Assembly (NCBI GenBank): GCA_014727915.1
Contig: WJMO01000006.1
Location: 65,376-129,375 of the forward strand
Direction: 5' to 3'
DNA from: Candidatus Altiarchaeales archaeon
GTDB lineage: Archaea > Altiarchaeota > Altiarchaeia > IMC4 > SCGC-AAA252-I15
Length of the DNA stretch: 64,000 bases
Of this stretch, positions 1-64,000 are shown piece by piece; position 1 is the first letter of the stretch, and each line of letters opens with the position of its first letter. The notes below the pieces were generated by a model. It was not told the origin of the DNA, searched no databases, and was given only the letters and a program-made list of their open reading frames with translations. The position numbers were made by a program, and so were the translations under genes.

Positions 1-1755
1 AGGGCGGGTTGTTATGATGACGTGCTCGTCCGGCGAAGCGGATATGTAGATGGGCACGTGCATGGTCTCGGCTATGAGAAGGGCCCTGCCCATCGTCGAA
101 ATCTGGAGGAAACGCCGCTCGGCCTCGTTAAGGTGGAACCGCTCCACTATCTGGTCCAGCACTGACGTGTCCTGCTTGAGCAGGAGCTTGGTCGCCGTGT
201 TGGTGAGGACCGCCCGACCCGCCCTCGAGACCAGGACGTCCTCGACGTCCTGGGTTATCATGATTAACCCCAGGTTGAACTTACGGCATGTCTTGACGAG
301 GCGGAGTATGTACTCAGCCTGCTCCCCGGCGCTCAGCACGGTCCACGCCTCGTCGATTACCAGTATCTTCCGGGTCTTGCTCTTCTTCATCTGGGTGTAG
401 ACGTACTCGAGCAGCAAGAACATTATGGTGCCCTTGCCGATGTCAGGGGCGTCCTTTATGTCGAAGCTTATCATGCGGTTGCTGAGGTCTATCTTCGTGT
501 GCTGGTTCAAGAACCTCATCGGCCCGAAAACGTAGCTCTTCAGCCGGTTCACTATGGCCATCGCAGGCACGTATATGATCTCCTTCTGCGACTTGGTCAG
601 GGGCAACACCTCGTTGTAGAGGTCTTCGAGCAGGGGGGGCTCCCTGCTCCACGTCTTGGGATCCTTGCTTATCCCCTTCTCCTCGTAGGTACGGTCTATG
701 GTCTCGTCCAATATGGCCCTCTGGGGCTCGGTGAGCTCTCCGAGGAGGCAGCGGAAGAACGCGAGCAGCGACAGCTTCTTCTCGTCGTAGGTCTGGTCCA
801 TCATGTCGAAGGGGTTGATGACGCTGTCCGAGTCGGGGGCGATCCGTATTATGTCTCCCCTGAACGTCTTAATCAGGTCGGCGTACTCCGCCTGCGGGTC
901 TATGACGTTTATGGACACGCCCTCCATGAACTCGCGCATGAGTATCAGCTTGATCGAGTAGCTCTTACCCCCTCCTGAAGTGCCGAGTACGAGTATGTTG
1001 GGGTTGGACAGCTCGAACGGGTCTATGATGATTGGTATGCTGTTGTACTCGTTGAATCCTATGAGTATTCCGGTGGCGTGCTGTTCCAGGGAGGTTATGG
1101 CGAAGGGGAAGCAGGCGGCGACTGCGGTGGAGGTTATGTTCTGCGTGACTTCGAGCTTGTCAGCCCCTAGGGGAAGCACGCTCTGGAGGCCCTGGTACAT
1201 CTGGTATGCGGGGACCTTGGGTATGATCATTATGCTGTTCATCGTGTCCCTTATCTGCTTGCTGACGCGGTCCAGGTCGTCCTTGTTGTATGCTTTGGCG
1301 TCTAGGTAGAGGGAGATGTCGAACATCTTCTCGTATCCGGCCTGTATAACCTGCAACAGGTCCATTGTGTCCTGGTGCTGCTGCAGCAGGGACTGGGGAA
1401 CTATCTTGCCCTCCATCTCGAGGGCGTAGAGGTCTGTCTTCTGCTTCTTTAGCTCGCTCTCCAGCAGCTTTATGGTGGTCGTCTTCTTGTAGGGGCTGAT
1501 GTGTATGGAGAGGTCGAAGTCCAGGTTCATCTGTATTAGGCGGGTCAGCCATCCGGGGTCCACGACACGCGGGTAGTTGATGGCGCAGATGACCTGGTGG
1601 TATTTGGTTATCTGGATGTCGGCCTTGTGTATGTCAATGGTCGAGGGGGAGGTCAGGTACTCTATGAGGCGGTCCTCGTATTCGGTGTATGTCTCAACAT
1701 CGGTCTTAACGTTTGCCTCTTTCTTCTTGCCCCCGCCGATGAACGGTAGTCCCAT
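1..1755 (-). CDS. VirB4/TrbE/CedB-like conjugative type IV secretion ATPase (C-terminal ~585 aa; gene runs off left edge of window)
   Basis: Own translation of minus strand: ATG at 1753-1755 preceded by in-frame TAG; Walker A VLGTSGGGKS (around 960-990), Walker B ILVIDEAW, RKFNLGLIMITQ motif typical of VirB4-family ATPases; not in ORF track because it is open at the window edge. Confidence 0.75.
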   Translation of the reverse strand, partial: MGLPFIGGGKKKEANVKTDVETYTEYEDRLIEYLTSPSTIDIHKADIQITKYHQVICAINYPRVVDPGWLTRLIQMNLDFDLSIHISPYKKTTTIKLLESELKKQKTDLYALEMEGKIVPQSLLQQHQDTMDLLQVIQAGYEKMFDISLYLDAKAYNKDDLDRVSKQIRDTMNSIMIIPKVPAYQMYQGLQSVLPLGADKLEVTQNITSTAVAACFPFAITSLEQHATGILIGFNEYNSIPIIIDPFELSNPNILVLGTSGGGKSYSIKLILMREFMEGVSINVIDPQAEYADLIKTFRGDIIRIAPDSDSVINPFDMMDQTYDEKKLSLLAFFRCLLGELTEPQRAILDETIDRTYEEKGISKDPKTWSREPPLLEDLYNEVLPLTKSQKEIIYVPAMAIVNRLKSYVFGPMRFLNQHTKIDLSNRMISFDIKDAPDIGKGTIMFLLLEYVYTQMKKSKTRKILVIDEAWTVLSAGEQAEYILRLVKTCRKFNLGLIMITQDVEDVLVSRAGRAVLTNTATKLLLKQDTSVLDQIVERFHLNEAERRFLQISTMGRALLIAETMHVPIYISASPDEHVIITTRP

Positions 1756-1760
1756 CTAGC

Positions 1761-2678
1761 TCACCTCTTTCCTCCTTCCTTATCCGGTTCCGCCACGCCC
1801 ATAACAGGCTTGGGGGCCTCCTTCCACATCTTCCGGTACATGGTTATCGGGCTCAGGTATGAGTCGTCCAGTTCGAAGCTGTCCGTGAAGTAGGACTTGA
1901 AGAAGTTCGTTATCTGGTGAGTGCTCATGCGCTCCGCGACTATACCAGACAGGGACAGCCGCGATATCACCTCCTCGCACTGTGTTCCCAGGTAGTCGAC
2001 GGTCTCCTTCTCGCTCTTCTTCTTCTGGCCGTTGATTACGATGTAGAAGTGCCTGTCGTTTATCTTGTTTACTTTGATGTAGCTCCGCATGTACTCTGCG
2101 AAGTGCTCGTAGTATGCGAGGGCTATCTTGTCGTCCCTCTGGACTATCCTCCTCTTCAGATGCCGCAGATAGTCTTCGAGGTCCAGGTTCACAGACCGCA
2201 TGACTATCTGTATGGGGAAGTTCAGTGCGTTTACGAACTCCATGAAGCCCCATATGACCTGGTCCTTGTCCTGCTCGCTGAGCACTCCGAAGTTGATGGG
2301 GCGGACCTTTATCACTCCTAGCACCCGGGAGTCCTGAAGGAACACCGCGTCCGCTCGTATGGACTTGACACCCATGAGCTTCCTGGCTTCGGGGCTTATC
2401 CAGGATGTCTGCTTGGTCTGCTTCATGAAACCCACATAGTGGAAGAGGAACTCGTCCAGGTTGAAGAATGCTAGGCCGACCCCCAGCAGGGCGAGTATGA
2501 GCGCCACCGGCATCTTGACGGTGTCTGGAAGCTGGGGCATCTGAAAGTAGACTATGGCAGCGGCCAAGAGGCAGATTCCCAGGTAGGCGGACTGCTTGAT
2601 AGTGAGGGGGCCTAAAAGCCTTTCTTCATAGCGGATATCCTGGGGTATCTGAGCAGGCATCATTTTGATGAGCACCAA
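1761..2678 (-). CDS. membrane protein with 2 N-terminal TM helices + cytoplasmic domain, immediately upstream (5 nt) of VirB4-like ATPase; possible VirB3/VirB4 N-domain-like component
   Basis: 305 aa ORF; hydrophobic segments AYLGICLLAAAIVYF and MPVALILALLGVGLAFF; genomic context. Confidence 0.45.
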   Translation of the reverse strand: MVLIKMMPAQIPQDIRYEERLLGPLTIKQSAYLGICLLAAAIVYFQMPQLPDTVKMPVALILALLGVGLAFFNLDEFLFHYVGFMKQTKQTSWISPEARKLMGVKSIRADAVFLQDSRVLGVIKVRPINFGVLSEQDKDQVIWGFMEFVNALNFPIQIVMRSVNLDLEDYLRHLKRRIVQRDDKIALAYYEHFAEYMRSYIKVNKINDRHFYIVINGQKKKSEKETVDYLGTQCEEVISRLSLSGIVAERMSTHQITNFFKSYFTDSFELDDSYLSPITMYRKMWKEAPKPVMGVAEPDKEGGKR

Positions 2679-2733
2679 ACAGCCACAACCACGTTGAGTA
2701 CTTAGTTTTCACGGCTTAAATAGGGTTGAAAAG

Positions 2734-3930
2734 CTAGTAATACTCTTCCTCCTTGGCGAGCTCTTCCAGCCGCTTTATCTCCTCTTGGAACATCTTGCTG
2801 ACTTTCTTCTCCTCTTCGACTGTGAGGTTGTCGTATCCTCTGAGCTCCTCCTCATAGTCTTCCAGCTCCTTCTCCCGCTTCTTGACCTCCTCCTCCATCT
2901 TCTTCTCGGCGAATATCTCCTCATCGACGTCCTGGAACAGGCTCTCGAACTGGCCTCTAAGCTCCTTCCGGAACCATGCGAACTTGGGTTTCTTTGGTAG
3001 GAACCTGCTTACCAGCGCGTGCTGCCACCGCAATACCATGTTGTCGTAGTACCATCGCACTACCTTGCGGTCGCTGTTGCTGAGAAGGTCGTATGTTGAG
3101 ACGAATGTGAAGGGCATCGCCGACATGGCTCCTCCGCCCATCGGCCGGAGCCAGGTCATCCGGTCCTGGTCGTTTATGGACCTGTCCACTAGCTTCTCCC
3201 TTAGCATGAAACGCTGGGCCTCGTCCTGGTATAGCCTGGACAGCTCCTTCCTCTCCTTGGCTGATAGGTCTTGTGCGTGGGAGGCCAGCTCTCGTATCCT
3301 GTCTGTCCGCTGGTCTGATGAGTCCTCCAGTTGGTGGAGGTTCTCCACTTGGCGTTCCTCTATGGATTTCTCCATGCCTGACACCAGCCACATCCTCTTG
3401 TAAAGGTCCTTTAATGTTACTCCCTCCTGCTCTCCCTTCTGCTTTAGCTGGGCGTCCCATCTGCGGATCATAGCCTCCCGGACCAGCCCGAATGGTGTTG
3501 TGGCTATCGGCCGTATCTTGTGAAGTGGGGGCCGGCGTCCCGTTGAAGGCATGTGGGAGGATGACATTGACGCCAGCGACACCGCGGATGGGGGTGCGAT
3601 GGAGGGGAAGAAGGAGTCTGCGAATATGTTCCTCTCGACCGCCTCTTCCTCGTCGAGCCCGTCCCAGCGGGTCTTCTTCCTCTTGGATCTTCGGTGCTTC
3701 CTCCAACGCTGCGGGTCCGAGTCGTCTTTGTCGGGTCCGTCTCCGCTGACGGCCTGCTCTGATGATTCCAGGATCTCGCGTTCCATCATCTTGGAGCGTA
3801 CGCGCATGTCCTCGTCCAGCTGCGCGTCCAGCATTACGCGGCGCTCTTCGGATTCGGCGTCTAGCTTTCGTATATCCTCTTCTGTCTCTTCGGTCTCTTC
3901 CCGTATGCGCTTTTTGCCCTCGTCGGTCAT
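2734..3930 (-). CDS. highly charged (E/K/R/D-rich) coiled-coil hypothetical protein in transfer-like cluster
   Basis: 398 aa ORF, overlaps downstream gene by 4 nt (operon-like); no recognisable catalytic motifs. Confidence 0.5.
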   Translation of the reverse strand: MTDEGKKRIREETEETEEDIRKLDAESEERRVMLDAQLDEDMRVRSKMMEREILESSEQAVSGDGPDKDDSDPQRWRKHRRSKRKKTRWDGLDEEEAVERNIFADSFFPSIAPPSAVSLASMSSSHMPSTGRRPPLHKIRPIATTPFGLVREAMIRRWDAQLKQKGEQEGVTLKDLYKRMWLVSGMEKSIEERQVENLHQLEDSSDQRTDRIRELASHAQDLSAKERKELSRLYQDEAQRFMLREKLVDRSINDQDRMTWLRPMGGGAMSAMPFTFVSTYDLLSNSDRKVVRWYYDNMVLRWQHALVSRFLPKKPKFAWFRKELRGQFESLFQDVDEEIFAEKKMEEEVKKREKELEDYEEELRGYDNLTVEEEKKVSKMFQEEIKRLEELAKEEEYY

Positions 3931-5975
3931 TTCCTAGGTCTTTCCCTGTCGTCCTGGCTCCTGATTATCTTCTCCAGCTGGTTGCTGACAGCCTGCCATT
4001 CCGCCCGGTCCTTCTCGCTCTCCATCTTCTCCTTGACCACCTGTCGGGCGATGTTCATGTAGAACTGGTTACCTGCGAGCTGGCGTATCATGTCCCATCT
4101 CCTGTTTTCCAGCATGCTTACCATGTCATCGCGTGTCGGCTGCTTGTTCTGCTGGCCGGAGGGCTGTCTAGACGCCAGCTTGGGCTTTCCAGGCTCTAGG
4201 GGCGGGGCCTGTTCCGTCGGCTGCTGGAAGAATCCGGTCTTGTTCTGCGCGCCACCCTCACGCCTTAGGTCGGGCCTCATATACTTCACGCCACCCTGCT
4301 GTATGTGAACGTCCTGCCTCCCACCCACATGCATCGTATGGCCCCTTGGAGTTTCATCGTATGCTGTCTGGCGTTCGTCCCGGTCGGCTGTGCCTGCGGC
4401 CCGTGATTCTCCGCCTCCGCCCTCGAGTGTTGGCGCGCCCCTGCTCTTGGCCGTTTCGGCATATGATGATCCGCCGCCTACTGTCTTCTTGTCCAATGTG
4501 GTCCGTATCTCATCGCCGAATCCTCCGCCTCCCCTCTCTCCGCCGCCTAGGCCCCTTATCCTCCTAGCGGACTGTGAGGGCGTTTGGAATGTGGTGCCCG
4601 GCGCTGGAGCCTCGCCCTGTCCTTCGCCTCCTTGCCCCGGGCGCTGCTGCTGTTGCATGGACATGGCCGTGCGCCCGGTGCTGCCGAACACGGGACCGTA
4701 GCTGGTCCCTTCAGCCGGCAGCTGACGTCTTGAACCCCCACCACCTGCTGAGGGGCTCCCACCTGTCGACCCCATGAAACCGCCTGAGGGGGCTGAGCCC
4801 AGCGCGCCGGCCCCTCCCCTGAGGCCGCTTTGATAACGCTCGTATGCCCTCATCCTCGTGAACTCGGCGTGCGCGAAGGGTAGTGCGCTGGCTCCCTGGC
4901 CTGCAAGCAGCCCCCCTACCGCGACCATCCATGTCCTGCCTGACCCGAGGCCGACTGCTATGACCGCGTTCCCAAGCCAGGACATCAGCATCCCTGTGAC
5001 GAACGGTGCTAAGACGAAGAAGCAGATTCCTGCGACGACTATCATGCCCGCCAGGGAGTCGCTGATTATCTTTTGTATCGTCAGCGTGCCGCCTGTCATG
5101 ACGAGGCCGTCCATGGAATCGGAAAGCGTCACTGTGAAAGCGAGTATGAGAGCCTGTAGTGCCGGGGCGAAAACCCATTTTAGGGATGCGTTGAACCATT
5201 TACGCCCGTATGGTTTCGTAATCTCGAATGAGTACAGGAAGAGTATCATGGGGAAGAACACGCCATAGAAGAAGACGAGCATGTTACGGACCCATACTAT
5301 GATGGCTCCGAATAGTATGATGAGCGCGGATAGGTATGCGAAAATGCATGAGAGGGTGACCGAAACCGATCTTGACTTGGTCAGGCCTAAGGCTATCTTA
5401 TCCGCCTTTTTGCGGACGTCGCCGAACGGGCTTAGTTGCAGTGGCATTTTGAAGACGCCGAAGTTGACTTCCGGCTCATGGCCTTCCAGGAACATCCGGA
5501 CTATCATCTCTGACAGCTCTATCATCGCCTGGTAGATGAGGGGTGCGAGCGCGACCACGACCATGCCGAAGAGAAGGCGCAATAGCATGCTCCTGGCTCT
5601 CGCTCGACCGCGCGGGGATCCTGCTTTGATGACGAAGAACAGCCCTGTGAAGAGCATGGCGATAACGTAGAATGGAGCCATTATCCGGAACCACTGCTCT
5701 ATCAGGACGTCGACTCCCATCTCGACCTGGCAGCATCCCGGGCCGGGGTTAGTGGTGCAGGATGTTCCGGGAAGGCAGAACATCTGGGGGTTGTATGTGA
5801 GCTCTCCTATTATCACAGGCCATGTGATCGTTATGGCCAGCTGGGCGGGCAACATTATGACCGTGACCACGGCATCCCAAAGGTCGGACATCCCCAATGT
5901 TGCGGATACGGGGAGCGTCAGCTGCATCATTATGATGGCCAATGCCATCAAGCATGTGAGCCTATTCTTTCTCAT
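3927..5975 (-). CDS. polytopic membrane protein (VirB6/TrbL-like candidate) with Gly-rich low-complexity C-terminal region; N-terminal membrane domain paralogous to 6434..11431
   Basis: 682 aa; signal/TM N-terminus, many TM helices; shared motifs with the giant neighbour (SPRGRARARSML vs DPGQRARAKDML; FPMILFLYSFEITKPYG vs FPFTLFLYFFEYTRSFG; ...TLSDSM vs ...STDSM). Confidence 0.55.
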   Translation of the reverse strand: MRKNRLTCLMALAIIMMQLTLPVSATLGMSDLWDAVVTVIMLPAQLAITITWPVIIGELTYNPQMFCLPGTSCTTNPGPGCCQVEMGVDVLIEQWFRIMAPFYVIAMLFTGLFFVIKAGSPRGRARARSMLLRLLFGMVVVALAPLIYQAMIELSEMIVRMFLEGHEPEVNFGVFKMPLQLSPFGDVRKKADKIALGLTKSRSVSVTLSCIFAYLSALIILFGAIIVWVRNMLVFFYGVFFPMILFLYSFEITKPYGRKWFNASLKWVFAPALQALILAFTVTLSDSMDGLVMTGGTLTIQKIISDSLAGMIVVAGICFFVLAPFVTGMLMSWLGNAVIAVGLGSGRTWMVAVGGLLAGQGASALPFAHAEFTRMRAYERYQSGLRGGAGALGSAPSGGFMGSTGGSPSAGGGGSRRQLPAEGTSYGPVFGSTGRTAMSMQQQQRPGQGGEGQGEAPAPGTTFQTPSQSARRIRGLGGGERGGGGFGDEIRTTLDKKTVGGGSSYAETAKSRGAPTLEGGGGESRAAGTADRDERQTAYDETPRGHTMHVGGRQDVHIQQGGVKYMRPDLRREGGAQNKTGFFQQPTEQAPPLEPGKPKLASRQPSGQQNKQPTRDDMVSMLENRRWDMIRQLAGNQFYMNIARQVVKEKMESEKDRAEWQAVSNQLEKIIRSQDDRERPRK

Positions 5976-6429
5976 TATCGGCCTCCCGTTTACCGTGTTG
6001 TGTCATGAGGTCTTCACGGGCTTTCTCCGCTGCTGTTTTGAAAAGCATCCTTATGCGGCGTTCGTCGTATCCTGCATCTATCATCTTGGCCCAGATACCC
6101 TCGCCCTCTGCCTTCAGTTCCTTTCCTTTGGCGTGTTCCCCGGCTGCCCTGTCGTAAAGCTCCAGAGGAAGGGTGAAACCGCATTTTCCGCATATGTAGT
6201 TTTCGCCCTTGAGCACGAGGGTGTCCCTGCAGGCTGGGCACTGGTTCTCCTCAAAGACCTTTACCCAGTCGATGGTCAGGTGGGGGTCCCTCACCCGGGC
6301 TCCGTATTTGTGCTCTACAACATGCCAGTAGATGTCCTCGTGGGCGGTGTCTGAGACGCGGTGTAGGTACCGCCTTCTGAAGTGGTCTATCGCCTCCCGT
6401 TCAAGGTCTTCTTCTTTCGCCATTCTCAC
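5962..6429 (-). CDS. zinc-ribbon protein (C-x2-C-x15-C-x2-C, TFIIB-ribbon-like)
   Basis: 155 aa; NQCPACRDTLVLKGENYICGKCG motif; overlaps the upstream gene by 14 nt. Confidence 0.5.
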   Translation of the reverse strand: MRMAKEEDLEREAIDHFRRRYLHRVSDTAHEDIYWHVVEHKYGARVRDPHLTIDWVKVFEENQCPACRDTLVLKGENYICGKCGFTLPLELYDRAAGEHAKGKELKAEGEGIWAKMIDAGYDERRIRMLFKTAAEKAREDLMTQHGKREADNEKE

Positions 6430-6433
6430 CGTA

Positions 6434-9400
6434 TTATATTTGTGCGTGGGCTCTTAGCCATTCCCGGGTCGTCTCGTACTCGTTGATGGAGTTGATATCA
6501 TGGACTGGGACGTTGTTGGCGTCTGTTGCGTTCACACGGGCCTGTATGTCCGCCCGCATCTGCTGTAGCTGCTGTGCTTGGGCGGGGGTCATCTGCCCGC
6601 CGTATTGTCCTTCGAAGTATTCTGACAGGACCGAAAGCCGTGCCATGTTCATAGCGTCCTGGCGTGAGCCGTCGTATGTGGTCGCAGTCCTCTGGGAACG
6701 TTCGACCCACCTTTCCATCGCGGTTCCCAGGTCGTCGGGGCTTTGGTCTATGTCTACCATGCACCTCTCGTCCGCGCCGAATTCCCGCATAGTGTCTTCC
6801 ATGTTGGGCTGTCCGAGGTCCCATCTGACGCCTTCCCACGCGAGCTCCGCCCTGCTCCTGCTCCAGCCCTGGGCCGACATCTGCCTTTGTATGTACTCCT
6901 CCCTCGAAGTCTCCATGTTGGACTGCAGGCTTCTTTCCGCGGGGCTGTGACCTAGTTCGTGGGCCAGGTCCACAGACCCCAGAGTTTCAAGGTATTCGCG
7001 CATGTTGCCCTGGAATACCCGCTGCTGGTCCTGGAGGCTCAATCCTTCGGGTATCTGGCCGTGTGTCTGCCTAACCATGTGGGCGAGGTTCACCTGCAGG
7101 TTGACTCCGTTGTCTGACGCCAGGTTCACCCCGTGGCCGGTGCGCTCTATAAGCATGGAGTTCCCGTCTGATTCGTCATAGTATAGTTGTAGGTTGTGGA
7201 GGCTCATGTTGCCACCGTACTGTTGGAATGACTGCCACATCCGCGTTTTGATGGCTTGCAGGTCTGCGTCGGTCAGGCCTGCCTGGTCAGCCATTTCAAG
7301 CTCCTGCTTGCTGAAGTGTATGTTGGCGTCCGCTTCCGCCATCATCCGCCGGGCATCGTCCGCGTCCGATCCTATGCCGTACTCTGTGTGCAGGGATTCC
7401 GCGATGCTGGTCCGGTATGCGGTGGCCCGGGCCTGCATCTGCTTCTTGTATTCGCTGTGCTTCCGCTTCCTCATCTCTATGAAGGCACTCTGCAACTGGG
7501 CTTCGTTCATGGACATTATGGCATTCGCGTTCCCGGGGTCTTCCGAGAGCATGTAGTTGCGCACGTCCTCGGCGGAGATTGGTCCGGCGTGTTCGCTTGG
7601 CATGCCCAGCGCCAGGTCGGAGATGTTGTCCCTTGTGGCGAGCATCGCCGCGACCGGGGTTTGCATCTCGGTCTTCCAGTTCGGGCCGGCGTCCTCGTAT
7701 CTCCACTCCCCGAAGTGCCGGTAGGCGCGGTATTGGAGCTCAAGCTGTCCGCTGGCGTTCAGCCTCGCGCCAACTACCTTCCGGGGTATGGGAGCCCTGT
7801 AGCTCAGCGGGTCCACGGCAGTCAGGTTGAGAGCGTCATAGTCGACGTCCTGGCCTGCCTGGAGCTGGGATACTAGAGATGATACCTTAGCCTGTACCTG
7901 GGGGTCCTGCTGGTTCATCAGCATGTCCGCCGAGGTCCACTCACGAACTCTCGCGACCGCCACCCTGTCGCCGTCTATCACGTATACGCCGTTGCCCACC
8001 AGGGCGACCGGGGTTTCCACTCCGAACTCGTCTCTCACATTGATGGCTTGGGCGCCGACCTTCTGGCTCTCATTGACCCTCACAAGCTCCACACCCTCTA
8101 CTTCGGCTTCTGCCTCATGCGCTATCGCGCCGTCCGCAGGCCGGCCGTATTCGTCTGTGTCTTCGAACTGCCAGAACTTGAGCCTCCGCGTCTGCCCGAA
8201 CTCGTACCTGTGGAGTTCGTCGGCGGCCCAGTCGTCCCGGCCCATCATCTTGGACAGGTAGGGCATGTCGAAGTGGCTCATGTATACGCCTCCCTCGCCG
8301 TCGCGCTGGAGGTTAAGGTTCTTGGTGCGGGCCTTCACTATCGCCTCGTCATAGCTCATGCCGCCCATGACCATCGCCGCGACATAGTCTGCCTGGTATC
8401 GGTATTCCATCTTCCTCGCTGCGGAAGCGTATTTTCCTTCCAGTTTCATGAACCTGCGCCTGCGCATCTTCCCGTCCCGTTCGGTGAAGAGCACGCCGTC
8501 TGTGACGTTGGCTCCTGATGCTGCGGCGGCCTGCTGGGCTTCCGAGTAGTTGTTCCTCCTGAAGAGCCTCTGGTCATCAAGCGATGTTATGCCCATGTTC
8601 TTCATCGCGACTACGTCCAAGAACGCTCCCTTGTCCAGGCCCGCGACCAGAGCATGGTATTGGCTGGGGTCGGATTGTTTCATTGTCTCGAGAGCCTGCT
8701 CGTCCGCGACCTGGCCCGTCAACAGCAGCGCCCGGTCTGCGGTGCCCAAGAATTCCTTCTCGCCTTCTGTCCGGTTTGCGGGAGCCTTTGCCCAGCACTG
8801 GCTCCCACGGCACTGGTCCCATGACTTGTCTGCTTCTTTGACGTTTACTAGGTGGTCTTTGTCCATGCCCTCTCCCGTCACCACGCTCCGCTCCAGGTAC
8901 TTCTTCTTCAGGTTGGGTGGCATGGCATCGAGGTGGGTGAAGTAGGATTGGCGGTCTATGTTCCCGGCTATGGGCGTGCCTATGTAGTTCATCATGTCCA
9001 GCGTCCGGAACATGCTCTCCTCCATCGTGGCCATCTCAGACCTCCATTCAGCAAGCTTTTGCGTGTTCCTGTCCGCTGGGTCTTTGGCTTCCTCGCGCTC
9101 CGCTGCGGCTTCCAGTTCGCGGTGGTGGGCCTTGTAGAATGACATCTGAGCGGACCATTTGCTGCGCCAGTACATCTGCCTCAGGCTCAACCCCATCATC
9201 CCCCTCCCAAGCCATACCGCATAGGGCTGTATCTCCGAGGGTAGGTGGGATGTGGCGAATGAGGCCAGTATCCTTCCCACAGCACGGACCGGCATGAACG
9301 GGCTTATGGGCCTCATGGACCATAGTAGCCTGCCAACTCCCTTGGCAACGTCGGCCAGGCCCTGGCCAACCGACTGTCCCGCACCCTCATAGAGTGTCTT

Positions 9401-11431
9401 TAATCCCCTTCCTAGGTCTGCCATCCCGTCGAATGCGGTGTCAACCCGGTTTCGTATGTTAAGGGCTGGCAGTATCCCTGCTATAGTCTCGCTTGACTTG
9501 TACTCTCCCTCTGTGCCGCGTGTGCTGGTGAAGTCCTCGTCCGCTGATACGGGGGCTCCCTTCTTGCTTACGCCCTCTCCGAACCTGTCGAATGCGGGAA
9601 GCCTTGAGGACATGGACCTGGGTTCCTGGCCGCGGGCAGCTCCGATGTCGTGTTCGGTGTGTAGTAACGCGCCTGGACGTGCTTCTCCCATCATAGATGA
9701 GGATACGCCTGTGGACCCCATACCATGCCCTGGCCTCCTGACGCCGCCGACGACTCCGCCGGGAGCTCCCACCTGGGGTGTGCCGTAGATGCCACCTGCG
9801 GACTTTTCCCGCCAGTACCGTTGGCTGTCAGCTCCCTGAGACCGGAACACCTGCCCCAATCCCTTGAAGAAGCCGACGTTTGACGGCTGGCGTGGGGTGC
9901 TACTCCCTGTGAATGTGTCTCGCACGTCACTCCAGCCGGGCCATATTCCCCTGCTGGCCATTCCATCCCGGCTCATCATGCTGGCCTGTGTGGCCGCGGT
10001 CACTATGCCTGACGACCCGGCGCCGGTCAGCCCACTGCCCAACGCTATCATGCTGAAGCTCTTCCAGAAGTCGGTCCTCGTGTTAGCTGCGACCATGTTG
10101 GTCATGCCGGAGGCTGCCATCGCGCCCCCGATCCACTTCATCAATTGGGTCATGAACAGGGGTATGACGAGCATGCAGAGGCATCCTGCCATGAAAACGA
10201 ACAACGCCAGTATCTTGCCCATTATGTTCTCCCCCACGGATATCATAACGCCGCTTGGGGTTGCAGCCTTCACCTTAGGGGAGAGTTTGTGTATGCTACT
10301 CCTGTCAATGGCACTTGAGGGGCTGTAGGGTTCGTAGTATTTGTTGACTGCCACCATCGAGTCCGTGCTGAAACTGACGAGGCTCATCGTAGCAAGCAGT
10401 GTTACCGAGAAGACGAGAGCTATGACTGGGCCCATGAATATCCAGGTCAGTGTCTTCATCAGCAGGTTGCCGCCGAAGCTCCTTGTGTACTCGAAGAAGT
10501 AGAGGAACAGTGTGAAGGGGAATATTAGGTAGAAGAGTATTATCAGGGCCCATCTTATGAAGAGCAGCATTACCACCATCACTAGGAATGCCGCAACCCA
10601 CCATAGTAGGAAGAGCCCAACCCCGAAGTAAAGCATTATCAGTATGATACCGCCGAAGACGAGCACTATGTATGCCATGGCCGAGGAGCCTCCCTGGCTA
10701 CCCGCCACCAGCTCGTAGGTGTCGTCGAATATCTGGTTGGATATCCCGTTGGCTAGGTCGTCGTTGAGGAATATGTATATGTGCTTCGAGACGCCGATCA
10801 CGATTATCGCGACTATGAGCTTGGTGAGCATGTCCTTGGCCCTCGCCCTCTGACCCGGGTCTATGGATGAGAAGAGGAGGTAGGCGGCCGTCACCAGTAT
10901 CTGTATGAATAGGAAGGGCATAACGAGCCGCAGCATAAGGCCGTATAGTGAGTCGTAGTAGTCCCAGCTGGGCTGGAACTGTATTCCCAGCTTCAAAAGC
11001 CAGACAAGGCCGCCGATAAGGTATTCCAATGCCTTGCCTATCCAACCCATCACCTCCTCCCATACGATCCCGGCCAGAGCCTTCAACATGGGGTTCTGGA
11101 ACAGGCAGTCGACACCCAGCACATATGGGGCGGTGGCCATCTTGTCCACGCGCCACCAGTTCTCGCCCACCGGCCATCCACCCGACTCGTAGTCTATTAT
11201 TTTCTCCTTCTTCCCGTATTCGGTAACAGCCCTCTCATAGCAGTCATACCAGTCTGTGACGACCTGGCTGGTGGTCTCGGCGGTGTCTCGGACGTTCTTC
11301 ATGAAGAAATATTTGTAGCCCTCCCATGTGATGTCGTCCAGGGAGAAGGGGGCGCTGGAAACGAGAGGGGAGAGGATGAAAGATGCTAAAACCAGGGATG
11401 CCAGCATCAGTTTTATCCTTCGGAGGTTCAT
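6434..11431 (-). CDS. giant (1665 aa) secreted/polytopic membrane protein: N-terminal VirB6-like membrane domain, Gly-rich linker, long soluble region with a zincin HExxH motif (DLAHELGHS) near the C-terminus
   Basis: Signal peptide MNLRRIKLMLASLVLASFILSPLVSSA; many TM helices in first ~450 aa; paralogy to 3927..5975; HELGH motif seen in translation. Confidence 0.6.
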   Translation of the reverse strand: MNLRRIKLMLASLVLASFILSPLVSSAPFSLDDITWEGYKYFFMKNVRDTAETTSQVVTDWYDCYERAVTEYGKKEKIIDYESGGWPVGENWWRVDKMATAPYVLGVDCLFQNPMLKALAGIVWEEVMGWIGKALEYLIGGLVWLLKLGIQFQPSWDYYDSLYGLMLRLVMPFLFIQILVTAAYLLFSSIDPGQRARAKDMLTKLIVAIIVIGVSKHIYIFLNDDLANGISNQIFDDTYELVAGSQGGSSAMAYIVLVFGGIILIMLYFGVGLFLLWWVAAFLVMVVMLLFIRWALIILFYLIFPFTLFLYFFEYTRSFGGNLLMKTLTWIFMGPVIALVFSVTLLATMSLVSFSTDSMVAVNKYYEPYSPSSAIDRSSIHKLSPKVKAATPSGVMISVGENIMGKILALFVFMAGCLCMLVIPLFMTQLMKWIGGAMAASGMTNMVAANTRTDFWKSFSMIALGSGLTGAGSSGIVTAATQASMMSRDGMASRGIWPGWSDVRDTFTGSSTPRQPSNVGFFKGLGQVFRSQGADSQRYWREKSAGGIYGTPQVGAPGGVVGGVRRPGHGMGSTGVSSSMMGEARPGALLHTEHDIGAARGQEPRSMSSRLPAFDRFGEGVSKKGAPVSADEDFTSTRGTEGEYKSSETIAGILPALNIRNRVDTAFDGMADLGRGLKTLYEGAGQSVGQGLADVAKGVGRLLWSMRPISPFMPVRAVGRILASFATSHLPSEIQPYAVWLGRGMMGLSLRQMYWRSKWSAQMSFYKAHHRELEAAAEREEAKDPADRNTQKLAEWRSEMATMEESMFRTLDMMNYIGTPIAGNIDRQSYFTHLDAMPPNLKKKYLERSVVTGEGMDKDHLVNVKEADKSWDQCRGSQCWAKAPANRTEGEKEFLGTADRALLLTGQVADEQALETMKQSDPSQYHALVAGLDKGAFLDVVAMKNMGITSLDDQRLFRRNNYSEAQQAAAASGANVTDGVLFTERDGKMRRRRFMKLEGKYASAARKMEYRYQADYVAAMVMGGMSYDEAIVKARTKNLNLQRDGEGGVYMSHFDMPYLSKMMGRDDWAADELHRYEFGQTRRLKFWQFEDTDEYGRPADGAIAHEAEAEVEGVELVRVNESQKVGAQAINVRDEFGVETPVALVGNGVYVIDGDRVAVARVREWTSADMLMNQQDPQVQAKVSSLVSQLQAGQDVDYDALNLTAVDPLSYRAPIPRKVVGARLNASGQLELQYRAYRHFGEWRYEDAGPNWKTEMQTPVAAMLATRDNISDLALGMPSEHAGPISAEDVRNYMLSEDPGNANAIMSMNEAQLQSAFIEMRKRKHSEYKKQMQARATAYRTSIAESLHTEYGIGSDADDARRMMAEADANIHFSKQELEMADQAGLTDADLQAIKTRMWQSFQQYGGNMSLHNLQLYYDESDGNSMLIERTGHGVNLASDNGVNLQVNLAHMVRQTHGQIPEGLSLQDQQRVFQGNMREYLETLGSVDLAHELGHSPAERSLQSNMETSREEYIQRQMSAQGWSRSRAELAWEGVRWDLGQPNMEDTMREFGADERCMVDIDQSPDDLGTAMERWVERSQRTATTYDGSRQDAMNMARLSVLSEYFEGQYGGQMTPAQAQQLQQMRADIQARVNATDANNVPVHDINSINEYETTREWLRAHAQI

Positions 11432-11667
11432 CTTCGGGAGTGTGAGTAGGGTATAATATACTATTATAAAGAAATAAGAAAAGAAAGATCCTCATATCAG
11501 GTCATGTGATATTGTGGGGGCTGGTTCCTTTCATAGAGTTTTTTTGGCGGGCGGATCGTTTGATATCAGCCAGGCCAAGATGTTGATGTCTATCGTCTCA
11601 TGCCCGGGGGATGGGCAGGTTAACAGCCGTGCAATATTATTTGGTTTCATAAGAAAAAAAAGGTAGG

Positions 11668-11688
11668 TGGCCGGTTTTTTGACCGGCA
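11668..11688 (-). terminator. hairpin (GGCCGGT-TTTTTG-ACCGGC) followed on the minus strand by a T8 tract, immediately downstream of the pilin gene stop
   Basis: Inverted repeat read directly; on minus strand the hairpin is followed by CCTACCTTTTTTTT. Confidence 0.4.
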
Positions 11689-11695
11689 CATTGCC

Positions 11696-12046
11696 CTAGG
11701 GGTTTGCGTATATTCCACCACAGCCCTGAGCGTTTGAGATCACTAGAGCAACTAGCCACACTGCAGCAAGGACTATGACTATACCGACTACCGCATGGAT
11801 AATACCCTGCTTAGCCTGCTTCCTTGCTCCTGGGTCTTCAGCTGACCCAATCCACTTGATACCCTGTAGAGCTACGACAACAACGCCGACTCCACCGGCT
11901 ATCGCGACCAACAACCACTTGATGTTGGACAGAACAGTGCAGATTACGTCTCTTGCACTCTCAGCTCCTGATGCCTGCGCAGACACGAAGCTGGCAACCA
12001 TCAAGAGCGCTAGGGCCACTACAAATAGTGTCCTAAACTTTTTCAT
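11696..12046 (-). CDS. VirB2/TrbC-like conjugative pilin (CedA1/TedC-like): signal peptide + two hydrophobic helices joined by a basic loop
   Basis: 116 aa; MKKFRTLFVVALALLMVASFVSAQA signal peptide, helix1 LSNIKWLLVAIAGGVGVVVVALQGIKWI, loop GSAEDPGARKQAKQG, helix2 IIHAVVGIVIVLAAVWLVALVI; strong terminator downstream. Confidence 0.6.
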   Translation of the reverse strand: MKKFRTLFVVALALLMVASFVSAQASGAESARDVICTVLSNIKWLLVAIAGGVGVVVVALQGIKWIGSAEDPGARKQAKQGIIHAVVGIVIVLAAVWLVALVISNAQGCGGIYANP

Positions 12047-12111
12047 GTTTTTTCACCTCATTAGATAAGGTATGATAATTATTTGAAAATAACCATTTAT
12101 AAGTATAAAAT

Positions 12112-12127
12112 AAGTGTATACATGTAT
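12112..12127. promoter_or_regulatory. perfect 16-bp palindrome TGTATACATGTATACA upstream of the pilin gene (candidate operator)
   Basis: Read directly; located ~65-80 bp upstream of pilin ATG (12046) in AT-rich intergenic region. Confidence 0.3.
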
Positions 12128-12184
12128 ACAAAAGGTTGTCGGGTTTGTTATTGTGTTAAAAAGAGGATAAAAAAGACAGTGTTC

Positions 12185-12487
12185 CTATTTGAGTTCTACC
12201 AGATTGCCGTATGGGAACCATGGCTTGCTGGTGGCTTCGACGAGCAGGTCAAATGTTGTCTGCCGAGGCAGCTTACCGGTCTCTACGAACTCTATGAACT
12301 CTGCCTCCTGGCCATATGCAAAAAGAAGGGCGTATTTTATAAGTTGAGTCTGGCTTATTCGTATGTTCTTGCTCTTCAGCAGATGGTAGTTAATGGTCTT
12401 TATTATTGTCAGGGTCTCATCGTCGACCCTCTGAGTCGTGGATCTGGAGCCTCCCGGTTTCCCGCTCTTCTTACCCATAGCTACCAT
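12185..12487 (-). CDS. small hypothetical protein (100 aa) upstream of the pilin gene
   Basis: ORF with Gly/Lys-rich N-terminus; no recognisable motif. Confidence 0.4.
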   Translation of the reverse strand: MVAMGKKSGKPGGSRSTTQRVDDETLTIIKTINYHLLKSKNIRISQTQLIKYALLFAYGQEAEFIEFVETGKLPRQTTFDLLVEATSKPWFPYGNLVELK

Positions 12488-12680
12488 AAATAAAGAGGAT
12501 ATTTTTTAATATATAAGCAAATATATTCTTGTCTACAATGAAAGTCGAGATAAGGGATGACATAACCCAGAGGGACATATTACAATTCCTCGGGCTCATA
12601 TTATTCCTCATATTCTGGACGTGGTTCGTCTTCTACAGCGGCTTCATATTAAGATAGGCAATTGCGCATCCTGAGCCAAC

Positions 12681-14528
12681 ATGAGGAAGCGATCAGAGAA
12701 AGCACCTAGAGGACCGAACCTGGACCATGCCATGGCAGCATACGCCATCCTGCTTTTCCTGTCCCTGGCCGCGAACATAGAAACATACCTTAACATAAAC
12801 GATGAAGTCACCTACATGCTGATGGCGGACACCATTTCAAAGGGTAGGCTGGACATATGGAACGGAGCCGACGAGATGGACTCGGACGAGCTGGTCTTCC
12901 ACGCCACATTCAAACAGGGGGGGAGGACATATGGAGTGCCTTCCCCCATGTACCAGTTACTCGCCCTGCCATTCTACCTGGCGCTGGGAGTGCGGGGCCT
13001 GATACTCATGAACACATTTTCATTCGCAGGCACGACACTGGTAGTATACCACATGTCCAAGAGCCTATTTGAGAGTGGTCGATTAGCAGCTTTGACGGCG
13101 GTATTCTACTCGATAATATCGTATTCGATGAAGTACAGCCTTGACCTTTGGCCGCACATGATTTCGGTATTCCTGGTCTCGCTATCAGCATGGCTTATTT
13201 TGAGGTGTAGACCCTGGGTTGCGGGGCTTGCGATGGGCTTCGCTGTGAGCATAAGGTACTCTAACATCCTGTTGCTAGGTGTTCTGGGCGCTTATGCACT
13301 AGCGCGGTCGGGGCGTGTGAAGACGGTCAGGTTCTTGTTGGGCTCGCTGCCGCCGGCTGCCGCAACGCTGTTAATGCTCCGCAGCATACACGGGACGTTT
13401 TCAAAGACGGGATACAACCCGGGGCAGAGCATCATCGAATACCTTTCCGCGGACGTGAAACCCTATCTTCTGATCCTGGCGGCGGCTTCGCTGATATCTT
13501 TCGCATTCGCGCGCAGGATGCGTGGACTGAGAGCCGGAGCCATTGCGGGGTTGTCTTGTCTGCTAATGCTCTCAATCCTATTCACGTTCGAAGACCCTGG
13601 ATTCACAGATAAAGCCATAAGCTCCCTGCGCATACTCTGCTCGGAGGTTGTTGACATGCAATCCCACCCGGACACCAGGGTACCCCATAGGAAGAAGAGC
13701 CTCCTCCAGGCCTCGCCCATACTTGCTCTCGCGCTGCTGGCGCCCCCGATACTGAGAAAAAGGGTAGGATTGTCGGGTGTGTTCCTCTTGTACGCGCCCT
13801 TTTCAAGCCTGGCATTGTTCTACAGCTCCTACCCCCTCAAACACGGGGGTTCTGTGATGTTCATGAGGTATTTCCTGGAGGCCGTTCCATTCCTGGCTAT
13901 CGCATCCGCATACGCGCTGAGCAGCATGGCAAGATTCGGCAGCGTTGAAACCACAGCTTCCAAGACCGGCCTGGCCGTCATCGTCTTCACCATGTTAGGG
14001 CCGCTACAGGGTTTGAGCGCGGATTTCGCGGGTTTTTTCCTTCGTTTTGTCCCTCTGACCCTTGCAGCCTCCCTGATAGTCTCCGGCGCAGCAGCCCATC
14101 ATGGGAGGAGGTGTAGGAGGTTATTCCACGCTGCTTTGATATTGACTGTCGCATACAGCATCTCATCAAATGTGGTGGACACGACCGTGACAAAAAAATC
14201 CAAGGCTTTTGTGGGGGAGACCCTGGAGGATCTTGATGTCCTCGAGGAAGGTTCCACCGTGTTCGTCGGAGAAGACACCGGTTTCATAGCTGTGGGGCAG
14301 CTGAAGAAGGACCGCGGGATAAGGTTGGTGCAGGCCTCGATTGACGGCTTCAACGACAGCCAGAGGACAATGGAGCATTACGTCAGCTCGGGTGTGCCGG
14401 TTAACGTGGTCGAGGTGTTGTTCATAAACAACACGGAGTACAGGAGGTTCATAGAATCCAACCTGTCCATGTACAGCCACAGCCAGAGTGAGGGGGAATA
14501 TCTGAGGGTCTACCATGTCTCAAAGTAG
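12681..14528 (+). CDS. polytopic membrane protein, GT-C-fold glycosyltransferase-like (paralog 1)
   Basis: 615 aa; ~12 TM N-terminal domain + C-terminal soluble domain; NDE motif in first loop (INDEVTYMLMADTISKGRLDIWNGAD); strongly similar to the next ORF. Confidence 0.5.
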   Translation: MRKRSEKAPRGPNLDHAMAAYAILLFLSLAANIETYLNINDEVTYMLMADTISKGRLDIWNGADEMDSDELVFHATFKQGGRTYGVPSPMYQLLALPFYLALGVRGLILMNTFSFAGTTLVVYHMSKSLFESGRLAALTAVFYSIISYSMKYSLDLWPHMISVFLVSLSAWLILRCRPWVAGLAMGFAVSIRYSNILLLGVLGAYALARSGRVKTVRFLLGSLPPAAATLLMLRSIHGTFSKTGYNPGQSIIEYLSADVKPYLLILAAASLISFAFARRMRGLRAGAIAGLSCLLMLSILFTFEDPGFTDKAISSLRILCSEVVDMQSHPDTRVPHRKKSLLQASPILALALLAPPILRKRVGLSGVFLLYAPFSSLALFYSSYPLKHGGSVMFMRYFLEAVPFLAIASAYALSSMARFGSVETTASKTGLAVIVFTMLGPLQGLSADFAGFFLRFVPLTLAASLIVSGAAAHHGRRCRRLFHAALILTVAYSISSNVVDTTVTKKSKAFVGETLEDLDVLEEGSTVFVGEDTGFIAVGQLKKDRGIRLVQASIDGFNDSQRTMEHYVSSGVPVNVVEVLFINNTEYRRFIESNLSMYSHSQSEGEYLRVYHVSK

Positions 14529-16347
14529 TTCAGGCGGGGATAGTAGGGGGTGGGGCAGGTATGCGATAGCATACTCCGCACTGCTCCTTATGGTGTTGGC
14601 TGCCAACATAAGGCCCGCCATCATAGTCAACGACGAGCTGAGCTACCTGCTGATGGCGGACACCATGTCAAGGGGGAGGCTGGGCATATGGAACGGAGCC
14701 GACGGGATGCGCTCTGATGAGCTGGTACTACACGGGTTCTCAGAGGCGGGCGGTGTACTGTACAGCCAGTACCCCCCGTTCTATGGGCTTCTAATGATGC
14801 CCTTCTACATTTTCGCAGGTGTTTGGGGCCTCGTGTTCGCTAACAGCCTGGCATTCTCCGCGACGGTGTTCCTCGTCTACCTGATCTCCGCCGAACTGTT
14901 CAGGGATAATAGGCTGGGTTTCTGCATCTCGATCTTCTACTCCCTTTGCGCCTATTCCATCAAGTTCGGGTTGGAAGTCTGGCCGCACATGACCACCACT
15001 GCCTTGACCGCCGGGTCAGCGTATCTGCTATTGAAGGGGAAGCCCGTGCTTTCAGGTTTTATGCTCGGGGTTGCGGCGGGCGTCAGGTACCCGAACGCGA
15101 TCCTGTTGCTCGCTTTAGCCACCTACGCTGCATGGACTCTCGGATGGCGTGGAGGAGCCAAAGTCGTCTTAGGAGGGGCTGCGCCAATAGCCGCGATACT
15201 GGCCTTTAACATGCGAGTTTACGGGTCATTGACTAGGCTGGGATACGATAACGGCTTGGACGTGTTCGAATACCTAGGGCGTGAGGGGTGGCTTGTCTAT
15301 CTTCCACTGGCCGCTTTAGCCTTGGTTTCGGCCTATACCTTCTGGAGGTGTGGGAGGGGTGTGAGAGCATGGCATGTCCTGGCTGTAGTGGCGATCCTGT
15401 CCGCTGTCGTCCTGGCGTCCGACCCACTGGCTCCTGGGAGGTTGCGGACTTCCGCTAGGATATTATACGGTGAGCTGGTTGACTTCCAGGTTCACCCAGG
15501 GTATTCGGGTGATGGGAACAAGAAGAGCGTGCTGCAGGCCTCGCCCATACTTGCGCTGGCGTTGACTGCGCCGGCACTAATAAGGAGGGATGTCGGTTTG
15601 GAACGGACGGCCCTATTGTATATGCCAGCGTCTGTGCTGGCTGTCTTCTTCACCATGTTCAAGGACATGCACGGGGGTAACGTGATGTATGTGAGGTACC
15701 TCTTGGACGGCATACCATTCCTCGCCATCGCAGCGGGTTACGCGGTAAGCAAGCTACTGGAAGCGAGGAGATGGGATTCCATACTTTCTGCGACTGTGGG
15801 TTATGCGCTTTTATTCTTCGCACTATCGCCGCTGCAGTTCCTGCCCGGCCCAGGAGCCGAGCTGATGGTCCGGGCACTGCCTATTTCGACAGGCCTGCTG
15901 CTATTGGCATCAGCAATACACCGCGGAGGAAGAGGTAAGGCATTGTTACAGGCGATGATCATAATGTCCGCTGGCACCGGCTTGGCCTTTAACATGTCGG
16001 ATTCCGTGAGAACCATGACAGGCAGGCAGATCACATTAGAGTCCCTAGAAGGGCTGGAGGTTGCGGAGTATGATTCTGCCTTCATCGTCGGCGACGACCT
16101 GGACGCCGTGAAAGTCGGGTTGTTGAAGCTGGACAGGAGGGTCAGATTGGCGGACGCTTCAAGGGACGGTTTCAAGGATGCGAACATGCTGCTTGAACAT
16201 TACATGGGGGAGGGGCTGCCCGTCTATGCGGTCGAAGCCAACAATACCCGGTTCGGGGAGTTCCTCGAGTCTGCGAGGGGAAGATGGGAACACACGAGCT
16301 TTGAGGCTGGCAGGATGCATATCACCCGCTTCAAAGGCGAAGGTTGA
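14515..16347 (+). CDS. polytopic membrane protein, GT-C-fold glycosyltransferase-like (paralog 2)
   Basis: 610 aa; shares motifs with paralog 1 (VNDELSYLLMADTMSRGRLGIWNGADGM; KKSVLQASPILALALTAP); 14-nt overlap with paralog 1. Confidence 0.5.
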   Translation: MSQSSSGGDSRGWGRYAIAYSALLLMVLAANIRPAIIVNDELSYLLMADTMSRGRLGIWNGADGMRSDELVLHGFSEAGGVLYSQYPPFYGLLMMPFYIFAGVWGLVFANSLAFSATVFLVYLISAELFRDNRLGFCISIFYSLCAYSIKFGLEVWPHMTTTALTAGSAYLLLKGKPVLSGFMLGVAAGVRYPNAILLLALATYAAWTLGWRGGAKVVLGGAAPIAAILAFNMRVYGSLTRLGYDNGLDVFEYLGREGWLVYLPLAALALVSAYTFWRCGRGVRAWHVLAVVAILSAVVLASDPLAPGRLRTSARILYGELVDFQVHPGYSGDGNKKSVLQASPILALALTAPALIRRDVGLERTALLYMPASVLAVFFTMFKDMHGGNVMYVRYLLDGIPFLAIAAGYAVSKLLEARRWDSILSATVGYALLFFALSPLQFLPGPGAELMVRALPISTGLLLLASAIHRGGRGKALLQAMIIMSAGTGLAFNMSDSVRTMTGRQITLESLEGLEVAEYDSAFIVGDDLDAVKVGLLKLDRRVRLADASRDGFKDANMLLEHYMGEGLPVYAVEANNTRFGEFLESARGRWEHTSFEAGRMHITRFKGEG

Positions 16348-16378
16348 ACCCCACACTATTATTATACGGTGCAATAAT

Positions 16379-17194
16379 ATGTACGAGACGATGAAACCGG
16401 ACCTCTCGCCCAGGACGATGGAATTGGATGTCAACTACGTCCGCCAGCTGCTTGGCGTCGACTTGGAACCTGACAGGGTGAAGGATCTCCTGGAGAGGAT
16501 GCGGTTCGGCGTCGGAGGCAAAGGCGATACGCTGGAGGTCAGCATACCCGCCTTCAGGTCCGACATACTGCACCCGATAGACCTTGTGGAGGACGTGGCC
16601 ATAGCATATGGTTACATGAAATTCGACCCGGAGGTCCCGAGACTGTACACCCTGGGCCGGGAGGACGGGATGGAGTCCTACTGTGAGACTGTCAGGGAGG
16701 CCATGGTCGGCCTGGGTTTCAGGGAGGCCATGACGTTGGTGCTCACTAGCAGGCGGGACCTGTTCGAGAGGATGCACATCCCCGAGGAGGATGTGGTCGA
16801 GACCGTTAAGCCGGTCAGCCAGGACCAGAGCGTTGCACGCTCATGGCTTCTCCCGTCGCTGATGGGAGTGTTGGAGAACAACAGGAACCGCGAGTACCCT
16901 CAGCGCATCTTCGAAGTGGGGGATGTCCTATCAGCTGACGGGTCGAACCGTAAGGCAGTGGCCGGCGTTATCGCCCATGGCAAGACAAACTACAGCGAGG
17001 TTAAGGCTGTGGTCTCGGGCCTGTTGAGGTGCCTGGGTTTGGGCGGTGGTGAGGAGGGGTTCGAACACGGGTCCTTCATAAAGGGCAGGTGCGGGAGGAG
17101 CAAGTACGGATTCTACGGCGAGGTCAGGCCGGAAGTCCTGGAGAGCTATGGTTTGGAGGTTCCGGTAACGGCCTTCGAGTTCAGGCTGGAGTGA
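16379..17194 (+). CDS. pheT: phenylalanyl-tRNA synthetase beta subunit, C-terminal portion only (B5 domain + C-terminal catalytic-like domain); N-terminal B1/B3-B4 part not encoded here
   Basis: Translation from ATG 16379 matches the B5 domain and C-terminal fold of archaeal PheT; TATA-like ATTATTATAC ~15 bp upstream; ORF-track N-terminal extension overlaps previous gene and is likely spurious. Confidence 0.6.
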   Translation: MYETMKPDLSPRTMELDVNYVRQLLGVDLEPDRVKDLLERMRFGVGGKGDTLEVSIPAFRSDILHPIDLVEDVAIAYGYMKFDPEVPRLYTLGREDGMESYCETVREAMVGLGFREAMTLVLTSRRDLFERMHIPEEDVVETVKPVSQDQSVARSWLLPSLMGVLENNRNREYPQRIFEVGDVLSADGSNRKAVAGVIAHGKTNYSEVKAVVSGLLRCLGLGGGEEGFEHGSFIKGRCGRSKYGFYGEVRPEVLESYGLEVPVTAFEFRLE

Positions 17195-17207
17195 CATTTA
17201 ACTGAGA

Positions 17208-18296
17208 ATGGATTCTCACAGTGAATACGTTTTGAGGAAGCTCTTGAACGAGTTGGAAGGGAAAGTTGGCAGACACACCGAGCTGATATCAGTGTATGTC
17301 CCGGCAGGCTATGACCTTAACAATGTGATGAGCCAGCTCGCCTCGGAGCAGGGGACCGCTACCAACATCAAGTCCAAGGCCACCCGGAAGAACGTGGTGG
17401 ACGCGTTGGAGAGGGCGATGCAGCACCTGCGGCTCTACAAGCAGACGCCGGCGAACGGGCTGGTGCTGTTCAGCGGGAACGTGAGCGAACGCGACGGCCA
17501 GCAGGACCTCCAGGTCTGGGCTTTCGAGCCGCCGGAGCCCATATCGACAAGGTTATACAGGTGCGATAAGAACTTCATATTGGATCCGTTGAAGGACATG
17601 ATCGCTCCGAAGGATGTCTACGGCCTCATCGCAGTGGACAACAAGGAGGCGACGATCGCCACTTTGAAGGGCAGCAGGTATGTGATACAGAAGAAGCTCA
17701 CCTCAGGCTACAGCGGCAAGCACCGGGCAGGGGGGCAGAGCGCCCGGAGATTCGAGCGGCTGATCAGCGAACAGTCACATAACTTCAAGAAGCGGATCGG
17801 GGAGATGGTCAACGAAGTATTCCTACCTATAATCAAGGATGTGAGGGGGTTGGTGATCGGGGGTCCGGCGGCGACCAAGGAGGATTTCGTGGACGGGGAC
17901 TACATCCACCACGAGCTGAAGAAGAAGATCATCGCCGTGAAGGACATAACCTACACGGACGAGTCGGGCATCAGGGAGCTGATCAACGCCTCCGAGGAGG
18001 ACTTGAGGGAGGTGGAGATGGTACGGCAGAAGTCGCTGATGCAACGTTTCATGAAGGAGCTAATAGAGGATGGCCTAGCATCCTACGGACCCGACCTGGA
18101 GGGGGCGTTGGACGCGAACGCAGTCGACACCCTGCTAATGTCGGACAAACTCGACGACAAGGAAGTTGACAGACTGTACGAGAAGGCCAAGCAGGCAGGG
18201 TCGAACATCGAGATAATGAACGACGAATTCGAAGAAGGCTTCCAACTGTGGAACACCTTCAAGGGCAAAGCAGCAATACTAAGATACAAGATATGA
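17208..18296 (+). CDS. prf1: peptide chain release factor aRF1
   Basis: NIKS motif (TATNIKSKATRKN) and GGQ motif (KHRAGGQSARRFERL). Confidence 0.9.
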   Translation: MDSHSEYVLRKLLNELEGKVGRHTELISVYVPAGYDLNNVMSQLASEQGTATNIKSKATRKNVVDALERAMQHLRLYKQTPANGLVLFSGNVSERDGQQDLQVWAFEPPEPISTRLYRCDKNFILDPLKDMIAPKDVYGLIAVDNKEATIATLKGSRYVIQKKLTSGYSGKHRAGGQSARRFERLISEQSHNFKKRIGEMVNEVFLPIIKDVRGLVIGGPAATKEDFVDGDYIHHELKKKIIAVKDITYTDESGIRELINASEEDLREVEMVRQKSLMQRFMKELIEDGLASYGPDLEGALDANAVDTLLMSDKLDDKEVDRLYEKAKQAGSNIEIMNDEFEEGFQLWNTFKGKAAILRYKI

Positions 18297-18423
18297 TCAT
18301 ATCCGGGTGTATGCTGCGAGCACAGCGAACAGCATGGGCGGTTTCTCGTCGGGAAACTCCGGCTTAGCCATACTAAGATGCAAAGTTCAGGGTTTTTCAG
18401 TGGGCTCGAGCCGAAGGCGGATC

Positions 18424-19815
18424 TTATTCCTGTATTGTCCCTGGTGGCAGTATGTCTTCTGCGACTGCCCGGAATACTCCGCCGAGCTTGGCGGCCCGCT
18501 CCAGTGATACTGCCACTCTGTTCTTCAGTTCGGGTGTCTGGTAGGCGGGTTCTATCCTGGCTCTGAGCTCCTCGCTCAGGGGCTGGTTCGTCTGGGCTGC
18601 CCGCTGCTCGGCCACGCGGCCCAAAGCGATTATGAGATGGGTTAGCCTGCTGGCGGGGTTGTCTGTCAGGCCATGTGATTCGACGACGGCGCGGAAGAGT
18701 GTGGGGTAGTCGTTGCCGCGTTCGGCTTCGGCAAGCCACCGGTTCGTGTCGGGTGGCAGGAACAGGGGAGCCGAAGCCCTGCCCGTCAGATAACATGAAG
18801 TGCTCATCTGGTCGACTGTCCTCTTCACGTCCTCGCCGTGCTGGGGGTCCGCTATCAATCCCCGCATGCCCTGCCTGTACAGGGATTCAGCTGACACCTT
18901 AGGCCTTCTCTGGCTGAAGTACTGGCATTCCCTCCTGACCACCTCCAATAGCGCGCGGGTGCCGCCGTGCGGTACCGCGGCTGCCAAGTGGTCCCTCAGA
19001 GGGGCTGTTATGAGTCTGGGCCTGCCCCCTTCCTGTTGGAACCTGAAGGTCCGGGCCAATTCCCCCTCCCCAAGCGGGATCTCGCTGTGCTGAAGCCTGT
19101 TCAGTGAATGCTGGGGGACTGCATACAATGTTGGAGGCAGCTCGTCCCTGCCGGGTTGAAGCTCCTCTACCGGCTGGAAGTCAATCTGAGTCTCTGCAGC
19201 TCCGCCTTGAGCCGGGCCTCCACCGGCTGCGCCAGATTGGGCTGCGCCTCCGCTGGCTTCGCCGGCCTGGGCTGGTGGTCCGGCGGCGGGTGCTTTCTGC
19301 CCTGTCATGCCGCCGGGCGGGTGTGGCTGCTCGTCCCGGACTAGTGTCGCGTGATTTTCATGGACCCGGGACGCCTGCCATATCATCTGCCTTAGTATGG
19401 GCTTGTCCCGTTCGGGTATGCCCATCCCATCTATTAGGGGCGGCATGTCCTGCATTGTCAAGCTGCCTTCCATGGCATGGCTGAACATCTCGCCCGGGTT
19501 TCCCCCTGCCTTTTTGGCCTGGGCGCAGCATGCCTTGAACACCAATGTCATTGCGGAGAGTACGTGGTAGGCGTCAGGTCTTATCCCGTCGTCGGCGCTT
19601 ATGCACTCCCGCATCAGCTGCCTTGTGGTATCGGGGCTTTCCGCCAGCCATCCCCTCACAGCCTCCACCTGGGCCGGTTCCTGACGCTCTCTCAGAGCAT
19701 CACAGGAGGGGTCCATGCCCGCGATCGACGGCATCATCGTCTGACCGATGTACTTCAACACGCCACTAACCTGCTGCTGAAGAACATCACCCTGCCGGCC
19801 GCCAACATACTTCAC
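18424..19815 (-). CDS. hypothetical protein with Gly/Ala/Pro-rich low-complexity linker
   Basis: 463 aa ORF; no recognisable motif. Confidence 0.45.
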   Translation of the reverse strand: MKYVGGRQGDVLQQQVSGVLKYIGQTMMPSIAGMDPSCDALRERQEPAQVEAVRGWLAESPDTTRQLMRECISADDGIRPDAYHVLSAMTLVFKACCAQAKKAGGNPGEMFSHAMEGSLTMQDMPPLIDGMGIPERDKPILRQMIWQASRVHENHATLVRDEQPHPPGGMTGQKAPAAGPPAQAGEASGGAAQSGAAGGGPAQGGAAETQIDFQPVEELQPGRDELPPTLYAVPQHSLNRLQHSEIPLGEGELARTFRFQQEGGRPRLITAPLRDHLAAAVPHGGTRALLEVVRRECQYFSQRRPKVSAESLYRQGMRGLIADPQHGEDVKRTVDQMSTSCYLTGRASAPLFLPPDTNRWLAEAERGNDYPTLFRAVVESHGLTDNPASRLTHLIIALGRVAEQRAAQTNQPLSEELRARIEPAYQTPELKNRVAVSLERAAKLGGVFRAVAEDILPPGTIQE

Positions 19816-19874
19816 TGTAATAAAAAATAGTACAAAACAAACTTAAATAATGTACAAAAGAAAGCAACGGTTTT

Positions 19875-20366
19875 TCATTGTTGTATGTCTACGGTGGTGT
19901 TGGTGAATAGCAGGGTGTCTTCGACTGATACTTCGGCTATGATGTTGTAGTTGCCTTCTCTTATGCCGTAGCAGGTGTTGCATGGGGGGGTCTGGTATTT
20001 GAGGGCGAGGTTGTTGGTTCCTTTTTCGAGTGTTCGGTTGACTCTGAGCCGCAGGTGCTCCTGGTTCCTTGATTTTATGCCATGAACCCATATCTGGGCT
20101 TCGACCTCCCGGTTCGCGTCTATGGTCAGGTTCAGCCACATGGTCTCCCTGCTCCGGTAGAGGCTGCGGTCGGTTTTCAGAGACATCTGGGATAGGCTCA
20201 GCCGGGTTTTGGTTTTCGCCGGGCATTCTGGGAAGTTGCAGTCTGGGAGGGTGCGGTTCAGGGTGGTCCCGTCCGGGCAGGTCAGGGCGTCCTTGGGGCA
20301 GTTGAAAGGCTGTTCGGACAGGCACCCGCACAGCAGTAGGACTATCGCCAACGACATTAGCCGCAT
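19875..20366 (-). CDS. secreted lipoprotein (lipobox LLCGC), Cys-containing
   Basis: Signal peptide MRLMSLAIVLLLCGC. Confidence 0.5.
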   Translation of the reverse strand: MRLMSLAIVLLLCGCLSEQPFNCPKDALTCPDGTTLNRTLPDCNFPECPAKTKTRLSLSQMSLKTDRSLYRSRETMWLNLTIDANREVEAQIWVHGIKSRNQEHLRLRVNRTLEKGTNNLALKYQTPPCNTCYGIREGNYNIIAEVSVEDTLLFTNTTVDIQQ

Positions 20367-20369
20367 CTT

Positions 20370-20699
20370 CTACTCCTCATTCCTTGCTGCTCTCCTGGCT
20401 TCGCCGACCTTTGCCTCGCAGGCGTCCCTCTGTGACATCCGGTCGTGCTGCCTGCAGGGGAAGTAGTCAAGCACTGCGATGGATACCTCGTCTATGCATT
20501 GGGCCCTGCGGTCCGCGTCCATTATGTCCCTGCACCCCACCGCGTTAAGGTCGTATACGCTCTTGTTGTACAGGCAGTCCTCATAGGCTGCCCTGTCTGT
20601 TATGGTCTCGCAGTCTATCTGCCCCGGCTGGTCGTAGTAGTCGCATCCTGAGATCGAGAGTACCACTGCGACCGCGGCCAGCAGGTATAGGACCCTCAT
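20370..20699 (-). CDS. small secreted Cys-rich lipoprotein (lipobox SISGC)
   Basis: Signal peptide MRVLYLLAAVAVVLSISGC; co-oriented 3 nt upstream of previous lipoprotein. Confidence 0.5.
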   Translation of the reverse strand: MRVLYLLAAVAVVLSISGCDYYDQPGQIDCETITDRAAYEDCLYNKSVYDLNAVGCRDIMDADRRAQCIDEVSIAVLDYFPCRQHDRMSQRDACEAKVGEARRAARNEE

Positions 20700-20898
20700 G
20701 GTAAGGTTTATGTAGTACAGGGATATAAGAGAGGGGAGGAAAAGCCCCGGTTGTTCAGGTCTGTTCAGGTGTAACCTTATAGTGTGTTCATGTCTTATGT
20801 TGGTTTGAGGTGAAACATATGGTTTCGGACAGGATGTATTTCACGCTGCTGGGTTTGGCGATGACTGCGGCTTTCGCCGTGGCTTTGATACGGACGGT

Positions 20899-21585
20899 CT
20901 AGCCTATCATGCGCTTGTACCATACGAACCAGGGCGTGTCCAGCAATCCGATTACGTTCTTGGTCACGATCTGCCCTATTATCAGCGGCATCAAGGGCGT
21001 TCCCGTTCCTGCGAATGCGAGGGGTACGAATATGAGGCTGTCAAGGGTGAGGTCTGCGAAGTCGCTTCCTATGCTCCTTAACACGACCTGTCGGGGCATC
21101 TTCTCCTTAAGCTTGGTGAACACCCAGGCGTCGATGTTCTGGTTTATGAGGAATGATATCCACGAGGCTATGGTTATGCGTATGCTTAGGCCGAATATGC
21201 CCTGCCAGACGCTCTCGTGCTCGAAGAACGGGGCTGGGGGTAGGGTGTTGGTCATGTAGAAGAACAGTACCAGCAGGACCTGGGTGGTGAAGGCGATGCC
21301 TATGGCCAACTGGGTCTTCTTCATCCCGTAGACTTCGTTTATCATGTCTATGGCCTGGGCGATGAACGGGTAGATGAAGACCGCGGCGGGGGCGAAGAAG
21401 CTGATGAACCCCAGGTCGAAGTCTATTATCCTGACGGCGATTATCTGGGACGCGCCCAGGTAGATCACATAGAATGCGGTCAAGGCTGCGAACCCGTGTT
21501 CCCTGTGCCTCCTGACGATGTAGGCGCTCGCGTACGTCACAATAGTCAGTGAGATTATCCAGTAGATCCAAATGGTTGTTATCAT
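20899..21585 (-). CDS. YhhQ/DUF165 (VUT) family transporter (queuosine-precursor transporter family)
   Basis: 228 aa, ~6 TM, family-typical N-terminus and QNIDAWVF/ VLRSIGSDFADLTLDSLIF segments. Confidence 0.6.
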   Translation of the reverse strand: MITTIWIYWIISLTIVTYASAYIVRRHREHGFAALTAFYVIYLGASQIIAVRIIDFDLGFISFFAPAAVFIYPFIAQAIDMINEVYGMKKTQLAIGIAFTTQVLLVLFFYMTNTLPPAPFFEHESVWQGIFGLSIRITIASWISFLINQNIDAWVFTKLKEKMPRQVVLRSIGSDFADLTLDSLIFVPLAFAGTGTPLMPLIIGQIVTKNVIGLLDTPWFVWYKRMIG

Positions 21586-21785
21586 TCTATCCTCCCGTGG
21601 CGGCGGTCCACCTCGTCCATCTGGTCCAGCATCTTACGGCAGGCCGTCCTCACCGCATCCGACAGGTTCACGAACTTCTTGTCGTCTCCTATGTGCTCCT
21701 GCAGGTCATCCAGGATGTGCTGCGGAACCTCCACACAAACACGAGGCATAATACCACAATATGAACAGAGTAATACTGCATTCAT
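21582..21785 (-). CDS. small hypothetical protein (67 aa), possible DNA-binding regulator
   Basis: ORF overlapping downstream gene start by 4 nt. Confidence 0.3.
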   Translation of the reverse strand: MNAVLLCSYCGIMPRVCVEVPQHILDDLQEHIGDDKKFVNLSDAVRTACRKMLDQMDEVDRRHGRIE

Positions 21786-21801
21786 ATATAAAAATGGGTC
21801 G

Positions 21802-23175
21802 TCACATCCAGGCCTTTATGAGGTCCATGGTTGCCCGGGGGTTCTGGGCTAGGAGTTCGTATCTTCTGCCCTGTTTTTTACTTCGGAATCTTGTTTCCAT
21901 CTGGCCCATCTCGGAGAGCATCCGCCCCACCAGCGCTTCGTCATCATCGCATCCGGGGATTTGGCCGGGGTATAATACGGCAGCCGTCACCATATCACCC
22001 CGGTAGTTCAGGGCTTCGGTTATTTTCTGTTCTATGATTTCCATCCTAGCTTCTCCCTGTGACTCCGCTGTAGGGACAAAACTGGGGTCTGCACCTGATA
22101 GAAAGCCGGAGATCGCCCAGAAAAGTCTAATGTCCTCGTCTGTGGGGGTCAGGTCCGTCGACTTCTTCGATTCCTCTTGGATTTTTGGGATTTGATCTCG
22201 ATCAACACGGGATGAGAACTGGCATCTCACATGGAGGAAGTCCCTGATCATATCGGGATGTAGGCCATGGCGGACCATCGTCTCCTGGGTTTGTATCCAC
22301 GCGTTCTTACCCCACATCAGGAGATAGTCTGGTTCGGCCCGGAGCTGGGAAACAAAGAACCTAAAACTTGGAGGGTCATATCCCCGCATCCTTTGAACTT
22401 GAAGATATTCATCGAGCAATTCAGGGACTTTCTTCCGGTCCTCATCGGATATGGGAAACCTGTTGTGCCCATATTGTCCGTCTATCAGAAGGCCTAAGGC
22501 GTTTATGCCACCCCTGAAACATTCAGGGTCTGCCTCCATACGCTCGTTATATCCCATTATAGGTGGTCGAAATACGTCGATTGCGTGGACCATATGGTCT
22601 GGCATATCCTGCAACACATTATCCTTGGGTATTATGCTTTTCAGGTATCTACCAGCGGGAGCCTGAAATCTTTCGAGTAGCCTGTGCGTGAAAGGAGGGC
22701 TCACAATAGAATCTCCATGGCATTCTATGAGATCAAGATCCATTTCAAAAGAGTAAAGAGCATCACCAGCGTGTCTTAGGTCCAGATCATGGAAATACGA
22801 GTCAATCTCCTCCTGGGTCCTGGCATCGTAAAAGAGGAGATCCTCACAGTCGCCCCCACGGTTCTGGATCTTATGTCTTGCCAGCTGATCCAGCTGGGCC
22901 AGCTCCTGGCCGCCGAGTGGGGTTTGAACGAACTCGAAAGCGACCTTTCTCGTGCCATCACCTATCTGCATCAGACCCATCGGCGAACCGCCGTCGGAGA
23001 CGGAGGAACGGGCGGCATCCAATTCCAATGGTTCGAGAACCCCGGTGACCTTCAAGTGCTGACCCCAGTCATTTACGTAAACCCCCTTTTCAGGGTCGTA
23101 CCTGTAATGCGTTACACTTGTGCCCCGTCTATCGCGGCTGACGTACATGACAGGCTCATGGGACTTGGAAGGCAT
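21802..23175 (-). CDS. hypothetical protein (457 aa)
   Basis: Long ORF, no recognisable motif. Confidence 0.45.
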   Translation of the reverse strand: MPSKSHEPVMYVSRDRRGTSVTHYRYDPEKGVYVNDWGQHLKVTGVLEPLELDAARSSVSDGGSPMGLMQIGDGTRKVAFEFVQTPLGGQELAQLDQLARHKIQNRGGDCEDLLFYDARTQEEIDSYFHDLDLRHAGDALYSFEMDLDLIECHGDSIVSPPFTHRLLERFQAPAGRYLKSIIPKDNVLQDMPDHMVHAIDVFRPPIMGYNERMEADPECFRGGINALGLLIDGQYGHNRFPISDEDRKKVPELLDEYLQVQRMRGYDPPSFRFFVSQLRAEPDYLLMWGKNAWIQTQETMVRHGLHPDMIRDFLHVRCQFSSRVDRDQIPKIQEESKKSTDLTPTDEDIRLFWAISGFLSGADPSFVPTAESQGEARMEIIEQKITEALNYRGDMVTAAVLYPGQIPGCDDDEALVGRMLSEMGQMETRFRSKKQGRRYELLAQNPRATMDLIKAWM

Positions 23176-23209
23176 TATGATAATACTCCGAAGGGCTAGA
23201 ATAAAAGGT

Positions 23210-23683
23210 TCAGGCGAATTTGCTGTCGTCGCAGGTGTAGGAGCCGATTGGCTTGCCGGCGGTGGATACTAGTCCGTAGTAGGCTGCGGATTGGGTCCAG
23301 CAGCTGCTTATCTGCACCCGAACCTTCCCTATGCACGCATAACGTAGGGGGTTCCATTTCCCGTATTCCTCGCATTTGCTCATGAGGCGGTCGAGCTCGG
23401 CGTCGCAGCTCTCGTCCATCAGGCGCTTGAACTCCCGGTCGCAGTATGCTTGGGTGTTGAAGGTCTTCTGGCATTCGGCGTAGCATTTGTCGTGATAGTA
23501 GCAGGCGTAGTTGAAGCTCGCATCCGACAATAGGTTCTTGTTGGGTCCGCTCAATTTCCCCTCCGGACCGCAGTAGTTCTTCTTCTCATCATAGGGTGGG
23601 AACTCAACCTCCTCCAAGCAGCCTGACAGCAGGACAGCCAATGCGATGAATAGCCTCAACCTCATGTTCCAAGATAATAGCAC
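23210..23683 (-). CDS. secreted Cys-rich lipoprotein with CYYHDKCY motif (phospholipase A2-like His-Asp signature)
   Basis: Lipobox LLSGC; motif ACYYHDKCYAEC; 12 Cys in the 142-aa mature protein. Confidence 0.45.
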   Translation of the reverse strand: MLLSWNMRLRLFIALAVLLSGCLEEVEFPPYDEKKNYCGPEGKLSGPNKNLLSDASFNYACYYHDKCYAECQKTFNTQAYCDREFKRLMDESCDAELDRLMSKCEEYGKWNPLRYACIGKVRVQISSCWTQSAAYYGLVSTAGKPIGSYTCDDSKFA

Positions 23684-23704
23684 AGATTAGAAGAAAAATG
23701 AGGA

Positions 23705-24412
23705 TCACTTCGCGGGTTTTCTTAGCCTGGCGTTCACGTAGGTCCCATACCTTCCAAACAGTTTGCTGAACACTTCCTGTAGTGGGTTGGGGAGGAAGTA
23801 GAATCCGTACCCGTCCAACTGGTCGACTTTGAACCCATACCTTTCAGAAAGGTCATGTATGGATGGTAGGTTGAATGCCTTCTGGTGGCCTGGCTCCAAC
23901 ACCTCCACGCCCTTCAGGAAGTTGCCGACCTGGACGTCTGTGAAGTGTATGATGGGCGGCTGCTGGCCGAGGAGTATGAAGGGTATGCTATGCAACGAGG
24001 AGAGGTTGGGCGTTGAGAGGACCATCACCCCTCCCGGCTTAAGAACCCGACATGTTTCCCTGAAGAAGTTGGGGGTGTTCCACAGGTGCTCGATTATCTG
24101 ATAGGCTGAAATTACGTCAACACTATTGTCTTCCAAGGGCAGTTCAGTGTTAAGGTCGTGTTTGACCAGCTCATATTCGAGAGTGCAACCTTCATATTCT
24201 TCAGGCTCTGAGAGGTCCACTACCCTGACCTTCACGGCGCCGAGCTTCTCCGCCACGTCGGAGGTGAACCGGAGATCGCCGCAGCCAAGATCCATGAACA
24301 CTGGATTTTCAGGGCAGTCATCGAAGAACGACAGTATCCTGCGCTGGTTAAGGTGGAAGACCCTGTTGCTCTCACGCCAGAACATTCCACCACCCCATTT
24401 CCTAGCAACCAT
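23705..24412 (-). CDS. class I SAM-dependent methyltransferase
   Basis: Motif I VFMDLGCGDLRF, post-I acidic VVDLSEPE, motif LKPGGVMVLSTPN. Confidence 0.7.
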   Translation of the reverse strand: MVARKWGGGMFWRESNRVFHLNQRRILSFFDDCPENPVFMDLGCGDLRFTSDVAEKLGAVKVRVVDLSEPEEYEGCTLEYELVKHDLNTELPLEDNSVDVISAYQIIEHLWNTPNFFRETCRVLKPGGVMVLSTPNLSSLHSIPFILLGQQPPIIHFTDVQVGNFLKGVEVLEPGHQKAFNLPSIHDLSERYGFKVDQLDGYGFYFLPNPLQEVFSKLFGRYGTYVNARLRKPAK

Positions 24413-24460
24413 AGGTTAATAGAATGATATTAAAGAAAGAAAAGGAGGGAGATTGGATGT

Positions 24461-24991
24461 CTATTTGACTGCCATCCATATCTCGCAGATCGACTCGTCG
24501 CTGTCTTCTTTGAAGCGATCGTCGTACATTTCAATGCATGGTTTGCTGTAGTCCAGCTCAAGGCCTTCGGCAGGCATCCACTCCTTCATTATCTTATCGT
24601 AGGTGTCCTTCAACCCTTCCATCCTCCCTTCATGGGTGAACTTGGCGACCTTCATGGCTGGAATCGCCTCACCTACCATACCATCAGGCACGTCCTCTAC
24701 TTGACTGACTTCAAAGCATGCCATCGCATAACACGATTGGTCGTCGATGGTCGTGTGCACTCCATATGCTGGTCCGTCGACCTTGTTCTTTATGGAGTGC
24801 TCGTTCATCATCAGCTTCTTCCACAACGGGGGAATGTCCTCCATCGTCGTAGCATAGTTGCACCTGCCCTTAACGCCAACAACCGTCATCTCCCCAATAT
24901 CTTCAACCACTGGTTTCATTGCAGGAATGACATGGAATTCATCAGTATTTAAAGGTCCGGAGTGACCAGTAGAAAAATGCGGCTTAACCAT
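24461..24991 (-). CDS. GyrI-like small-molecule-binding domain protein
   Basis: 176 aa, pattern resembling AraC-effector/GyrI-like domains. Confidence 0.5.
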   Translation of the reverse strand: MVKPHFSTGHSGPLNTDEFHVIPAMKPVVEDIGEMTVVGVKGRCNYATTMEDIPPLWKKLMMNEHSIKNKVDGPAYGVHTTIDDQSCYAMACFEVSQVEDVPDGMVGEAIPAMKVAKFTHEGRMEGLKDTYDKIMKEWMPAEGLELDYSKPCIEMYDDRFKEDSDESICEIWMAVK

Positions 24992-25046
24992 CCCAAGTGT
25001 ATGCCGGGCAGAACAATATCCTAGGATATTCTGCGAAAAGAGATGA

Positions 25047-25391
25047 TCAATCCAGTTTCCCGTAGGCTCCCTTCCACTCGCCTGACTTTTTGAAGAAGCT
25101 TCCGTATCCGTTCTCGCGTATGTACTCTATCGCCTCCCGGTACTTCCCGTACTTGTAACCGGATTTCCCATGGAAGCCCTTTATCTTTTCACACTTCAGG
25201 TAGTCGTTGCAGTCCGCGCAGGTCTCGAGCTTTCTCTCCCCATAGCAGCAGACCTTCATGGTGCATTTGGATTTTCTGATGTCCCGTTCGCCGGTTGCAT
25301 AGCCTGTCTTGCATCCTTTGCATTTCCCTCCAATGTATTCCCGGCAGGTCCGGCAGTAGGCCCCACAACAACCTAGCTCGATCTTTGTCAT
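25047..25391 (-). CDS. Cys-rich metal-binding protein (DUF3795-like)
   Basis: Start taken at internal Met (MTKIELGCCGAYCRTC) to avoid overlap with upstream gene; multiple CxxC pairs. Confidence 0.45.
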   Translation of the reverse strand: MTKIELGCCGAYCRTCREYIGGKCKGCKTGYATGERDIRKSKCTMKVCCYGERKLETCADCNDYLKCEKIKGFHGKSGYKYGKYREAIEYIRENGYGSFFKKSGEWKGAYGKLD

Positions 25392-25393
25392 CT

Positions 25394-26083
25394 CTAAACG
25401 CAGAGCCCGAAGAACCTTTTCCGGTGGCAGTTGCCGCTGCAACATTCGCTTGAGCTCTTGCACTGCTCGCCGAGGGGTATGCAGCACTCGCCGTTCACGC
25501 ACATCTCACCAACGCCGCAGACGTGCTCGTGGCGCAGGACTATCTCTCCGTTGCAGCTGTATTCGATGAGAGAGGTGTTAGTGCGGCAGTAGTCGCTGAC
25601 TGACAGGTTATAGTGGGGCGGGATCCGGTTCTTGCCGATGGTCACGCCGGGGTCGTCGTAGTTCTCGCCGCCATCGCTGTCCCAGCAGACCGGCAAAGTC
25701 GTGGAAGTCGGAGCCACATAGACTGTGGTCGTGGTAGTTGAGGAGGTCACGGTAGTCGAAGAAGTGGTGGTGGACGTGGTCGACGTCGAGGACGTGGATG
25801 TCGTGGTGGTGGGTTCCGCGATCGTGTAGGGAACGGCATCATCTTCCAGCTCATCGCATACCTTGTTGCCGTTGCTGTCCAAGCAGCAGGAGCCCCCGTA
25901 CTCGATGTAGGGCAGGTCGCACTCTACCCTCTGGTATATGTCGGACTCGTAGTGGTCGCATATGTCATTGGCGTTGCCGTCCAAGCAGCATTCGCCGCCC
26001 ACAATCCTCTTAGGCTCCCTGCAGGCCCCGAACGTGCACCCAGAGAACAACAGAACAAGAGCCGTTAGCAGGAGCAGTCTCAT
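25394..26083 (-). CDS. secreted lipoprotein with Cys-rich modules flanking a Thr/Ser-rich linker
   Basis: Lipobox LLFSGC; TTTSTSSTSTTSTTTSSTTVTSSTTTTT linker. Confidence 0.55.
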   Translation of the reverse strand: MRLLLLTALVLLFSGCTFGACREPKRIVGGECCLDGNANDICDHYESDIYQRVECDLPYIEYGGSCCLDSNGNKVCDELEDDAVPYTIAEPTTTTSTSSTSTTSTTTSSTTVTSSTTTTTVYVAPTSTTLPVCWDSDGGENYDDPGVTIGKNRIPPHYNLSVSDYCRTNTSLIEYSCNGEIVLRHEHVCGVGEMCVNGECCIPLGEQCKSSSECCSGNCHRKRFFGLCV

Positions 26084-26120
26084 GTGAAGAATTAAGAAAG
26101 AAAGGATATTAACCCCCCAT

Positions 26121-28088
26121 TTAAAAGAGGGGGGCGAAAACCAATGCCACTATGGACACCAGCTTTATCAGGATGTTCAGGCTGGGGCCGGCGGTGTCCT
26201 TGAACGGGTCTCCGACCGTGTCGCCCACGACCGCGGCCTTATGGGCGTCGCTGCCCTTACCCCCAAGGTTGCCGGACTCGATGTACTTCTTGGCGTTATC
26301 CCATGAGCCGCCGCTGTTGGCCATCGTGACAGCCAGCAGGAAGCCCGTCACAACGGTGCCTGCCAGCAGTCCGCCCAACGCCTCGGAGCCGAGAGCCAAC
26401 CCGACCACCAGGGGGGTCAACACCGCGAGCACGCTGGGCTTTACCATAGCCTTCAAAGCGGCTGTTGTGCTTATGTCAACACAACGGTTGTAGTCAGCCT
26501 TGGCCTTGCCCTCCATCAGCCCTGGAATTTCCTTGAACTGGCGCCTTACCTCCTCGACCATCTGCTCCGCGGCCTTTCCAACAGCGTCCATGGCGTAGGA
26601 GCTGAAGAGGAACGGGAGAAGACCGCCTATGAACAATCCGACTGTCACCGTAGGCTTCATCACGTCGATGGATGATAGTTCGGCGGCTTGGGTGTAGGCG
26701 ACGAACAACGCCAGCGCAGTCAACGCCGCGCTACCGATGGCGAAGCCCTTGCCTATCGCGGCTGTCGTGTTCCCGACCGCGTCCAGCTGCTCGCACCGCT
26801 CCCTCACCTGTCCGCCCATTGAGGCCATCTCCGCGATGCCGGCCGCGTTGTCCGCGACCGGGCCGTATGTGTCGGAAGCCAATGTGATCCCCAGTGTGGA
26901 CAGCATGCCCACGGCCGCTATGGCGATGCCGTATATGCCAGCGACCTGGTATGATATGATGATGGCGGCGCAGACGACGAGCACGGGTATGAGGGTGCTG
27001 AACATGCCGAGGCCAAGGCCTGCTATCACGTTCGTCCCCGCCCCGGTCTCAGCGGCCTTGGAGACCTCCCTTGTGGGGCCGTACTCTGCTGAAGTGTAAT
27101 ACTCTGTTATCTTGCCTATGACCACGCCTGACACCAGTCCGGCGAGTACTGCATAGTATATGTTGCTGTGCTCCGGGCCCAGCACGTAGATTACGACGAA
27201 GTACATCACGACAGCAGCCAGTATTGCGGCTATCCATATGCCACGGTCCAATGCCTTCTCGGGCTTGTCCCCTCCGACAAAGAAGCTGCCGACTATAGAC
27301 ATGACTATGCCTGTCGCAGCGACCGCCAATGGCAGCAGCACATGGCCGTTGCCTGTGGCCGTTATCGCAACGCCCAATGCCATGGTGGCGATGATGCTGT
27401 CAACGTATGATTCAAAGAGGTCGGCGCCCATTCCCGCGACGTCGCCGACGTTGTCGCCGACGTTGTCCGCTATCGTTGCGGGGTTGCGGGGGTCGTCCTC
27501 TGGTATGCCTGCCTCGACCTTCCCGACGAGGTCCGCGCCCACATCAGCGCCCTTGGTGTATATGCCCCCGCCGACCCTGGCGAACAATGCGATGCTGGAG
27601 GCTCCGAAACCGAATCCGTAGATTATCTCCGGGTCCCCGAAGTACAGGTACAATGCGCTAACGCCCAGCACGCCCAGTCCGACGACGCACAAGCCCATTA
27701 TCAGTCCGCTGCTGAACGCGGTCTTCAAACCCTTCTGCAGCGTCTCACTGGATGCCTGGGCCGTCCGGACGTTGGCTGCGGTGGCGACACGCATGCCGAT
27801 GTTGCCGGCCGCCGCCGAGAATATGGCCCCCACCACAAAGGTGACAGCCGTGTTCACGTTCAGGAACGCTGCCAGCACCGCGGCCACCACGACCACGAAC
27901 AGTATGAGCGTCTTGTACTCCCTGTTCAAGAAGGCCATCGAACCCTGGTGTATGGCTTCAGCTATCTCTTTCATCCTCTCCGAGCCCTCGGGCTGGGAGA
28001 AGACATTCTTCATCTTAAGCCCGGCCAAGAGCAGGGCCAACAAACTCGCCGCAATAGCGTAGAATATTATCATCTTCAAAGCACCCAA
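26121..28088 (-). CDS. hppA: membrane-bound proton/sodium-translocating pyrophosphatase (V-PPase)
   Basis: 655 aa, ~16 TM; conserved [19 protein letters not shown] and [17 protein letters not shown] motifs. Confidence 0.9.
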
Positions 28089-28139
28089 AAAAAAGATTAC
28101 GTAACTTTACTAGTACCTGTTAATAAATAAAGGCATCTT

Positions 28140-28715
28140 TCACACGCCACCAGAGGCTCTCTTCAAACGTATGTCCAGGTCTATCAGCTGGTTCTGGTAT
28201 TCGGCCACTATCTTCTTGAAGTGGTCCTCTGTCAGGCCGCCGGCGTTGAACCGCTCCTCCGCCTTATGTATCAGCTCCTGTATGCGCTGCTTCTCCGACT
28301 CGATCCACTCCCTATCACCAGGCTGGGATTTGACTTTCTGCTGGGCTTTGGCGGCCGCCTCCTCTTCCTCGCGCCGTCGTATCACATGCTCGCGTTCAGC
28401 CAGTCGCTTCAGCTTCTCCGCCTTCACACGCGCCTCCCTTTCGGCCAGTTCCTTCTCCCGTCTTTTGAGACGCTGCTGTTCCGTCTCTTTCTCAGGGGGT
28501 GAAGGTGATGTCTCCTTTTTCACCGGGCGTTCGATCGGGCGTTCCTCGTCAACACCTTCCGGGCCGCCCATGACAGGCCCCTCCCTGCGCGAATAGACCT
28601 CGCTCAAAACCACATACACCAGCACCGAAAACGCGGTGCCGGCCATTATGACCAGCGCCCAGAGTAACTCATCCGCCATTTTTAACATTTCCCCTGCTCT
28701 CAGGCTATAATTCAT
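28140..28715 (-). CDS. single-TM protein with highly charged coiled-coil cytoplasmic domain
   Basis: TM LLWALVIMAGTAFSVLVYVVL, then E/R/K-rich region. Confidence 0.45.
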   Translation of the reverse strand: MNYSLRAGEMLKMADELLWALVIMAGTAFSVLVYVVLSEVYSRREGPVMGGPEGVDEERPIERPVKKETSPSPPEKETEQQRLKRREKELAEREARVKAEKLKRLAEREHVIRRREEEEAAAKAQQKVKSQPGDREWIESEKQRIQELIHKAEERFNAGGLTEDHFKKIVAEYQNQLIDLDIRLKRASGGV

Positions 28716-28751
28716 TTATAACCAGCATAATATATCTTACACTAAAGGAAG

Positions 28752-30320
28752 ATGCGGTTGGCTGCTTTGTTCTTGGTGTTGGCTGCTTCAGTGGCCAGCG
28801 CACAGGGATGCGACATAGGGTTGGGAGACGAGAGCGTCGGCGTTCACGCGACGGTCGAGACATGCTCCAACATAGGCACCTTCTCGGTCGGCGGATTGTA
28901 CATGGGCTCCTGGCAGAAGCTCACATACCACTACCCAAAACCCTGGAGGGGAACCTACGCCACATTCAACATAGACGGAGACCACTACTGCACGTCAGAC
29001 ATAGCGGTCGACTGCAACCCCGCGGACGACCACATAAACATATACCCCACGTTAGACGAGGATTCCATACTGGCGGAGTGGATGCTCCCCGGCGTGAAGG
29101 CAGAGCAGAGGATAAGCGTCCATGAGAACACGACAGTCATAAAATACTCGTTCACGAACGTCGACTCCGTCAACCACACTGTGGGCGTGAGACTTCACAT
29201 GGACACATTGCTCGGGCAGAACGACGGCGCCCCCATATACTTCCCCGGCGAAGGTCTCAAGACCTCTGAGGTGTCCTATGGAAAGGGTACGGGCTTCGAG
29301 TACTGGAAGGCCTACAACCAGCCAGACCAGCCGACCATCGTCGTCACCGGAGTGATAGACCCCAAGGATGGCATGAGCTACCCTGACCGGATCATTGTCG
29401 CAGACTGGAAGAGCAGCAAATCCACTGCATGGGAATACCAGCCGGCTTCAAAGCCGGTGACCGGCGACAGCGCAGTAATACTATACTATGACCTTGGAGT
29501 GGTAGAGGCTGGAGAGACCGCGGAGGCGATGTTCGGGTACGGAAGCGAGCCGCCGGTGCTCACGGAAGAGCAGGCTGAGGCAGGCGTCGGACTGGCTGAG
29601 ATAACCTTGGGCAACATAATGGGAGAATACTGCCCTGGAGACATGGCCTCGTTCAAAGTGGACGTGATAAGCGTGGGGTCATCGAGGGAGGTGATTGTCG
29701 GGTTGGTAGTCGAATCAGACGGGATAATATACTTCAACAACACCCGTAAGGCGAACCTGCCGGCAGACACAGTTAAGGTCATGGAATATACGTGGCCCAT
29801 ACCCGAGCTGAACAGCTCAAGATCATTCGACGTCAAGGCGGTATTATACGGTGAGGAGGGCGTATCGGACGTTAAGACACGGGAGGACGCCATCACCGTG
29901 GACGTTGTCAAATGCGGTTACAACCCCGTCGTCGAAGTCGGTAAGGGAGTGGCCGCGGGGACCCTGCTGGTCGCCCTGATAGTAGGGTTGGGCATGCTCA
30001 TAGCATTCCTAGCATACCTTTGGATGAACAGGGGCTCCGTGGAAGTGCATAAGACGGTCGACGGGGAGAACGTGACAGTGACCGTGGTTAACAACACGAT
30101 GAGGCCGATAGGCAATGTTGTGATAGAGGATGTGATATCGGGAGAGTCGGAGATAAAGGTCAAGACCCTGAATGTCCTGCGGAGCCAGAACAACCTCCGG
30201 TGGGAGGTCGGCAGGTTGAAGCCAAAGGAAAGCGCTAAGCTCGAGTACTGGGTGAAGGACGGGCGGGCCATAAACGATTCGACGGTCACATGGGACAAGG
30301 GCTCCAAGAGGCTGAGATAA
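28752..30320 (+). CDS. secreted cell-surface protein with C-terminal TM anchor
   Basis: Signal peptide MRLAALFLVLAASVASAQG; C-terminal TM GVAAGTLLVALIVGLGMLIAFLAYLW. Confidence 0.5.
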   Translation: MRLAALFLVLAASVASAQGCDIGLGDESVGVHATVETCSNIGTFSVGGLYMGSWQKLTYHYPKPWRGTYATFNIDGDHYCTSDIAVDCNPADDHINIYPTLDEDSILAEWMLPGVKAEQRISVHENTTVIKYSFTNVDSVNHTVGVRLHMDTLLGQNDGAPIYFPGEGLKTSEVSYGKGTGFEYWKAYNQPDQPTIVVTGVIDPKDGMSYPDRIIVADWKSSKSTAWEYQPASKPVTGDSAVILYYDLGVVEAGETAEAMFGYGSEPPVLTEEQAEAGVGLAEITLGNIMGEYCPGDMASFKVDVISVGSSREVIVGLVVESDGIIYFNNTRKANLPADTVKVMEYTWPIPELNSSRSFDVKAVLYGEEGVSDVKTREDAITVDVVKCGYNPVVEVGKGVAAGTLLVALIVGLGMLIAFLAYLWMNRGSVEVHKTVDGENVTVTVVNNTMRPIGNVVIEDVISGESEIKVKTLNVLRSQNNLRWEVGRLKPKESAKLEYWVKDGRAINDSTVTWDKGSKRLR

Positions 30321-30357
30321 TATTAATAAGTCTGAATTTCGCATAGGTATCGGTAAA

Positions 30358-31980
30358 ATGAGTGACGTGGACGAACTAGTGGAGAGGGTTGCAAGCGAGA
30401 GCGGGAAGCCAGTGGAAGAGATAAGAGCTAAGATGTCGGAGCGTAAGGAGAAAACCCACGGTCTTCTCTCGGACTACGGGGCAGCCTACGCTGTCGCCAA
30501 AGAGTATGGGATCGACCTGAGCGACGGGGAGACGAGCGTCACGCCATTGTCGAACCTGCAGCCCTCGAACTCCGTCAACATCGTAGGCAGGGCTAAGACC
30601 GTCTTCTCAGAGCGTGAGTTCACCCGAAAGGACGGGGGGAAAGGCAAGTTCGCGTCGGTGGTGCTGTTGGACAACACGGGAGAGTCCCGTGTAGTACTAT
30701 GGGACAAGAACACAGCCGTAGTCAAGAAGCTTAGGGTGGGGGACGTGTTACTGCTCAAGAACGGCTATGTCAAGGAGAACAGGGGCCAGATTGAGGTCCA
30801 CGCGGGGGCTTTGAGCAACCTGGCCATAAACCCGTCGAACGTCACGGTCGAGTTGCCCGAGATAGAGGAGAGGATAGACAGCATCAGCGCTTTGGAGCCG
30901 GGGCTGCCTTCTGTGAATGTCATATGCAGGGTCAACAGCTACTATCCCAAGACCGAGTTCGAGCGTAGCGACGGGAGCAAGGGATCTCGGGCTTCGTTCA
31001 TCGCCGAGGACGAGACCGGCACCATCAGGGCCGTATTATGGGATCCCCTGTCGGATGCGGAGCTAAAGGAAGGGGACATCGTAAAGTTGGAGAACGCCTA
31101 CACCAGGGAGGGTTTGAACGGTGAGGTCGAGCTCCAGGGCGGGAGCAGGAGCAGGATAGGCAAGTCGGACGTTAAGCTGAAGCTGAAGCCGTTGGACAAG
31201 AAGAAGGCCGGGACGGTCAAGGTCGAAGACGTGAAGCCGGAGATGAGGGGTTTCACTTTGGAGGCGAGGGTGCTACGGGTCTACGAGCCCCGGGAATACT
31301 CCAAGGGCATGATGGCCTCGCTGATAGTCGGAGACGGCACCGGCAGCATAAGGACGGTATTGTGGAATGAGAAGTCGTCGGTCGCTAACGAACTGAAGGA
31401 GGGGGACTGCATCAGGATAAAGAACGCCTACAGCAGGAGCAACATGAACGACGAGGCCGAAGTCCACGTGGGCAAGTACACGGAGGTGACGGTGGACTCG
31501 GGCATAAAGGTCCCCACCGTGGGCGAGATAAACGACAAGCTGACAGAGGAGAAGAAGATAGCGGACCTGGACAGCGGCGACAGGTTTGTGAAGATCAAGG
31601 GTAAGATAGTTGACGTGGAGGACCGGGCCCTCGTGTACATGACCTGCTCGGAGTGCAACAAGAAGGTGCAGAACCTCGGGGGAGAGTGGATGTGCGAGGA
31701 GTGCGGCGTGGTCGACGGCAAGCCCAACATGATAGCCTCCGTGGTCGTCGAGGACGACAGCGGGAACATAAGGGCCGTCGCCTTCAGGGACAAGGCTGAG
31801 AAGATGCTCGGATTCGACCTGGAGGAGGCGATGAACATCATCGGGGAGACCCAGGACGAGCAGGCCCCGTTAGCCCACGCCCGGGAGAAGGTTGTTGGCG
31901 GCAGCATCACCTTGACGGGTAGGGTGAACTACAACGACTACAGCGAGCAGTTGGAGCTGGTAGTGGACGAGATAAGCTAA
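30358..31980 (+). CDS. rpa: replication protein A (ssDNA-binding, 4 OB folds + C-terminal zinc ribbon)
   Basis: Four repeated OB-fold units (e.g. VNIVGRAKTVFSEREFTRKDGGKGKFASVVLLDNTGESRVVLWDKN) and CSECNKKVQNLGGEWMCEECG. Confidence 0.8.
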   Translation: MSDVDELVERVASESGKPVEEIRAKMSERKEKTHGLLSDYGAAYAVAKEYGIDLSDGETSVTPLSNLQPSNSVNIVGRAKTVFSEREFTRKDGGKGKFASVVLLDNTGESRVVLWDKNTAVVKKLRVGDVLLLKNGYVKENRGQIEVHAGALSNLAINPSNVTVELPEIEERIDSISALEPGLPSVNVICRVNSYYPKTEFERSDGSKGSRASFIAEDETGTIRAVLWDPLSDAELKEGDIVKLENAYTREGLNGEVELQGGSRSRIGKSDVKLKLKPLDKKKAGTVKVEDVKPEMRGFTLEARVLRVYEPREYSKGMMASLIVGDGTGSIRTVLWNEKSSVANELKEGDCIRIKNAYSRSNMNDEAEVHVGKYTEVTVDSGIKVPTVGEINDKLTEEKKIADLDSGDRFVKIKGKIVDVEDRALVYMTCSECNKKVQNLGGEWMCEECGVVDGKPNMIASVVVEDDSGNIRAVAFRDKAEKMLGFDLEEAMNIIGETQDEQAPLAHAREKVVGGSITLTGRVNYNDYSEQLELVVDEIS

Positions 31981-31981
31981 A

Positions 31982-32578
31982 GTGGACCATGTCGCGCTGG
32001 CTCTTGCGACTGTCTCGCTGGTTGTCACCCGCTACATATTCCCGGGGCGCATAGGGTACGCGATATTATGTCTCCTGTTCATGGTCGGCCTGCCACTGGC
32101 GCTCATCAGATACAGGAAAGAGAGGCTAGGAGGCTATCTGATAGGCTTGGGGGATTTGAAGGGCGGTTTGGGGGTTTCGCTGTTGTTGATCGCGTTGTCG
32201 TTCCCGTTCATGTACTACGCGACCACCATGGCCTCGTTCCAGGATTATTATCCCCTGTGGAAGCCCGCGGGCGACAGCGTGGGCAACTTCCTGTTGTTCG
32301 AGTCCTATGTGCTGGTGCTGATGTTCTGCACCGAGTTCTTCTACCGGGGCTTCCTATTGAACACGTTATTGAAGGAGTCCAGGCACGGCAATGGGATACA
32401 CGCATTAGTCTACATGATAGCCCACCTAGGAAAGCCTCCATTGGAAGTATTGTACTCGCTGCCTGCGGGGTGGATATTCGCCAAAGTCGACATGAAGTAC
32501 AAAAGCATCCTGCCCAGCCTCCTCATGCACTATGTCAGCAGCGTGATATTCGACCTGCTGGTGATATACCACGCATGA
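31982..32578 (+). CDS. CPBP (CAAX/Abi) family intramembrane metalloprotease
   Basis: TEFFYRGFL (EExxxR), HLG and HYVSS motifs on TM helices; GTG start assumed. Confidence 0.55.
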   Translation: MDHVALALATVSLVVTRYIFPGRIGYAILCLLFMVGLPLALIRYRKERLGGYLIGLGDLKGGLGVSLLLIALSFPFMYYATTMASFQDYYPLWKPAGDSVGNFLLFESYVLVLMFCTEFFYRGFLLNTLLKESRHGNGIHALVYMIAHLGKPPLEVLYSLPAGWIFAKVDMKYKSILPSLLMHYVSSVIFDLLVIYHA

Positions 32579-32580
32579 AT

Positions 32581-32814
32581 TCAGATCCCCATCTGTTCCA
32601 GTTTGCCCATCTTCCGGTTGAGCCAGCGGACCGCTGAGCTTGCCATTATCTCCCAGAATATGTTTACTCCCTCTTCTTTGCTCCTGGTTCTCAGCTTCCG
32701 TAGGTGGTAGCTGACGGCGGACTCGGTTATGCCTAGTTCTTTTCCTATCTCCTTCTGGCTCCAACCAAGCGCCCGCAGCTGCATGATCTTTGCCAAGTGT
32801 TCGCTCTCATTCAT
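32581..32814 (-). CDS. small HTH transcriptional regulator (LuxR/sigma-70 region-4-like)
   Basis: ALGWSQKEIGKELGITESAVSYHLRKL helix-turn-helix. Confidence 0.5.
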   Translation of the reverse strand: MNESEHLAKIMQLRALGWSQKEIGKELGITESAVSYHLRKLRTRSKEEGVNIFWEIMASSAVRWLNRKMGKLEQMGI

Positions 32815-33131
32815 AGAAGATCACCCAAGTACTTATTTGAGTTTCATTTAAAAAACTGTTGAAAGACAAGCTTTCACTTGACTATCTCCAAGTAGCCTAT
32901 GCCGGACTGGAGCACGGAACCCTGGTCCAAAAGCTCGGAAACAGCGTCTTGGACCTCAGACGTGGAGAAGCCCTGCCAGCAGAGCTGCTCCTCGAGGAAG
33001 CTCACCCTGACACGACGGTAGTCGTTCAACAGGTCATAGACGAGATTCTTGCACACGTTCAACCACCAAGGACAACTATGGGACGGACTAGAATAAAAAC
33101 CTATCGCTTACCATATGTTCAGTATGGAATG

Positions 33132-33959
33132 TCACCCCATCAGGAGGAGTGTGGCGTTCCTCAGACCCGGGCCGGCGCCCAACACTACCACGACGAACTT
33201 GACGAACCGCCGGGTGAACTCGTCGTCCCTGACCTCGTCGTCAATGACATGCAACGCCAGCAGGACCAGGATTATCTTCAGGGGGTACATCACCGCGGCC
33301 GTCCCGGTCAACTCGATGAAGAACGTGGGGACCACATGCTTCTCGACGTGGCCGAGGAGGTCTATGCCAACGAACGTTGTTGACGCGTCGAACAGGTGCA
33401 CCAATGCGATGTAGAAGTTGCCCTCTAAACCCAGATAGTCCAGGCGCAGGAGGAGCTTCAGCGCGTAGAGAAACGCGGCTGATATGGTGAAGAACACCAG
33501 CACATTCAAGAACGCGGGCAAGTTGCTGATGTTCGGGACTATCAAGGTGAGGTTGTACAATACCATCAGCGAACCCACCCCACCGACGAAGAGCCTGTAG
33601 TCCCAGCCAAACCTTTTCTGCAACACCAGCCCTACTAGTAATATTGCTAGTGTCACCGCGAACATGGTGAAGAAAATACCGGGGGAGACCAGCATGTAGT
33701 TTGCCGGATACTCAGTGTGGCCCGCATAGAGTCCAAGGTCCTGATCCACTAGCTCCCTCAACGTGCTGCCGTAGACTACGTAAGGGACGAGCATCAGCAG
33801 GAACCTCAAATCGAACTTCTTGACCCTCGGCTTAAGGAAGGGTATGACGAACTTGAACACCAACAACCCCAACACAACACCGTAGGTGAGGGTGTTCACG
33901 ATATTGTAACCTGGACTCAGGAAATACTCCATCACAAAATCATGCAAAACCCCGAACAT
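33132..33959 (-). CDS. polytopic membrane protein (hypothetical)
   Basis: 275 aa, ~7 TM segments. Confidence 0.5.
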   Translation of the reverse strand: MFGVLHDFVMEYFLSPGYNIVNTLTYGVVLGLLVFKFVIPFLKPRVKKFDLRFLLMLVPYVVYGSTLRELVDQDLGLYAGHTEYPANYMLVSPGIFFTMFAVTLAILLVGLVLQKRFGWDYRLFVGGVGSLMVLYNLTLIVPNISNLPAFLNVLVFFTISAAFLYALKLLLRLDYLGLEGNFYIALVHLFDASTTFVGIDLLGHVEKHVVPTFFIELTGTAAVMYPLKIILVLLALHVIDDEVRDDEFTRRFVKFVVVVLGAGPGLRNATLLLMG

Positions 33960-34102
33960 AGAATAAACCTAAGGAACCACGGTTTTTAACCGTGGGAGGA
34001 TGGATACCGCGGGATAAGAGGGATTATGGACAACCCCACCCCCAGACGGGAACATAGTTTTAAAGGGTTAAGTTTAATGGGATTCTGAGTAGGTGGTTCA
34101 AA

Positions 34103-36001
34103 TTGCGTGGCTTGGCTAAGAACGTTTCGGTCTGGGCTCTGCTGACTTTGGCTCTTCTTTTTTTTACACTGCCAGTCAGCGTCAGCGACGAAGGAGGGGG
34201 CGAACCCCCCTACGGAGGAACGACAACGTCGACAGTGCCCAGCTGTGACGCAGACGTCACCGCATACGTCGACAGCGAATACAACGACTGGCTGGAATCC
34301 AATCATCCAGCAGCCGAGAAAGAACCGTTGGACCTGTGCGATTACATACTCTGCAAAGCCAACGTCACAATAGACGAAGGAACGCTGGAAGGTCTGACTG
34401 GCTCCTTCACAATATACGTGGGCCAGGACACCAGCTACACCACAACAGCCACCTGCACCCTAAGCCAAGACAACAAAGAAGCACAGTGCAAAGCAGACCA
34501 GACCAACGCCGTATGGCTGCAACAGCAACAGCTGAACATGTCAATAATAGCGCCCATGGGATGCGAATTCACAGGCAACACCAGCAGCTGCCCCAACATA
34601 TGGGGCAACATAGCATACCAGACACCACAAGCCTGCGAGGGAAGCACTGATGACATAACCCAGAAAATATGCTTTAACGAGACTGGAAACAAGTACATCG
34701 TGAAGGATGAAGAGTTCATCGAGGTCTGCGAACCCTATGATCCCATCTACACGTTCATCTGCAACCACCTGTTCAACGGCGAAGAAAACTACCACATAAG
34801 ATATGAAGTACGGGTAGACGATGAATTCGACAATGCAGTGGAAGAAATATTCGACAACCTGGACTGCTCAAACAACGGGGATAACTATGGAATCACGGCC
34901 TCAGACATTATAGACGGGAAAAAGGGTGTGTGCAGGCATTTCGTCGGAACCATAATAAGCCTGATGGAAACCATTGGTGGAGGGGACAGGGTAGCAGGAT
35001 ACAGTTACATAACAGATGTTACAGGTGACGTAGAAGATCCATGGGGTTATAGACATGCTGTCATGTCTTATAAAAAGGATCCTGGAACAACAGATGACTG
35101 GATAATATACGATCCAACAGCGGGAATAAGCGGGGATTCAGACACAGATGATTGGATTAAAGAAGGAGACCAGGATAATCAATGCTGCTATAGAGGATGC
35201 GATGTTGACACTCCACTTGAGTCCTGCCATGACACAGACCACTTCTGCCCCCTGACAGACAATAGCGAGTGTTGGGAGAGGGTGCCTGTTGGAGCATGTT
35301 TCAAACAGTCTGACTTTCTTAAACAAGGAATCTCAGGATTCTGCGATAGCAACGGGGATATCCAATACGACTGCCGTGGTCCAGACGGGCAAGCAGGTGG
35401 AGGAGACGACTGCGATTGTCCGACTGGGCAGACCTGCTCTGCGACAACAGGAAAATGCAGTTGCTCCCCAGAGAAAAGTTGCATTCAGAGCGGGTCTGTC
35501 GGAGGTTATCCGATCTTATGCGACGACGATGATGAAGTCCAGAAAGAATGTGAAGTGGACGGAACCGACTGCTGCATTGGAAGTAATACCTACTGCGGAC
35601 AGGACGAGAAATGCTACTGCACCCCAAACAAATGCGTTATACCAGGTATTTTTATAGGTGAGCTGCCACCGATCGAATCAGAGATGTGCAATCAGGACGG
35701 GGATGACACAGTCGTAAGTTGCATGGGCCCAGACGACACGGCAGGAACAGAGGATGACTGCTGCATGGGATTAGGCACCTATTGCCCGGGAAGCAGCGGA
35801 GTATGCAAATGCACACCCAACACATGCCTCAGCTTAGGACATGGATTACTCCCTGGTAAGATGTGCAGCAGTGACGGCACACACGGAGTTGAAGACTGCA
35901 AAGGCCCAGACGGACAGTCAGGGACCGCAGACGACTGCTGCAATGACCAGTTCGGCAATCAGAAATGCAGCAGTGACGGGAAATACTGTGAGCCAGAATA
36001 G
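34103..36001 (+). CDS. secreted transglutaminase-like cysteine protease-fold protein with C-terminal Cys-rich repeats (CxC...PDGxxGxxDDC x4)
   Basis: Signal peptide (TTG start); Cys-His-Asp triad context GVCRHFVGTIISLM ... GYRHAVMSY ... WIIYDPTAG; four tandem repeats ending CxCTPNxC. Confidence 0.5.
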   Translation: MRGLAKNVSVWALLTLALLFFTLPVSVSDEGGGEPPYGGTTTSTVPSCDADVTAYVDSEYNDWLESNHPAAEKEPLDLCDYILCKANVTIDEGTLEGLTGSFTIYVGQDTSYTTTATCTLSQDNKEAQCKADQTNAVWLQQQQLNMSIIAPMGCEFTGNTSSCPNIWGNIAYQTPQACEGSTDDITQKICFNETGNKYIVKDEEFIEVCEPYDPIYTFICNHLFNGEENYHIRYEVRVDDEFDNAVEEIFDNLDCSNNGDNYGITASDIIDGKKGVCRHFVGTIISLMETIGGGDRVAGYSYITDVTGDVEDPWGYRHAVMSYKKDPGTTDDWIIYDPTAGISGDSDTDDWIKEGDQDNQCCYRGCDVDTPLESCHDTDHFCPLTDNSECWERVPVGACFKQSDFLKQGISGFCDSNGDIQYDCRGPDGQAGGGDDCDCPTGQTCSATTGKCSCSPEKSCIQSGSVGGYPILCDDDDEVQKECEVDGTDCCIGSNTYCGQDEKCYCTPNKCVIPGIFIGELPPIESEMCNQDGDDTVVSCMGPDDTAGTEDDCCMGLGTYCPGSSGVCKCTPNTCLSLGHGLLPGKMCSSDGTHGVEDCKGPDGQSGTADDCCNDQFGNQKCSSDGKYCEPE

Positions 36002-36040
36002 GCAGGCACACATCCTCCCAATCTTTTTATTTTTAAATGT

Positions 36041-36060
36041 TGGGTGAGTATATGTAAGAG
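36041..36060 (+). promoter_or_regulatory. candidate BRE/TATA promoter of the r-protein operon
   Basis: TTTTTATTTTTAAATG ~70 bp upstream of rpl3 ATG. Confidence 0.3.
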
Positions 36061-36123
36061 CAGTTTTTCTATGCTGCTATGCTTTTCCCCGCGGCTATGC
36101 TGTGGTTTTTTTGTTGGAAGGCC

Positions 36124-37120
36124 TATGGCGAAGATACATAAGCCCCGTGCGGGCTCCAGGGCGTATCGTCCGTTGAAGCGGGCGAAGTCTGAGAAGCCGA
36201 GAATACACTCTTGGCCTGCTGGTAAAGGAGATTCTAAAGTCTTGGGTTTCACTGGTTACAAGGCTGGCATGACCCACTGCATAGCGGTCGATGAGAGCAA
36301 GGACAGCCCCACGTCAGGTAGCGAAGTGTTCGTGCCTGTCACAATCCTCGAGACTCCCCCTATGAAGGTGGTGGGCGTTAGGGTTTACAGGAAAGCCTAC
36401 GGCGGGGAGCAGACGTTCACGGACATATGGTGTGAGACACCCGACGAGAGCGTCAAGAGGCGCGCTAGCACACCCAAGAAGAAGGGCAACCCAGACAAGA
36501 AGATCGCCGAAGCAGAGAAGAAATCAGGGGAAATAAGCGATGTAAGGCTTGTGGCGCACACTCAACCGATACTGACTCACAGTCCCAAGAAGACACCGGA
36601 CATAATGGAACTGGCACTTTCAGGGGATGTTCCTGAGAAGCTGGCCTACGCGAAGGAGGTGCTGGGCAGGGAGATCACCATAAACGACGCCTTCAGCGAG
36701 TCCGAGTTCGTGGACGTCACCTCGGTGACGAAGGGCAAGGGCTTCCAGGGGGTTGTCAAGAGGTATGGCGTTAAGAGGCAGCCTAGGAAGGCCAGCGGCA
36801 AGAGGAGGCACCTGGGTACCGGCGGCTCCTGGACTCCGACCAAGAAGCTCTGGGTCGAGCCGCAGCCGGGTCAGATGGGCTACCACACCCGCACAGAGCA
36901 TAACAAGCTCATACTGAAGATCGGCGAAGACGGGGGTGAGGTGAGCCCTGCAGGCGGTTTCCTCAGGTATGGACCGGTCAAATCCAGCTATGTTATGGTG
37001 TACGGGAGCGTGCCCGGGCCTAGCAAGAGGGTTGTTAGGCTGACACAGCCAAGGAGATCCCACAAGGAGGTCTCACTAACGCTTAAGAGCGTGGATTTAA
37101 GTTCAAAGCAGGGAGCATAG
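36124..37120 (+). CDS. rpl3: 50S ribosomal protein L3
   Basis: Sequence recognisable; start at ATG 36124 (ORF-track extension upstream is spurious). Confidence 0.9.
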
Positions 37121-37121
37121 G

Positions 37122-37862
37122 ATGGTTAACGTATACTTGTTGGATGGGAAGGTGAAGGGCAAGGTGGATCTGCCCAAGGTGTTCCAGGCACCCCACAGGC
37201 CGGACCTCATCCAGAAGGCCGTGGTGGCCGAGCAAGCCAACGTCCGCCAACCCTACGGTGTTTCGTCCCTGGCTGGTCTGAAGACCAGCGCAGACTACTT
37301 CGGAAGCAGGAGGCGCACCTACAGGCAGACCATCAACAGAGGCATGACAAGGCTCCCAAGGGTGAAATCGGGCGGGGGAGGCCTGGGACAGGTCAGGAGA
37401 GTGCCCCAGTCAACCGGCGGCAGGAGAGCCCACCCACCCAGGGGCAGGGACTACACCCGGAAGCTCAACAGGAAAGAGTACATGATAGCATTGCATTCGG
37501 CCATCGCTTCGACGGCGAGTAGGAAGCTGGTGGAGGGCCGCGGCCACACTGCAGACGTCAAAGAAGTGCCAATAGTCGTCGAGGACAAGATCGAGGGTTT
37601 GAAGCATACAAAGGACGTTCTGAAGATGTTCAAAAGCCTCGGTTTGGACGGGGAGCTAGCCTCCAAGAAGAAGAGGAAGATGCTCATAGTCGTCGGAGAG
37701 GACAAGGGCATATTCAACGCAGCCAGCAACATAGAGGGAGTGGATGTGGCGACCGTGAACGACTTGGACGTTGAGTTGCTGGCGCCCGGCACCCAAGCAG
37801 GCAGGCTGACGGTGTGGAGCGAAGCCGCAGTCAAGAGGATAGGTGAAGATGGAACCGCATGA
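37122..37862 (+). CDS. rpl4: 50S ribosomal protein L4
   Basis: Recognisable L4/L1e family sequence, operon position. Confidence 0.9.
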   Translation: MVNVYLLDGKVKGKVDLPKVFQAPHRPDLIQKAVVAEQANVRQPYGVSSLAGLKTSADYFGSRRRTYRQTINRGMTRLPRVKSGGGGLGQVRRVPQSTGGRRAHPPRGRDYTRKLNRKEYMIALHSAIASTASRKLVEGRGHTADVKEVPIVVEDKIEGLKHTKDVLKMFKSLGLDGELASKKKRKMLIVVGEDKGIFNAASNIEGVDVATVNDLDVELLAPGTQAGRLTVWSEAAVKRIGEDGTA

Positions 37863-38109
37863 GATACTACTTTACCCGCTGATGGGGGAGAAGGCCACAA
37901 CCCTCAGGGAGAGGGAGAACATGCTCACATTCATAGTCAGCAAAGAATCCACCAAGAAGGAGATTAGAGAGGCTGTGGAGAAGATGCTGAAGGTGAGGGT
38001 ATCAAGCGTTAACGTCATGCACACCGTTGAAGGCAAGAAGAAAGCCCACATACGGTTGGACAAGAAGCACAGCGCCGACGAGATAGCCTCGCAGATGGGG
38101 GTACTATAA
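37843..38109 (+). CDS. rpl23: 50S ribosomal protein L23
   Basis: Sequence and operon position. Confidence 0.85.
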   Translation: MKMEPHEILLYPLMGEKATTLRERENMLTFIVSKESTKKEIREAVEKMLKVRVSSVNVMHTVEGKKKAHIRLDKKHSADEIASQMGVL

Positions 38110-38837
38110 TGGGCAAGCGGCATATCACGCAGAGGAGGGGTCGAGGGAACCCGCGGTATAGGTCTCCATCACACCGGTACAAGGGGTCCGTAAAGTATCC
38201 GAGGATAGACTACAAGGGCAGGATATCAGGGCAGGTCATCGAGTTCGACCACGACCCTGGCAGGACCGCGCCGGTCGCCAAGGTATTGTTGGAAGACTTC
38301 ACGACAGTCCAGTTGATAGCTCCGGAGACGGTGACGGTAGGCCAGACCATAGAGTTTGGGTCCGGGGCGAGTGTCAGCAACGGTAACGTGCTGCCCTTGA
38401 AGAACATAAGCCCGGGAACGGGAGTGTTCAACCTGGAGGTGAAGCCGGGTGACGGAGGCAAGATCGTCAGGTCATCAGGGTCATTCGCGCTCATAGTATC
38501 GCATGACAAGTCAACTGGGCTCACACAGGTTAAGCTGCCTAGCAAGAAGACCAAGTTCATAAACAGCGACTCCTTGGCCACGGTAGGGCGTGTGGGGGGC
38601 GGAGGCCGCAAGGACAAGCCAATGCTCCACGCAGGGCAGATGTACTACCGTAAGAAGGCAAAGGGCAAGCTATGGCCGGTGGTCTGCGGGCGGGCGATGA
38701 ACGCGGTGGACCACAAGCACGGCGGAGGAAGGCACCCGCACGTCGGAAGGCCGACGACAGTTTCCAGGAACGCCCCGCCAGGCCGGAAGGTCGGCCACAT
38801 AGCGGCTAAGAGGACAGGAAAGAAGAAAAGAGGTTAA
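38109..38837 (+). CDS. rpl2: 50S ribosomal protein L2
   Basis: MGKRHITQRRGRGNPRYRSPSHRYKG..., GRNAPPGRK. Confidence 0.95.
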   Translation: MGKRHITQRRGRGNPRYRSPSHRYKGSVKYPRIDYKGRISGQVIEFDHDPGRTAPVAKVLLEDFTTVQLIAPETVTVGQTIEFGSGASVSNGNVLPLKNISPGTGVFNLEVKPGDGGKIVRSSGSFALIVSHDKSTGLTQVKLPSKKTKFINSDSLATVGRVGGGGRKDKPMLHAGQMYYRKKAKGKLWPVVCGRAMNAVDHKHGGGRHPHVGRPTTVSRNAPPGRKVGHIAAKRTGKKKRG

Positions 38838-38840
38838 ACC

Positions 38841-39239
38841 ATGGCAAAGAAGGAATTCAAATACAGGGGCTACAAGATCGAGGAACTACAGAAGATGTCC
38901 CACGATGAGGTATTGGAACTGCTGCCCTCCAGGGCCAGAAGGAGCTTGAAGAGGGGACTCACAGAGCAGCAGCAGAAGCTGCTGAAGAAGGTGAGGAAAG
39001 CCAGGGAAACAGGTCAGAAAGGTGCTGTCCGAACCCACTGCCGTGACATGGTCATATTGCCGGAGATGGTGGGTGTAAAGTTCGCAGTATACACTGGTAA
39101 GGAGTTCAGCGAGTTCGAGGCCAAGACGGAGATGATAGGCCACTACCTTTCAGAGTTCACGCTGTCCAGGAGGCCTGTGAAGCACAGCGCTCCGGGAGTG
39201 GGAGCGACCAGAAGCTCGTTGTTCGTGCCGATAAAGTAA
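38841..39239 (+). CDS. rps19: 30S ribosomal protein S19
   Basis: Sequence and operon position. Confidence 0.9.
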   Translation: MAKKEFKYRGYKIEELQKMSHDEVLELLPSRARRSLKRGLTEQQQKLLKKVRKARETGQKGAVRTHCRDMVILPEMVGVKFAVYTGKEFSEFEAKTEMIGHYLSEFTLSRRPVKHSAPGVGATRSSLFVPIK

Positions 39240-39241
39240 AG

Positions 39242-39685
39242 ATGGATCTGAAGTATTCAGTGAAGCCCGAGGAAGGCGCCGTGAAGGCGATGGGACGGGA
39301 CATGAACGTCTCGTTCAAGGACCTGGTCGTGGTAGCAGACGCCATACGCGGCAAGAAGGTCAGCAAGGCCATAGAGTACATGGAGTCCGTAGTCGAGTTG
39401 AAGAATCCCGTCCCATATAGGAAGCACAACAAGGGAGTCGGGCACAGGAAGGGCAAGGAGGTAAAGGTCGGAAAATACCCGCAGAAGGCTGCGAGACACG
39501 TTCTAGCGGTTTTGAGGAACCTGGCTGCGAACGCGGAATACAAGGGCTACGACACTGAGAAGCTCAAGCTCACCCACGTTCAGGCCCAGAAGGGCTTGGC
39601 CCGGTTGAGGCGCAAGCCTAAGGGAAGGTGGGCGCTGTGGGAGACACAGTACAGTCACATTCAGATGATAGCTAAAGAGGCTTAA
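39242..39685 (+). CDS. rpl22: 50S ribosomal protein L22
   Basis: Sequence and operon position. Confidence 0.9.
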   Translation: MDLKYSVKPEEGAVKAMGRDMNVSFKDLVVVADAIRGKKVSKAIEYMESVVELKNPVPYRKHNKGVGHRKGKEVKVGKYPQKAARHVLAVLRNLAANAEYKGYDTEKLKLTHVQAQKGLARLRRKPKGRWALWETQYSHIQMIAKEA

Positions 39686-39686
39686 A

Positions 39687-40472
39687 ATGGCGATTGAGAG
39701 GCATTTCATACAGGAGGGTGTTATAAGGTCGGAGATAGAGAGTTTCCTCCGGAACGAGCTTAACCGCGCAGGATACAGTGGAATCACAATACAGAAGACA
39801 CCGTTGACCACCAGGGTCGTCTTATACGTTGAGAAGCCTCCGATCGTGATAGGCAAGAAAGGCAGCCGTATCAACAGCTTGACCAACATGCTGAAGGAGA
39901 AGTTCGGAGTGGACAACCCGAGCATAGACGTGCAGAAGATCGAGAAGCCAACGTTGGACCCCAACATCATAGCCCGGAGGATAGCCGTCGCCTTGGAGAG
40001 GGGCATGAACAGGCGGAGGATAGCCTACAAGGCAGTCAGAGCCGTGATGAGCTCGAAGGCCCGGGGCGTTGAGATCATACTCTCAGGCAAGATCGTCGGC
40101 AAGGGCGGTCGTTCGAGGAATGAGAAGTACAGCGAAGGCTACATGAAGAAGGCGGGGGACAGCCTTAAGCTCGTCAGGATAGGGTCCACTCAAGCCTACC
40201 TGAAGGCGGGGGTCATAGGCGTCACGGTCAAGATAGTGCCCCCGGACACGAAGTTCCCAGACCACATCAACGTGCTGAAAGGCGTGAAGGAAGAGGAGAT
40301 CGAAGGCGAGGATACCAAGAAAAAAGCGAAGAAGAAGACCAAGAAAAAAGCCAAGAAGGCCAAGAAGACCGCTGAGAAGAAGGATGACCCGGGGGAAGAC
40401 AAGGAAGAGACTGGGGCTTCAAAGGCGGATGATGGTTCTGAGAAAGCCGAAAAGGAGGAATCTAACGCTTAA
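39687..40472 (+). CDS. rps3: 30S ribosomal protein S3 (KH domain, Lys-rich C-terminal tail)
   Basis: Sequence and operon position. Confidence 0.9.
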   Translation: MAIERHFIQEGVIRSEIESFLRNELNRAGYSGITIQKTPLTTRVVLYVEKPPIVIGKKGSRINSLTNMLKEKFGVDNPSIDVQKIEKPTLDPNIIARRIAVALERGMNRRRIAYKAVRAVMSSKARGVEIILSGKIVGKGGRSRNEKYSEGYMKKAGDSLKLVRIGSTQAYLKAGVIGVTVKIVPPDTKFPDHINVLKGVKEEEIEGEDTKKKAKKKTKKKAKKAKKTAEKKDDPGEDKEETGASKADDGSEKAEKEESNA

Positions 40473-40507
40473 ATACCATAATATCATTATAATATAAACT
40501 TCGAAAC

Positions 40508-40762
40508 ATGGCGATACTACGTTCAGATGAAATACAGGGGATGGATGACTCTGAGATGGATGAACGGCTAACTCAGTTGAGGAAGGAGTTAATGAAGATA
40601 AACGGTGTGTTGGCTTCTGGCGGAATACCCGAGGACGTTGGAAAGGCCCGGGAGATAAAGCGCACGATCGCGCGCATAAAGACGATAAAGACGCAGAAGA
40701 CCAGGGGCATGGGATCTAAAGCCCAGATCAAGGGCAAAGGAGAGGTTTCAAAGAAGAGATGA
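40508..40762 (+). CDS. rpl29: 50S ribosomal protein L29
   Basis: Sequence and operon position. Confidence 0.85.
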   Translation: MAILRSDEIQGMDDSEMDERLTQLRKELMKINGVLASGGIPEDVGKAREIKRTIARIKTIKTQKTRGMGSKAQIKGKGEVSKKR

Positions 40763-41055
40763 ACTGTCCCAGGTGTGGTCTACCCCAGGAACTGTGCGTT
40801 TGCGATGAGATGACCCGCGTGGGTCAGAAGATAAAGGTGCGTACCGACAGGAGACGTTACGGGAAGTACGTGACTGTCGTATCAGGGTTCGAGAACGTCG
40901 ACGTGGGCAAAATCGCGAAAGACCTTAAGGGAAGGCTCGCGTGCGGTGGAACAGCTAAAAAGGACACTGTGGAACTTCAGGGCAACCATGTCAGCCGGGT
41001 GAAGGATGTCCTGGTGGACATGGGCTTCTCCGAGGACATGATAGACGTCGCATAA
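40759..41055 (+). CDS. sui1: translation initiation factor SUI1 (aIF1)
   Basis: N-terminal Zn-knuckle CPRCGLPQELCVC + SUI1 domain; canonical L29-SUI1-Rpp29-S17 archaeal order. Confidence 0.85.
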   Translation: MNCPRCGLPQELCVCDEMTRVGQKIKVRTDRRRYGKYVTVVSGFENVDVGKIAKDLKGRLACGGTAKKDTVELQGNHVSRVKDVLVDMGFSEDMIDVA

Positions 41056-41092
41056 GAGGAGATATTGGGGGTATTGTTCTCCAAAAAAAAAG

Positions 41093-41362
41093 ATGATCAC
41101 ACCATACAACATACTCCGGCACGAGCTGGTCGGGCTGGAGGTAAACGCCGACATATCCGGCGCCAGGGTCTCCGGCGTCGTAGACGGCGAAACATCAAAG
41201 ACGATCAAGGTCAAAACCCCAAGGGGGTTGAAGACGGTGGTCAAGGACTCCGCCAACCTGGAGTTCAGGCTGCCAGACAACACGGTCGTGAGGGTCGAAG
41301 GCAACCTGCTTGCCGGGAGACCCGAAGACCGGATAAAGAAAAAACATAGGATAAGGTTTTGA
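41093..41362 (+). CDS. rnp1: RNase P protein component 1 (Rpp29/Pop4 homolog)
   Basis: 89 aa, Sm-like fold pattern, conserved position between SUI1 and S17. Confidence 0.8.
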   Translation: MITPYNILRHELVGLEVNADISGARVSGVVDGETSKTIKVKTPRGLKTVVKDSANLEFRLPDNTVVRVEGNLLAGRPEDRIKKKHRIRF

Positions 41363-41745
41363 ACATGGAATGCAGCGACAGGAACTGCCCAGTGCACGGA
41401 AACCTCGCGACGAGGGGTATGATACTAGAGGGAGAGGTGGTTTCGGACAAGATGCAAGACACAGTCGTTGTGAAAAGGGAGCGCCTTGTCAAGGTCAAGA
41501 AGTACGACAGGTACATGAAGAGTACCTCAAGGATTCCGGCACACAACCCACCATGTATAAACGCCAAACAGGGCGACAAGGTCACCATAATGGAGTGCCG
41601 GAAGCTCTCTAAGACCGTCAGCTTCGTCGTAGTCGGGAAGGCAGGGTCAGAGCCGGCCGCTGAATCGCCGGAGAAGAAGACGAAGAAGAAAACCAAGAGA
41701 AAGAAGGCCAAGAAGGCTTCCAAGAAGGGGGTGAATGATGGCTAA
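41359..41745 (+). CDS. rps17: 30S ribosomal protein S17 (with Lys-rich tail)
   Basis: Sequence and operon position. Confidence 0.9.
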
Positions 41746-42178
41746 GCCCCTGGGGGGGATGCCGAAGAACCTCCCGCTTGGAAAGGCAGTTTCAGCCTCT
41801 GTCACAAGGGCATTGCCTGCGGGAGCCAGGCTACACTGCGCAGACAACACGGGAGCCAAGGAGATAGAGATAATCACAGTCCGCGGATACAAGGGCGTCA
41901 GGAGCAGGATGCCGAAGGGCGGGGTCGGCGACATGGTCGTCGCAACAGTCAAGAAGGGACGGCCGGACATCAGGAAGCAGGTCGTCCACGCGGTGATCGT
42001 AAGGCAGAAACAACCATATAAAAGGGTCAACGGCAGCAGGATATGCTTCGAGGACAACGCTGCCATAATCGTCAGCGAGGAGGGAATGCCCAAGGGCACC
42101 GAGATCAAGGGTCCGGTAGCTCGTGAAGCGGCCGAACGCTGGGGTAAGATAGGCTCGATAGCCAGCATAGTCGTATGA
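41735..42178 (+). CDS. rpl14: 50S ribosomal protein L14
   Basis: Sequence and operon position. Confidence 0.9.
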
Positions 42179-42555
42179 AGATGAAAAGACCGAGTTCAAA
42201 GCAGGCGAGGAAGCAGAGGAAGTGGGTCGGTGAGGCTCCGCTGCACATGAGGCATAGGCTAGTTTCCGCTGCGCTGAGCAAGGACCTTAAGGACAAGTAC
42301 AAAAAGAACAGCATGCCCCTGAGGAAGGGGGACACCGTCAAGGTGATGCGCGGGTCCGTGAAAGGCCACGTGGGCGAGGTCATGAAGGTCGACTTGAAGA
42401 CTTACAAGGTATATGTCCAGGGAGTTACGGCCAAGAAATCCGACGGCACAGACGTTGAACGCGCTCTTGAACCGTCTAATCTCATGATAACAGAGTTGCA
42501 TGAAGAGGACAAGGAGAGGAGGGATGCACTCTCAAGGAACATGGAGGCTGAATAA
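42175..42555 (+). CDS. rpl24: 50S ribosomal protein L24 (KOW)
   Basis: Sequence and operon position. Confidence 0.9.
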
Positions 42556-43211
42556 TGCACACCAAGAGGATAGCTGCGGGAGCTGACAAGGAGAGGAAAT
42601 GGACCACGACGCCGAGGGGCCCGCACAAGAGGAGGGATTCCATACCCTTGGTCAAGATGCTAGTGGACCTGGGATTGGCAGACAAGAGGAAGGAAGCCAG
42701 GAAGATAATCATCGATGGCAAGGTATTGGTCGACGGGAAGAAGAGGAAGGAGCCAAGCTTCGGCGTGGGATTGATGGACGTAGTATCCATACCCGAGTTG
42801 AAGAAGCACTACAGGATAATCGCCGTCAAAAAAGGCCTCAGCTACAAGGAGATACCCGAGAAGGAGGCTAATGTCAAGCTCTGCCGCGTCACTGGCAAGA
42901 AGCTCGTGTCAGACGGTAAGACGCAGGTCAACCTCCACGACGGAGGAAGCCTAATAACCGACAAGGACGTGAAGGTCAAAGACACATTGGTAGTGGAGCT
43001 GCCGGACAGGAAGATGAAGGAGGTCATAGCCTACGCTGTAGGCGACCAGGTAATAGTCGTGCACGGCAGGCACAGGGGCGAGACCGGGTCGATAAAGGAC
43101 GTGCTGGACGCCACAGGCTCCAGGAAGTCGCTCACGGCAGTTAACGACTTCCAAACGCTCACAGACTACGTTTTCGTGGTCGGAAAGGACAAGGCAATGG
43201 TCGAGATATGA
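42555..43211 (+). CDS. rps4e: 30S ribosomal protein S4e
   Basis: Sequence and operon position. Confidence 0.9.
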   Translation: MHTKRIAAGADKERKWTTTPRGPHKRRDSIPLVKMLVDLGLADKRKEARKIIIDGKVLVDGKKRKEPSFGVGLMDVVSIPELKKHYRIIAVKKGLSYKEIPEKEANVKLCRVTGKKLVSDGKTQVNLHDGGSLITDKDVKVKDTLVVELPDRKMKEVIAYAVGDQVIVVHGRHRGETGSIKDVLDATGSRKSLTAVNDFQTLTDYVFVVGKDKAMVEI

Positions 43212-43729
43212 TGGCTAACGTTATGGAGCAACCCCGGATAGAGAAGGTCGTCATCAACATAGGCGTCGGAGAGTCGGGGGAGCGGCTTGGAAAGGCCGAG
43301 AAGCTCCTGGAGAAGCTGACAAGCCGGAAGCCCACAAGGACCATCTCAAAGCATAAGAACCCCACATGGAACGTTAGGAAGGGGGAGCCCATCGGGTGCA
43401 AGGTGACCTTGAGGGGTGGTGACGCGGTCGAAGCCATCAAGAGGACCCTCTACGCCAAGGACAACATGTTGAGGCCTGGCAACTTCGACGTGAGCGGGAA
43501 CGTGTCATACGGCATCCAAGAGTACATCGACATACAGGGGCTGAAATACGACCCTGAGATAGGGATATTCGGCATGAACGTGAACATCAACCTCGAGCGG
43601 CCCGGGTACAGGATAGGCCGGAGGAAGCAAAGGCAGGTGAAGGTGCCCGACCACGCGAGGGTGACACGTGATGAAGCCATCAAATACATGGAAAAGGAAT
43701 TCGGTGTGAAAATTGAAGAAGAAGAGTGA
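43208..43729 (+). CDS. rpl5: 50S ribosomal protein L5
   Basis: Sequence and operon position. Confidence 0.9.
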
Positions 43730-43880
43730 TTCGGGCAAGAACCCGCGGGGGGACACCAAGAACCTGAGATGCAGCGTATGCGGTTCCAAGAAGGGCCTGA
43801 TACACAAGTACGGCCTCAACATATGCAGGCGATGCTTCCGGGAGGTCGCACCAAGCATTGGTTTCAAGAAGTTGAGTTAA
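43713..43880 (+). CDS. rps14: 30S ribosomal protein S14 (zinc-binding type, 55 aa); not in ORF track (below size cutoff)
   Basis: Own translation from TTG 43713: [54 protein letters not shown]; CxxC...CxxC; overlaps rpl5 end. Confidence 0.7.
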
Positions 43881-43881
43881 A

Positions 43882-44487
43882 ATGGCGGAGATGAAGTTAT
43901 TCGGCAGATGGGAATACGACATAACCCTAAAGGACAAGGGGATGGCAAGGTACATAAACCTGACCCCAGTCCACATACCCCACACGGCAGGCAGGATGGT
44001 GGGCAAGCAGTTCAGCAAGAGCAAGATGAACATCGTGGAGCGCCTCGTCAACAAGATGATGCGCTCCGGCCAGGGAACCCGGAAGGTCGCCGGAAAGTAC
44101 ATACGGGGAAGCGGCAACACCGGAAAGAAGATGAACGCGTTAAACATAGTAGAGAAGGCGTTCGAGATAGTCGAGAAGAGGACCAAGAAGAACCCCCTCC
44201 AGGTTTTGGTCGATGCCATACAGGCTTCGGGACCCCGTGAGGAGACCACCACGATCATATACGGTGGAATAAGATATCATCAGGCAGTGGACGTCTCCAC
44301 CCAGAGGAGGGTGGACTTCGCGTTGAAGTACCTGTCCCTTGGAGCGTTCGCCACCGCATTCAGCAAGGACAAGCCCATAGAGGAGTGCCTCGCCGACGAG
44401 ATCATATGGGCATCGAAGTCTGACACTAAATCCTATGCGATACAGAGGAAGGAGGAGACAGAGAGGATCGCGCACTCAGCTAGGTGA
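43882..44487 (+). CDS. rps7: 30S ribosomal protein S7
   Basis: Conserved S7 features ([36 protein letters not shown]). Confidence 0.9.
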
Positions 44488-44495
44488 GATTAAAA

Positions 44496-46685
44496 ATGGG
44501 CCGTCAAGAACAAGTCAAGGACAAAGTTATGAAGATCGTCAACACGCCCGAGTTGATACGTAACATGGGCGTGGTTGCGCACATAGACCACGGGAAGACA
44601 ACCCTGAGCGACAGCCTGCTGGCTGCCGCGGGGCTTATCAGCATGGACACTGCGGGCAAGCAGTTGGCCCTCGACTTCCACGAGGACGAGCAGGCCCGGG
44701 GAATCACCATCAACGCCGCCAACGTGTCCATGACACACGATTACGACGGCAAAGAGTACCTCATAAACATGATCGACACGCCCGGGCACGTGGACTTCGG
44801 CGGGGACGTCACACGGGCCATGAGAGCGGTGGACGGAGTCATCGTCGTGGCCTGCGCGGTCGAGGGGGTCATGCCCCAGACCAAGACGGTCATCAACCAG
44901 GCGTTGAAGGAGCGGTGCCGGCCGGTGGTGTTCATCAACAAGGTGGACAGGCTCATAAACGAGCTGAAGCTGACCCCCGAGGAGCTTCAGAAGAGGTTCA
45001 TGAAGATCATCGCCGACGTCAACAAGATCATCGCCATGAAGCAGCCCAAGGACATCGACTGGAAGGTCGACGTCAACGCGGGGAGCGTGGCGTTCGGCAG
45101 CGCCTTCCACAAGTGGGCCATCAACGTCCCCTACATGAAGAAGAGCGGGATAACATTCAAGGACATCCTGGAGCACTGCGAAGGCGAAAGGCAGAAGGAG
45201 CTGTCAGAGAAGGCTCCAGCCCACCAGATACTGTTGGACATGGCGGTCAAACACCTGCCCAACCCGAAGGAGGCTCAGAAGCTTAGGATACCCGCCATCT
45301 GGAAGGGGGATTTGGAGCGGGACATCGCCAAGTCCATGGTCAACTGCGACCCCAAGGGGAAGATAGCCATAATGATAACGAACATCCAGACCTTCGACAA
45401 GCGCGAGGGCGAGGTCGCGACCGGCCGGATATTCTCAGGAACCGTGAGGGAAGGCGACGAGGTCAACCTCGTTAACTCGAAGGCTAAGAACAGGGTCACA
45501 CACGTCGGCCTTTACATGGGCGCCCAGAGGAAGAACGTCGAGGCAGTCCCAGCCGGGAACATAGTAGCATTGACCGGGTTGAAGAACGCCTACACGGGGG
45601 AGACCGTAGGGGAACCGGACATGGCTCCCTTCGAGGCCATACAACACCACAGCGAGCCTGTTGTGACGGTGGCGGTGGAGGCCAAGCACATGAAGGACCT
45701 CCCGCGTGTTATTGAAGTCCTGAGGCAGACAGCCAAGGAAGACCCGACATTACAGGCTAAGATAGACGAGGAGACCGGCGAACACCTCCTCTCCGGCATG
45801 GGCGAGCTGCACCTGGAGGTCGTGACCAACAGGATAAAAGAGTCCGGGCTGGACCTGGTAGTGTCCCAGCCCATCGTAGTCTACAGGGAGAGCGTCGAGG
45901 GCGAGTTCGGGCCGGTCGAGGGCAAGTCCCCGAACAAGCACAACAAATTCCAGATAAAGGTCGAACCATTGGAGCCGGAGGTCGCCCAGGCCATAAGGGA
46001 CGGCGAGATTTCAGAGGGCCGGAGGAAGGACAAGAGCAAGGACATCTGGCAGGACCTCCACGAGCTGGGGATGGAGAAGGAAGAGGCCAGGAGGATCATC
46101 GACATATACCATGGTAACATGTTCATCGACATGACAAGGGGAGTCCAGCACCTGGACGAGATAATGGAATTGATGCTGGACGGTTTCGAACAGGTCATGG
46201 ACAGCGGACCCCTCGCCAAGGAGCCCATGATGAGGGTTAAGGTCATATTGGACGATGCGAGCCTCCACGAGGACGCCATCCACCGGGGCCCCGCGCAGAT
46301 ATACCCTGCGGTGAAGAACCCCATGTACGCGTGCATACTCAACAGCAAACCATCGATCCTGGAGCCGGTCCAGAACGTCTGGGTCGACGTCCCGCAGGAT
46401 TACATGGGCAGCGTAACCCGTGAACTGCAGAGGAGGAGGGGCATCGTCGGCAACATGAGCCAGAAGGACGAGCTCATGACCATAGAGGCCACGCTACCCG
46501 TTGCGGAGTCGTTCGGGTTCGCAGGAGACATAAGGAGCGCGAGCGAAGGACACGCCCTCTGGAGCACTGAAAACGCAGGCTTCAACAAGCTCCCCACCGA
46601 GCTTCAGAACAAGATAGTCGCCCAGGTGAGGGACAGGAAGGGGCTTAAGAAGGAACTCCCGAAAGCGGGGGATTTCATGTCCTAG
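44496..46685 (+). CDS. fusA: translation elongation factor aEF-2
   Basis: [11 protein letters not shown]1 motif, full-length EF-2 domain pattern, includes diphthamide-region GPxxxxxRG-like loop. Confidence 0.95.
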
Positions 46686-46748
46686 AACCACATTTATTAA
46701 AGAGAGACACCATTAAGTAAAGCTAAAATTTTGGAGGATAGGGAAAAA

Positions 46749-48020
46749 ATGGCTGATAAACCACACATGAACCTTGTGTTCATCGGACACGTGGACCACG
46801 GAAAATCCACGCTCGTGGGTAGGCTACTCTACGAGCTGGGTGAGGTAAGTGAGCAGCAGATGAAGAACCTCAAGGCAGAGGCTGAGAAGGCTGGTAAGGG
46901 CACCTTCGAGTTCGCTTGGGTTATGGACTCCTTGAAGGAGGAGAGGGAGCGCGGCGTCACAATCGACATCGCCCACAAGAAATTCCAGACCCAGAAGAAC
47001 TTCTTCACCATAATCGACGCCCCAGGCCACCGGGACTTCGTGAAGAACATGATCACCGGAGCCAGCCAGGCAGACGCGGCAATACTCGTCGTGGACGTGA
47101 AGGACGGGATCCAACCCCAGACGAAGGAGCACGCATTCCTGGCTAAGACGCTGGGCATAAACCAGCTGATAGTGGCCATCAACAAGATGGACGCCGTCAA
47201 ATACGAGGAAGCAGCCTACAACAAGACACTTGACGAGCTGAAGAAGCTACTGTCAAGCATCGGCTACAAGGTCGACCAGGTTCCGTTCATACCGACGTCC
47301 GCCTACATGGGGACGAACATAAAGGAGAAGAGCTCGGACACACCATACTACAAGGGCAACACGCTACTGGCTGAGTTGGACAACTTCACAGCCCCTGAGA
47401 AGCCGGTCGACAAGCCGTTGAGGCTGCCGGTGCAGGACGTCTACACCATAACCGGCGTGGGCACGGTCCCAGTGGGCCGTGTTGAATGCGGTATGATGAA
47501 GCCTGGAGACAAGATCATCTTCATGCCCGCGAACGTGACGGGCGAGGTGAAGACGGTTGAAATGCACCACGAGCAGCTGCCGAAGGCGGAGCCCGGCGAC
47601 AACGTCGGATTCAACGTCCGCGGAGTCGGCAAGAACGACGTGAAACGCGGTGACGTGGTCGGGTTGACAAGCAACCCCCCGACGGTCGCCGACGAGTTCA
47701 CGGCACAGATCGTGGTGTTACAGCACCCGAGCGCCATAACAGTCGGATACACGCCGGTGTTCCACATACACACCGCGCAGGTCGCGTGCACATTCACCGA
47801 GTTGGTGAAGAAAATCGACCCGAAGACCGGCGCAGTAAAGGAGGAGAACCCGGAATTCCTGAAGGCAGGTGACGTGGCAGTCGTGAAGGTCAAGCCCACA
47901 CGGCCGCTGGTCATCGAGCCCGCGAAGGAGTTCCCGCAGCTGGGCAGGTTCGCGATACGCGACATGGGCCAGACTGTGGCGGCAGGCATGGCGGTTGAGG
48001 TGAAGGCCAAGCAGATGTGA
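46749..48020 (+). CDS. tuf: translation elongation factor aEF-1alpha
   Basis: [21 protein letters not shown]; GGAGGA Shine-Dalgarno-like 10 bp upstream of ATG 46749. Confidence 0.95.
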
Positions 48021-48057
48021 AGTCCTTCACTTCACACCCAACTTATTTCGATGCAAG

Positions 48058-48366
48058 ATGGAGAAGGCAAGGATCATCCTCATAGGGAAGGAGGTGGACC
48101 AGTTGGAGGACGTCTGCACCCAGATAGTGGACGTCACCAAGAAGACAGGCACCAAATACAGCGGGCCTGTCCCGTTGCCGACGAAGAAGATGAGGGTGAC
48201 CTGCCGGAAGAGCCCCGACGGAGAGGGCACCGGCACCTGGGAACGGTGGAGCATGCACATCCACAAGCGCATAATCGACGTATCAGCCAACGAACGAAGC
48301 CTAAGGCAGATAATGCGCATACAAGTCCCGGACGGCGTCCACATCGAAATAGAACTAACCAAATAA
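48058..48366 (+). CDS. rps10: 30S ribosomal protein S10
   Basis: Sequence and conserved position after EF-1alpha. Confidence 0.9.
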   Translation: MEKARIILIGKEVDQLEDVCTQIVDVTKKTGTKYSGPVPLPTKKMRVTCRKSPDGEGTGTWERWSMHIHKRIIDVSANERSLRQIMRIQVPDGVHIEIELTK

Positions 48367-48420
48367 AAAAAATGGGGGGATCCCTATCCTCCAATCCCCC
48401 TAAAAAAACCCCATTTTCTC

Positions 48421-48430
48421 ATATATTTAT
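48421..48430 (+). promoter_or_regulatory. TATA-like box (ATATATTTAT) ~28 bp upstream of the first GCTCCC(A)TAGTGTAGG 5'-exon copy
   Basis: Read directly; no comparable TATA element upstream of the second (functional-looking) copy at 48588. Confidence 0.35.
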
Positions 48431-48457
48431 TCCAATAACACGTAAGAAAACCACTAC

Positions 48458-48473
48458 GCTCCCATAGTGTAGG
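48458..48473 (+). repeat. duplicate of tRNA-Glu 5' end (GCTCCCATAGTGTAGG, 15/16 identical to 48588..48603) followed by a GC-rich hairpin (48504..48523)
   Basis: Direct comparison of the two 16-mers; downstream sequence does not fold into a tRNA by hand. Confidence 0.5.
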
Positions 48474-48587
48474 AACGGCTCGCTCCGTTCACACGCGCCG
48501 CGGGTGCCACCTAACGGTGGCACGCACATGAACCTTCCCCAAAGGAAGGGGATAAGAAGAACCAAAAAACACAGAAGATTACAAACC

Positions 48588-48760
48588 GCTCCCGTAGTGT
48601 AGGCCGGCCTATCATTCCGGACTTTCGAGAGCCCCTTTCTTTTACAAAAAGAAAGGTGCTTCACCCCCAAAGAAAACGAAAACCCAGGAAGGGGGTGAGT
48701 GTCCCAGTTAAGGACATCCGAAGAAATCCGGCGACTCGGGTTCGAATCCCGACGGGAGCA
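48588..48760 (+). tRNA. tRNA-Glu (anticodon UUC) with ~98-nt intron at canonical 37/38 position (intron ~48628..48725); CCA not encoded
   Basis: Hand-folded: acceptor GCTCCCG/CGGGAGC, 3-bp D-stem typical of tRNA-Glu (GTGTAGGCCGGCCTATCAT), anticodon stem CCGGA/TCCGG, loop CTTTCGA, T-arm TCGGG-TTCGAAT-CCCGA, discriminator A. Confidence 0.7.
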
Positions 48761-48779
48761 TCGAAACGGATGTTCGGTT

Positions 48780-49991
48780 TTAGGGGCAAACTAACGCCTC
48801 TTTAACCAATGTTCGGTTTTCTGACTTCTTAAATTTGTTTTCGAGCCAGTTTCTAAACTCCTGATTCTTGTACAGTTCTATGAAGAATTTCCTGGCCTCC
48901 TGTTCCTCTTTCTCGATTGCTCCGAGGGCTTCATCGACTAGTGGTGTTGCGCATCGGTTGCAATACCAGCTGTCTGGTGTGTTAGTTTTGTTGCATTTGC
49001 CGCATTTCCGGGGTTCTCTCGTCTCCATTGGTTCTGGTGGTTTGATTCCGTTCATCCCCAGTATTACATCATCAACATCTCGGCCGCTCAGGTGGACGTA
49101 GGTTGCGGCCATGTCTGAGCCCATTATCCATCCAAAGAACGCGCATAGTTGGCTTTCAGTCATTATTTTCGCGAGTTCTGTTGCTCGGCTGTGTCGGAAG
49201 TTGTGCGGGTGGCATTTGGCAGATGGAATGGCTGCGGCTTTTGCGTTTCTTTTTATCATCAATCGTATTGCATCATATCTCATGGGATTCTTGTATTGGA
49301 AGTCTAGCCAAAGGGGTGCGTCCATGTCGTCGCCGTGGGGGTGGTTCCTAATCCAGACCCTGAGGTATTGTTCTGGCTCCAAAACCAATATGCTCCTGGC
49401 TCCCGTCTTCCCCTTATGGACGTGTATCCTTGCCCCATTCTCCTCAAACACTATGTCCTTTACTCGGAGGGATCCGAGTTCACCAACTCTCAAACCTCCA
49501 TAATAAAGTAGGGATATTATGGCTCTGTCTCGGTCGAATTTACACGCCCTGATAATGGCGTCTACTTCCCCTATTGCTATCAGCTGTTCTGGAAGCTTCC
49601 GGTCCCTCCTCTTGACAGAGCATTTTATGAATTCTACCTTTTCGGGAGCTTTCCCGCCGTTCATTACCTTATAGAATTTCTTTATCCCTACTTTCAGGTC
49701 CTTCTTTGTGTGTGCAGCGGAGTCACAGAAATTTATGGTAGTCACCAGCTCCCGGAGGTCTTTCTCAGTCGCGTCCAAAAAGTCAAAATTGTAGTCTGAT
49801 AACTTCATGATTTTGCCATATATGGCATAGTATTTGCGGATGCGCATTTCCCCAATATTCTCTGAAGCTATCAGGTTGACGAACTCGTTTATGGCGTCTT
49901 TGTTTTTCTGGGTGATTCTTGGGTCTTGGTTGAACTTGTTCTTTTCGTAGCCTATGCCGTATTTGCCCCGGTAGATAGAGTTAGCGTCCAT
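48780..49991 (-). CDS. int: tyrosine recombinase / integrase (XerC/D-phage integrase family) with C-terminal zinc ribbon
   Basis: HNFRHSRAT (HxxR) and ATYVHLSG (catalytic Tyr) motifs; CGKCNKT...CNRC ribbon; gene abuts tRNA 3' end. Confidence 0.85.
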   Translation of the reverse strand: MDANSIYRGKYGIGYEKNKFNQDPRITQKNKDAINEFVNLIASENIGEMRIRKYYAIYGKIMKLSDYNFDFLDATEKDLRELVTTINFCDSAAHTKKDLKVGIKKFYKVMNGGKAPEKVEFIKCSVKRRDRKLPEQLIAIGEVDAIIRACKFDRDRAIISLLYYGGLRVGELGSLRVKDIVFEENGARIHVHKGKTGARSILVLEPEQYLRVWIRNHPHGDDMDAPLWLDFQYKNPMRYDAIRLMIKRNAKAAAIPSAKCHPHNFRHSRATELAKIMTESQLCAFFGWIMGSDMAATYVHLSGRDVDDVILGMNGIKPPEPMETREPRKCGKCNKTNTPDSWYCNRCATPLVDEALGAIEKEEQEARKFFIELYKNQEFRNWLENKFKKSENRTLVKEALVCP

Positions 49992-50333
49992 CCTCCCTCA
50001 AAAGCCGGCAGGCTTCCTCCCAGGACAATCCAAAGCCCTGAATAAGCCTCCGGAACAGTGTTATATGCTCTGGCAGGGTCTTCTCCAGTAAAATCTCATA
50101 CTGCTCTTCCACACATACATATAGGACGAGATTCGACTTGTCCTTACTGCAAAAACCTATAGATTCCACGTACACACGTGAGACACACACCTATAAAAAC
50201 TAGTAGGACTCTGCAGTAGAAGACCAATAGCTTAACTTCTTCTAATAGGTTGGCAGATGCGTTTCAAATATAGATAGGTGCAAGTATTCTGCTGGATTTG
50301 TCCTTTTTTATGGTTACTATCAATGTTTTTCAT

Positions 50334-51977
50334 ATGCAAATATCTTATGCTCATTGGATATCTGTGATATTTCTCTTATGCGCTTTTTCAGGTTGTGTTT
50401 CTGAAGATGTCAAAGATAATACTAACCTGTCGGAGGAGGTAGGTACTGGGAGTTCACCCTTGGATGAATACCTAGCCACCTATGACCGTTTGTTCGTCCA
50501 TGGGAGGGAGATAAATGCATCGTTTAACCGTTTGGATCTTCTTCAGACTCAGCGGGTTAATCTGTTCACTGACTTAGAGAACCTTGCTGGCAGCCCAAGG
50601 GTAATGCACAGTGAGGCTGAGATGGAGGAATTTCAGTCCCAAGTAGACGATATTCTCCAAAATATCAGCGACGTATTGAGTGCCGAGCGGGAGACATTGG
50701 ACCTGCTTGAGATGCAGGCTAGCCAACGGGAGGAGTATATACGCAATCTGAGCGCCAAGTCAGCAGGTCTTGATTCGGAGCGCATGCAATACGCCGATAA
50801 GATTGGCGAATACTTCCAGAAATCGAATGTCCGCCTGATGGAGTTTGTATCCCATTACCAGAACCATGTGCGTCTGACTAATGAAAGCCTGCAGAGGATT
50901 ATACGCCGGGAAGGCAGCAGCGGCTACCCTGAAGAGCGTGTAAACACGGCAATTCTCATAAGAAAGAGTCATAGGCAGATGAATGAGTTGATAATACTCG
51001 GCAAAGACGAATACGCCAAATTGCTCCAGACAGCTGACACCCCCATAAACAAGTCCATAGTGAAGGTCTATATCTGCCCAGATGAGAGGGAAGTAGGCGA
51101 TATCGAAGAATGCGGGCTGACGGAAAACGACCTGACCTACATTAACCTCGCCAAGAAACTGCTGGAATGCGACGAAATACCCGAAGGCGAAGAGAACACC
51201 AAATGCTACTACGACGCCATAGTGCCGTTCTACAACATCTCCCTGTGCGAAATAATCGGAGATACCGAATGGAGAAATGGGAACATATGGAAGGGATACT
51301 GCTACGCCGACATAGCCAAACACTACAACAACGAGTCAATCTGCGCCAAAGGCAAGGACTGGGTTCGAGTTGAGTACTGCTATGAGATGGTAGCCCGGAA
51401 AAAACAAGACATAACAGTCTGCGAAAACATCAAAGAGGACCGTCGTAGCATGTGCTATATGTACATAGGCTTGGACAAACGAGACAAGGACATCTGCAAT
51501 ATGATACCTAGAGACGACATAAGAGAAAGCTGCCTTGACAAAATCGGAGGAAACAAACCGGATGCTGGAGCAACTGATGATTCCAAATCTGACAGCCAGG
51601 TCCTTGGCCTAGAGCCCCAGCACATACTAGGCGTTAATATGCCCCCTGAAGAAGGTCTTAGAGTACTTGAGATTATAGCCGTGCCGAGGAAAAACAGTGA
51701 ACCCCTGCATCTACCCCCAGTAACAATACAGGTGACAGCCAGCGATGAAGACATATACTTGAATCACAGCTTCCAGTCAATAAAGCAGGGCACAGCCTAC
51801 AGGGAAGGCTACCTGTCACAAGGAGACATCATAATGATAACCATAAACCTCAAAGAAGCCGTCAAAGAAAACCAGAAACTCAAAATCAAGATAATCCCAG
51901 AAACAGGCACAACCACAATTGCAGAACCCGCCACACCCCAACAGATAATCACCCAAAGAACCAACATCTGGCCATAA
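50334..51977 (+). CDS. secreted lipoprotein: coiled-coil N-half, Cys-rich C-half
   Basis: Lipobox LLCAFSGC (start placed at internal Met 50334); heptad-like region; 20+ Cys in C-terminal half. Confidence 0.45.
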   Translation: MQISYAHWISVIFLLCAFSGCVSEDVKDNTNLSEEVGTGSSPLDEYLATYDRLFVHGREINASFNRLDLLQTQRVNLFTDLENLAGSPRVMHSEAEMEEFQSQVDDILQNISDVLSAERETLDLLEMQASQREEYIRNLSAKSAGLDSERMQYADKIGEYFQKSNVRLMEFVSHYQNHVRLTNESLQRIIRREGSSGYPEERVNTAILIRKSHRQMNELIILGKDEYAKLLQTADTPINKSIVKVYICPDEREVGDIEECGLTENDLTYINLAKKLLECDEIPEGEENTKCYYDAIVPFYNISLCEIIGDTEWRNGNIWKGYCYADIAKHYNNESICAKGKDWVRVEYCYEMVARKKQDITVCENIKEDRRSMCYMYIGLDKRDKDICNMIPRDDIRESCLDKIGGNKPDAGATDDSKSDSQVLGLEPQHILGVNMPPEEGLRVLEIIAVPRKNSEPLHLPPVTIQVTASDEDIYLNHSFQSIKQGTAYREGYLSQGDIIMITINLKEAVKENQKLKIKIIPETGTTTIAEPATPQQIITQRTNIWP

Positions 51978-52522
51978 GAGAGATTTGATTAAGCGGGTCT
52001 TGTGAAGCTCTGTTTTGGAATCAGGGCTTGTTTCACTGCCTGTTTTTGTGTCAGGGCCTAACCGCTGTTGTTTGTACAGCCATGTACAGCGGAAATGCTC
52101 AGAAGGGCAAACAAAGCTCAACAGTCAATTTTCAAAATCTGCATATATTCACCCCTAAGCATAGGTGATTCTACTGCTTGGATGTCTACATCAGAATATC
52201 TACTTCAAAAAATAGGAGGGGATAATCTGGGCAGAAAACAAGGGATGAATCATTGCCTGAAGTAAATTCAGGGGTTTGTTCACTGCCAGTATTGGTTTCT
52301 GGTTGTATTGGGAGCTGTTGGAGCTACAGTGAGCTACATGAGCTATAGTAATTGGAAAACATAGCCTGATTAAAGGAGTTTGTTTGGAGCAAATCATCCC
52401 CCCTATTTCCAGCAGGCGAGCAATTAATCCACTATACGAAAGACAGACGGGTTAGGGTTATTCATAGCACTTTAGCTGCTAAAACATGTTTAAACATAAT
52501 TTAGGATATTTAAACCGCTTAT

Positions 52523-54406
52523 ATGAATATTATCCAAGGTGGTGGAATGATGGTCCGGTCTGATTCTAAGGTTATAGGCTACCTTTCCCTGCTTCTCATC
52601 TTCTCCTTAGGCTCCATATTGGTTGAATCAACTTCCCCAGCCTCCTCCACCCTCGACGACAACACAATCCTGATCACATCAACCACGCTTTTACCAACTA
52701 CTACGACGTTGGAGGAAACCACCACCTCCACAGTTAAAGACTCAACCTCAACCACCACACTCCCTACACTATCCTCCGGGGATAAGTTATCTGAAGACTA
52801 TAAGAAAGATAATCACGCATATAATGTGGTATTGAAGTCTGAACCACGCGATTACACTATCGAATTCATAGTCCACGATGTTCCAGTCAAGATTAGTCAC
52901 CATAATTTGAATGGGGGTGGTGTTGAGGTGAGTCCTAGTTTTGACATGCGCTACATCAGCGACGACACCATCGAATACAGGAACATGTACGGAGATGGAA
53001 TCAACACCCAATATGAGTTAACGAGTAATCTGATAAAGGAGAACATCATCTTGGAAGATGACGAATATATCGAATCCACCGGCCTTTCTTCGTCAACCAT
53101 GAGCATTGAGTTTTCAATCATTAACCCGGAATTTATTGTGCCCAGCTTAGACGGCAAAACCGAATGGAAAGGAGACGTGAAAACAACAGGGGAGGATATC
53201 TTCTTCATCAGAAAGAAGGAACCCCACAGACTATATGCAGTAAACAGATTCTACAGGGTTAAAGCACCCTACCTTGAGGATGCGGATGATCGGAGAGTTG
53301 ATTTGACGTACACAATGAAGAATGTGGAGGGGAAATTGTTGTTAACCCTGGATATTCCCCCAATATTAGGTGAATTAGAGTACCCGGTTGTCGTTGACCC
53401 CTCTGTCTATCTTGACACCAGCCACGACGGCTTTGAGTGGATTAACGAAGACGACTGCAACACATACGACAGCTGGTGTGACAACTACGAATCCGAAAAC
53501 AACATGCAATTCAGGATACCAAACGACTGCTCCACCGACGGACAGGTCAGTAAGCCAACGTTCAGGTTCGACACAAACGGATTAGACGATGAACACTACG
53601 GTGATGTAGTAGCTGCAGACCTGCATATTGAAGGAACATGCGGCGGACAGAGTAGCCTAGACCCAGATGAATGGGTTTTATTATATGAAGTAACCGAGTT
53701 CGAAGGCACACCCGCATGTGAAGGAGAGAACGCACCCGATAAAGTAGGGGTGTCGATTGCGACATTAATGTCCGACTACTACTGCGCTGGAACTAAAGAA
53801 AAGGATATAACAGACGAATTCACCACCGCAGTGGAAAACGAACAAAACATCTCCTTCCAAATAGACCTTGACCCAAGCCGAAACTCAACATACGAACCCA
53901 CATACGACATAAAATACGACATATCAGATTCAAACCTTTACATAGAATATTGGTTCGACTGCGAAGTCTATGATGACTGCGCAGACCCAAGTGAATTCTG
54001 CTGGGACGACTCCGGCGGACTATGCCAAGACGACCTACAATACGGAGAATCATGCGAAGACATCGCCACAGACAACGACAACTACGCCTGCCAAAACAAC
54101 AACTGCGAACTAGATGACTTTGATGGCCTGGGAGCATACTGCACAGAAGACAACAAATGCACCCACGACGGAACACAATACACCACAGGCCAAATACACT
54201 GCAACCAAACAACCGGAAACAGCTACTGGAAAAACTGCACAGGAACCAACTGGAGCACCCAAACAAACTGCACCTACGGCTGCACCGAAAACACAGGCTG
54301 CGCCACCACAACCACAACAACAACCACCAGCACAACAACAACCACAACACTAGAAGGAGATATCAGCGTATCAAAAAATCAAATCACAATCACGGTGATA
54401 AAATGA
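52523..54406 (+). CDS. secreted protein with Thr-rich linkers and C-terminal Cys-rich domain
   Basis: N-terminal TM/signal; TTLLPTTTTLEETTTST and TTTTTTTSTTTTTT runs. Confidence 0.5.
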   Translation: MNIIQGGGMMVRSDSKVIGYLSLLLIFSLGSILVESTSPASSTLDDNTILITSTTLLPTTTTLEETTTSTVKDSTSTTTLPTLSSGDKLSEDYKKDNHAYNVVLKSEPRDYTIEFIVHDVPVKISHHNLNGGGVEVSPSFDMRYISDDTIEYRNMYGDGINTQYELTSNLIKENIILEDDEYIESTGLSSSTMSIEFSIINPEFIVPSLDGKTEWKGDVKTTGEDIFFIRKKEPHRLYAVNRFYRVKAPYLEDADDRRVDLTYTMKNVEGKLLLTLDIPPILGELEYPVVVDPSVYLDTSHDGFEWINEDDCNTYDSWCDNYESENNMQFRIPNDCSTDGQVSKPTFRFDTNGLDDEHYGDVVAADLHIEGTCGGQSSLDPDEWVLLYEVTEFEGTPACEGENAPDKVGVSIATLMSDYYCAGTKEKDITDEFTTAVENEQNISFQIDLDPSRNSTYEPTYDIKYDISDSNLYIEYWFDCEVYDDCADPSEFCWDDSGGLCQDDLQYGESCEDIATDNDNYACQNNNCELDDFDGLGAYCTEDNKCTHDGTQYTTGQIHCNQTTGNSYWKNCTGTNWSTQTNCTYGCTENTGCATTTTTTTTSTTTTTTLEGDISVSKNQITITVIK

Positions 54407-55203
54407 GGATCCAAACCATATTCATACTAGCTGCATTAGTCATCAGCGGGTGCATTACGCCAGAAAAACAGACAACAACGACCACAATTTTGACTACAAG
54501 CACCATTGGTTATCGCTCAACTACATCTACACTAACCAAATCAACAACCACTACTGTAACCACAACGTTATTCACTACCCCAACAACCCTCATGACTAGT
54601 TGGGGGACGATAAGTGGGCGGGTGATAGAGACTACATATATCCGCGATAATTTTTGTCAATTCTCCGATGTATCTTTATGTGTCAACAACTCCAATGATG
54701 TTAGCACTTCAGTCTCAAACGTATCCAATGTCAGAGTTGTTTTATTCCATAATTTGTCGTATATGAATGAAACACAAACTAACCATTTTGGAGAGTTTTC
54801 TTTCTACGCTAAAACGGACAATTATGGCATACTATTCTACAAAAATGGTCATGCATACATTTACAACCAGGATATCAATAGGGATTGGGAACATAAACAG
54901 ATTGTGGAAAATATCGTCCCCCAGGGGAATAGCCAAGAACCGATAATTTTTGACATAGGACGCGAAAAGCCAGACTTTACAGAAGGAGTAATATATGTCG
55001 CCTTAAAGAACAATTCCCTCATGCCCGAAGAGATTAATAAGACCGCATTGAAGTATGGGTGTGAGTATGTGTCTAAAAATCGGCTAGGATTTGTCCGACT
55101 AAAAACACCCTCGGATCAAACAGAATTAGAGATTCAAAAAAAACTCTCTAATGACCCGAATTTTCAGCAGCCATTCCTAGATTCGCTCACATCAACCATA
55201 TGA
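54403..55203 (+). CDS. lipoprotein with Thr-rich stalk and I9-propeptide-like C-terminal segment
   Basis: Start ATG 54403 overlaps previous stop (ATGA); lipobox VISGC; the ORF-track 54157 start adds a spurious His/Asn-rich extension. Confidence 0.45.
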   Translation: MRIQTIFILAALVISGCITPEKQTTTTTILTTSTIGYRSTTSTLTKSTTTTVTTTLFTTPTTLMTSWGTISGRVIETTYIRDNFCQFSDVSLCVNNSNDVSTSVSNVSNVRVVLFHNLSYMNETQTNHFGEFSFYAKTDNYGILFYKNGHAYIYNQDINRDWEHKQIVENIVPQGNSQEPIIFDIGREKPDFTEGVIYVALKNNSLMPEEINKTALKYGCEYVSKNRLGFVRLKTPSDQTELEIQKKLSNDPNFQQPFLDSLTSTI

Positions 55204-55207
55204 TAAC

Positions 55208-55498
55208 ATGAAATTATTAACCACCATATACGTCTTAGCTATACTCAGCAGCTTAGCAATCCAGACCAGCGCGTCTAACGATTCGATTAGGTCAGCATGG
55301 GTTGATTCAGTATTATACAAACAACTAACAGAACAAAATGAAACCTTAGTCCTTGTGGTATTAAAAAATGATATCGGCCTAAAATTCCAGGGTAGCCTAC
55401 AGAACAAAAAGACAATCTATTTCACTAACCGCATAAATTATTTCAAAGATGAAGATGCTGTTCTCCAAACACTCCAGAAAGACGAATTCCTACCCTGA
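55208..55498 (+). CDS. small secreted protein, peptidase-inhibitor I9 (subtilisin propeptide)-like
   Basis: Signal peptide; VDSVLYKQLTEQNETLVLVVLKND similar in pattern to N-terminal propeptide of the subtilase downstream. Confidence 0.4.
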   Translation: MKLLTTIYVLAILSSLAIQTSASNDSIRSAWVDSVLYKQLTEQNETLVLVVLKNDIGLKFQGSLQNKKTIYFTNRINYFKDEDAVLQTLQKDEFLP

Positions 55499-55682
55499 CA
55501 ATAAACAGGCCCCAACGCATGTTCCCTTTACATGCAACAACATGACCCACTAGCCTTCAAGCCAAACAAAGCCCAAACCCAGGAGTAAACTCTAAGAATA
55601 TATCTATGTCCACTATGGATTCAGGCCTGTAAATAGCCGCCTTGAGGATAGAAATGGAATAAATTAACCATAATGCTTAAAC

Positions 55683-56279
55683 ATGGCTTTTAAAGGCCTT
55701 TTTTTAATGGGTTTATCTGGTGGTTGGATGATGTATCATAAGGCTTATGTTTTAGCGTTTTGCGTTATCTTATGTGGTTGTTTACAGTCAGAAGACAGTT
55801 CTACTACGTTAACCTCTACGAGCAGTACACTACCTCAATCCACTACTACTAACCCGTCCACAACTCTTAAATTACCTCCCTCAACCACTACAACAACATT
55901 ACATTCTAGAGAAAATGGTTCCATCATTTATCCCAACCAGGAGATTAGAGAGGACATAAATAAGATAATTATTATGTTTAATGATGAAGTTTTAGACAAT
56001 ATCACTGCTAAAGTCAAATATAATGCAAGTCATCCAAACGAAAAATTTGATAAATATTTCATATATGATTTGCAATTAGAAACTGAAAAAGAATACGGTG
56101 TTAAAAATCTAACAAGGAGATACTATTCACTAATCAATGGTGGCTCCGTCACCATTTCATACGATGAGAATCTATCCGATGCAGATAAGAAAATAGCAGG
56201 CGATAAACTCCTCAATAACCTAGATAATAGATGGTATACTAAAAACGCTGGATACAATGTGATAGGTACTTACACATGA
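55683..56279 (+). CDS. lipoprotein with Thr/Ser-rich stalk and I9-like C-terminal segment
   Basis: Lipobox ILCGC; RRYYSLINGGSVTISYDENLSD resembles TRYSLINGFSGYVTKEGLKKLE of the subtilase propeptide. Confidence 0.4.
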   Translation: MAFKGLFLMGLSGGWMMYHKAYVLAFCVILCGCLQSEDSSTTLTSTSSTLPQSTTTNPSTTLKLPPSTTTTTLHSRENGSIIYPNQEIREDINKIIIMFNDEVLDNITAKVKYNASHPNEKFDKYFIYDLQLETEKEYGVKNLTRRYYSLINGGSVTISYDENLSDADKKIAGDKLLNNLDNRWYTKNAGYNVIGTYT

Positions 56280-58087
56280 AAATAAAAAGTATATTCTTAG
56301 TGTTGGTAACTACAGGTCTACTTATTTCACATGTTCATGCAGTCAATAACGATAAAACAAGAGTTATAGACAAAACAGTATATGAAAAAGTAGAAAAAGA
56401 TGGTGAAGCTTTTGTAATCATTATCTTGAATAGGATTAACAAAACTAAAACTCGTTGGAAAACAGAAACTCAACGGATTAACATACTGTCTGACAAGAAG
56501 AACAAGATTTTTCAGAGTCAGGAAAAACTTTTGTCTTCATTATCTGTAAATGAATTCAGGATAAAGACAAGGTATAGTCTTATAAATGGTTTTTCAGGTT
56601 ATGTCACAAAAGAGGGGTTAAAAAAATTAGAGAACAATGAAGATATTGTTAGCGTCTATCTTAATAGAAGAGGAGAATACAATCTTGCAGAGAGCATACC
56701 TATAATCAGAGCAAATGATACATGGAGCACGAATGTGGGTAGTAACAATATTACTGGCTTGAATATTGGTGTATGCGTTATTGATTCTGGGGTTAATTAT
56801 AGTCACGCAGACCTGGGAGGCTGTAGCGACGCTCAATATCTTAATGGTGAGTGTAGTAAAGTTATAGCAGGTTTTGATACGTTTGAAGATATACCTATTC
56901 CAAGAGATACTGTTGGACATGGCACTATGATAGCAGGAATTGTTGGAGCAAACGGTAATCTAAAAGGAGTTGCCCCAAATGTAGGCATAGTAGCCTTAAA
57001 AATTGGCGATGCCTGGGATGAAGACGCTGCCAACGAGGCATTAGAATGGTGCACAAGTAACAAATCAAAATATAACATAACAGTGCTAACCTTAAATATA
57101 AAGTATAACAGTACAGAAGAGGATAATTGCTATCCGGATTCTGGATTATGCCTTGAGATTAAAGAAGCATATGAGAACGGCATCTTTGTTGCTATGTCCT
57201 CTGGAAATGACGGTTATACAGATAAAATAGATTTCCCAGCATGTTGTGAAGGGGGCTTTTCGGTTGGAGCAACAACAGACGATGACCAAATAACTGGATT
57301 CACAAGTAGAAGCCAATATCTTGACTTATTGGCTCCAGGAAATACAATAAATTCTACAAGATGGTCTTCTGGTTTTTCCCCAACACCATGTATGGGTAGT
57401 TGCACATGCAATGAGGATTATATGGAATGCTGGGGAACATCATTTGCAGCACCACATGTTGCTGGAGTTGCAGCATTAATCACTCAAATCGATAATACAA
57501 TACTGCCTGATGATATAGGCTATATCCTAAAGGAAACTGGCGTCCCTATTTTTGACAATTCTACAAATTATACATTCCCTCGTGTTGATGCTTATAATGC
57601 TGCCTCAATGGCTTTAAGGAGTGATTTCTTTGATGTCTCAAACACAGGAGGTGCTAATTTGTCAGTCTATGCGATAAACAGTACTGACTCATGGATAAGC
57701 TCATTATATCCCCAATCATTTATTCTTGAACCCGGAGCAAATCAAACAGTAATGGTAACAGTAGATTTGCCAGATGACATGAATATCGGGAGTTATTCAA
57801 CAACTGTTGACATATACAGTAATGACCCCGATGAATCTTCTGTATCTGTCAGCATAAAATATCAGAAAATACACTACGGTTGCACAGGCATATGCCCCCC
57901 ACAAACAGGTGATTGGATAATCAACAACTACACAGCAATATGGTACAATGATACAGTGATAGATGGTGATATCAACATAAACTCAACCACATTGTTCCTT
58001 GGAGAACAAGAAACCAATCTAAGTGAAAAGAACCTTATCTTAAATGGTGAACTAAAATTGGACAATGGTGTTATAAGATTTGACTAA
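56276..58087 (+). CDS. subtilisin-like serine protease (peptidase S8) with N-terminal I9 propeptide
   Basis: Catalytic Asp (VIDSGVNYSHADLGG), His (HGTMIAGIVGA), Ser (GTSFAAPHVAGVAALI). Confidence 0.85.
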   Translation: MKIKSIFLVLVTTGLLISHVHAVNNDKTRVIDKTVYEKVEKDGEAFVIIILNRINKTKTRWKTETQRINILSDKKNKIFQSQEKLLSSLSVNEFRIKTRYSLINGFSGYVTKEGLKKLENNEDIVSVYLNRRGEYNLAESIPIIRANDTWSTNVGSNNITGLNIGVCVIDSGVNYSHADLGGCSDAQYLNGECSKVIAGFDTFEDIPIPRDTVGHGTMIAGIVGANGNLKGVAPNVGIVALKIGDAWDEDAANEALEWCTSNKSKYNITVLTLNIKYNSTEEDNCYPDSGLCLEIKEAYENGIFVAMSSGNDGYTDKIDFPACCEGGFSVGATTDDDQITGFTSRSQYLDLLAPGNTINSTRWSSGFSPTPCMGSCTCNEDYMECWGTSFAAPHVAGVAALITQIDNTILPDDIGYILKETGVPIFDNSTNYTFPRVDAYNAASMALRSDFFDVSNTGGANLSVYAINSTDSWISSLYPQSFILEPGANQTVMVTVDLPDDMNIGSYSTTVDIYSNDPDESSVSVSIKYQKIHYGCTGICPPQTGDWIINNYTAIWYNDTVIDGDININSTTLFLGEQETNLSEKNLILNGELKLDNGVIRFD

Positions 58088-58393
58088 AAAGCCCGATTAA
58101 TGCCCCAATATGGAAAAGAAGTCCGAGTATAATACATGCAAAACATTCCCCCTCACTATGAATCCCTTTAATGTGGGGCAATCACAGTGCATCATCGGCC
58201 TAGCCTGTTTGTTTTTGTAAGCCGTCTGTTTATTCTGGTGCAGCCTATTCAATTGATAGGCATATGGCTCTTTGGGGTGCTAGTGTTTTGGCGTAGATGG
58301 ACAAGTTAGGGGTTGTTGGCTCTTGTTGTTGGTCTTCTGTTGGTGGTTTCGACGGGAGCAAGAGGGGTCTTACGACCCCTTCTAATCCCCACA

Positions 58394-58425
58394 GTCGGGT
58401 TCGTGCCTGGATCCCGGCGGGAGCA
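58394..58425 (+). repeat. diverged copy of tRNA-Glu 3' segment (attR-like); a second 11-nt partial copy CGACGGGAGCA at 58350..58360
   Basis: Manual alignment to 48733..48760. Confidence 0.5.
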
Positions 58426-58446
58426 CAACTTCCCTTTCTATTTCTG

Positions 58447-59232
58447 TTATCCCATGAATTTTTTCATCATCATGATGATTGCTAGGGCTATGAATGTTAT
58501 GCCTATGGTTTTTGATAGTTTTTCGTCTGTGGTTTTGTTGGCGAATTTTGAGGCGGTGGCGGCTCCGATAATGCTTGCTGTTCCTGTGATTAGGATTTCC
58601 GGTAGGGGTGTTCCGGTGTGTATGAAGTGTCCGATGGCGCCGCTTAAGGCGATGAATGTCATTATGAGTACTGAGGTTCCTATGGCTGTTTTTACTTCGT
58701 ATCCTAGGATGAAGGTTAGGATGATGAGGATCATTATTCCCCCGCCCGCGCCGATGAAGCCGCAGATTACTCCGATGAGCAGTCCGAAAAATATTGATGA
58801 GAGTGTTTTGTTTCTCTTGAACACGTGAAGGTCGTGGTGTTCTCTGAATTCTTTTAGTCTTTCGTTTATCGGTTTTCGTATGAAGTTAACTCCCATGATT
58901 AGGATTGCGATTCCTGCGCCTCTGCCGAGGAGGGAATCTGGCATGTGGCTTGATAATATGCTTCCGAGGAAGGCACCGAATACCGCCATCACTGTTAATA
59001 TAATCCCGTTTTTCAGGTCAATGTGCTTGTACCGATAGTAATTAAGAGCAGATGTGCTTGACGCGAACACGTCTGTCGCAAGGCTTATCCCGATCGCCGT
59101 GAATGCTGGATAGTCCAGGAATGCGACGAGCATCGGCGTTACGATAACCGCCGCGGATGCTCCCACAAGGCCTGTCACGATCCCTGCGAAAAACCCAGCT
59201 ATTATGAGGAATACCGCCGATATCACGTCCAT
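58447..59232 (-). CDS. TauE/SafE (DUF81) family anion exporter/permease
   Basis: 261 aa, ~8 TM, GxGGG motifs (GLVGASAAV, GFIGAGGGIMI). Confidence 0.7.
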   Translation of the reverse strand: MDVISAVFLIIAGFFAGIVTGLVGASAAVIVTPMLVAFLDYPAFTAIGISLATDVFASSTSALNYYRYKHIDLKNGIILTVMAVFGAFLGSILSSHMPDSLLGRGAGIAILIMGVNFIRKPINERLKEFREHHDLHVFKRNKTLSSIFFGLLIGVICGFIGAGGGIMILIILTFILGYEVKTAIGTSVLIMTFIALSGAIGHFIHTGTPLPEILITGTASIIGAATASKFANKTTDEKLSKTIGITFIALAIIMMMKKFMG

Positions 59233-59272
59233 TGTTTTGTGTGAGTTTTTGATTTTTAGTGGATGGCAAGCA

Positions 59273-59581
59273 TCATTCCTTCTGTTTTTTTGTCGTTTTC
59301 CGGATGATTATGGCGGTGGCGCAGAGTAGTACGAAGGTGTTGGCTGTTATTATGATGATGTCTGACTGTAGTATGCCGTGTATTATCCAGCAGAGTGAGG
59401 CGAAGAAGGCTAGGACGTAGGTTTTCGTGGATATTGCGGAGAGGTCCTTCTCCGTGTACGCCCGGGCTACCTGGGGTATGAACTGGACCGACGTCAGCAC
59501 TACCGCCGCCCAGCCGATGTGCTCCAAAACCATGGTAATAGAATGGGCGAGAGATAAAATAACACCCCCAGCCAAATGCAC
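59273..59581 (-). CDS. SemiSWEET-like 3-TM PQ-loop transporter
   Basis: 102 aa, 3 TM, PQ motif (QFIPQVARAY). Confidence 0.55.
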   Translation of the reverse strand: MHLAGGVILSLAHSITMVLEHIGWAAVVLTSVQFIPQVARAYTEKDLSAISTKTYVLAFFASLCWIIHGILQSDIIIITANTFVLLCATAIIIRKTTKKQKE

Positions 59582-59801
59582 GCCAGCGGTTTCCAGGCCT
59601 TAAACCGGCGTTTTAACCGGTTTCCCTGGGTTTTTTATACTGGTTTGGGCATTATTGTATTTATCAGATTGTTTTGGCTTGGGTGTTATGGCACCCGGGT
59701 TGGAGGACAGAGGGGATTTAACCTGTTATAGGGTCGTGGATGCGGCTTTTAGTTTCTGCAGGGGGCATTTGAAGCCCCGACTTATAAGTTGAATATTTGA
59801 C

Positions 59802-60296
59802 ATGGAATCTGCATATGCTATGCCTGGGTTGGAGAACATGCGCCTGTGCATGGCGGAAGACCTAGAGCAGATACGGGAGGTTATGGTTGAGTCGGGGGTG
59901 TTCTCAGAGTTTGAGGTCTTGAACCTCATGGACATGATAGGAGAGTACGTTGGTGACGTAAGCGGGGACCTTATGACATACTGCTACGTTATCGAGGGAC
60001 ATGTTGGAGGATTCATCTCATTCGGCACGGGCTTGGGTGTGGGAACCTATGAAGTGTATTGGATATGCGTTAGCCCAAAGCACTCCGGGAACGGTATTGG
60101 GACTGCGTTGGTCAGGTTCGCCGAAGAATACATCAGGGGGAGGAGGGGAAGGGCGATATTCATCGAGACCTCGTCTTCTCGGGGATACGAGGGGGCTAGG
60201 AGGCTGTATGAGAAGATGGGGTACGATTTGGCTGCTCGGGTGGAGGACTACTACAACGAGGGAGACCATAAGCTGGTATATTTGAAAAAGCTCTGA
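59802..60296 (+). CDS. GNAT family N-acetyltransferase
   Basis: Acetyl-CoA binding motif YWICVSPKHSGNGIGTALV. Confidence 0.7.
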   Translation: MESAYAMPGLENMRLCMAEDLEQIREVMVESGVFSEFEVLNLMDMIGEYVGDVSGDLMTYCYVIEGHVGGFISFGTGLGVGTYEVYWICVSPKHSGNGIGTALVRFAEEYIRGRRGRAIFIETSSSRGYEGARRLYEKMGYDLAARVEDYYNEGDHKLVYLKKL

Positions 60297-60314
60297 ATGG
60301 GGGGGCGAGGGGTT

Positions 60315-61874
60315 TCACTTGGTTCTCTCCCCTATAACCCTGAGTTTTTCCTGTATCATCCGGGTGTCGTCCGGGTCTGCCATGTCGTATGCTGGCTGGT
60401 AGCTCTGAGTCAGGGATGCTGCGCGGGCTGACATCTCAGGTGTATACCGGCCTGGGTTGTCTGATATGTGCTGGGCTGCGAGGTCGGCGCGTATGAATGC
60501 TGGGAGGTGCTGGTTAGGCTGCACCAGTCGCTCCCACCATAGGTCTCGCTCTCCCTCGGCTGCCGTGAGGAACATGGCCGCGTCCCGTGGGGATCCTAGC
60601 AGCCGCAGGTCCGCTTCGAACGCCCGGGCCTCATCTGGTAGGGTCGGGTAGCCGGACAGGTCCGAGAAGTCCATGGAGTCTGCAATGGGCGTCCCAACAT
60701 CCTGGGAGCTCCGGTGGACAGCCCATTGCCCGGGTTCGAAAGATCCTGTTTTGGAGGTCTGCGTAGTGGTTGTTTTGGGAGTGTGAACGGGGGCCTTGGG
60801 GTCTTTTTTCTCTAGTTCTGCGAGTTTGTCGGCTGCTATCCTCCCCCTTGGGTTCAGGTCCATTGCGAGCTCATATGCTCTCCTGGCGTTGACTTCATCA
60901 TGTAAGGCGTCGTAGAGGAGTCCCATGGTCGTGTATGACATGGAGGCAGCGTAGTGGAAGCTACGGACAGCATCCCTGAAATCCCGGTCAGAGAGGGCTT
61001 TACGAGCCTCTTGCAGCTTCTGAGGTATTCCGAGGACTGAGACCGCGGCTTGGGCGTATGGAAGCCCGGACTCCAGGGCAGGGGCTATCTCCCCCCTGGG
61101 CGGGTTTGCAAAGGGAACCCTGTGGTAGGCTAGGCTCGCCATGTTGTTCAACACCCAGTTGGCGTTCATCATGTCCCGGTGGTTGCCCGCAACAGCGTCG
61201 AAGTCGAGCTCCAAGGGGTTGGAAGTGCCTCCCTGCCCGGCTTTATGGGGTAGTGTAATAAGCCAGCTGTTACCTGCCTTTGAGGCTGCGTCGATTATGC
61301 GAACGCATTCCCTGTCCGGGTCTGAAACGGACCCCTGCAGGTCCTCCCTCTTCAAAGCGGCTGCCATGCTAGTGAAATACCTGACTGCAACGAAGTTCCG
61401 GGGGTCCAGGAGTGTTGAACGTTCCAGCAGGTCCAATGCGGTCGCCTTGTCTCCGGACTTCTCGTCCACGTATATGCCTAGAACTCCTGTGGCGGTGGAC
61501 AGGTACTCCCTGTGGTGGGCTGGCACAGAAGCGGCAAGCTCCTCAGGAGGGTGTCGCTGGACTGCAGCGATGACCTCGCTCCTCTGCGTGCTCTTAGGCA
61601 TGCCATAGTATGCTCTAAGCACTGTCAGGCAGTTCTTGCGGGCGTAATCGTATCTTTGCTCGGCTTCGGCCATCTCCCGCTCGGCGGCATCATCTTCACC
61701 CCGGTTCCTGCAGCCGTGGGCCCTTCTCCGGCCTTCAGTGTAGGCCTTGTAGTCGTAGCGGATGAACCTGCTGTGCTTGTCCATCTCCGCGGTACGCTCG
61801 TCCATGCTCTCGGGAGCGGGCATCCCATGGGAGTGGACCACCTTCTTACCCATAAGAATGATTTGGAAGCGCAT
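60315..61874 (-). CDS. hypothetical protein with TPR-like helical repeats
   Basis: 519 aa ORF. Confidence 0.45.
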   Translation of the reverse strand: MRFQIILMGKKVVHSHGMPAPESMDERTAEMDKHSRFIRYDYKAYTEGRRRAHGCRNRGEDDAAEREMAEAEQRYDYARKNCLTVLRAYYGMPKSTQRSEVIAAVQRHPPEELAASVPAHHREYLSTATGVLGIYVDEKSGDKATALDLLERSTLLDPRNFVAVRYFTSMAAALKREDLQGSVSDPDRECVRIIDAASKAGNSWLITLPHKAGQGGTSNPLELDFDAVAGNHRDMMNANWVLNNMASLAYHRVPFANPPRGEIAPALESGLPYAQAAVSVLGIPQKLQEARKALSDRDFRDAVRSFHYAASMSYTTMGLLYDALHDEVNARRAYELAMDLNPRGRIAADKLAELEKKDPKAPVHTPKTTTTQTSKTGSFEPGQWAVHRSSQDVGTPIADSMDFSDLSGYPTLPDEARAFEADLRLLGSPRDAAMFLTAAEGERDLWWERLVQPNQHLPAFIRADLAAQHISDNPGRYTPEMSARAASLTQSYQPAYDMADPDDTRMIQEKLRVIGERTK

Positions 61875-61896
61875 GCTTTTATCCGATGACTCTCAT

Positions 61897-62943
61897 ATGT
61901 TATCAGTGTCTCCTGAGAGAGTCGGGCCTGGTGGAAGCAGGTTCTTTCACGGGGTCCATACCGACCGGAAGGGGCGGTTCAAGCGCCTCGACGTCCTAGG
62001 CTTATCCTCCCATCTCAGCTCCAACATCGACGGGCACGTTCACACCAGCGCATCCGACGGCATCAGAACGCCGAGGGAACTCGCCTACGAGGTTTACAAA
62101 AGGAACTTACGGGTTGCTGTCACGGACCATAACACCCTCTCCGGAGCATTGGAGTCCATTAAGGCGCTGGAAGAGTATAGCAGGGTCTTTGGCTTTTCAT
62201 CGGATTCTGAGATAATAGCAGGCATCGAGTTCACGGTGAAGCTTGGGAAGAACATGTTCAACGGCATGAAGAGGATGCATATTCTAGGGGTGGGGATAGA
62301 CCCTTACAACATGCACATATGGGATTGGATGATTGAACAGGACAACACGCGAGAGAATAACATCAGACACGCGTATGATGTGGTGGGAAGCCTCAGGAGG
62401 CAGGGCATAAGGTTCGATGACATGTTCGAAGAGCGTGTAAACGTTTACAATAACGTCTACAAGGCCGTCGCAAGGTCCATGGTATACAATGACCCCAAAC
62501 CGTTTAAGAGGTTTCTGGGCTTCTGGGTGAACGAGAAAAGAGGAGGTTGCTGGAGAAAGGAGGTGAGGTCCGGAGGTTTCGAGAAGAGGATGATCAACAG
62601 GCTTACCGCCATATACGGGGAGTTATCCTCGAGGAAGCCCAGCCTGGAATCTGCAGTGGACATGATAAAGAAGGCAGGAGGGCTGGTCGTCGCGCCCCAT
62701 ATAATGACAACCAGACCGTCATTGAAGCAGTGCTCGGTGAGGGAGCTGGCGGGTTTCTTCGGAAAGCTGGGATCGTACGGAATAGATGCGGTGGAGGCAT
62801 ACCATCCCGCTCACTGCCTGAAAACAGCGGACAGGATAGCCGAATCCGCGTTGAAGTCGGGTTTATCGGTGACTGCGGGATCGGACGCCCACCGACGGGA
62901 GGACCTGCTCGGATTCTTCACGAGGAACTGGAGCATATGCTGA
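61897..62943 (+). CDS. PHP-domain metal-dependent phosphoesterase
   Basis: DGHVHTSASDG (HxH...SDG) PHP signature; start placed at ATG 61897 to avoid overlap with upstream convergent/divergent gene. Confidence 0.6.
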   Translation: MLSVSPERVGPGGSRFFHGVHTDRKGRFKRLDVLGLSSHLSSNIDGHVHTSASDGIRTPRELAYEVYKRNLRVAVTDHNTLSGALESIKALEEYSRVFGFSSDSEIIAGIEFTVKLGKNMFNGMKRMHILGVGIDPYNMHIWDWMIEQDNTRENNIRHAYDVVGSLRRQGIRFDDMFEERVNVYNNVYKAVARSMVYNDPKPFKRFLGFWVNEKRGGCWRKEVRSGGFEKRMINRLTAIYGELSSRKPSLESAVDMIKKAGGLVVAPHIMTTRPSLKQCSVRELAGFFGKLGSYGIDAVEAYHPAHCLKTADRIAESALKSGLSVTAGSDAHRREDLLGFFTRNWSIC

Positions 62944-62946
62944 ATC

Positions 62947-63429
62947 ATGGAAGCCTGCAGCAGCTGCTATGGAATGTGCTGTGAGACGTTCAACGTGCCG
63001 GTGACGGACTCTGACCTGAGGCGGCTAATGGAGTGTGGCGTAGACGTCAGTGATTGTGTGGGCTTCATCAGCATATGTGAGATGAGCTCATCATACCCTG
63101 ATGTCCGATTGGATGATGGATACTACCATATGGTGTTGGAGAGGTTGGGGGGAGCCTGCGTCCTGGCCATTAGAGCAGGTGGGGGTTTAAGGTGTGGAGT
63201 CCACGGCCATCACCACCTCGCCTGCCAGCTATACCCCATAAACGCAGTCACTGGAAAGCCGAAAAAAGGCCACATATGCCATTTTAAGGGGTTTGATGGG
63301 GTTGATCATGCGGGTTTGGGCGAGCGGAATGTTAGAGAGGTTAGGGGGTATGGGAGGAAGGTGCGGGCGTGGAATCAGACGAGAGGAGAACATACTGTTG
63401 AAGGCTTTCTCAAGCACCTGCTCGAGTAG
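62947..63429 (+). CDS. YkgJ-family putative Zn/Fe-chelating protein
   Basis: CSSCYGMCC motif near N-terminus. Confidence 0.5.
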   Translation: MEACSSCYGMCCETFNVPVTDSDLRRLMECGVDVSDCVGFISICEMSSSYPDVRLDDGYYHMVLERLGGACVLAIRAGGGLRCGVHGHHHLACQLYPINAVTGKPKKGHICHFKGFDGVDHAGLGERNVREVRGYGRKVRAWNQTRGEHTVEGFLKHLLE

Positions 63430-63488
63430 ACCGTTCCCCTGGCCACATGCTTGGGTAGATTTATACGTGTCTTACCTCATCTTCTGCT

Positions 63489-64000
63489 ATGAAGGTGGGA
63501 GTGCTCTTCTCAGGCGGGAAGGACTCGGCATACGCGCTGTACAAGGCCTTGGATAAGGAGGATGTCGTCTGCCTTATCACGATAGTGTCGGAGAACCCTG
63601 AGAGCTACATGTTCCACACCCCCAACATAGCCCTAACTGAACTCCAGGCTGAAGCCATGGGGATGCCATTGGTGAAGGTGGCAACCGATGGCGTCAAGGA
63701 GGAGGAGTTGGAGGACTTGAAGAAAGCCATCGAGACCGCGAAGGTGAAATATGGAATCGAGGGTGTTGTGACGGGCGCCGTGGAATCCGTATACCAGGGG
63801 GAGAGGGTGCAGCGGGTCTGCGACGAGCTCGGTCTCTGGTGCTTCAACCCCCTGTGGAAGATGGACCAGATACAGTTGCTCGAGGACATCCTGGAATTCG
63901 GTTTTGAAGTGATTGTCTCGGGTGTTTTCGCGGAGCCGTTCACCAGGGAGTGGCTTGGAAGGCGGGTAGGCCCGGAGGCCATCGACGAGCTGGAAAAAAT
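63489..64000 (+). CDS. PP-loop ATPase, diphthine-ammonia ligase (MJ0570/DPH6)-like; runs off right edge
   Basis: Own translation MKVGVLFSGGKDSAYALYKA... (SGGKDS PP-loop); not in ORF track because open at window end. Confidence 0.6.
   Translation, partial: MKVGVLFSGGKDSAYALYKALDKEDVVCLITIVSENPESYMFHTPNIALTELQAEAMGMPLVKVATDGVKEEELEDLKKAIETAKVKYGIEGVVTGAVESVYQGERVQRVCDELGLWCFNPLWKMDQIQLLEDILEFGFEVIVSGVFAEPFTREWLGRRVGPEAIDELEK

Follow-up and report, generated by a model that had tools for sequence, protein, structure and literature searches.

A stranded 5' start upstream of the intron-containing tRNA-Glu(UUC) gene of an Altiarchaeota archaeon, a probable recombination relic with counterparts in related species

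Introduction

Fragmented or displaced parts of tRNA genes have been described in several Archaea. In Caldiarchaeum subterraneum, a 5' fragment of tRNA-Thr(GGU), named tRNA-Thr-F, lies upstream of the intron-containing gene tRNA-Thr-II, and a mobile element was blamed for the arrangement (Sugahara et al. 2012, PMC3293823). The pTN3-like integrases of Thermococcales target the 5' half of a tRNA gene; once rebuilt, the gene is expressed from a promoter supplied by the element (review PMC8371274). In Nanoarchaeum equitans tRNA-Glu is split, with two 5' halves and one common 3' half (PMC4033280).

Here we describe a tRNA-Glu(UUC) locus in a stretch of 64 kb from a Candidatus Altiarchaeales archaeon (hereafter, the window) that recalls each of these systems. 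As in Caldiarchaeum, an intact, intron-containing gene is preceded by a 5' tRNA fragment. As with pTN3, the 5' part of the tRNA is directly repeated and the partial copy sits at the native promoter. As in Nanoarchaeum, the family concerned is tRNA-Glu, and a second copy of the 5' part is linked to a promoter.

Results

The sole gene called by ARAGORN with introns enabled is tRNA-Glu(ttc), which occupies 48588-48760 and is interrupted after position 37 by an intron of 98 nt (Table 1). Joining of the two exons gives 75 nt that adopt a standard cloverleaf, and CCA is not encoded. Neither ARAGORN at its default settings nor Rfam at gathering thresholds found any tRNA in the whole 64-kb window, and Rfam in E-value mode missed tRNA-Glu and returned chance matches only.

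The exon-intron junctions were examined with a strict scan for a BHB (bulge-helix-bulge) motif, requiring two 3-nt bulges with 4 bp between them (definition in PMC4033280). The junction pair 48627/48725 ranks within the top two of the region. It has an outer helix of 5 bp, a central helix of 4 bp (C32-G, U33-A, U34-A, U35-G) and two bulges that are in register. With an inner helix of only 1 bp, the motif counts as relaxed. The 37/38 site, the 4-bp central helix and the 3-nt bulges are shared with canonical archaeal BHB introns and with the transposing introns of Thermoproteales (PMC4033280, PMC4090602). As with the Thermoproteales introns, related introns occur in different tRNAs of Altiarchaeota (Glu, Asp and Thr). 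Unlike canonical BHB introns, the intron studied here is unusually long, carries a conserved 5' hairpin module and has the minimal inner helix noted above.

The intron contains three internal hairpins, and its first ~50 nt are conserved between species (alignment A1). Its end, GAAG-NN, is conserved in L015 and L018 (L numbers designate the compared loci) and reads GGAG in L009, where G-U pairing is retained. Intron length ranges from 38 to 149 nt in relatives. Hairpins similar to the A/T-rich CCTTTTT...AAAAAGG type found around tRNA-Glu also head introns of tRNA-Asp and tRNA-Thr. Reading by eye revealed no C/D-box or H/ACA features in the intron or in the spacer upstream of the gene. The intron families of tRNA-Glu are discordant with the species tree: introns differ between L007 and L009, a related pair, and the intron of L046 resembles that of the L039 tRNA-Asp. 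This discordance suggests that the body of the gene has been exchanged horizontally.

A copy of the first 16 nt of the tRNA lies 130 bp upstream of the gene. We refer to it as the relic. It matches the start of the gene at 15 of 16 positions, the single mismatch being A for G at acceptor position 7, where A7 would mispair with C66. No other match to these 16 nt was found in the 64 kb, even with up to three mismatches allowed, and by our own arithmetic the chance expectation for a 16-mer with at most one mismatch, on the same strand and within 200 bp, is about 2e-6. ARAGORN with introns enabled makes no call at the copy. The relic is preceded by a TATA-like box, and an A/T-rich box is absent from the interval 18-40 bp upstream of 48588. 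The sequence-only reading of this DNA had put forward the intron of about 98 nt at 37/38, the 16-nt copy with one mismatch at position 7 and its failure to fold as a tRNA, the TATA-like sequence about 28 bp before the copy, the want of a recognisable TATA box at 48588, and a stable GC hairpin behind the duplicate; all of these observations were borne out.

The genes preceding the tRNA-Glu feature are, in order, EF-2, EF-1alpha and ribosomal protein S10. The S10 protein is 100% identical to a protein of a Candidatus Altiarchaeales archaeon, and all its close homologues are from Altiarchaeota. Using S10 as an anchor, we gathered loci from about 30 Altiarchaeota species, and in all of them S10 is followed by tRNA-Glu(UUC). 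In species with a single copy, the tRNA-Glu starts 47-90 bp after the S10 stop codon, behind an A/T-rich box. In the window, this ancestral place is occupied by the relic, which starts 92 bp after S10, and not by the working gene. The sequence 'catatat..ACGTAAGA' upstream of the relic is common to the promoters of L020, L029 and L038, which are distant, single-copy species. Within the clade of the window (clade A), conservation extends as far as the first copy and takes in the hairpin after S10 and the T-rich/TATA block. Given that the relic stands at the start position of single-copy species behind a homologous promoter, these comparisons indicate that it is the ancestral start of tRNA-Glu and that displacement has shifted the working gene by 130 bp.

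Table 1. Positions of the features of the tRNA-Glu(UUC) locus and the adjoining island (window coordinates)
Feature	Position	Strand	Evidence or remark
Ribosomal protein S10 gene	48058..48366	+	Pfam Ribosomal_S10, E=1.5e-27
Hairpin after S10, GGGGGGAT ... ATCCCCC, loop CCTATCCTCC	48374..48400	+	Loop unchanged across 7 related species (alignment A2)
TATA-like box ATATATTTAT, ancestral tRNA-Glu promoter	48421..48430	+	Read directly; 28 bp before relic
Relic copy of tRNA-Glu positions 1-16, GCTCCCATAGTGTAGG	48458..48473	+	130 bp upstream of gene
Spacer hairpin 1, GAACGG-CTCGCT-CCGTTC, begins at last relic base	48473..48490	+	Minimum-free-energy fold
Spacer hairpin 2, G+C-rich, GGTGCCACC-TAAC-GGTGGCAC (core GTGCCACC-TAAC-GGTGGCAC, 48504-48523)	48503..48523	+	Folds
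Motif ATGAA-[CCTTCC-ccaaa-GGAAGG]-GGATA	48528..48554	+	Recurs upstream of tRNA-Glu starts
A-rich unstructured leader tail, no TATA-like box	48555..48587	+	Fold; box scan
tRNA-Glu(UUC) exon 1, positions 1-37	48588..48627	+	ARAGORN -i; cloverleaf once spliced
tRNA-Glu intron, 98 nt, canonical 37/38 site	48628..48725	+	ARAGORN -i; BHB scan
tRNA-Glu exon 2, positions 38-73, CCA not encoded	48726..48760	+	ARAGORN -i; cloverleaf once spliced
Left attachment-site core CGACGGGAGCA, equal to tRNA 3' end	48750..48760	+	Repeated at 58350-58360
Integrated island, ~9.6 kb, low-GC	48761..58349	.	GC 36-49% vs 54-60% in flanks
Tyrosine integrase, 403 aa, C-terminal zinc ribbon	48780..49991	-	Pfam Phage_integrase, E=7.6e-19
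Distal 11-nt copy of tRNA 3' end, CGACGGGAGCA	58350..58360	+	Repeat match
Older T-arm and 3' acceptor remnant, TCGGGTTCG-tgcctgg-ATCCCGGCGGGAGCA, host-type variant, 31 nt	58395..58425	+	

Copies of this type recur among the relatives. An automated search of 30 species loci for prefix copies of at least 12 nt, with at most one mismatch and within 400 bp upstream, returned an upstream copy at 10 loci; the controls gave none (downstream) and one (reverse complement). Shorter or more degenerate copies are present in L009, L014, L064 and L069, and overall relic-type copies occur in about 10-13 of the 30 related species, with one or two per locus. L007, L009 and L017 contain two extra tandem copies, which in L017 form perfect units of 68 bp. 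The length of tRNA retained is 8 nt in L069, 12 nt in L008, L047 and L064, 15-16 nt in the window, L017, L007, L009 and L014, 18 nt in L018, 22-28 nt in L010 and L019, and 25-31 nt in L006. Mismatches sit in the promoter-proximal copies (A7 in the window and in L019, 2 of 16 positions in L009 and 3 of 16 in L014). Stable hairpins and an A-rich stretch come after each relic of a related species, and the span from relic to tRNA is 73-316 bp.

The units of L007 and L009 are mosaics of positions 1-16, a 49-nt insert and positions 17-33. The insert consists of an anticodon-arm-like hairpin and then the variable-loop sequence CGAC, and the older units retain traces of the 3' acceptor strand. The units of these two species are ~94% identical over 85 nt; their EF-1alpha and S10 genes are 80% identical. 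On a neighbour-joining tree of EF-1alpha and S10, every fully sampled member of clade A (six species) has a relic, as do four of the six members of a second clade (B); no lineage beyond these two clades has one. About two-thirds of the species have no relic, including L046 inside clade A. L013 carries a 1.1-kb insert with two ORFs; searches of Pfam and PHROGs gave no informative match for the ORFs of the L013 and L019 inserts.

In the window, 114 non-coding bp separate the relic from the gene. The fold of this spacer is more stable than that of shuffled controls (z-score -2.8, with 0 of 200 shuffles equally stable), as is that of the predicted leader (z = -3.5), and the predicted folds of the spacer contain local hairpins only. 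The longest T-run in the spacer is 2, and no terminator-like site was detected on the + strand between 48300 and 48900. Except for the short motif described below, the spacer has no significant similarity to the other loci, nor to any other part of the window. Clade A spacers cannot be aligned with one another, and even the closest relatives (the window, L006 and L046) have no common spacer sequence. Compared with shuffled controls, each of the 14 spacers analysed has a more stable fold (z = -1.6 to -4.6), and immediately 3' of every relic a hairpin begins. The spacers of L008 and L047 are homologous, and their differences are compensatory stem changes.

The third hairpin of the window spacer belongs to a motif, ATGAA-stem-loop-stem-GGATA, of which we found 11 well-formed instances, all on the + strand upstream of tRNA-Glu starts, and none elsewhere in ~381 kb. 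The stems vary among the 11 instances with pairing kept. The motif was ruled out as a fixed promoter element, as it stands between 21 and 43 nt from the tRNA start, depending on the instance, and a small-ORF reading was rejected as inconsistent between species. Together with the conserved structure of the spacers, it could be an unrecognised processing or recombination signal. The CCTTTTT...AAAAAGG-type hairpins are confined to the surroundings of tRNA-Glu, where they form the first element of the intron, directly follow relics or lie in the flanks; such intron-type hairpins stand directly 3' of the relics in L006, L010, L017, L019, L064 and L069.

The 3' end of the tRNA gene borders a low-GC island that encodes, besides the integrase, flagellin/pilin-like, repeat-rich and subtilase proteins (Pfam). 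Integrase, far-end repeat and GC drop are all present, and the island is a classical element integrated at a tRNA 3' end; the placement of the integrase at the tRNA and the short repeat at the far end match tyrosine-recombinase integration of the pNOB8 and SNJ2-like type (PMC8371274). The 11-mer CGACGGGAGCA also occurs by chance within an ORF at 30969; on its own it is thus weak evidence for the right boundary of the island. The older remnant lies at the GC transition, the next gene being the host TauE gene (58447-59232), and its last 15 nt equal the 3' end of the L001 tRNA-Glu and not that of the present gene.

Homologous integrases adjoin the 3' end of tRNA-Glu in L006, L013, L015 and L041, and of tRNA-Asp in L039. 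A search of metagenomes for the integrase yielded 5 loci, and no relatives were found among viral contigs. At the integrase-proximal junction of L040, what remains of the tRNA is just its last ~8-13 nt, and the DNA before them is A/T-rich and unrelated. Remnants of tRNA-Glu 3' ends are present in L001, L009, L021 and L046. Judging from these junctions and remnants, tRNA-Glu is an integration hotspot in Altiarchaeota. Integrase and relic do not go together: the integrase occurs without a relic in L015 and L041, and a relic occurs without such an integrase in eight species (L007-L010, L014 and L017-L019). This lack of correlation, and junctions limited to the tRNA 3' terminus, indicate that neither the intron nor a 5' part of the tRNA travels with this element family. 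A tblastn search with the local integrase as query found no homologue between the two 5' repeats. Classical 3'-end integration accounts for the 3' remnants of the locus and not for the 5' relic.

Discussion

Given the results presented above, we propose that the upstream copy is probably a relic of recombination, that is, the original start of the gene stranded at its old promoter, and that the gene is now likely to be read through a leader of ~136 nt. The ancestral promoter site, the recurrence of relics, their variable length and decay, and the mosaic units argue for such a relic at an integration hotspot. A recombination scar from an earlier integration was among the possibilities raised by the sequence-only reading, and it gains support from the ancestral position and promoter, the recurring relics and the hotspot.

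Recombination would have placed ~114 bp of foreign or rearranged DNA, and with it a fresh intact 5' end, downstream of the old start, the likeliest route being mobile-element activity at tRNA-Glu. The responsible element may have had an attachment site overlapping the 5' part of the tRNA, as in the pTN3 type, with its interior later deleted. Alternatively, a second complete copy of tRNA-Glu may have been gained, after which the upstream copy decayed. Across the 30 loci, element genes are absent from the interval between relic and tRNA, and no locus has two intact copies of tRNA-Glu; that neither proposed intermediate was seen is the main weakness of the recombination reading. Further points against it are that the one integrase found targets the last ~11 nt of the 3' end, that a relic persists in all six fully sampled clade A members despite their unalignable spacers, that the 14 spacers are rich in hairpins, that stem changes between L008 and L047 are compensatory, and that the units of L007 and L009 are more alike than their EF-1alpha and S10 genes; the last four may be signs of selection on this stretch instead of neutral debris.

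A long structured leader transcribed from the upstream promoter is a plausible present-day consequence. Because no box lies near 48588, no terminator-like site intervenes and the ancestral TATA box is conserved, we expect read-through from the old promoter. The window shares with L006, L007 and L014 the absence of an A/T-rich box near the working gene and spacer T-runs of at most 4; in L017 and L019, a T5 run in the spacer and an A/T-rich box near the gene are both present. The leader of the precursor would comprise the relic, three hairpins and the A-rich tail. RNase P would then cut it off at 48588, and the splicing endonuclease would remove the intron. The relic adds nothing to the mature tRNA, and the working gene is the intron-containing one. 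When the whole precursor is folded in silico, GCUCCC of the relic takes the partner of the true 5' end, namely the 3' acceptor strand. The relic may therefore act as a competitor while the precursor folds, and A7 would be predicted to weaken this competition.

Two other accounts give the relic a direct role or a direct author at the locus. The integrase island next door could have made it by bringing in an intron-containing tRNA together with the spacer and displacing the host gene. The integrase does adjoin the tRNA, a homologous integrase is found at four other S10-linked loci, in each of which tRNA-Glu contains an intron, and the intron families conflict with the species tree. Nevertheless, we consider this origin very unlikely, as the L040 junction contains only a tip of the tRNA 3' end, the window's distal repeats likewise cover just the 3' terminus, the same integrase family stands beside tRNA-Asp in L039, and integrase occurs without relic and relic without integrase in the species named above. 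An element-borne intron-bearing tRNA with spacer was accordingly rejected on the L040 junction, the tRNA-Asp of L039 and the uncorrelated occurrence of integrase and relic. It is hardly credible that the relic instead serves as an alternative 5' piece, spliced in cis or trans onto the single 3' part in the manner of split or tri-split tRNAs, as the sequence-only reading had suggested by analogy with the shared 3' half of Nanoarchaeum. The relic does have its own promoter-like box, and UGUA at positions 11-14 is weakly self-complementary, which allows a 4-bp helix between the two copies with bulges at 16/17. However, neither the positions 48473/48603 nor neighbouring junctions yield a credible BHB motif (for 48473/48603, checked by hand, pairing amounts to 1 bp in the outer helix and 0 bp in the inner one), a complementary leader is absent and an intact gene is present. 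Furthermore, the piece ends at position 16 and lacks an anticodon, so it could not specify another isoacceptor; A7 breaks the acceptor stem, and in other species a copy either matches the working 5' end exactly or is degenerate. The related idea that the spacer is a D-loop intron at 16/17 was also rejected, since the BHB scan found nothing beyond the weak UGUA:UGUA helix.

The remaining alternatives concern the spacer as much as the relic. Whatever their origin, relic and hairpin spacer may be a selected functional module of the Altiarchaeota tRNA-Glu locus, for example a structured 5' leader or small RNA governing the folding, processing or expression of tRNA-Glu, or alternatively a decoy or buffer against integrases. 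The retention of the relic in every fully sampled clade A species and most of clade B, the superior folding of all 14 spacers with a hairpin right behind each relic, the compensatory changes between L008 and L047, the varied but paired stems of a motif exclusive to this locus, and units of L007 and L009 that are more alike than their coding genes all favour such a module. We nonetheless regard it as unlikely, given that the closest relatives of the window have no spacer sequence in common, relic length and spacer architecture vary by species with several relics decayed, and most species manage without a relic, even the clade-mate L046. In addition, DNA-level processes can make or keep palindromes, and horizontal transfer can explain high similarity. 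A broader proposal, that the relic-hairpin units are either a selected, lineage-wide leader or small-RNA module or else footprints of intron mobility at the DNA level, appears to us distinctly unlikely. In the mobility version, one possibility is that intron-type hairpins inserted ectopically in the 5' exon (at positions 8, 12, 16, 28 or 31) and that the gene was rescued through duplication of its start; that one hairpin family heads the introns of tRNA-Glu, tRNA-Asp and tRNA-Thr fits with this version, as do the intron-type hairpins directly behind relics in the six loci listed above.

The locus has consequences beyond this genome. Standard tRNA finders and Rfam miss the essential tRNA-Glu owing to its 98-nt intron, and Altiarchaeota genomes will therefore seem to lack this tRNA. 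The S10-tRNA-Glu locus is a natural series, extending over the phylum, in which a tRNA gene is disrupted and repaired; 5' ends left stranded, relic units in tandem, introns exchanged and attachment-site remnants at the 3' end are all on display. It bears on the origin of archaeal tRNA introns, fragments and split genes, with mobile elements as possible drivers (PMC3293823, PMC4033280).

The differences from the described systems are specific. The halves of Nanoarchaeum tRNA-Glu extend to the anticodon loop and differ in their anticodon, whereas the relic does neither; there, complementary leaders form a relaxed BHB motif and no intact gene exists, and neither holds in the window. The rebuilt gene sits behind element DNA in the pTN3 case, a further likeness; unlike that case, there is no split (suicidal) integrase or element gene between the copies in the window, and the duplication measures anywhere between 8 and 31 nt depending on the Altiarchaeota species. 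In Caldiarchaeum, the gap between fragment and gene is 1.8 kb and encodes a recombinase, in contrast to the short, non-coding gap of the window, which has none. Unlike the Caldiarchaeum case, the Altiarchaeota pattern recurs in many species of one phylum, sometimes as tandem units. Overall, the locus is of a known kind, a tRNA fragment left by recombination beside an intron-containing archaeal tRNA gene, and what distinguishes it is its phylum-wide recurrence, its tandem organisation and its structured spacers.

Introns of tRNA-Glu and other tRNA genes

The tRNA-Glu(UUC) gene of the window (48588-48760) was not detected by default ARAGORN or by the Rfam tRNA model because of its 98-nt intron, and intron-enabled ARAGORN mislabelled orthologues at related S10-anchored loci (L006, L007, L009, L013, L017 and L066) as tRNA-Ser or tRNA-Stop. 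The initial ~50 nt of the intron (48628-48680), comprising a hairpin, CCCCTTTCTTTT..AAAAGAAAGGTG, and CTTCACCCCCAAAG, are conserved about as well as the exons in four species (window, L009, L015 and L018); beyond this head the intron sequence is variable. The same pyrimidine-run/purine-run hairpin opens long introns of tRNA-Asp (L039), tRNA-Glu (L046) and tRNA-Thr (L018 6563-6749), and the tRNA-Asp intron of L039 is similar to the tRNA-Glu intron of L046. The intron families do not agree with the EF-1alpha+S10 tree, which suggests that the introns have been exchanged or are mobile.

The region upstream of tRNA-Glu

The relic, a 16-nt copy of the tRNA-Glu 5′ start in the window, has tandem counterparts in L007 and L009, where each unit runs from tRNA positions 1-16 through a 49-nt insert (a GC hairpin, an anticodon-arm-like GGCTCTTCGAGCC and CGAC) to positions 17-33. 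The relic units of these two loci are ~94% identical, whereas their EF-1alpha+S10 sequences are 80% identical. In L013, an insert separates S10 from tRNA-Glu; its left end resembles the hairpin of the window's relic-to-tRNA spacer, its right end carries an ATGAA-type motif, and neither of its ORFs yielded a family match. This may be an insertion that has not yet been deleted.

The ATGAA-stem-loop-stem-GGATA motif was found, in about 381 kb, solely upstream of tRNA-Glu starts (11 instances), 21 to 43 nt away, with stems that vary in sequence and keep their pairing. A similar sequence lies directly 3′ of the tRNA end in L046.

Many metagenome contigs of close relatives (L044, L045, L051, L053, L055, L060-L062) stop 40-210 bp past S10, at the relic/tRNA-Glu region, which hints at assembly breaks caused by strain heterogeneity or repeats there.

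Coordinates of features in the window and at related loci (L numbers, own coordinates)
Feature	Position	Details
Tandem relic units	L007 4652-4967; L009 4391-4674	
Insert between S10 and tRNA-Glu	L013 420-1670	1.25 kb; ORFs of 118 and 159 aa
ATGAA-stem-loop-stem-GGATA motif	window 48528-48554; L007 4543-4930; L008 2220; L009 4486/4629; L011 4435; L046 647	
Low-GC island	window 48761-58425	~9.6 kb; inserted at tRNA-Glu 3′ end
Tyrosine integrase	window 48780-49991	minus strand; in island
Flagellin/pilin-like protein		559 aa; in island
Repeat-rich, secreted-looking proteins		in island
Subtilase	window 56276-58087	in island
tRNA 3′ remnants	window 58350-58360; 58395-58425	bound island
12-nt direct repeat ATGTTCGGTTTT	window 48770-48781; 48809-48820	
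Post-S10 hairpin	window 48374-48400	

The integrated island and the post-S10 hairpin

Between tRNA-Glu and the integrase stop, the two ATGTTCGGTTTT copies bracket a small hairpin, AGGGGCAAAC..GCCT. Sequences resembling this region, TGTTCGG..TTTAGGGGCAAAC, adjoin integrase homologues in L013, L040 and L041, and together with the repeats they may be integrase arm-binding sites.

The hairpin directly 3′ of S10 occupies the same position in L006-L009, L014, L046 and L066, and its loop, CCTATCCTCC, is invariant across these loci and the window. This loop is anti-Shine-Dalgarno-like, resembling the 16S rRNA 3′ terminus.

Follow-up and report, generated by a model that had tools for sequence, protein, structure and literature searches.

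The window analyzed here, a stretch of 64,000 nucleotides, belongs to an Altiarchaeota MAG, that of an uncultivated, non-Altiarchaeum archaeon. Within it, a tRNA-Glu(UUC) gene closes the gene order EF2-EF1a-S10-tRNA-Glu, which is kept across Altiarchaeota (synteny in 14 relatives). A tyrosine integrase, a small ORF, six cargo ORFs and two repeats of the tRNA 3' end follow. The features are listed below, with the basis of each assignment in brackets.

48588..48760, +, tRNA-Glu(UUC) gene (ARAGORN with introns allowed)
48741..48760, +, attL core candidates (last 20 and last 11 nt of tRNA-Glu)
48761..48820, +, element-side arm adjoining the tRNA (repeats, hairpin, conservation)
48780..49991, -, tyrosine integrase, 403 aa (Pfam PF00589, PHROG integrase, alignment)
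49981..50112, -, small ORF of 43 codons, GTG start (position kept in relatives)
50298..51977, +, c559, predicted lipoprotein (N-terminus, Pfam, homology search)
52523..54406, +, c627, secreted acidic protein, first cassette gene (homology search)
54403..55203, +, c267, lipoprotein (…VISGC) with Thr-rich stalk, second cassette gene (homology to L095)
55208..55498, +, c96, signal peptide and start of a subtilase propeptide (match to the L095 S8)
55683..56279, +, c198, lipoprotein (…ILCGC) with Thr/Ser-rich stalk (sequence)
56276..58087, +, secreted S8 subtilase, 603 aa, with I9 propeptide (Pfam)
58350..58360, +, attR-a, exact 11-nt copy of the tRNA-Glu 3' end, CGACGGGAGCA (11/11 match)
58384..58425, +, attR-b, diverged copy of the whole tRNA-Glu 3' exon, 42 nt (alignment, simulation)

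The tRNA-Glu target and the recombination module

The tRNA-Glu gene was missed by ARAGORN at its default settings and by the Rfam gathering cut-off. With introns allowed, ARAGORN placed a 98-nt intron (48628-48725) at the canonical 37/38 site, between exon 1 (48588-48627) and exon 2 (48726-48760). Once the intron is allowed for, the tRNA adopts a standard cloverleaf and the target gene is intact. This gene is the integration target, and its present 3' end forms attL. By analogy, its last 20 nt, TTCGAATCCCGACGGGAGCA, may correspond to the 20-nt repeats that bound related islands. Its last 11 nt (48750-48760, CGACGGGAGCA) recur without change at the right end of the island.

The element-side arm contains two direct copies of GTTCGGTTTT (48772-48781 and 48811-48820) around a hairpin (48782-48801), and overlaps the last integrase codons. 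In the relative L007, 30 of 31 nt of the arm are identical. Hairpins with compensatory changes occupy the same position in L015, L088 and L094. The arm may act as an integrase-binding arm or as a terminator.

The integrase reads toward the tRNA 3' end, as an earlier note on this DNA had described, with its stop codon 20 nt away. Phage_integrase (PF00589, 7.6e-19) was the sole Pfam domain detected, and the PHROG integrase profile matched as well. In an alignment with 11 relatives, the catalytic residues R168, K195, H263, R266, W288 and Y298 are all present and invariant. The protein also bears a C-terminal CxxC…CxxC zinc ribbon. It is an integrase of the non-suicidal (intact) type.

Two other identities were considered and rejected. 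In SSV-type elements, attP lies within the integrase gene, so that integration leaves its N- and C-terminal parts at opposite ends. This "suicidal" type does not fit a single intact 403-aa ORF that is collinear with its relatives and in which the SSV-type domain Phage_integr_3 (PF16795) was not detected. A XerA chromosome-dimer resolvase would be expected to score above the NCBIfam equivalog cutoff and to be a core gene in every relative. Here, NF040815 scored 93.3 bits (cutoff 220), and the locus lacks the gene in 11 relatives.

The stop codon of the small ORF overlaps the integrase start. Its helix-rich product (…LPEHITLFRRLIQGFGLSWEEACRLLREDGR) gave no Pfam match and belongs to no recognizable family. 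The ORF occupies the same position in six relatives (L007, L087, L088, L089, L092 and L094), and its substitutions are fewest at codon position 2. The small ORF is translationally coupled to the integrase, and the two form a two-gene recombination module beside the tRNA. It is a candidate regulator or recombination directionality factor.

Secreted cargo

The earlier note had described the cargo as secreted proteins and lipoproteins with an S8 protease, which agrees with our annotation. Read from the sequence, each of the six cargo ORFs has at its N-terminus a signal-peptide-like stretch or a lipobox (…SGC or …CGC), and their products are devoid of C-terminal membrane anchors. Scans with PHROG, Pfam, NCBIfam and PADLOC returned no replication, virion, conjugation or defence match, in line with the previously stated lack of phage and plasmid replication genes.

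The likely start of c559 is the ATG at 50334 (MQISYAHWISVIFLLCAFSGC…). The protein combines a coiled-coil-like N-terminal part, Cys-rich repeats at residues ~280-430 and an archaellin-like C-terminal domain (Arch_flagellin, 1.6e-5, under the cutoff). At full length it is an ORFan whose only high-identity match is itself, and the repeat region drew 745 matches. Downstream, c627 contains 20 Cys, Thr-rich linkers and a C-terminal Cys-rich module. A search of 5.8 billion proteins yielded only 2 matches to it. It is 41% identical over 529 aa to a gene of L095 that lies upstream of lipoprotein and S8 genes.

The start of c267 overlaps the c627 stop (ATGA), and c267 resembles the 443-aa lipoprotein at the same position in L095 (28% identity over 196 aa, 2e-24). 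The next ORF, c96, matches residues 31-96 of the L095 S8 (1e-8 to 1e-11). It had no BLAST match to the island's own S8, and no further S8 remnants were found. Either c96 is what remains of an S8 gene that was displaced, or it is a propeptide-like protein in its own right. A homologue search with c198 gave none; its stop overlaps the S8 start. The subtilase itself contains Peptidase_S8 (PF00082, 1e-35) and Inhibitor_I9 (PF05922, 2.2e-5) domains, and its catalytic triad D170/H215/S389 is present within the motifs DSG170, HGT215 and GTS387-389. Its best full-length homologues are 36-37% identical, and the named matches are mostly from DPANN archaea.

Together, c627, c267 and the S8 gene are a recurring, translationally coupled secreted cassette and not a random collection. 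The S8 cassette is also found in L095 and beside a 75%-identical integrase. In L095, there is no integrase within the 10 kb upstream, the sole side well covered by the contig. The cargo probably serves proteolysis at the cell surface or outside the cell, or else processes the secreted proteins encoded alongside it.

Secreted cargo of this kind could also suggest a viral origin. The island would then derive from a small archaeal virus of pleolipovirus-like type, with a membrane envelope, whose provirus has decayed, and the secreted proteins and lipoproteins would be spike or fusion proteins. The best annotated viral matches to the integrase do come from pleolipoviruses with 13-16-kb genomes, namely Geoglobus acetivorans pleomorphic virus 1 (GacPV1, BK065156) and ThalV2 (BK065158), at 35% identity over 85-88% of the query (1e-59 and 1e-52). 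Distant integrase relatives lie at the ends of predicted proviral contigs, and the 9.6-kb size and glycoprotein-like cargo are superficially compatible. However, tblastn in both directions recovered the integrase only, and none of the VP3-like, VP4-like, gp05, gp07 or Rep proteins of these viruses had a match. The cargo has no PHROG matches save a generic protease, and the missing C-terminal anchors, the cassette of L095 and the restriction-modification systems carried instead by close integrase relatives all argue against a virus. We regard a proviral origin as scarcely credible. No free form of the element was found on viral contigs.

Composition and borders

The island is AT-richer than its surroundings, as had been noted, with a GC content of 42.5% against 55.5% for positions 1-48000 of the window. 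The shift extends to GC3, which is 0.68-0.83 in host genes, 0.53-0.56 in the integrase, c559 and c627, and 0.29-0.41 in c267 through S8, the minimum (0.29) falling in the S8 gene. As GC3 is heterogeneous (0.55 on the left, 0.30 on the right), the island is a mosaic, not a single uniform acquisition. The AT-rich S8 half (GC3 0.29) has its nearest named homologues in DPANN archaea. The sharpest GC break lies at 58.35-58.43 kb, together with both tRNA-derived repeats. To the right of the island, GC3 is 0.55 in TauE, 0.65-0.66 in PQ-loop and GNAT, and 0.68-0.69 in p519 and PHP. Because the value for the adjoining TauE is also atypical, the actual outer edge may be to the right of 58425.

The inner repeat, attR-a, had been reported as an 11-nt partial copy and matches at 11 of 11 positions. 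It is followed by a hairpin, GGGGTC-TTAC-GACCCC (58364-58379). The 11-mer has one further, chance occurrence in the window, at 30969, and is by itself of only moderate significance. In L088, the element arm is joined to the 11-nt core only, without the tRNA body.

The outer repeat, attR-b, lies 34 nt from attR-a. The earlier note placed a diverged repeat of the T-arm/acceptor segment at 58394..58425, with one mismatch and a 6-nt insertion. The diverged copy and its insertion stand, but the alignment requires two mismatches (or one mismatch and a 7-for-1 replacement), and the copy starts at 58384. The insertion falls in the T-loop. The copy bears a G65 variant, which is the state in most integrase-free relatives, and its 3' flank is pyrimidine-rich, like the native tRNA-Glu flanks of relatives. 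With gaps, the copy scored 31, the best match in the window; scores elsewhere were at most 24. In first-order Markov simulated sequence, this score was reached in 0 of 200 whole windows (both strands) and in 1 of 1000 simulations of the 15-kb downstream + strand. Both repeats share the orientation of the tRNA and lie ~9.6 kb from it, exactly at the GC break.

Since Dph6 (63489 in the window) follows the tRNA in one relative, the variable region may extend past 58425. The island might be the inner, latest part of a larger, 13-15 kb lineage-specific block from tRNA-Glu to its ancestral neighbor Dph6 (63489). TauE, PQ-loop, GNAT, p519, PHP and YkgJ (58426 to ~63488) would then be remains of older insertion or rearrangement, and 58350-58425 an internal junction, not the outer edge. 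We consider this possible but doubtful. In L009 (EF1a 86% identical), an orthologue of the ORF at 63489-64000 lies ~300 nt after tRNA-Glu; it is 59% identical and is assigned as Dph6 (TIGR03679, 2.3e-66). In L008, the gene after the tRNA belongs to the PHP family and is 39% identical to 61762-62943. TauE, PQ-loop and GNAT also fall under the host GC3 range, and these genes and p519 were never beside tRNA-Glu in the relatives examined. Yet 58426-63488 holds no integrase, no att-like repeat above noise and no mobile-element gene, and the GC3 of p519 and PHP is host-like. Moreover, downstream synteny is poor in every relative, so that ordinary rearrangement is equally possible, and it is at 58.35-58.43 kb that the sharpest GC break and both tRNA repeats coincide.

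Distribution and proposed origin

At the same tRNA-Glu, four or more other organisms carry integrases 72-88% identical to this one, alongside different cargo. The integrase adjoins tRNA-Glu in L007, L015 and L089, together with S10-EF1a where the contig reaches, and in L094 the tRNA-Glu 3' end is seen beside it. In 11 related Altiarchaeota species, S10-tRNA-Glu occurs without an integrase. The cargo of relatives includes DpnII or MmeI-type restriction-modification systems, an ATPase pair and S8 cassettes. The contigs of close relatives all end inside the element, which leaves this island as its only complete copy. None of the related genomes had an empty site flanked on the right as here, which counts against an island; the arrangement proposed earlier, tRNA-Glu followed directly by TauE, occurs in no relative, the right flank being non-syntenic.

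The integrase is 84% identical to that of L007, and host orthologues range from 56 to 91%. This matches the level seen in ribosomal-type proteins and suggests that the integrase may have spread more recently than the hosts diverged. More distant integrases (53-56% identity) reside in 10-12-kb islands that extend from a tRNA-Arg gene to a near-perfect repeat (19/20) of that gene's last 20 nt.

These distributions bear on whether an integrase-driven insertion took place at all. A fast-evolving, "dark-matter" secretory locus could by chance lie beside the tRNA, with tRNA-like fragments left over from local duplication and decay and an integrase that is unrelated or domesticated. Several species have an upstream partial 5' copy of tRNA-Glu irrespective of the integrase, so fragments do arise by other routes. 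The S8 cassette can occur without a nearby integrase, and in L021 an S8-like gene lies downstream of tRNA-Glu, integrase-free. We nonetheless judge this explanation very unlikely. The site is empty of the integrase in 11 relatives and holds it, with the same arm, in others. The repeats are correctly oriented and sit exactly at the GC break, and clean repeats of tRNA ends border related integrases. The XerA score (93 bits, cutoff 220) argues against a housekeeping recombinase.

We favor, with a probability of about 0.85, the reading that the interval from 48761 to ~58349/58425 represents a "cryptic integrated element" of archaea, a genomic island of integrase-only type. The integrase-bearing island of the earlier note is thus supported, with patchy occurrence and the clean 20-nt repeats of related islands as added evidence. 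The element would have entered the chromosome by site-specific recombination, through a tyrosine recombinase, with the tRNA-Glu(UUC) 3' end. The present tRNA 3' end, or the sequence just past it, would then be element-derived, with the displaced host copy at the far end. The two tRNA copies at the right border are best read as two successive integrations at a hotspot. The inner, exact 11-nt core would belong to the present element, and the outer, decayed copy with its native-like flank would be the relic of an earlier one, so that the locus probably records two rounds of integration. The same note considered the element old and possibly immobilized. This is not supported, given a full-length integrase with its catalytic residues, the coupled small ORF, an exact 11-nt core and a GC3 far from ameliorated; attR-b is likelier the trace of an earlier event.

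As there are no replication, virion or conjugation genes, spread between cells would need a helper element, vesicles or DNA uptake. A bolder proposal is that an Altiarchaeota-wide family of integrase-only "cargo shuttles" exists, defined by the integrase, the 43-codon ORF and the ~11-nt acceptor-end core, and that these shuttles swap defence modules and the c627-lipoprotein-S8 cassette at tRNA genes, with the AT-rich S8 half reflecting gene flow from low-GC, DPANN-type episymbionts to the host. We think this unlikely.

The island is real but of an ordinary kind, within a known class. Cryptic integrated elements (CIE) were defined for Thaumarchaeota (Krupovic et al. 2019, PMC6563490) as elements of 2.6-98 kb, mostly <20 kb, with short direct repeats and tRNA targets that include intron-containing genes. 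The island resembles them in its size, its tRNA target, an integrase as the sole mobile-element signature, and cargo that varies among related elements and includes restriction-modification systems. It differs in its Altiarchaeota host, the zinc ribbon of its integrase, the coupled 43-codon ORF and the secreted-protein/subtilase cassette.

Type II integrases (pNOB8-type, XerA-XerC-pNOB8 superfamily; Badel et al. 2021, PMC8371274) likewise remain intact after integration, share the PF00589 domain and target tRNA 3' ends, and the best NCBIfam/PDB similarity of the island integrase is XerA-type. However, it exceeds XerA in length by ~100 aa, falls short of the XerA cutoff, is non-core and is not carried on a conjugative plasmid. 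Acceptor-end att sites of 8-14 bp with non-suicidal, intact integrases are documented in archaea, such as those of SNJ2 (13-14 bp) and Msmi-Pro1 (11 bp) (PMC8371274). Similarly, the sole perfect repeat of the island is the 11-nt core that copies the very end of the tRNA (58350-58360). In contrast, SNJ2 and Msmi-Pro1 are proviruses with virion genes, the island also has a longer, diverged repeat, and its relatives at 53-56% identity use 20-nt repeats.

The cargo recalls archaeal "dark matter islands", in which lineage-specific secreted proteins are co-encoded with a peptidase (Makarova et al. 2014, PMC4158269). Both pair ORFan secreted proteins with a secreted peptidase, and both are fast-evolving, species-variable and integrase-associated. 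The peptidase described for those islands is a zincin metallopeptidase in Thermococcus, whereas that of the present Altiarchaeota island is an S8 subtilase with lipoprotein partners.

Integrase and host context at tRNA-Glu

The AT-rich segment to the right of tRNA-Glu(UUC) is a true integrase-mediated genomic island that belongs among the archaeal "cryptic integrated elements" (PMC6563490), and its integrase is of the type II, non-suicidal class (PMC8371274). The features on which this assignment draws are as follows.

48588-48760, tRNA-Glu(UUC), whose 3′ end is the left attachment site (attL)
48780-49991, minus strand, 403-aa tyrosine recombinase
49981-50112, 43-codon ORF with a GTG start
56276-58087, plus strand, S8 subtilase, the last of six cargo ORFs
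58350-58360, tRNA orientation, inner right copy of the tRNA 3′ end (attR-a)
58384-58425, tRNA orientation, outer right copy (attR-b)
58447-60296, TauE, PQ-loop and GNAT genes
63489-64000, Dph6

Neither ARAGORN at default settings nor Rfam at gathering thresholds reported any RNA gene in the window. This reflects a limitation of the tools, because the tRNA-Glu gene is interrupted between positions 37 and 38, the canonical site, by a 98-nt intron (48628-48725); with introns allowed, ARAGORN recovered it as a normal cloverleaf. Among relatives (L007-L023 and L089), the 37/38 intron varies widely: it is absent in 9 and elsewhere measures 38, 82-88, 98 or 138 nt. Default ARAGORN and Rfam wholly missed the intron-containing genes, and ARAGORN miscalled the copy in L007, the closest relative, as tRNA-Ser.

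As the earlier note had claimed, a tyrosine integrase reads toward the tRNA-Glu 3′ end. The protein matches Pfam PF00589 (7.6e-19) and the PHROG integrase family, and its stop codon lies 20 nt from the tRNA. Alignment with 11 homologues revealed a full-length enzyme with all catalytic residues present (R168, K195, H263, R266, W288 and Y298) and, at the C-terminus, a CxxC…CxxC ribbon that hardly varies. Among solved structures, XerA-like recombinases come closest to the enzyme. Identity as XerA was ruled out (93 bits vs a cutoff of 220), as was the self-splitting SSV type, the gene being intact. The 43-codon ORF overlaps the integrase start codon, is kept at the equivalent position in six relatives, where codon position 2 has changed least. 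It has no Pfam match and is a candidate regulator or directionality factor.

Immediately upstream of tRNA-Glu are the EF-1alpha and S10 genes. A scan of species-representative genomes identified Altiarchaeota MAGs as the nearest EF-1alpha relatives (91%, 86%, 86%, 83% and lower), and the EF2-EF1a-S10-tRNA-Glu(UUC) order is kept in all relatives whose contigs extend far enough. One of the cargo proteins has a 100% identical counterpart in a 'Candidatus Altiarchaeales archaeon' MAG at NCBI (locus tag GF416_, 537-kb contig). In eleven of these related species, no integrase follows the tRNA. Integrases 72-84% identical to that of the window occupy the same position and orientation in L007 (EF1a 91%), L015 and the metagenome contig L089, and an 88% identical integrase in L094 has a tRNA-Glu 3′ end nearby. 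The contigs of all close relatives end inside their islands. The 31 nt just past the tRNA, part of the element-side arm, are identical at 30 of 31 positions between the window and L007, and the hairpin within them is maintained by compensatory changes in L015, L088 and L094. Host orthologues of the window and L007 share 56-91% identity and their integrases 84%. The integrase is thus as conserved as ribosomal-type proteins, which suggests that it may have spread more recently than the hosts diverged.

Upstream of the gene lies a partial tRNA copy: 130 nt away, 48458-48473 matches the tRNA-Glu 5′ end at 15 of 16 positions and is followed by a hairpin. Similar copies occur in L007 (~11707), L019, L021 and L008, in several Altiarchaeota species and with the integrase present or not. 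Their shared layout is a 12-28-nt acceptor and D-arm copy, a hairpin with compensatory changes, 50-70 nt and then the tRNA. Each copy shares the variants that its own tRNA has in that species. Gene conversion could be maintaining a pseudo-tRNA here, or the copy could be a leader element.

Boundaries and extent of the island

Two copies of the tRNA 3′ end mark the right side, in agreement with the diverged repeat and 11-nt copy proposed at ~9.6 kb. The inner copy, attR-a, exactly repeats the last 11 nt of tRNA-Glu (CGACGGGAGCA) and is followed by a hairpin. This 11-mer is weaker evidence by itself, since it occurs once elsewhere in the window, at 30969. The outer copy, attR-b, is diverged and spans the whole 3′ exon, with a 6-nt T-loop insertion and a few mismatches. 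Its gapped match score of 31 compares with at most 24 elsewhere in the window and was reached in 0 of 200 whole-window and 1 of 1000 downstream-strand simulations (first-order Markov). Like most integrase-free relatives, attR-b has G at tRNA position 65, and the pyrimidine-rich sequence after it (caacttccctttct) is similar to the native flanks of tRNA-Glu genes, for example in L012.

At the acceptor end, archaeal att sites of only 8-14 bp have been documented (PMC8371274). L088 (2400-2681) has the element-side arm with no more of tRNA-Glu than the 11-nt 3′-end core, in its G65 variant, both joined to AT-rich non-tRNA sequence; no tRNA body lies in the 160 nt upstream. This junction has the appearance of an attP site; it may represent the free form or an integration outside a tRNA gene. 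We infer that attR-b was left by an earlier integration and that the exact core, attR-a, is the attR of the present element, because a decayed repeat fits poorly with an intact integrase and with cargo GC3 far from that of the host. Under either reading of the copies, the right boundary lies within 58350-58425. The locus offers att candidates (the 11-nt core vs a 20-36-nt repeat) along with the candidate directionality factor.

The AT-richness described for the intervening DNA was also recovered. The flanks have a GC of 0.55-0.60 and the island 0.31-0.49. GC3 shifts likewise: host genes have 0.68-0.83, the integrase, c559 and c627 have 0.53-0.56, and the genes c267 through the subtilase 0.29-0.41. 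An island junction at the GC step at ~54.4 kb was considered. A search found no internal att remnant there that would split the island, and the conserved c627-c267 synteny speaks against such a junction.

An empty site in which tRNA-Glu leads directly to TauE, as had been proposed, was found in no relative: TauE, PQ-loop, GNAT and p519 never adjoin tRNA-Glu. Instead, tRNA-Glu is directly followed by an orthologue of Dph6 in L009, and by a PHP-family gene in L008. The L009 arrangement suggests that the EF2-EF1a-S10-tRNA cluster ancestrally adjoined Dph6, the diphthine-ammonia ligase that modifies EF-2. TauE has an island-like GC3 of 0.55, with PQ-loop and GNAT intermediate (0.65). Given the L009 and L008 arrangements and the GC3 of TauE, a lineage-specific block may extend to ~61.8-63.5 kb, with the originally described island as its youngest part.

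Secreted cargo

The six cargo ORFs (c559, c627, c267, c96, c198 and S8, left to right on the plus strand) all begin with signal-peptide-like segments, and three continue with a lipobox-type Cys and Thr/Ser-rich stretches. No cargo protein matched virus, defence or replication families (PHROG, NCBIfam and PADLOC). The description of the cargo as secreted proteins and lipoproteins, free of phage or replication genes, therefore stands, and a defence-island reading was rejected on the PADLOC result. A provirus was likewise considered. Among annotated viral integrases, those of 13-16-kb pleolipoviruses come nearest (35% identity); this reading was rejected, as the island holds no counterpart of pleolipovirus structural or Rep proteins. 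Viral contigs gave no match to the integrase protein or the arm motif, and a profile scan yielded relatives at 30-37% only.

Comparison with L095, a contig of another archaeon, indicates that the cargo is organised as a conserved ORFan-lipoprotein-subtilase cassette (c627-c267-S8). L095 encodes, in abutting genes and in the same order, proteins of 706 aa (41% identical to c627 over 529 aa), 443 aa (a Thr-stalk lipoprotein; 28% to c267) and 628 aa (an S8 protease; 36%). No integrase lies within 10 kb upstream of that cassette. In the window, ATGA overlaps join c627 to c267 and c198 to S8. A search of 5.8 billion proteins returned two matches to c627, one being c627 itself, and an AlphaFold model from a 2-sequence alignment gave no usable fold (pLDDT 30). 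Apart from a widespread Cys-rich repeat, c559 is an ORFan. S8 carries the catalytic triad as well as an I9 propeptide, and most of the named homologues come from DPANN archaea (31-40% identity). Since c96 matches only residues 31-96 of the L095-type S8, it would be either what is left of an S8 gene or an independent propeptide-like gene. BLAST gave no support for an I9-like kinship between the window's S8 and c96, c198 or c267; c96 alone matches the L095 S8 propeptide.

This cargo resembles the "dark matter" loci of archaeal islands, in which lineage-specific secreted proteins are combined with a peptidase and a role in inter-microbial conflict or signalling has been proposed (PMC4158269).

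In the public annotation (P0243 and P0121), c559 (50298-51977) lacks the residues before 109 and c627 (52523-54406) those before 206, so that both lose their signal peptides. The longer c627 ORF is real, as alignment with the L095 homologue begins at c627 residue 86. Between c559 and c627, 546 nt of non-coding sequence contain three copies of a ~35-nt motif (52021-52302; TCAGGG..TTCACTGCC..TCAGG; 60-77% identical), which may be regulatory repeats. In L021, another Altiarchaeota species, an S8-like gene (3222-4919; 32-39% identical in segments to the window subtilase) lies ~600 nt downstream of tRNA-Glu, on a contig with no integrase.

Targets and cargo of the integrase family

Related integrases have varied neighbours. 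Members at 53-56% identity sit within 10-12-kb islands carrying an MmeI-type restriction-modification gene, bounded by tRNA-Arg(GCG) on one side and a 19/20 copy of its last 20 nt on the other. Closer relatives carry a DpnII system, or an ATPase plus small-protein pair placed between tRNA and integrase, and one 75% identical integrase has as neighbours proteins of 671 aa and 133 aa and a 626-aa S8 protease. Between the tRNA-proximal arm and the integrase, L007 encodes a 270-aa protein with ATPase-like motifs and a 107-aa protein (12038-13157; no family match confirmed, just a weak PADLOC DrmA match at 6.7e-5), and L094 a 223-aa ORF (3093-3764). The conserved arm stays beside the tRNA in both despite the inserted genes. 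These neighbours mark the family as one of small tRNA-associated islands whose cargo is interchangeable: restriction-modification systems, an ATPase pair or a secreted protease cassette.

To our knowledge, mobile elements of Altiarchaeota are almost undescribed. The phenomenon is a textbook tRNA-associated genomic island and its mechanism unsurprising. As a useful first description for this phylum, the locus and its relatives document an integrase family that repeatedly occupies tRNA-Glu beside the EF2-EF1a-S10 operon.

A metagenome scan with the integrase yielded short contigs only; an 83% identical integrase lies on a 97.8-kb Altiarchaeales contig (P0002). Target switching inside a closely related integrase group is possible. 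Integrases of 82-84% identity lie beside an Asp-like tRNA with an identical T-arm, CTCGGGTTCGAATCCCGA (L087, 1775-2040), and beside tRNA-Thr(GGU) (L092, 3517-4145), and a 56% identical relative abuts tRNA-Thr(UGU) (L093, 3143-3268).
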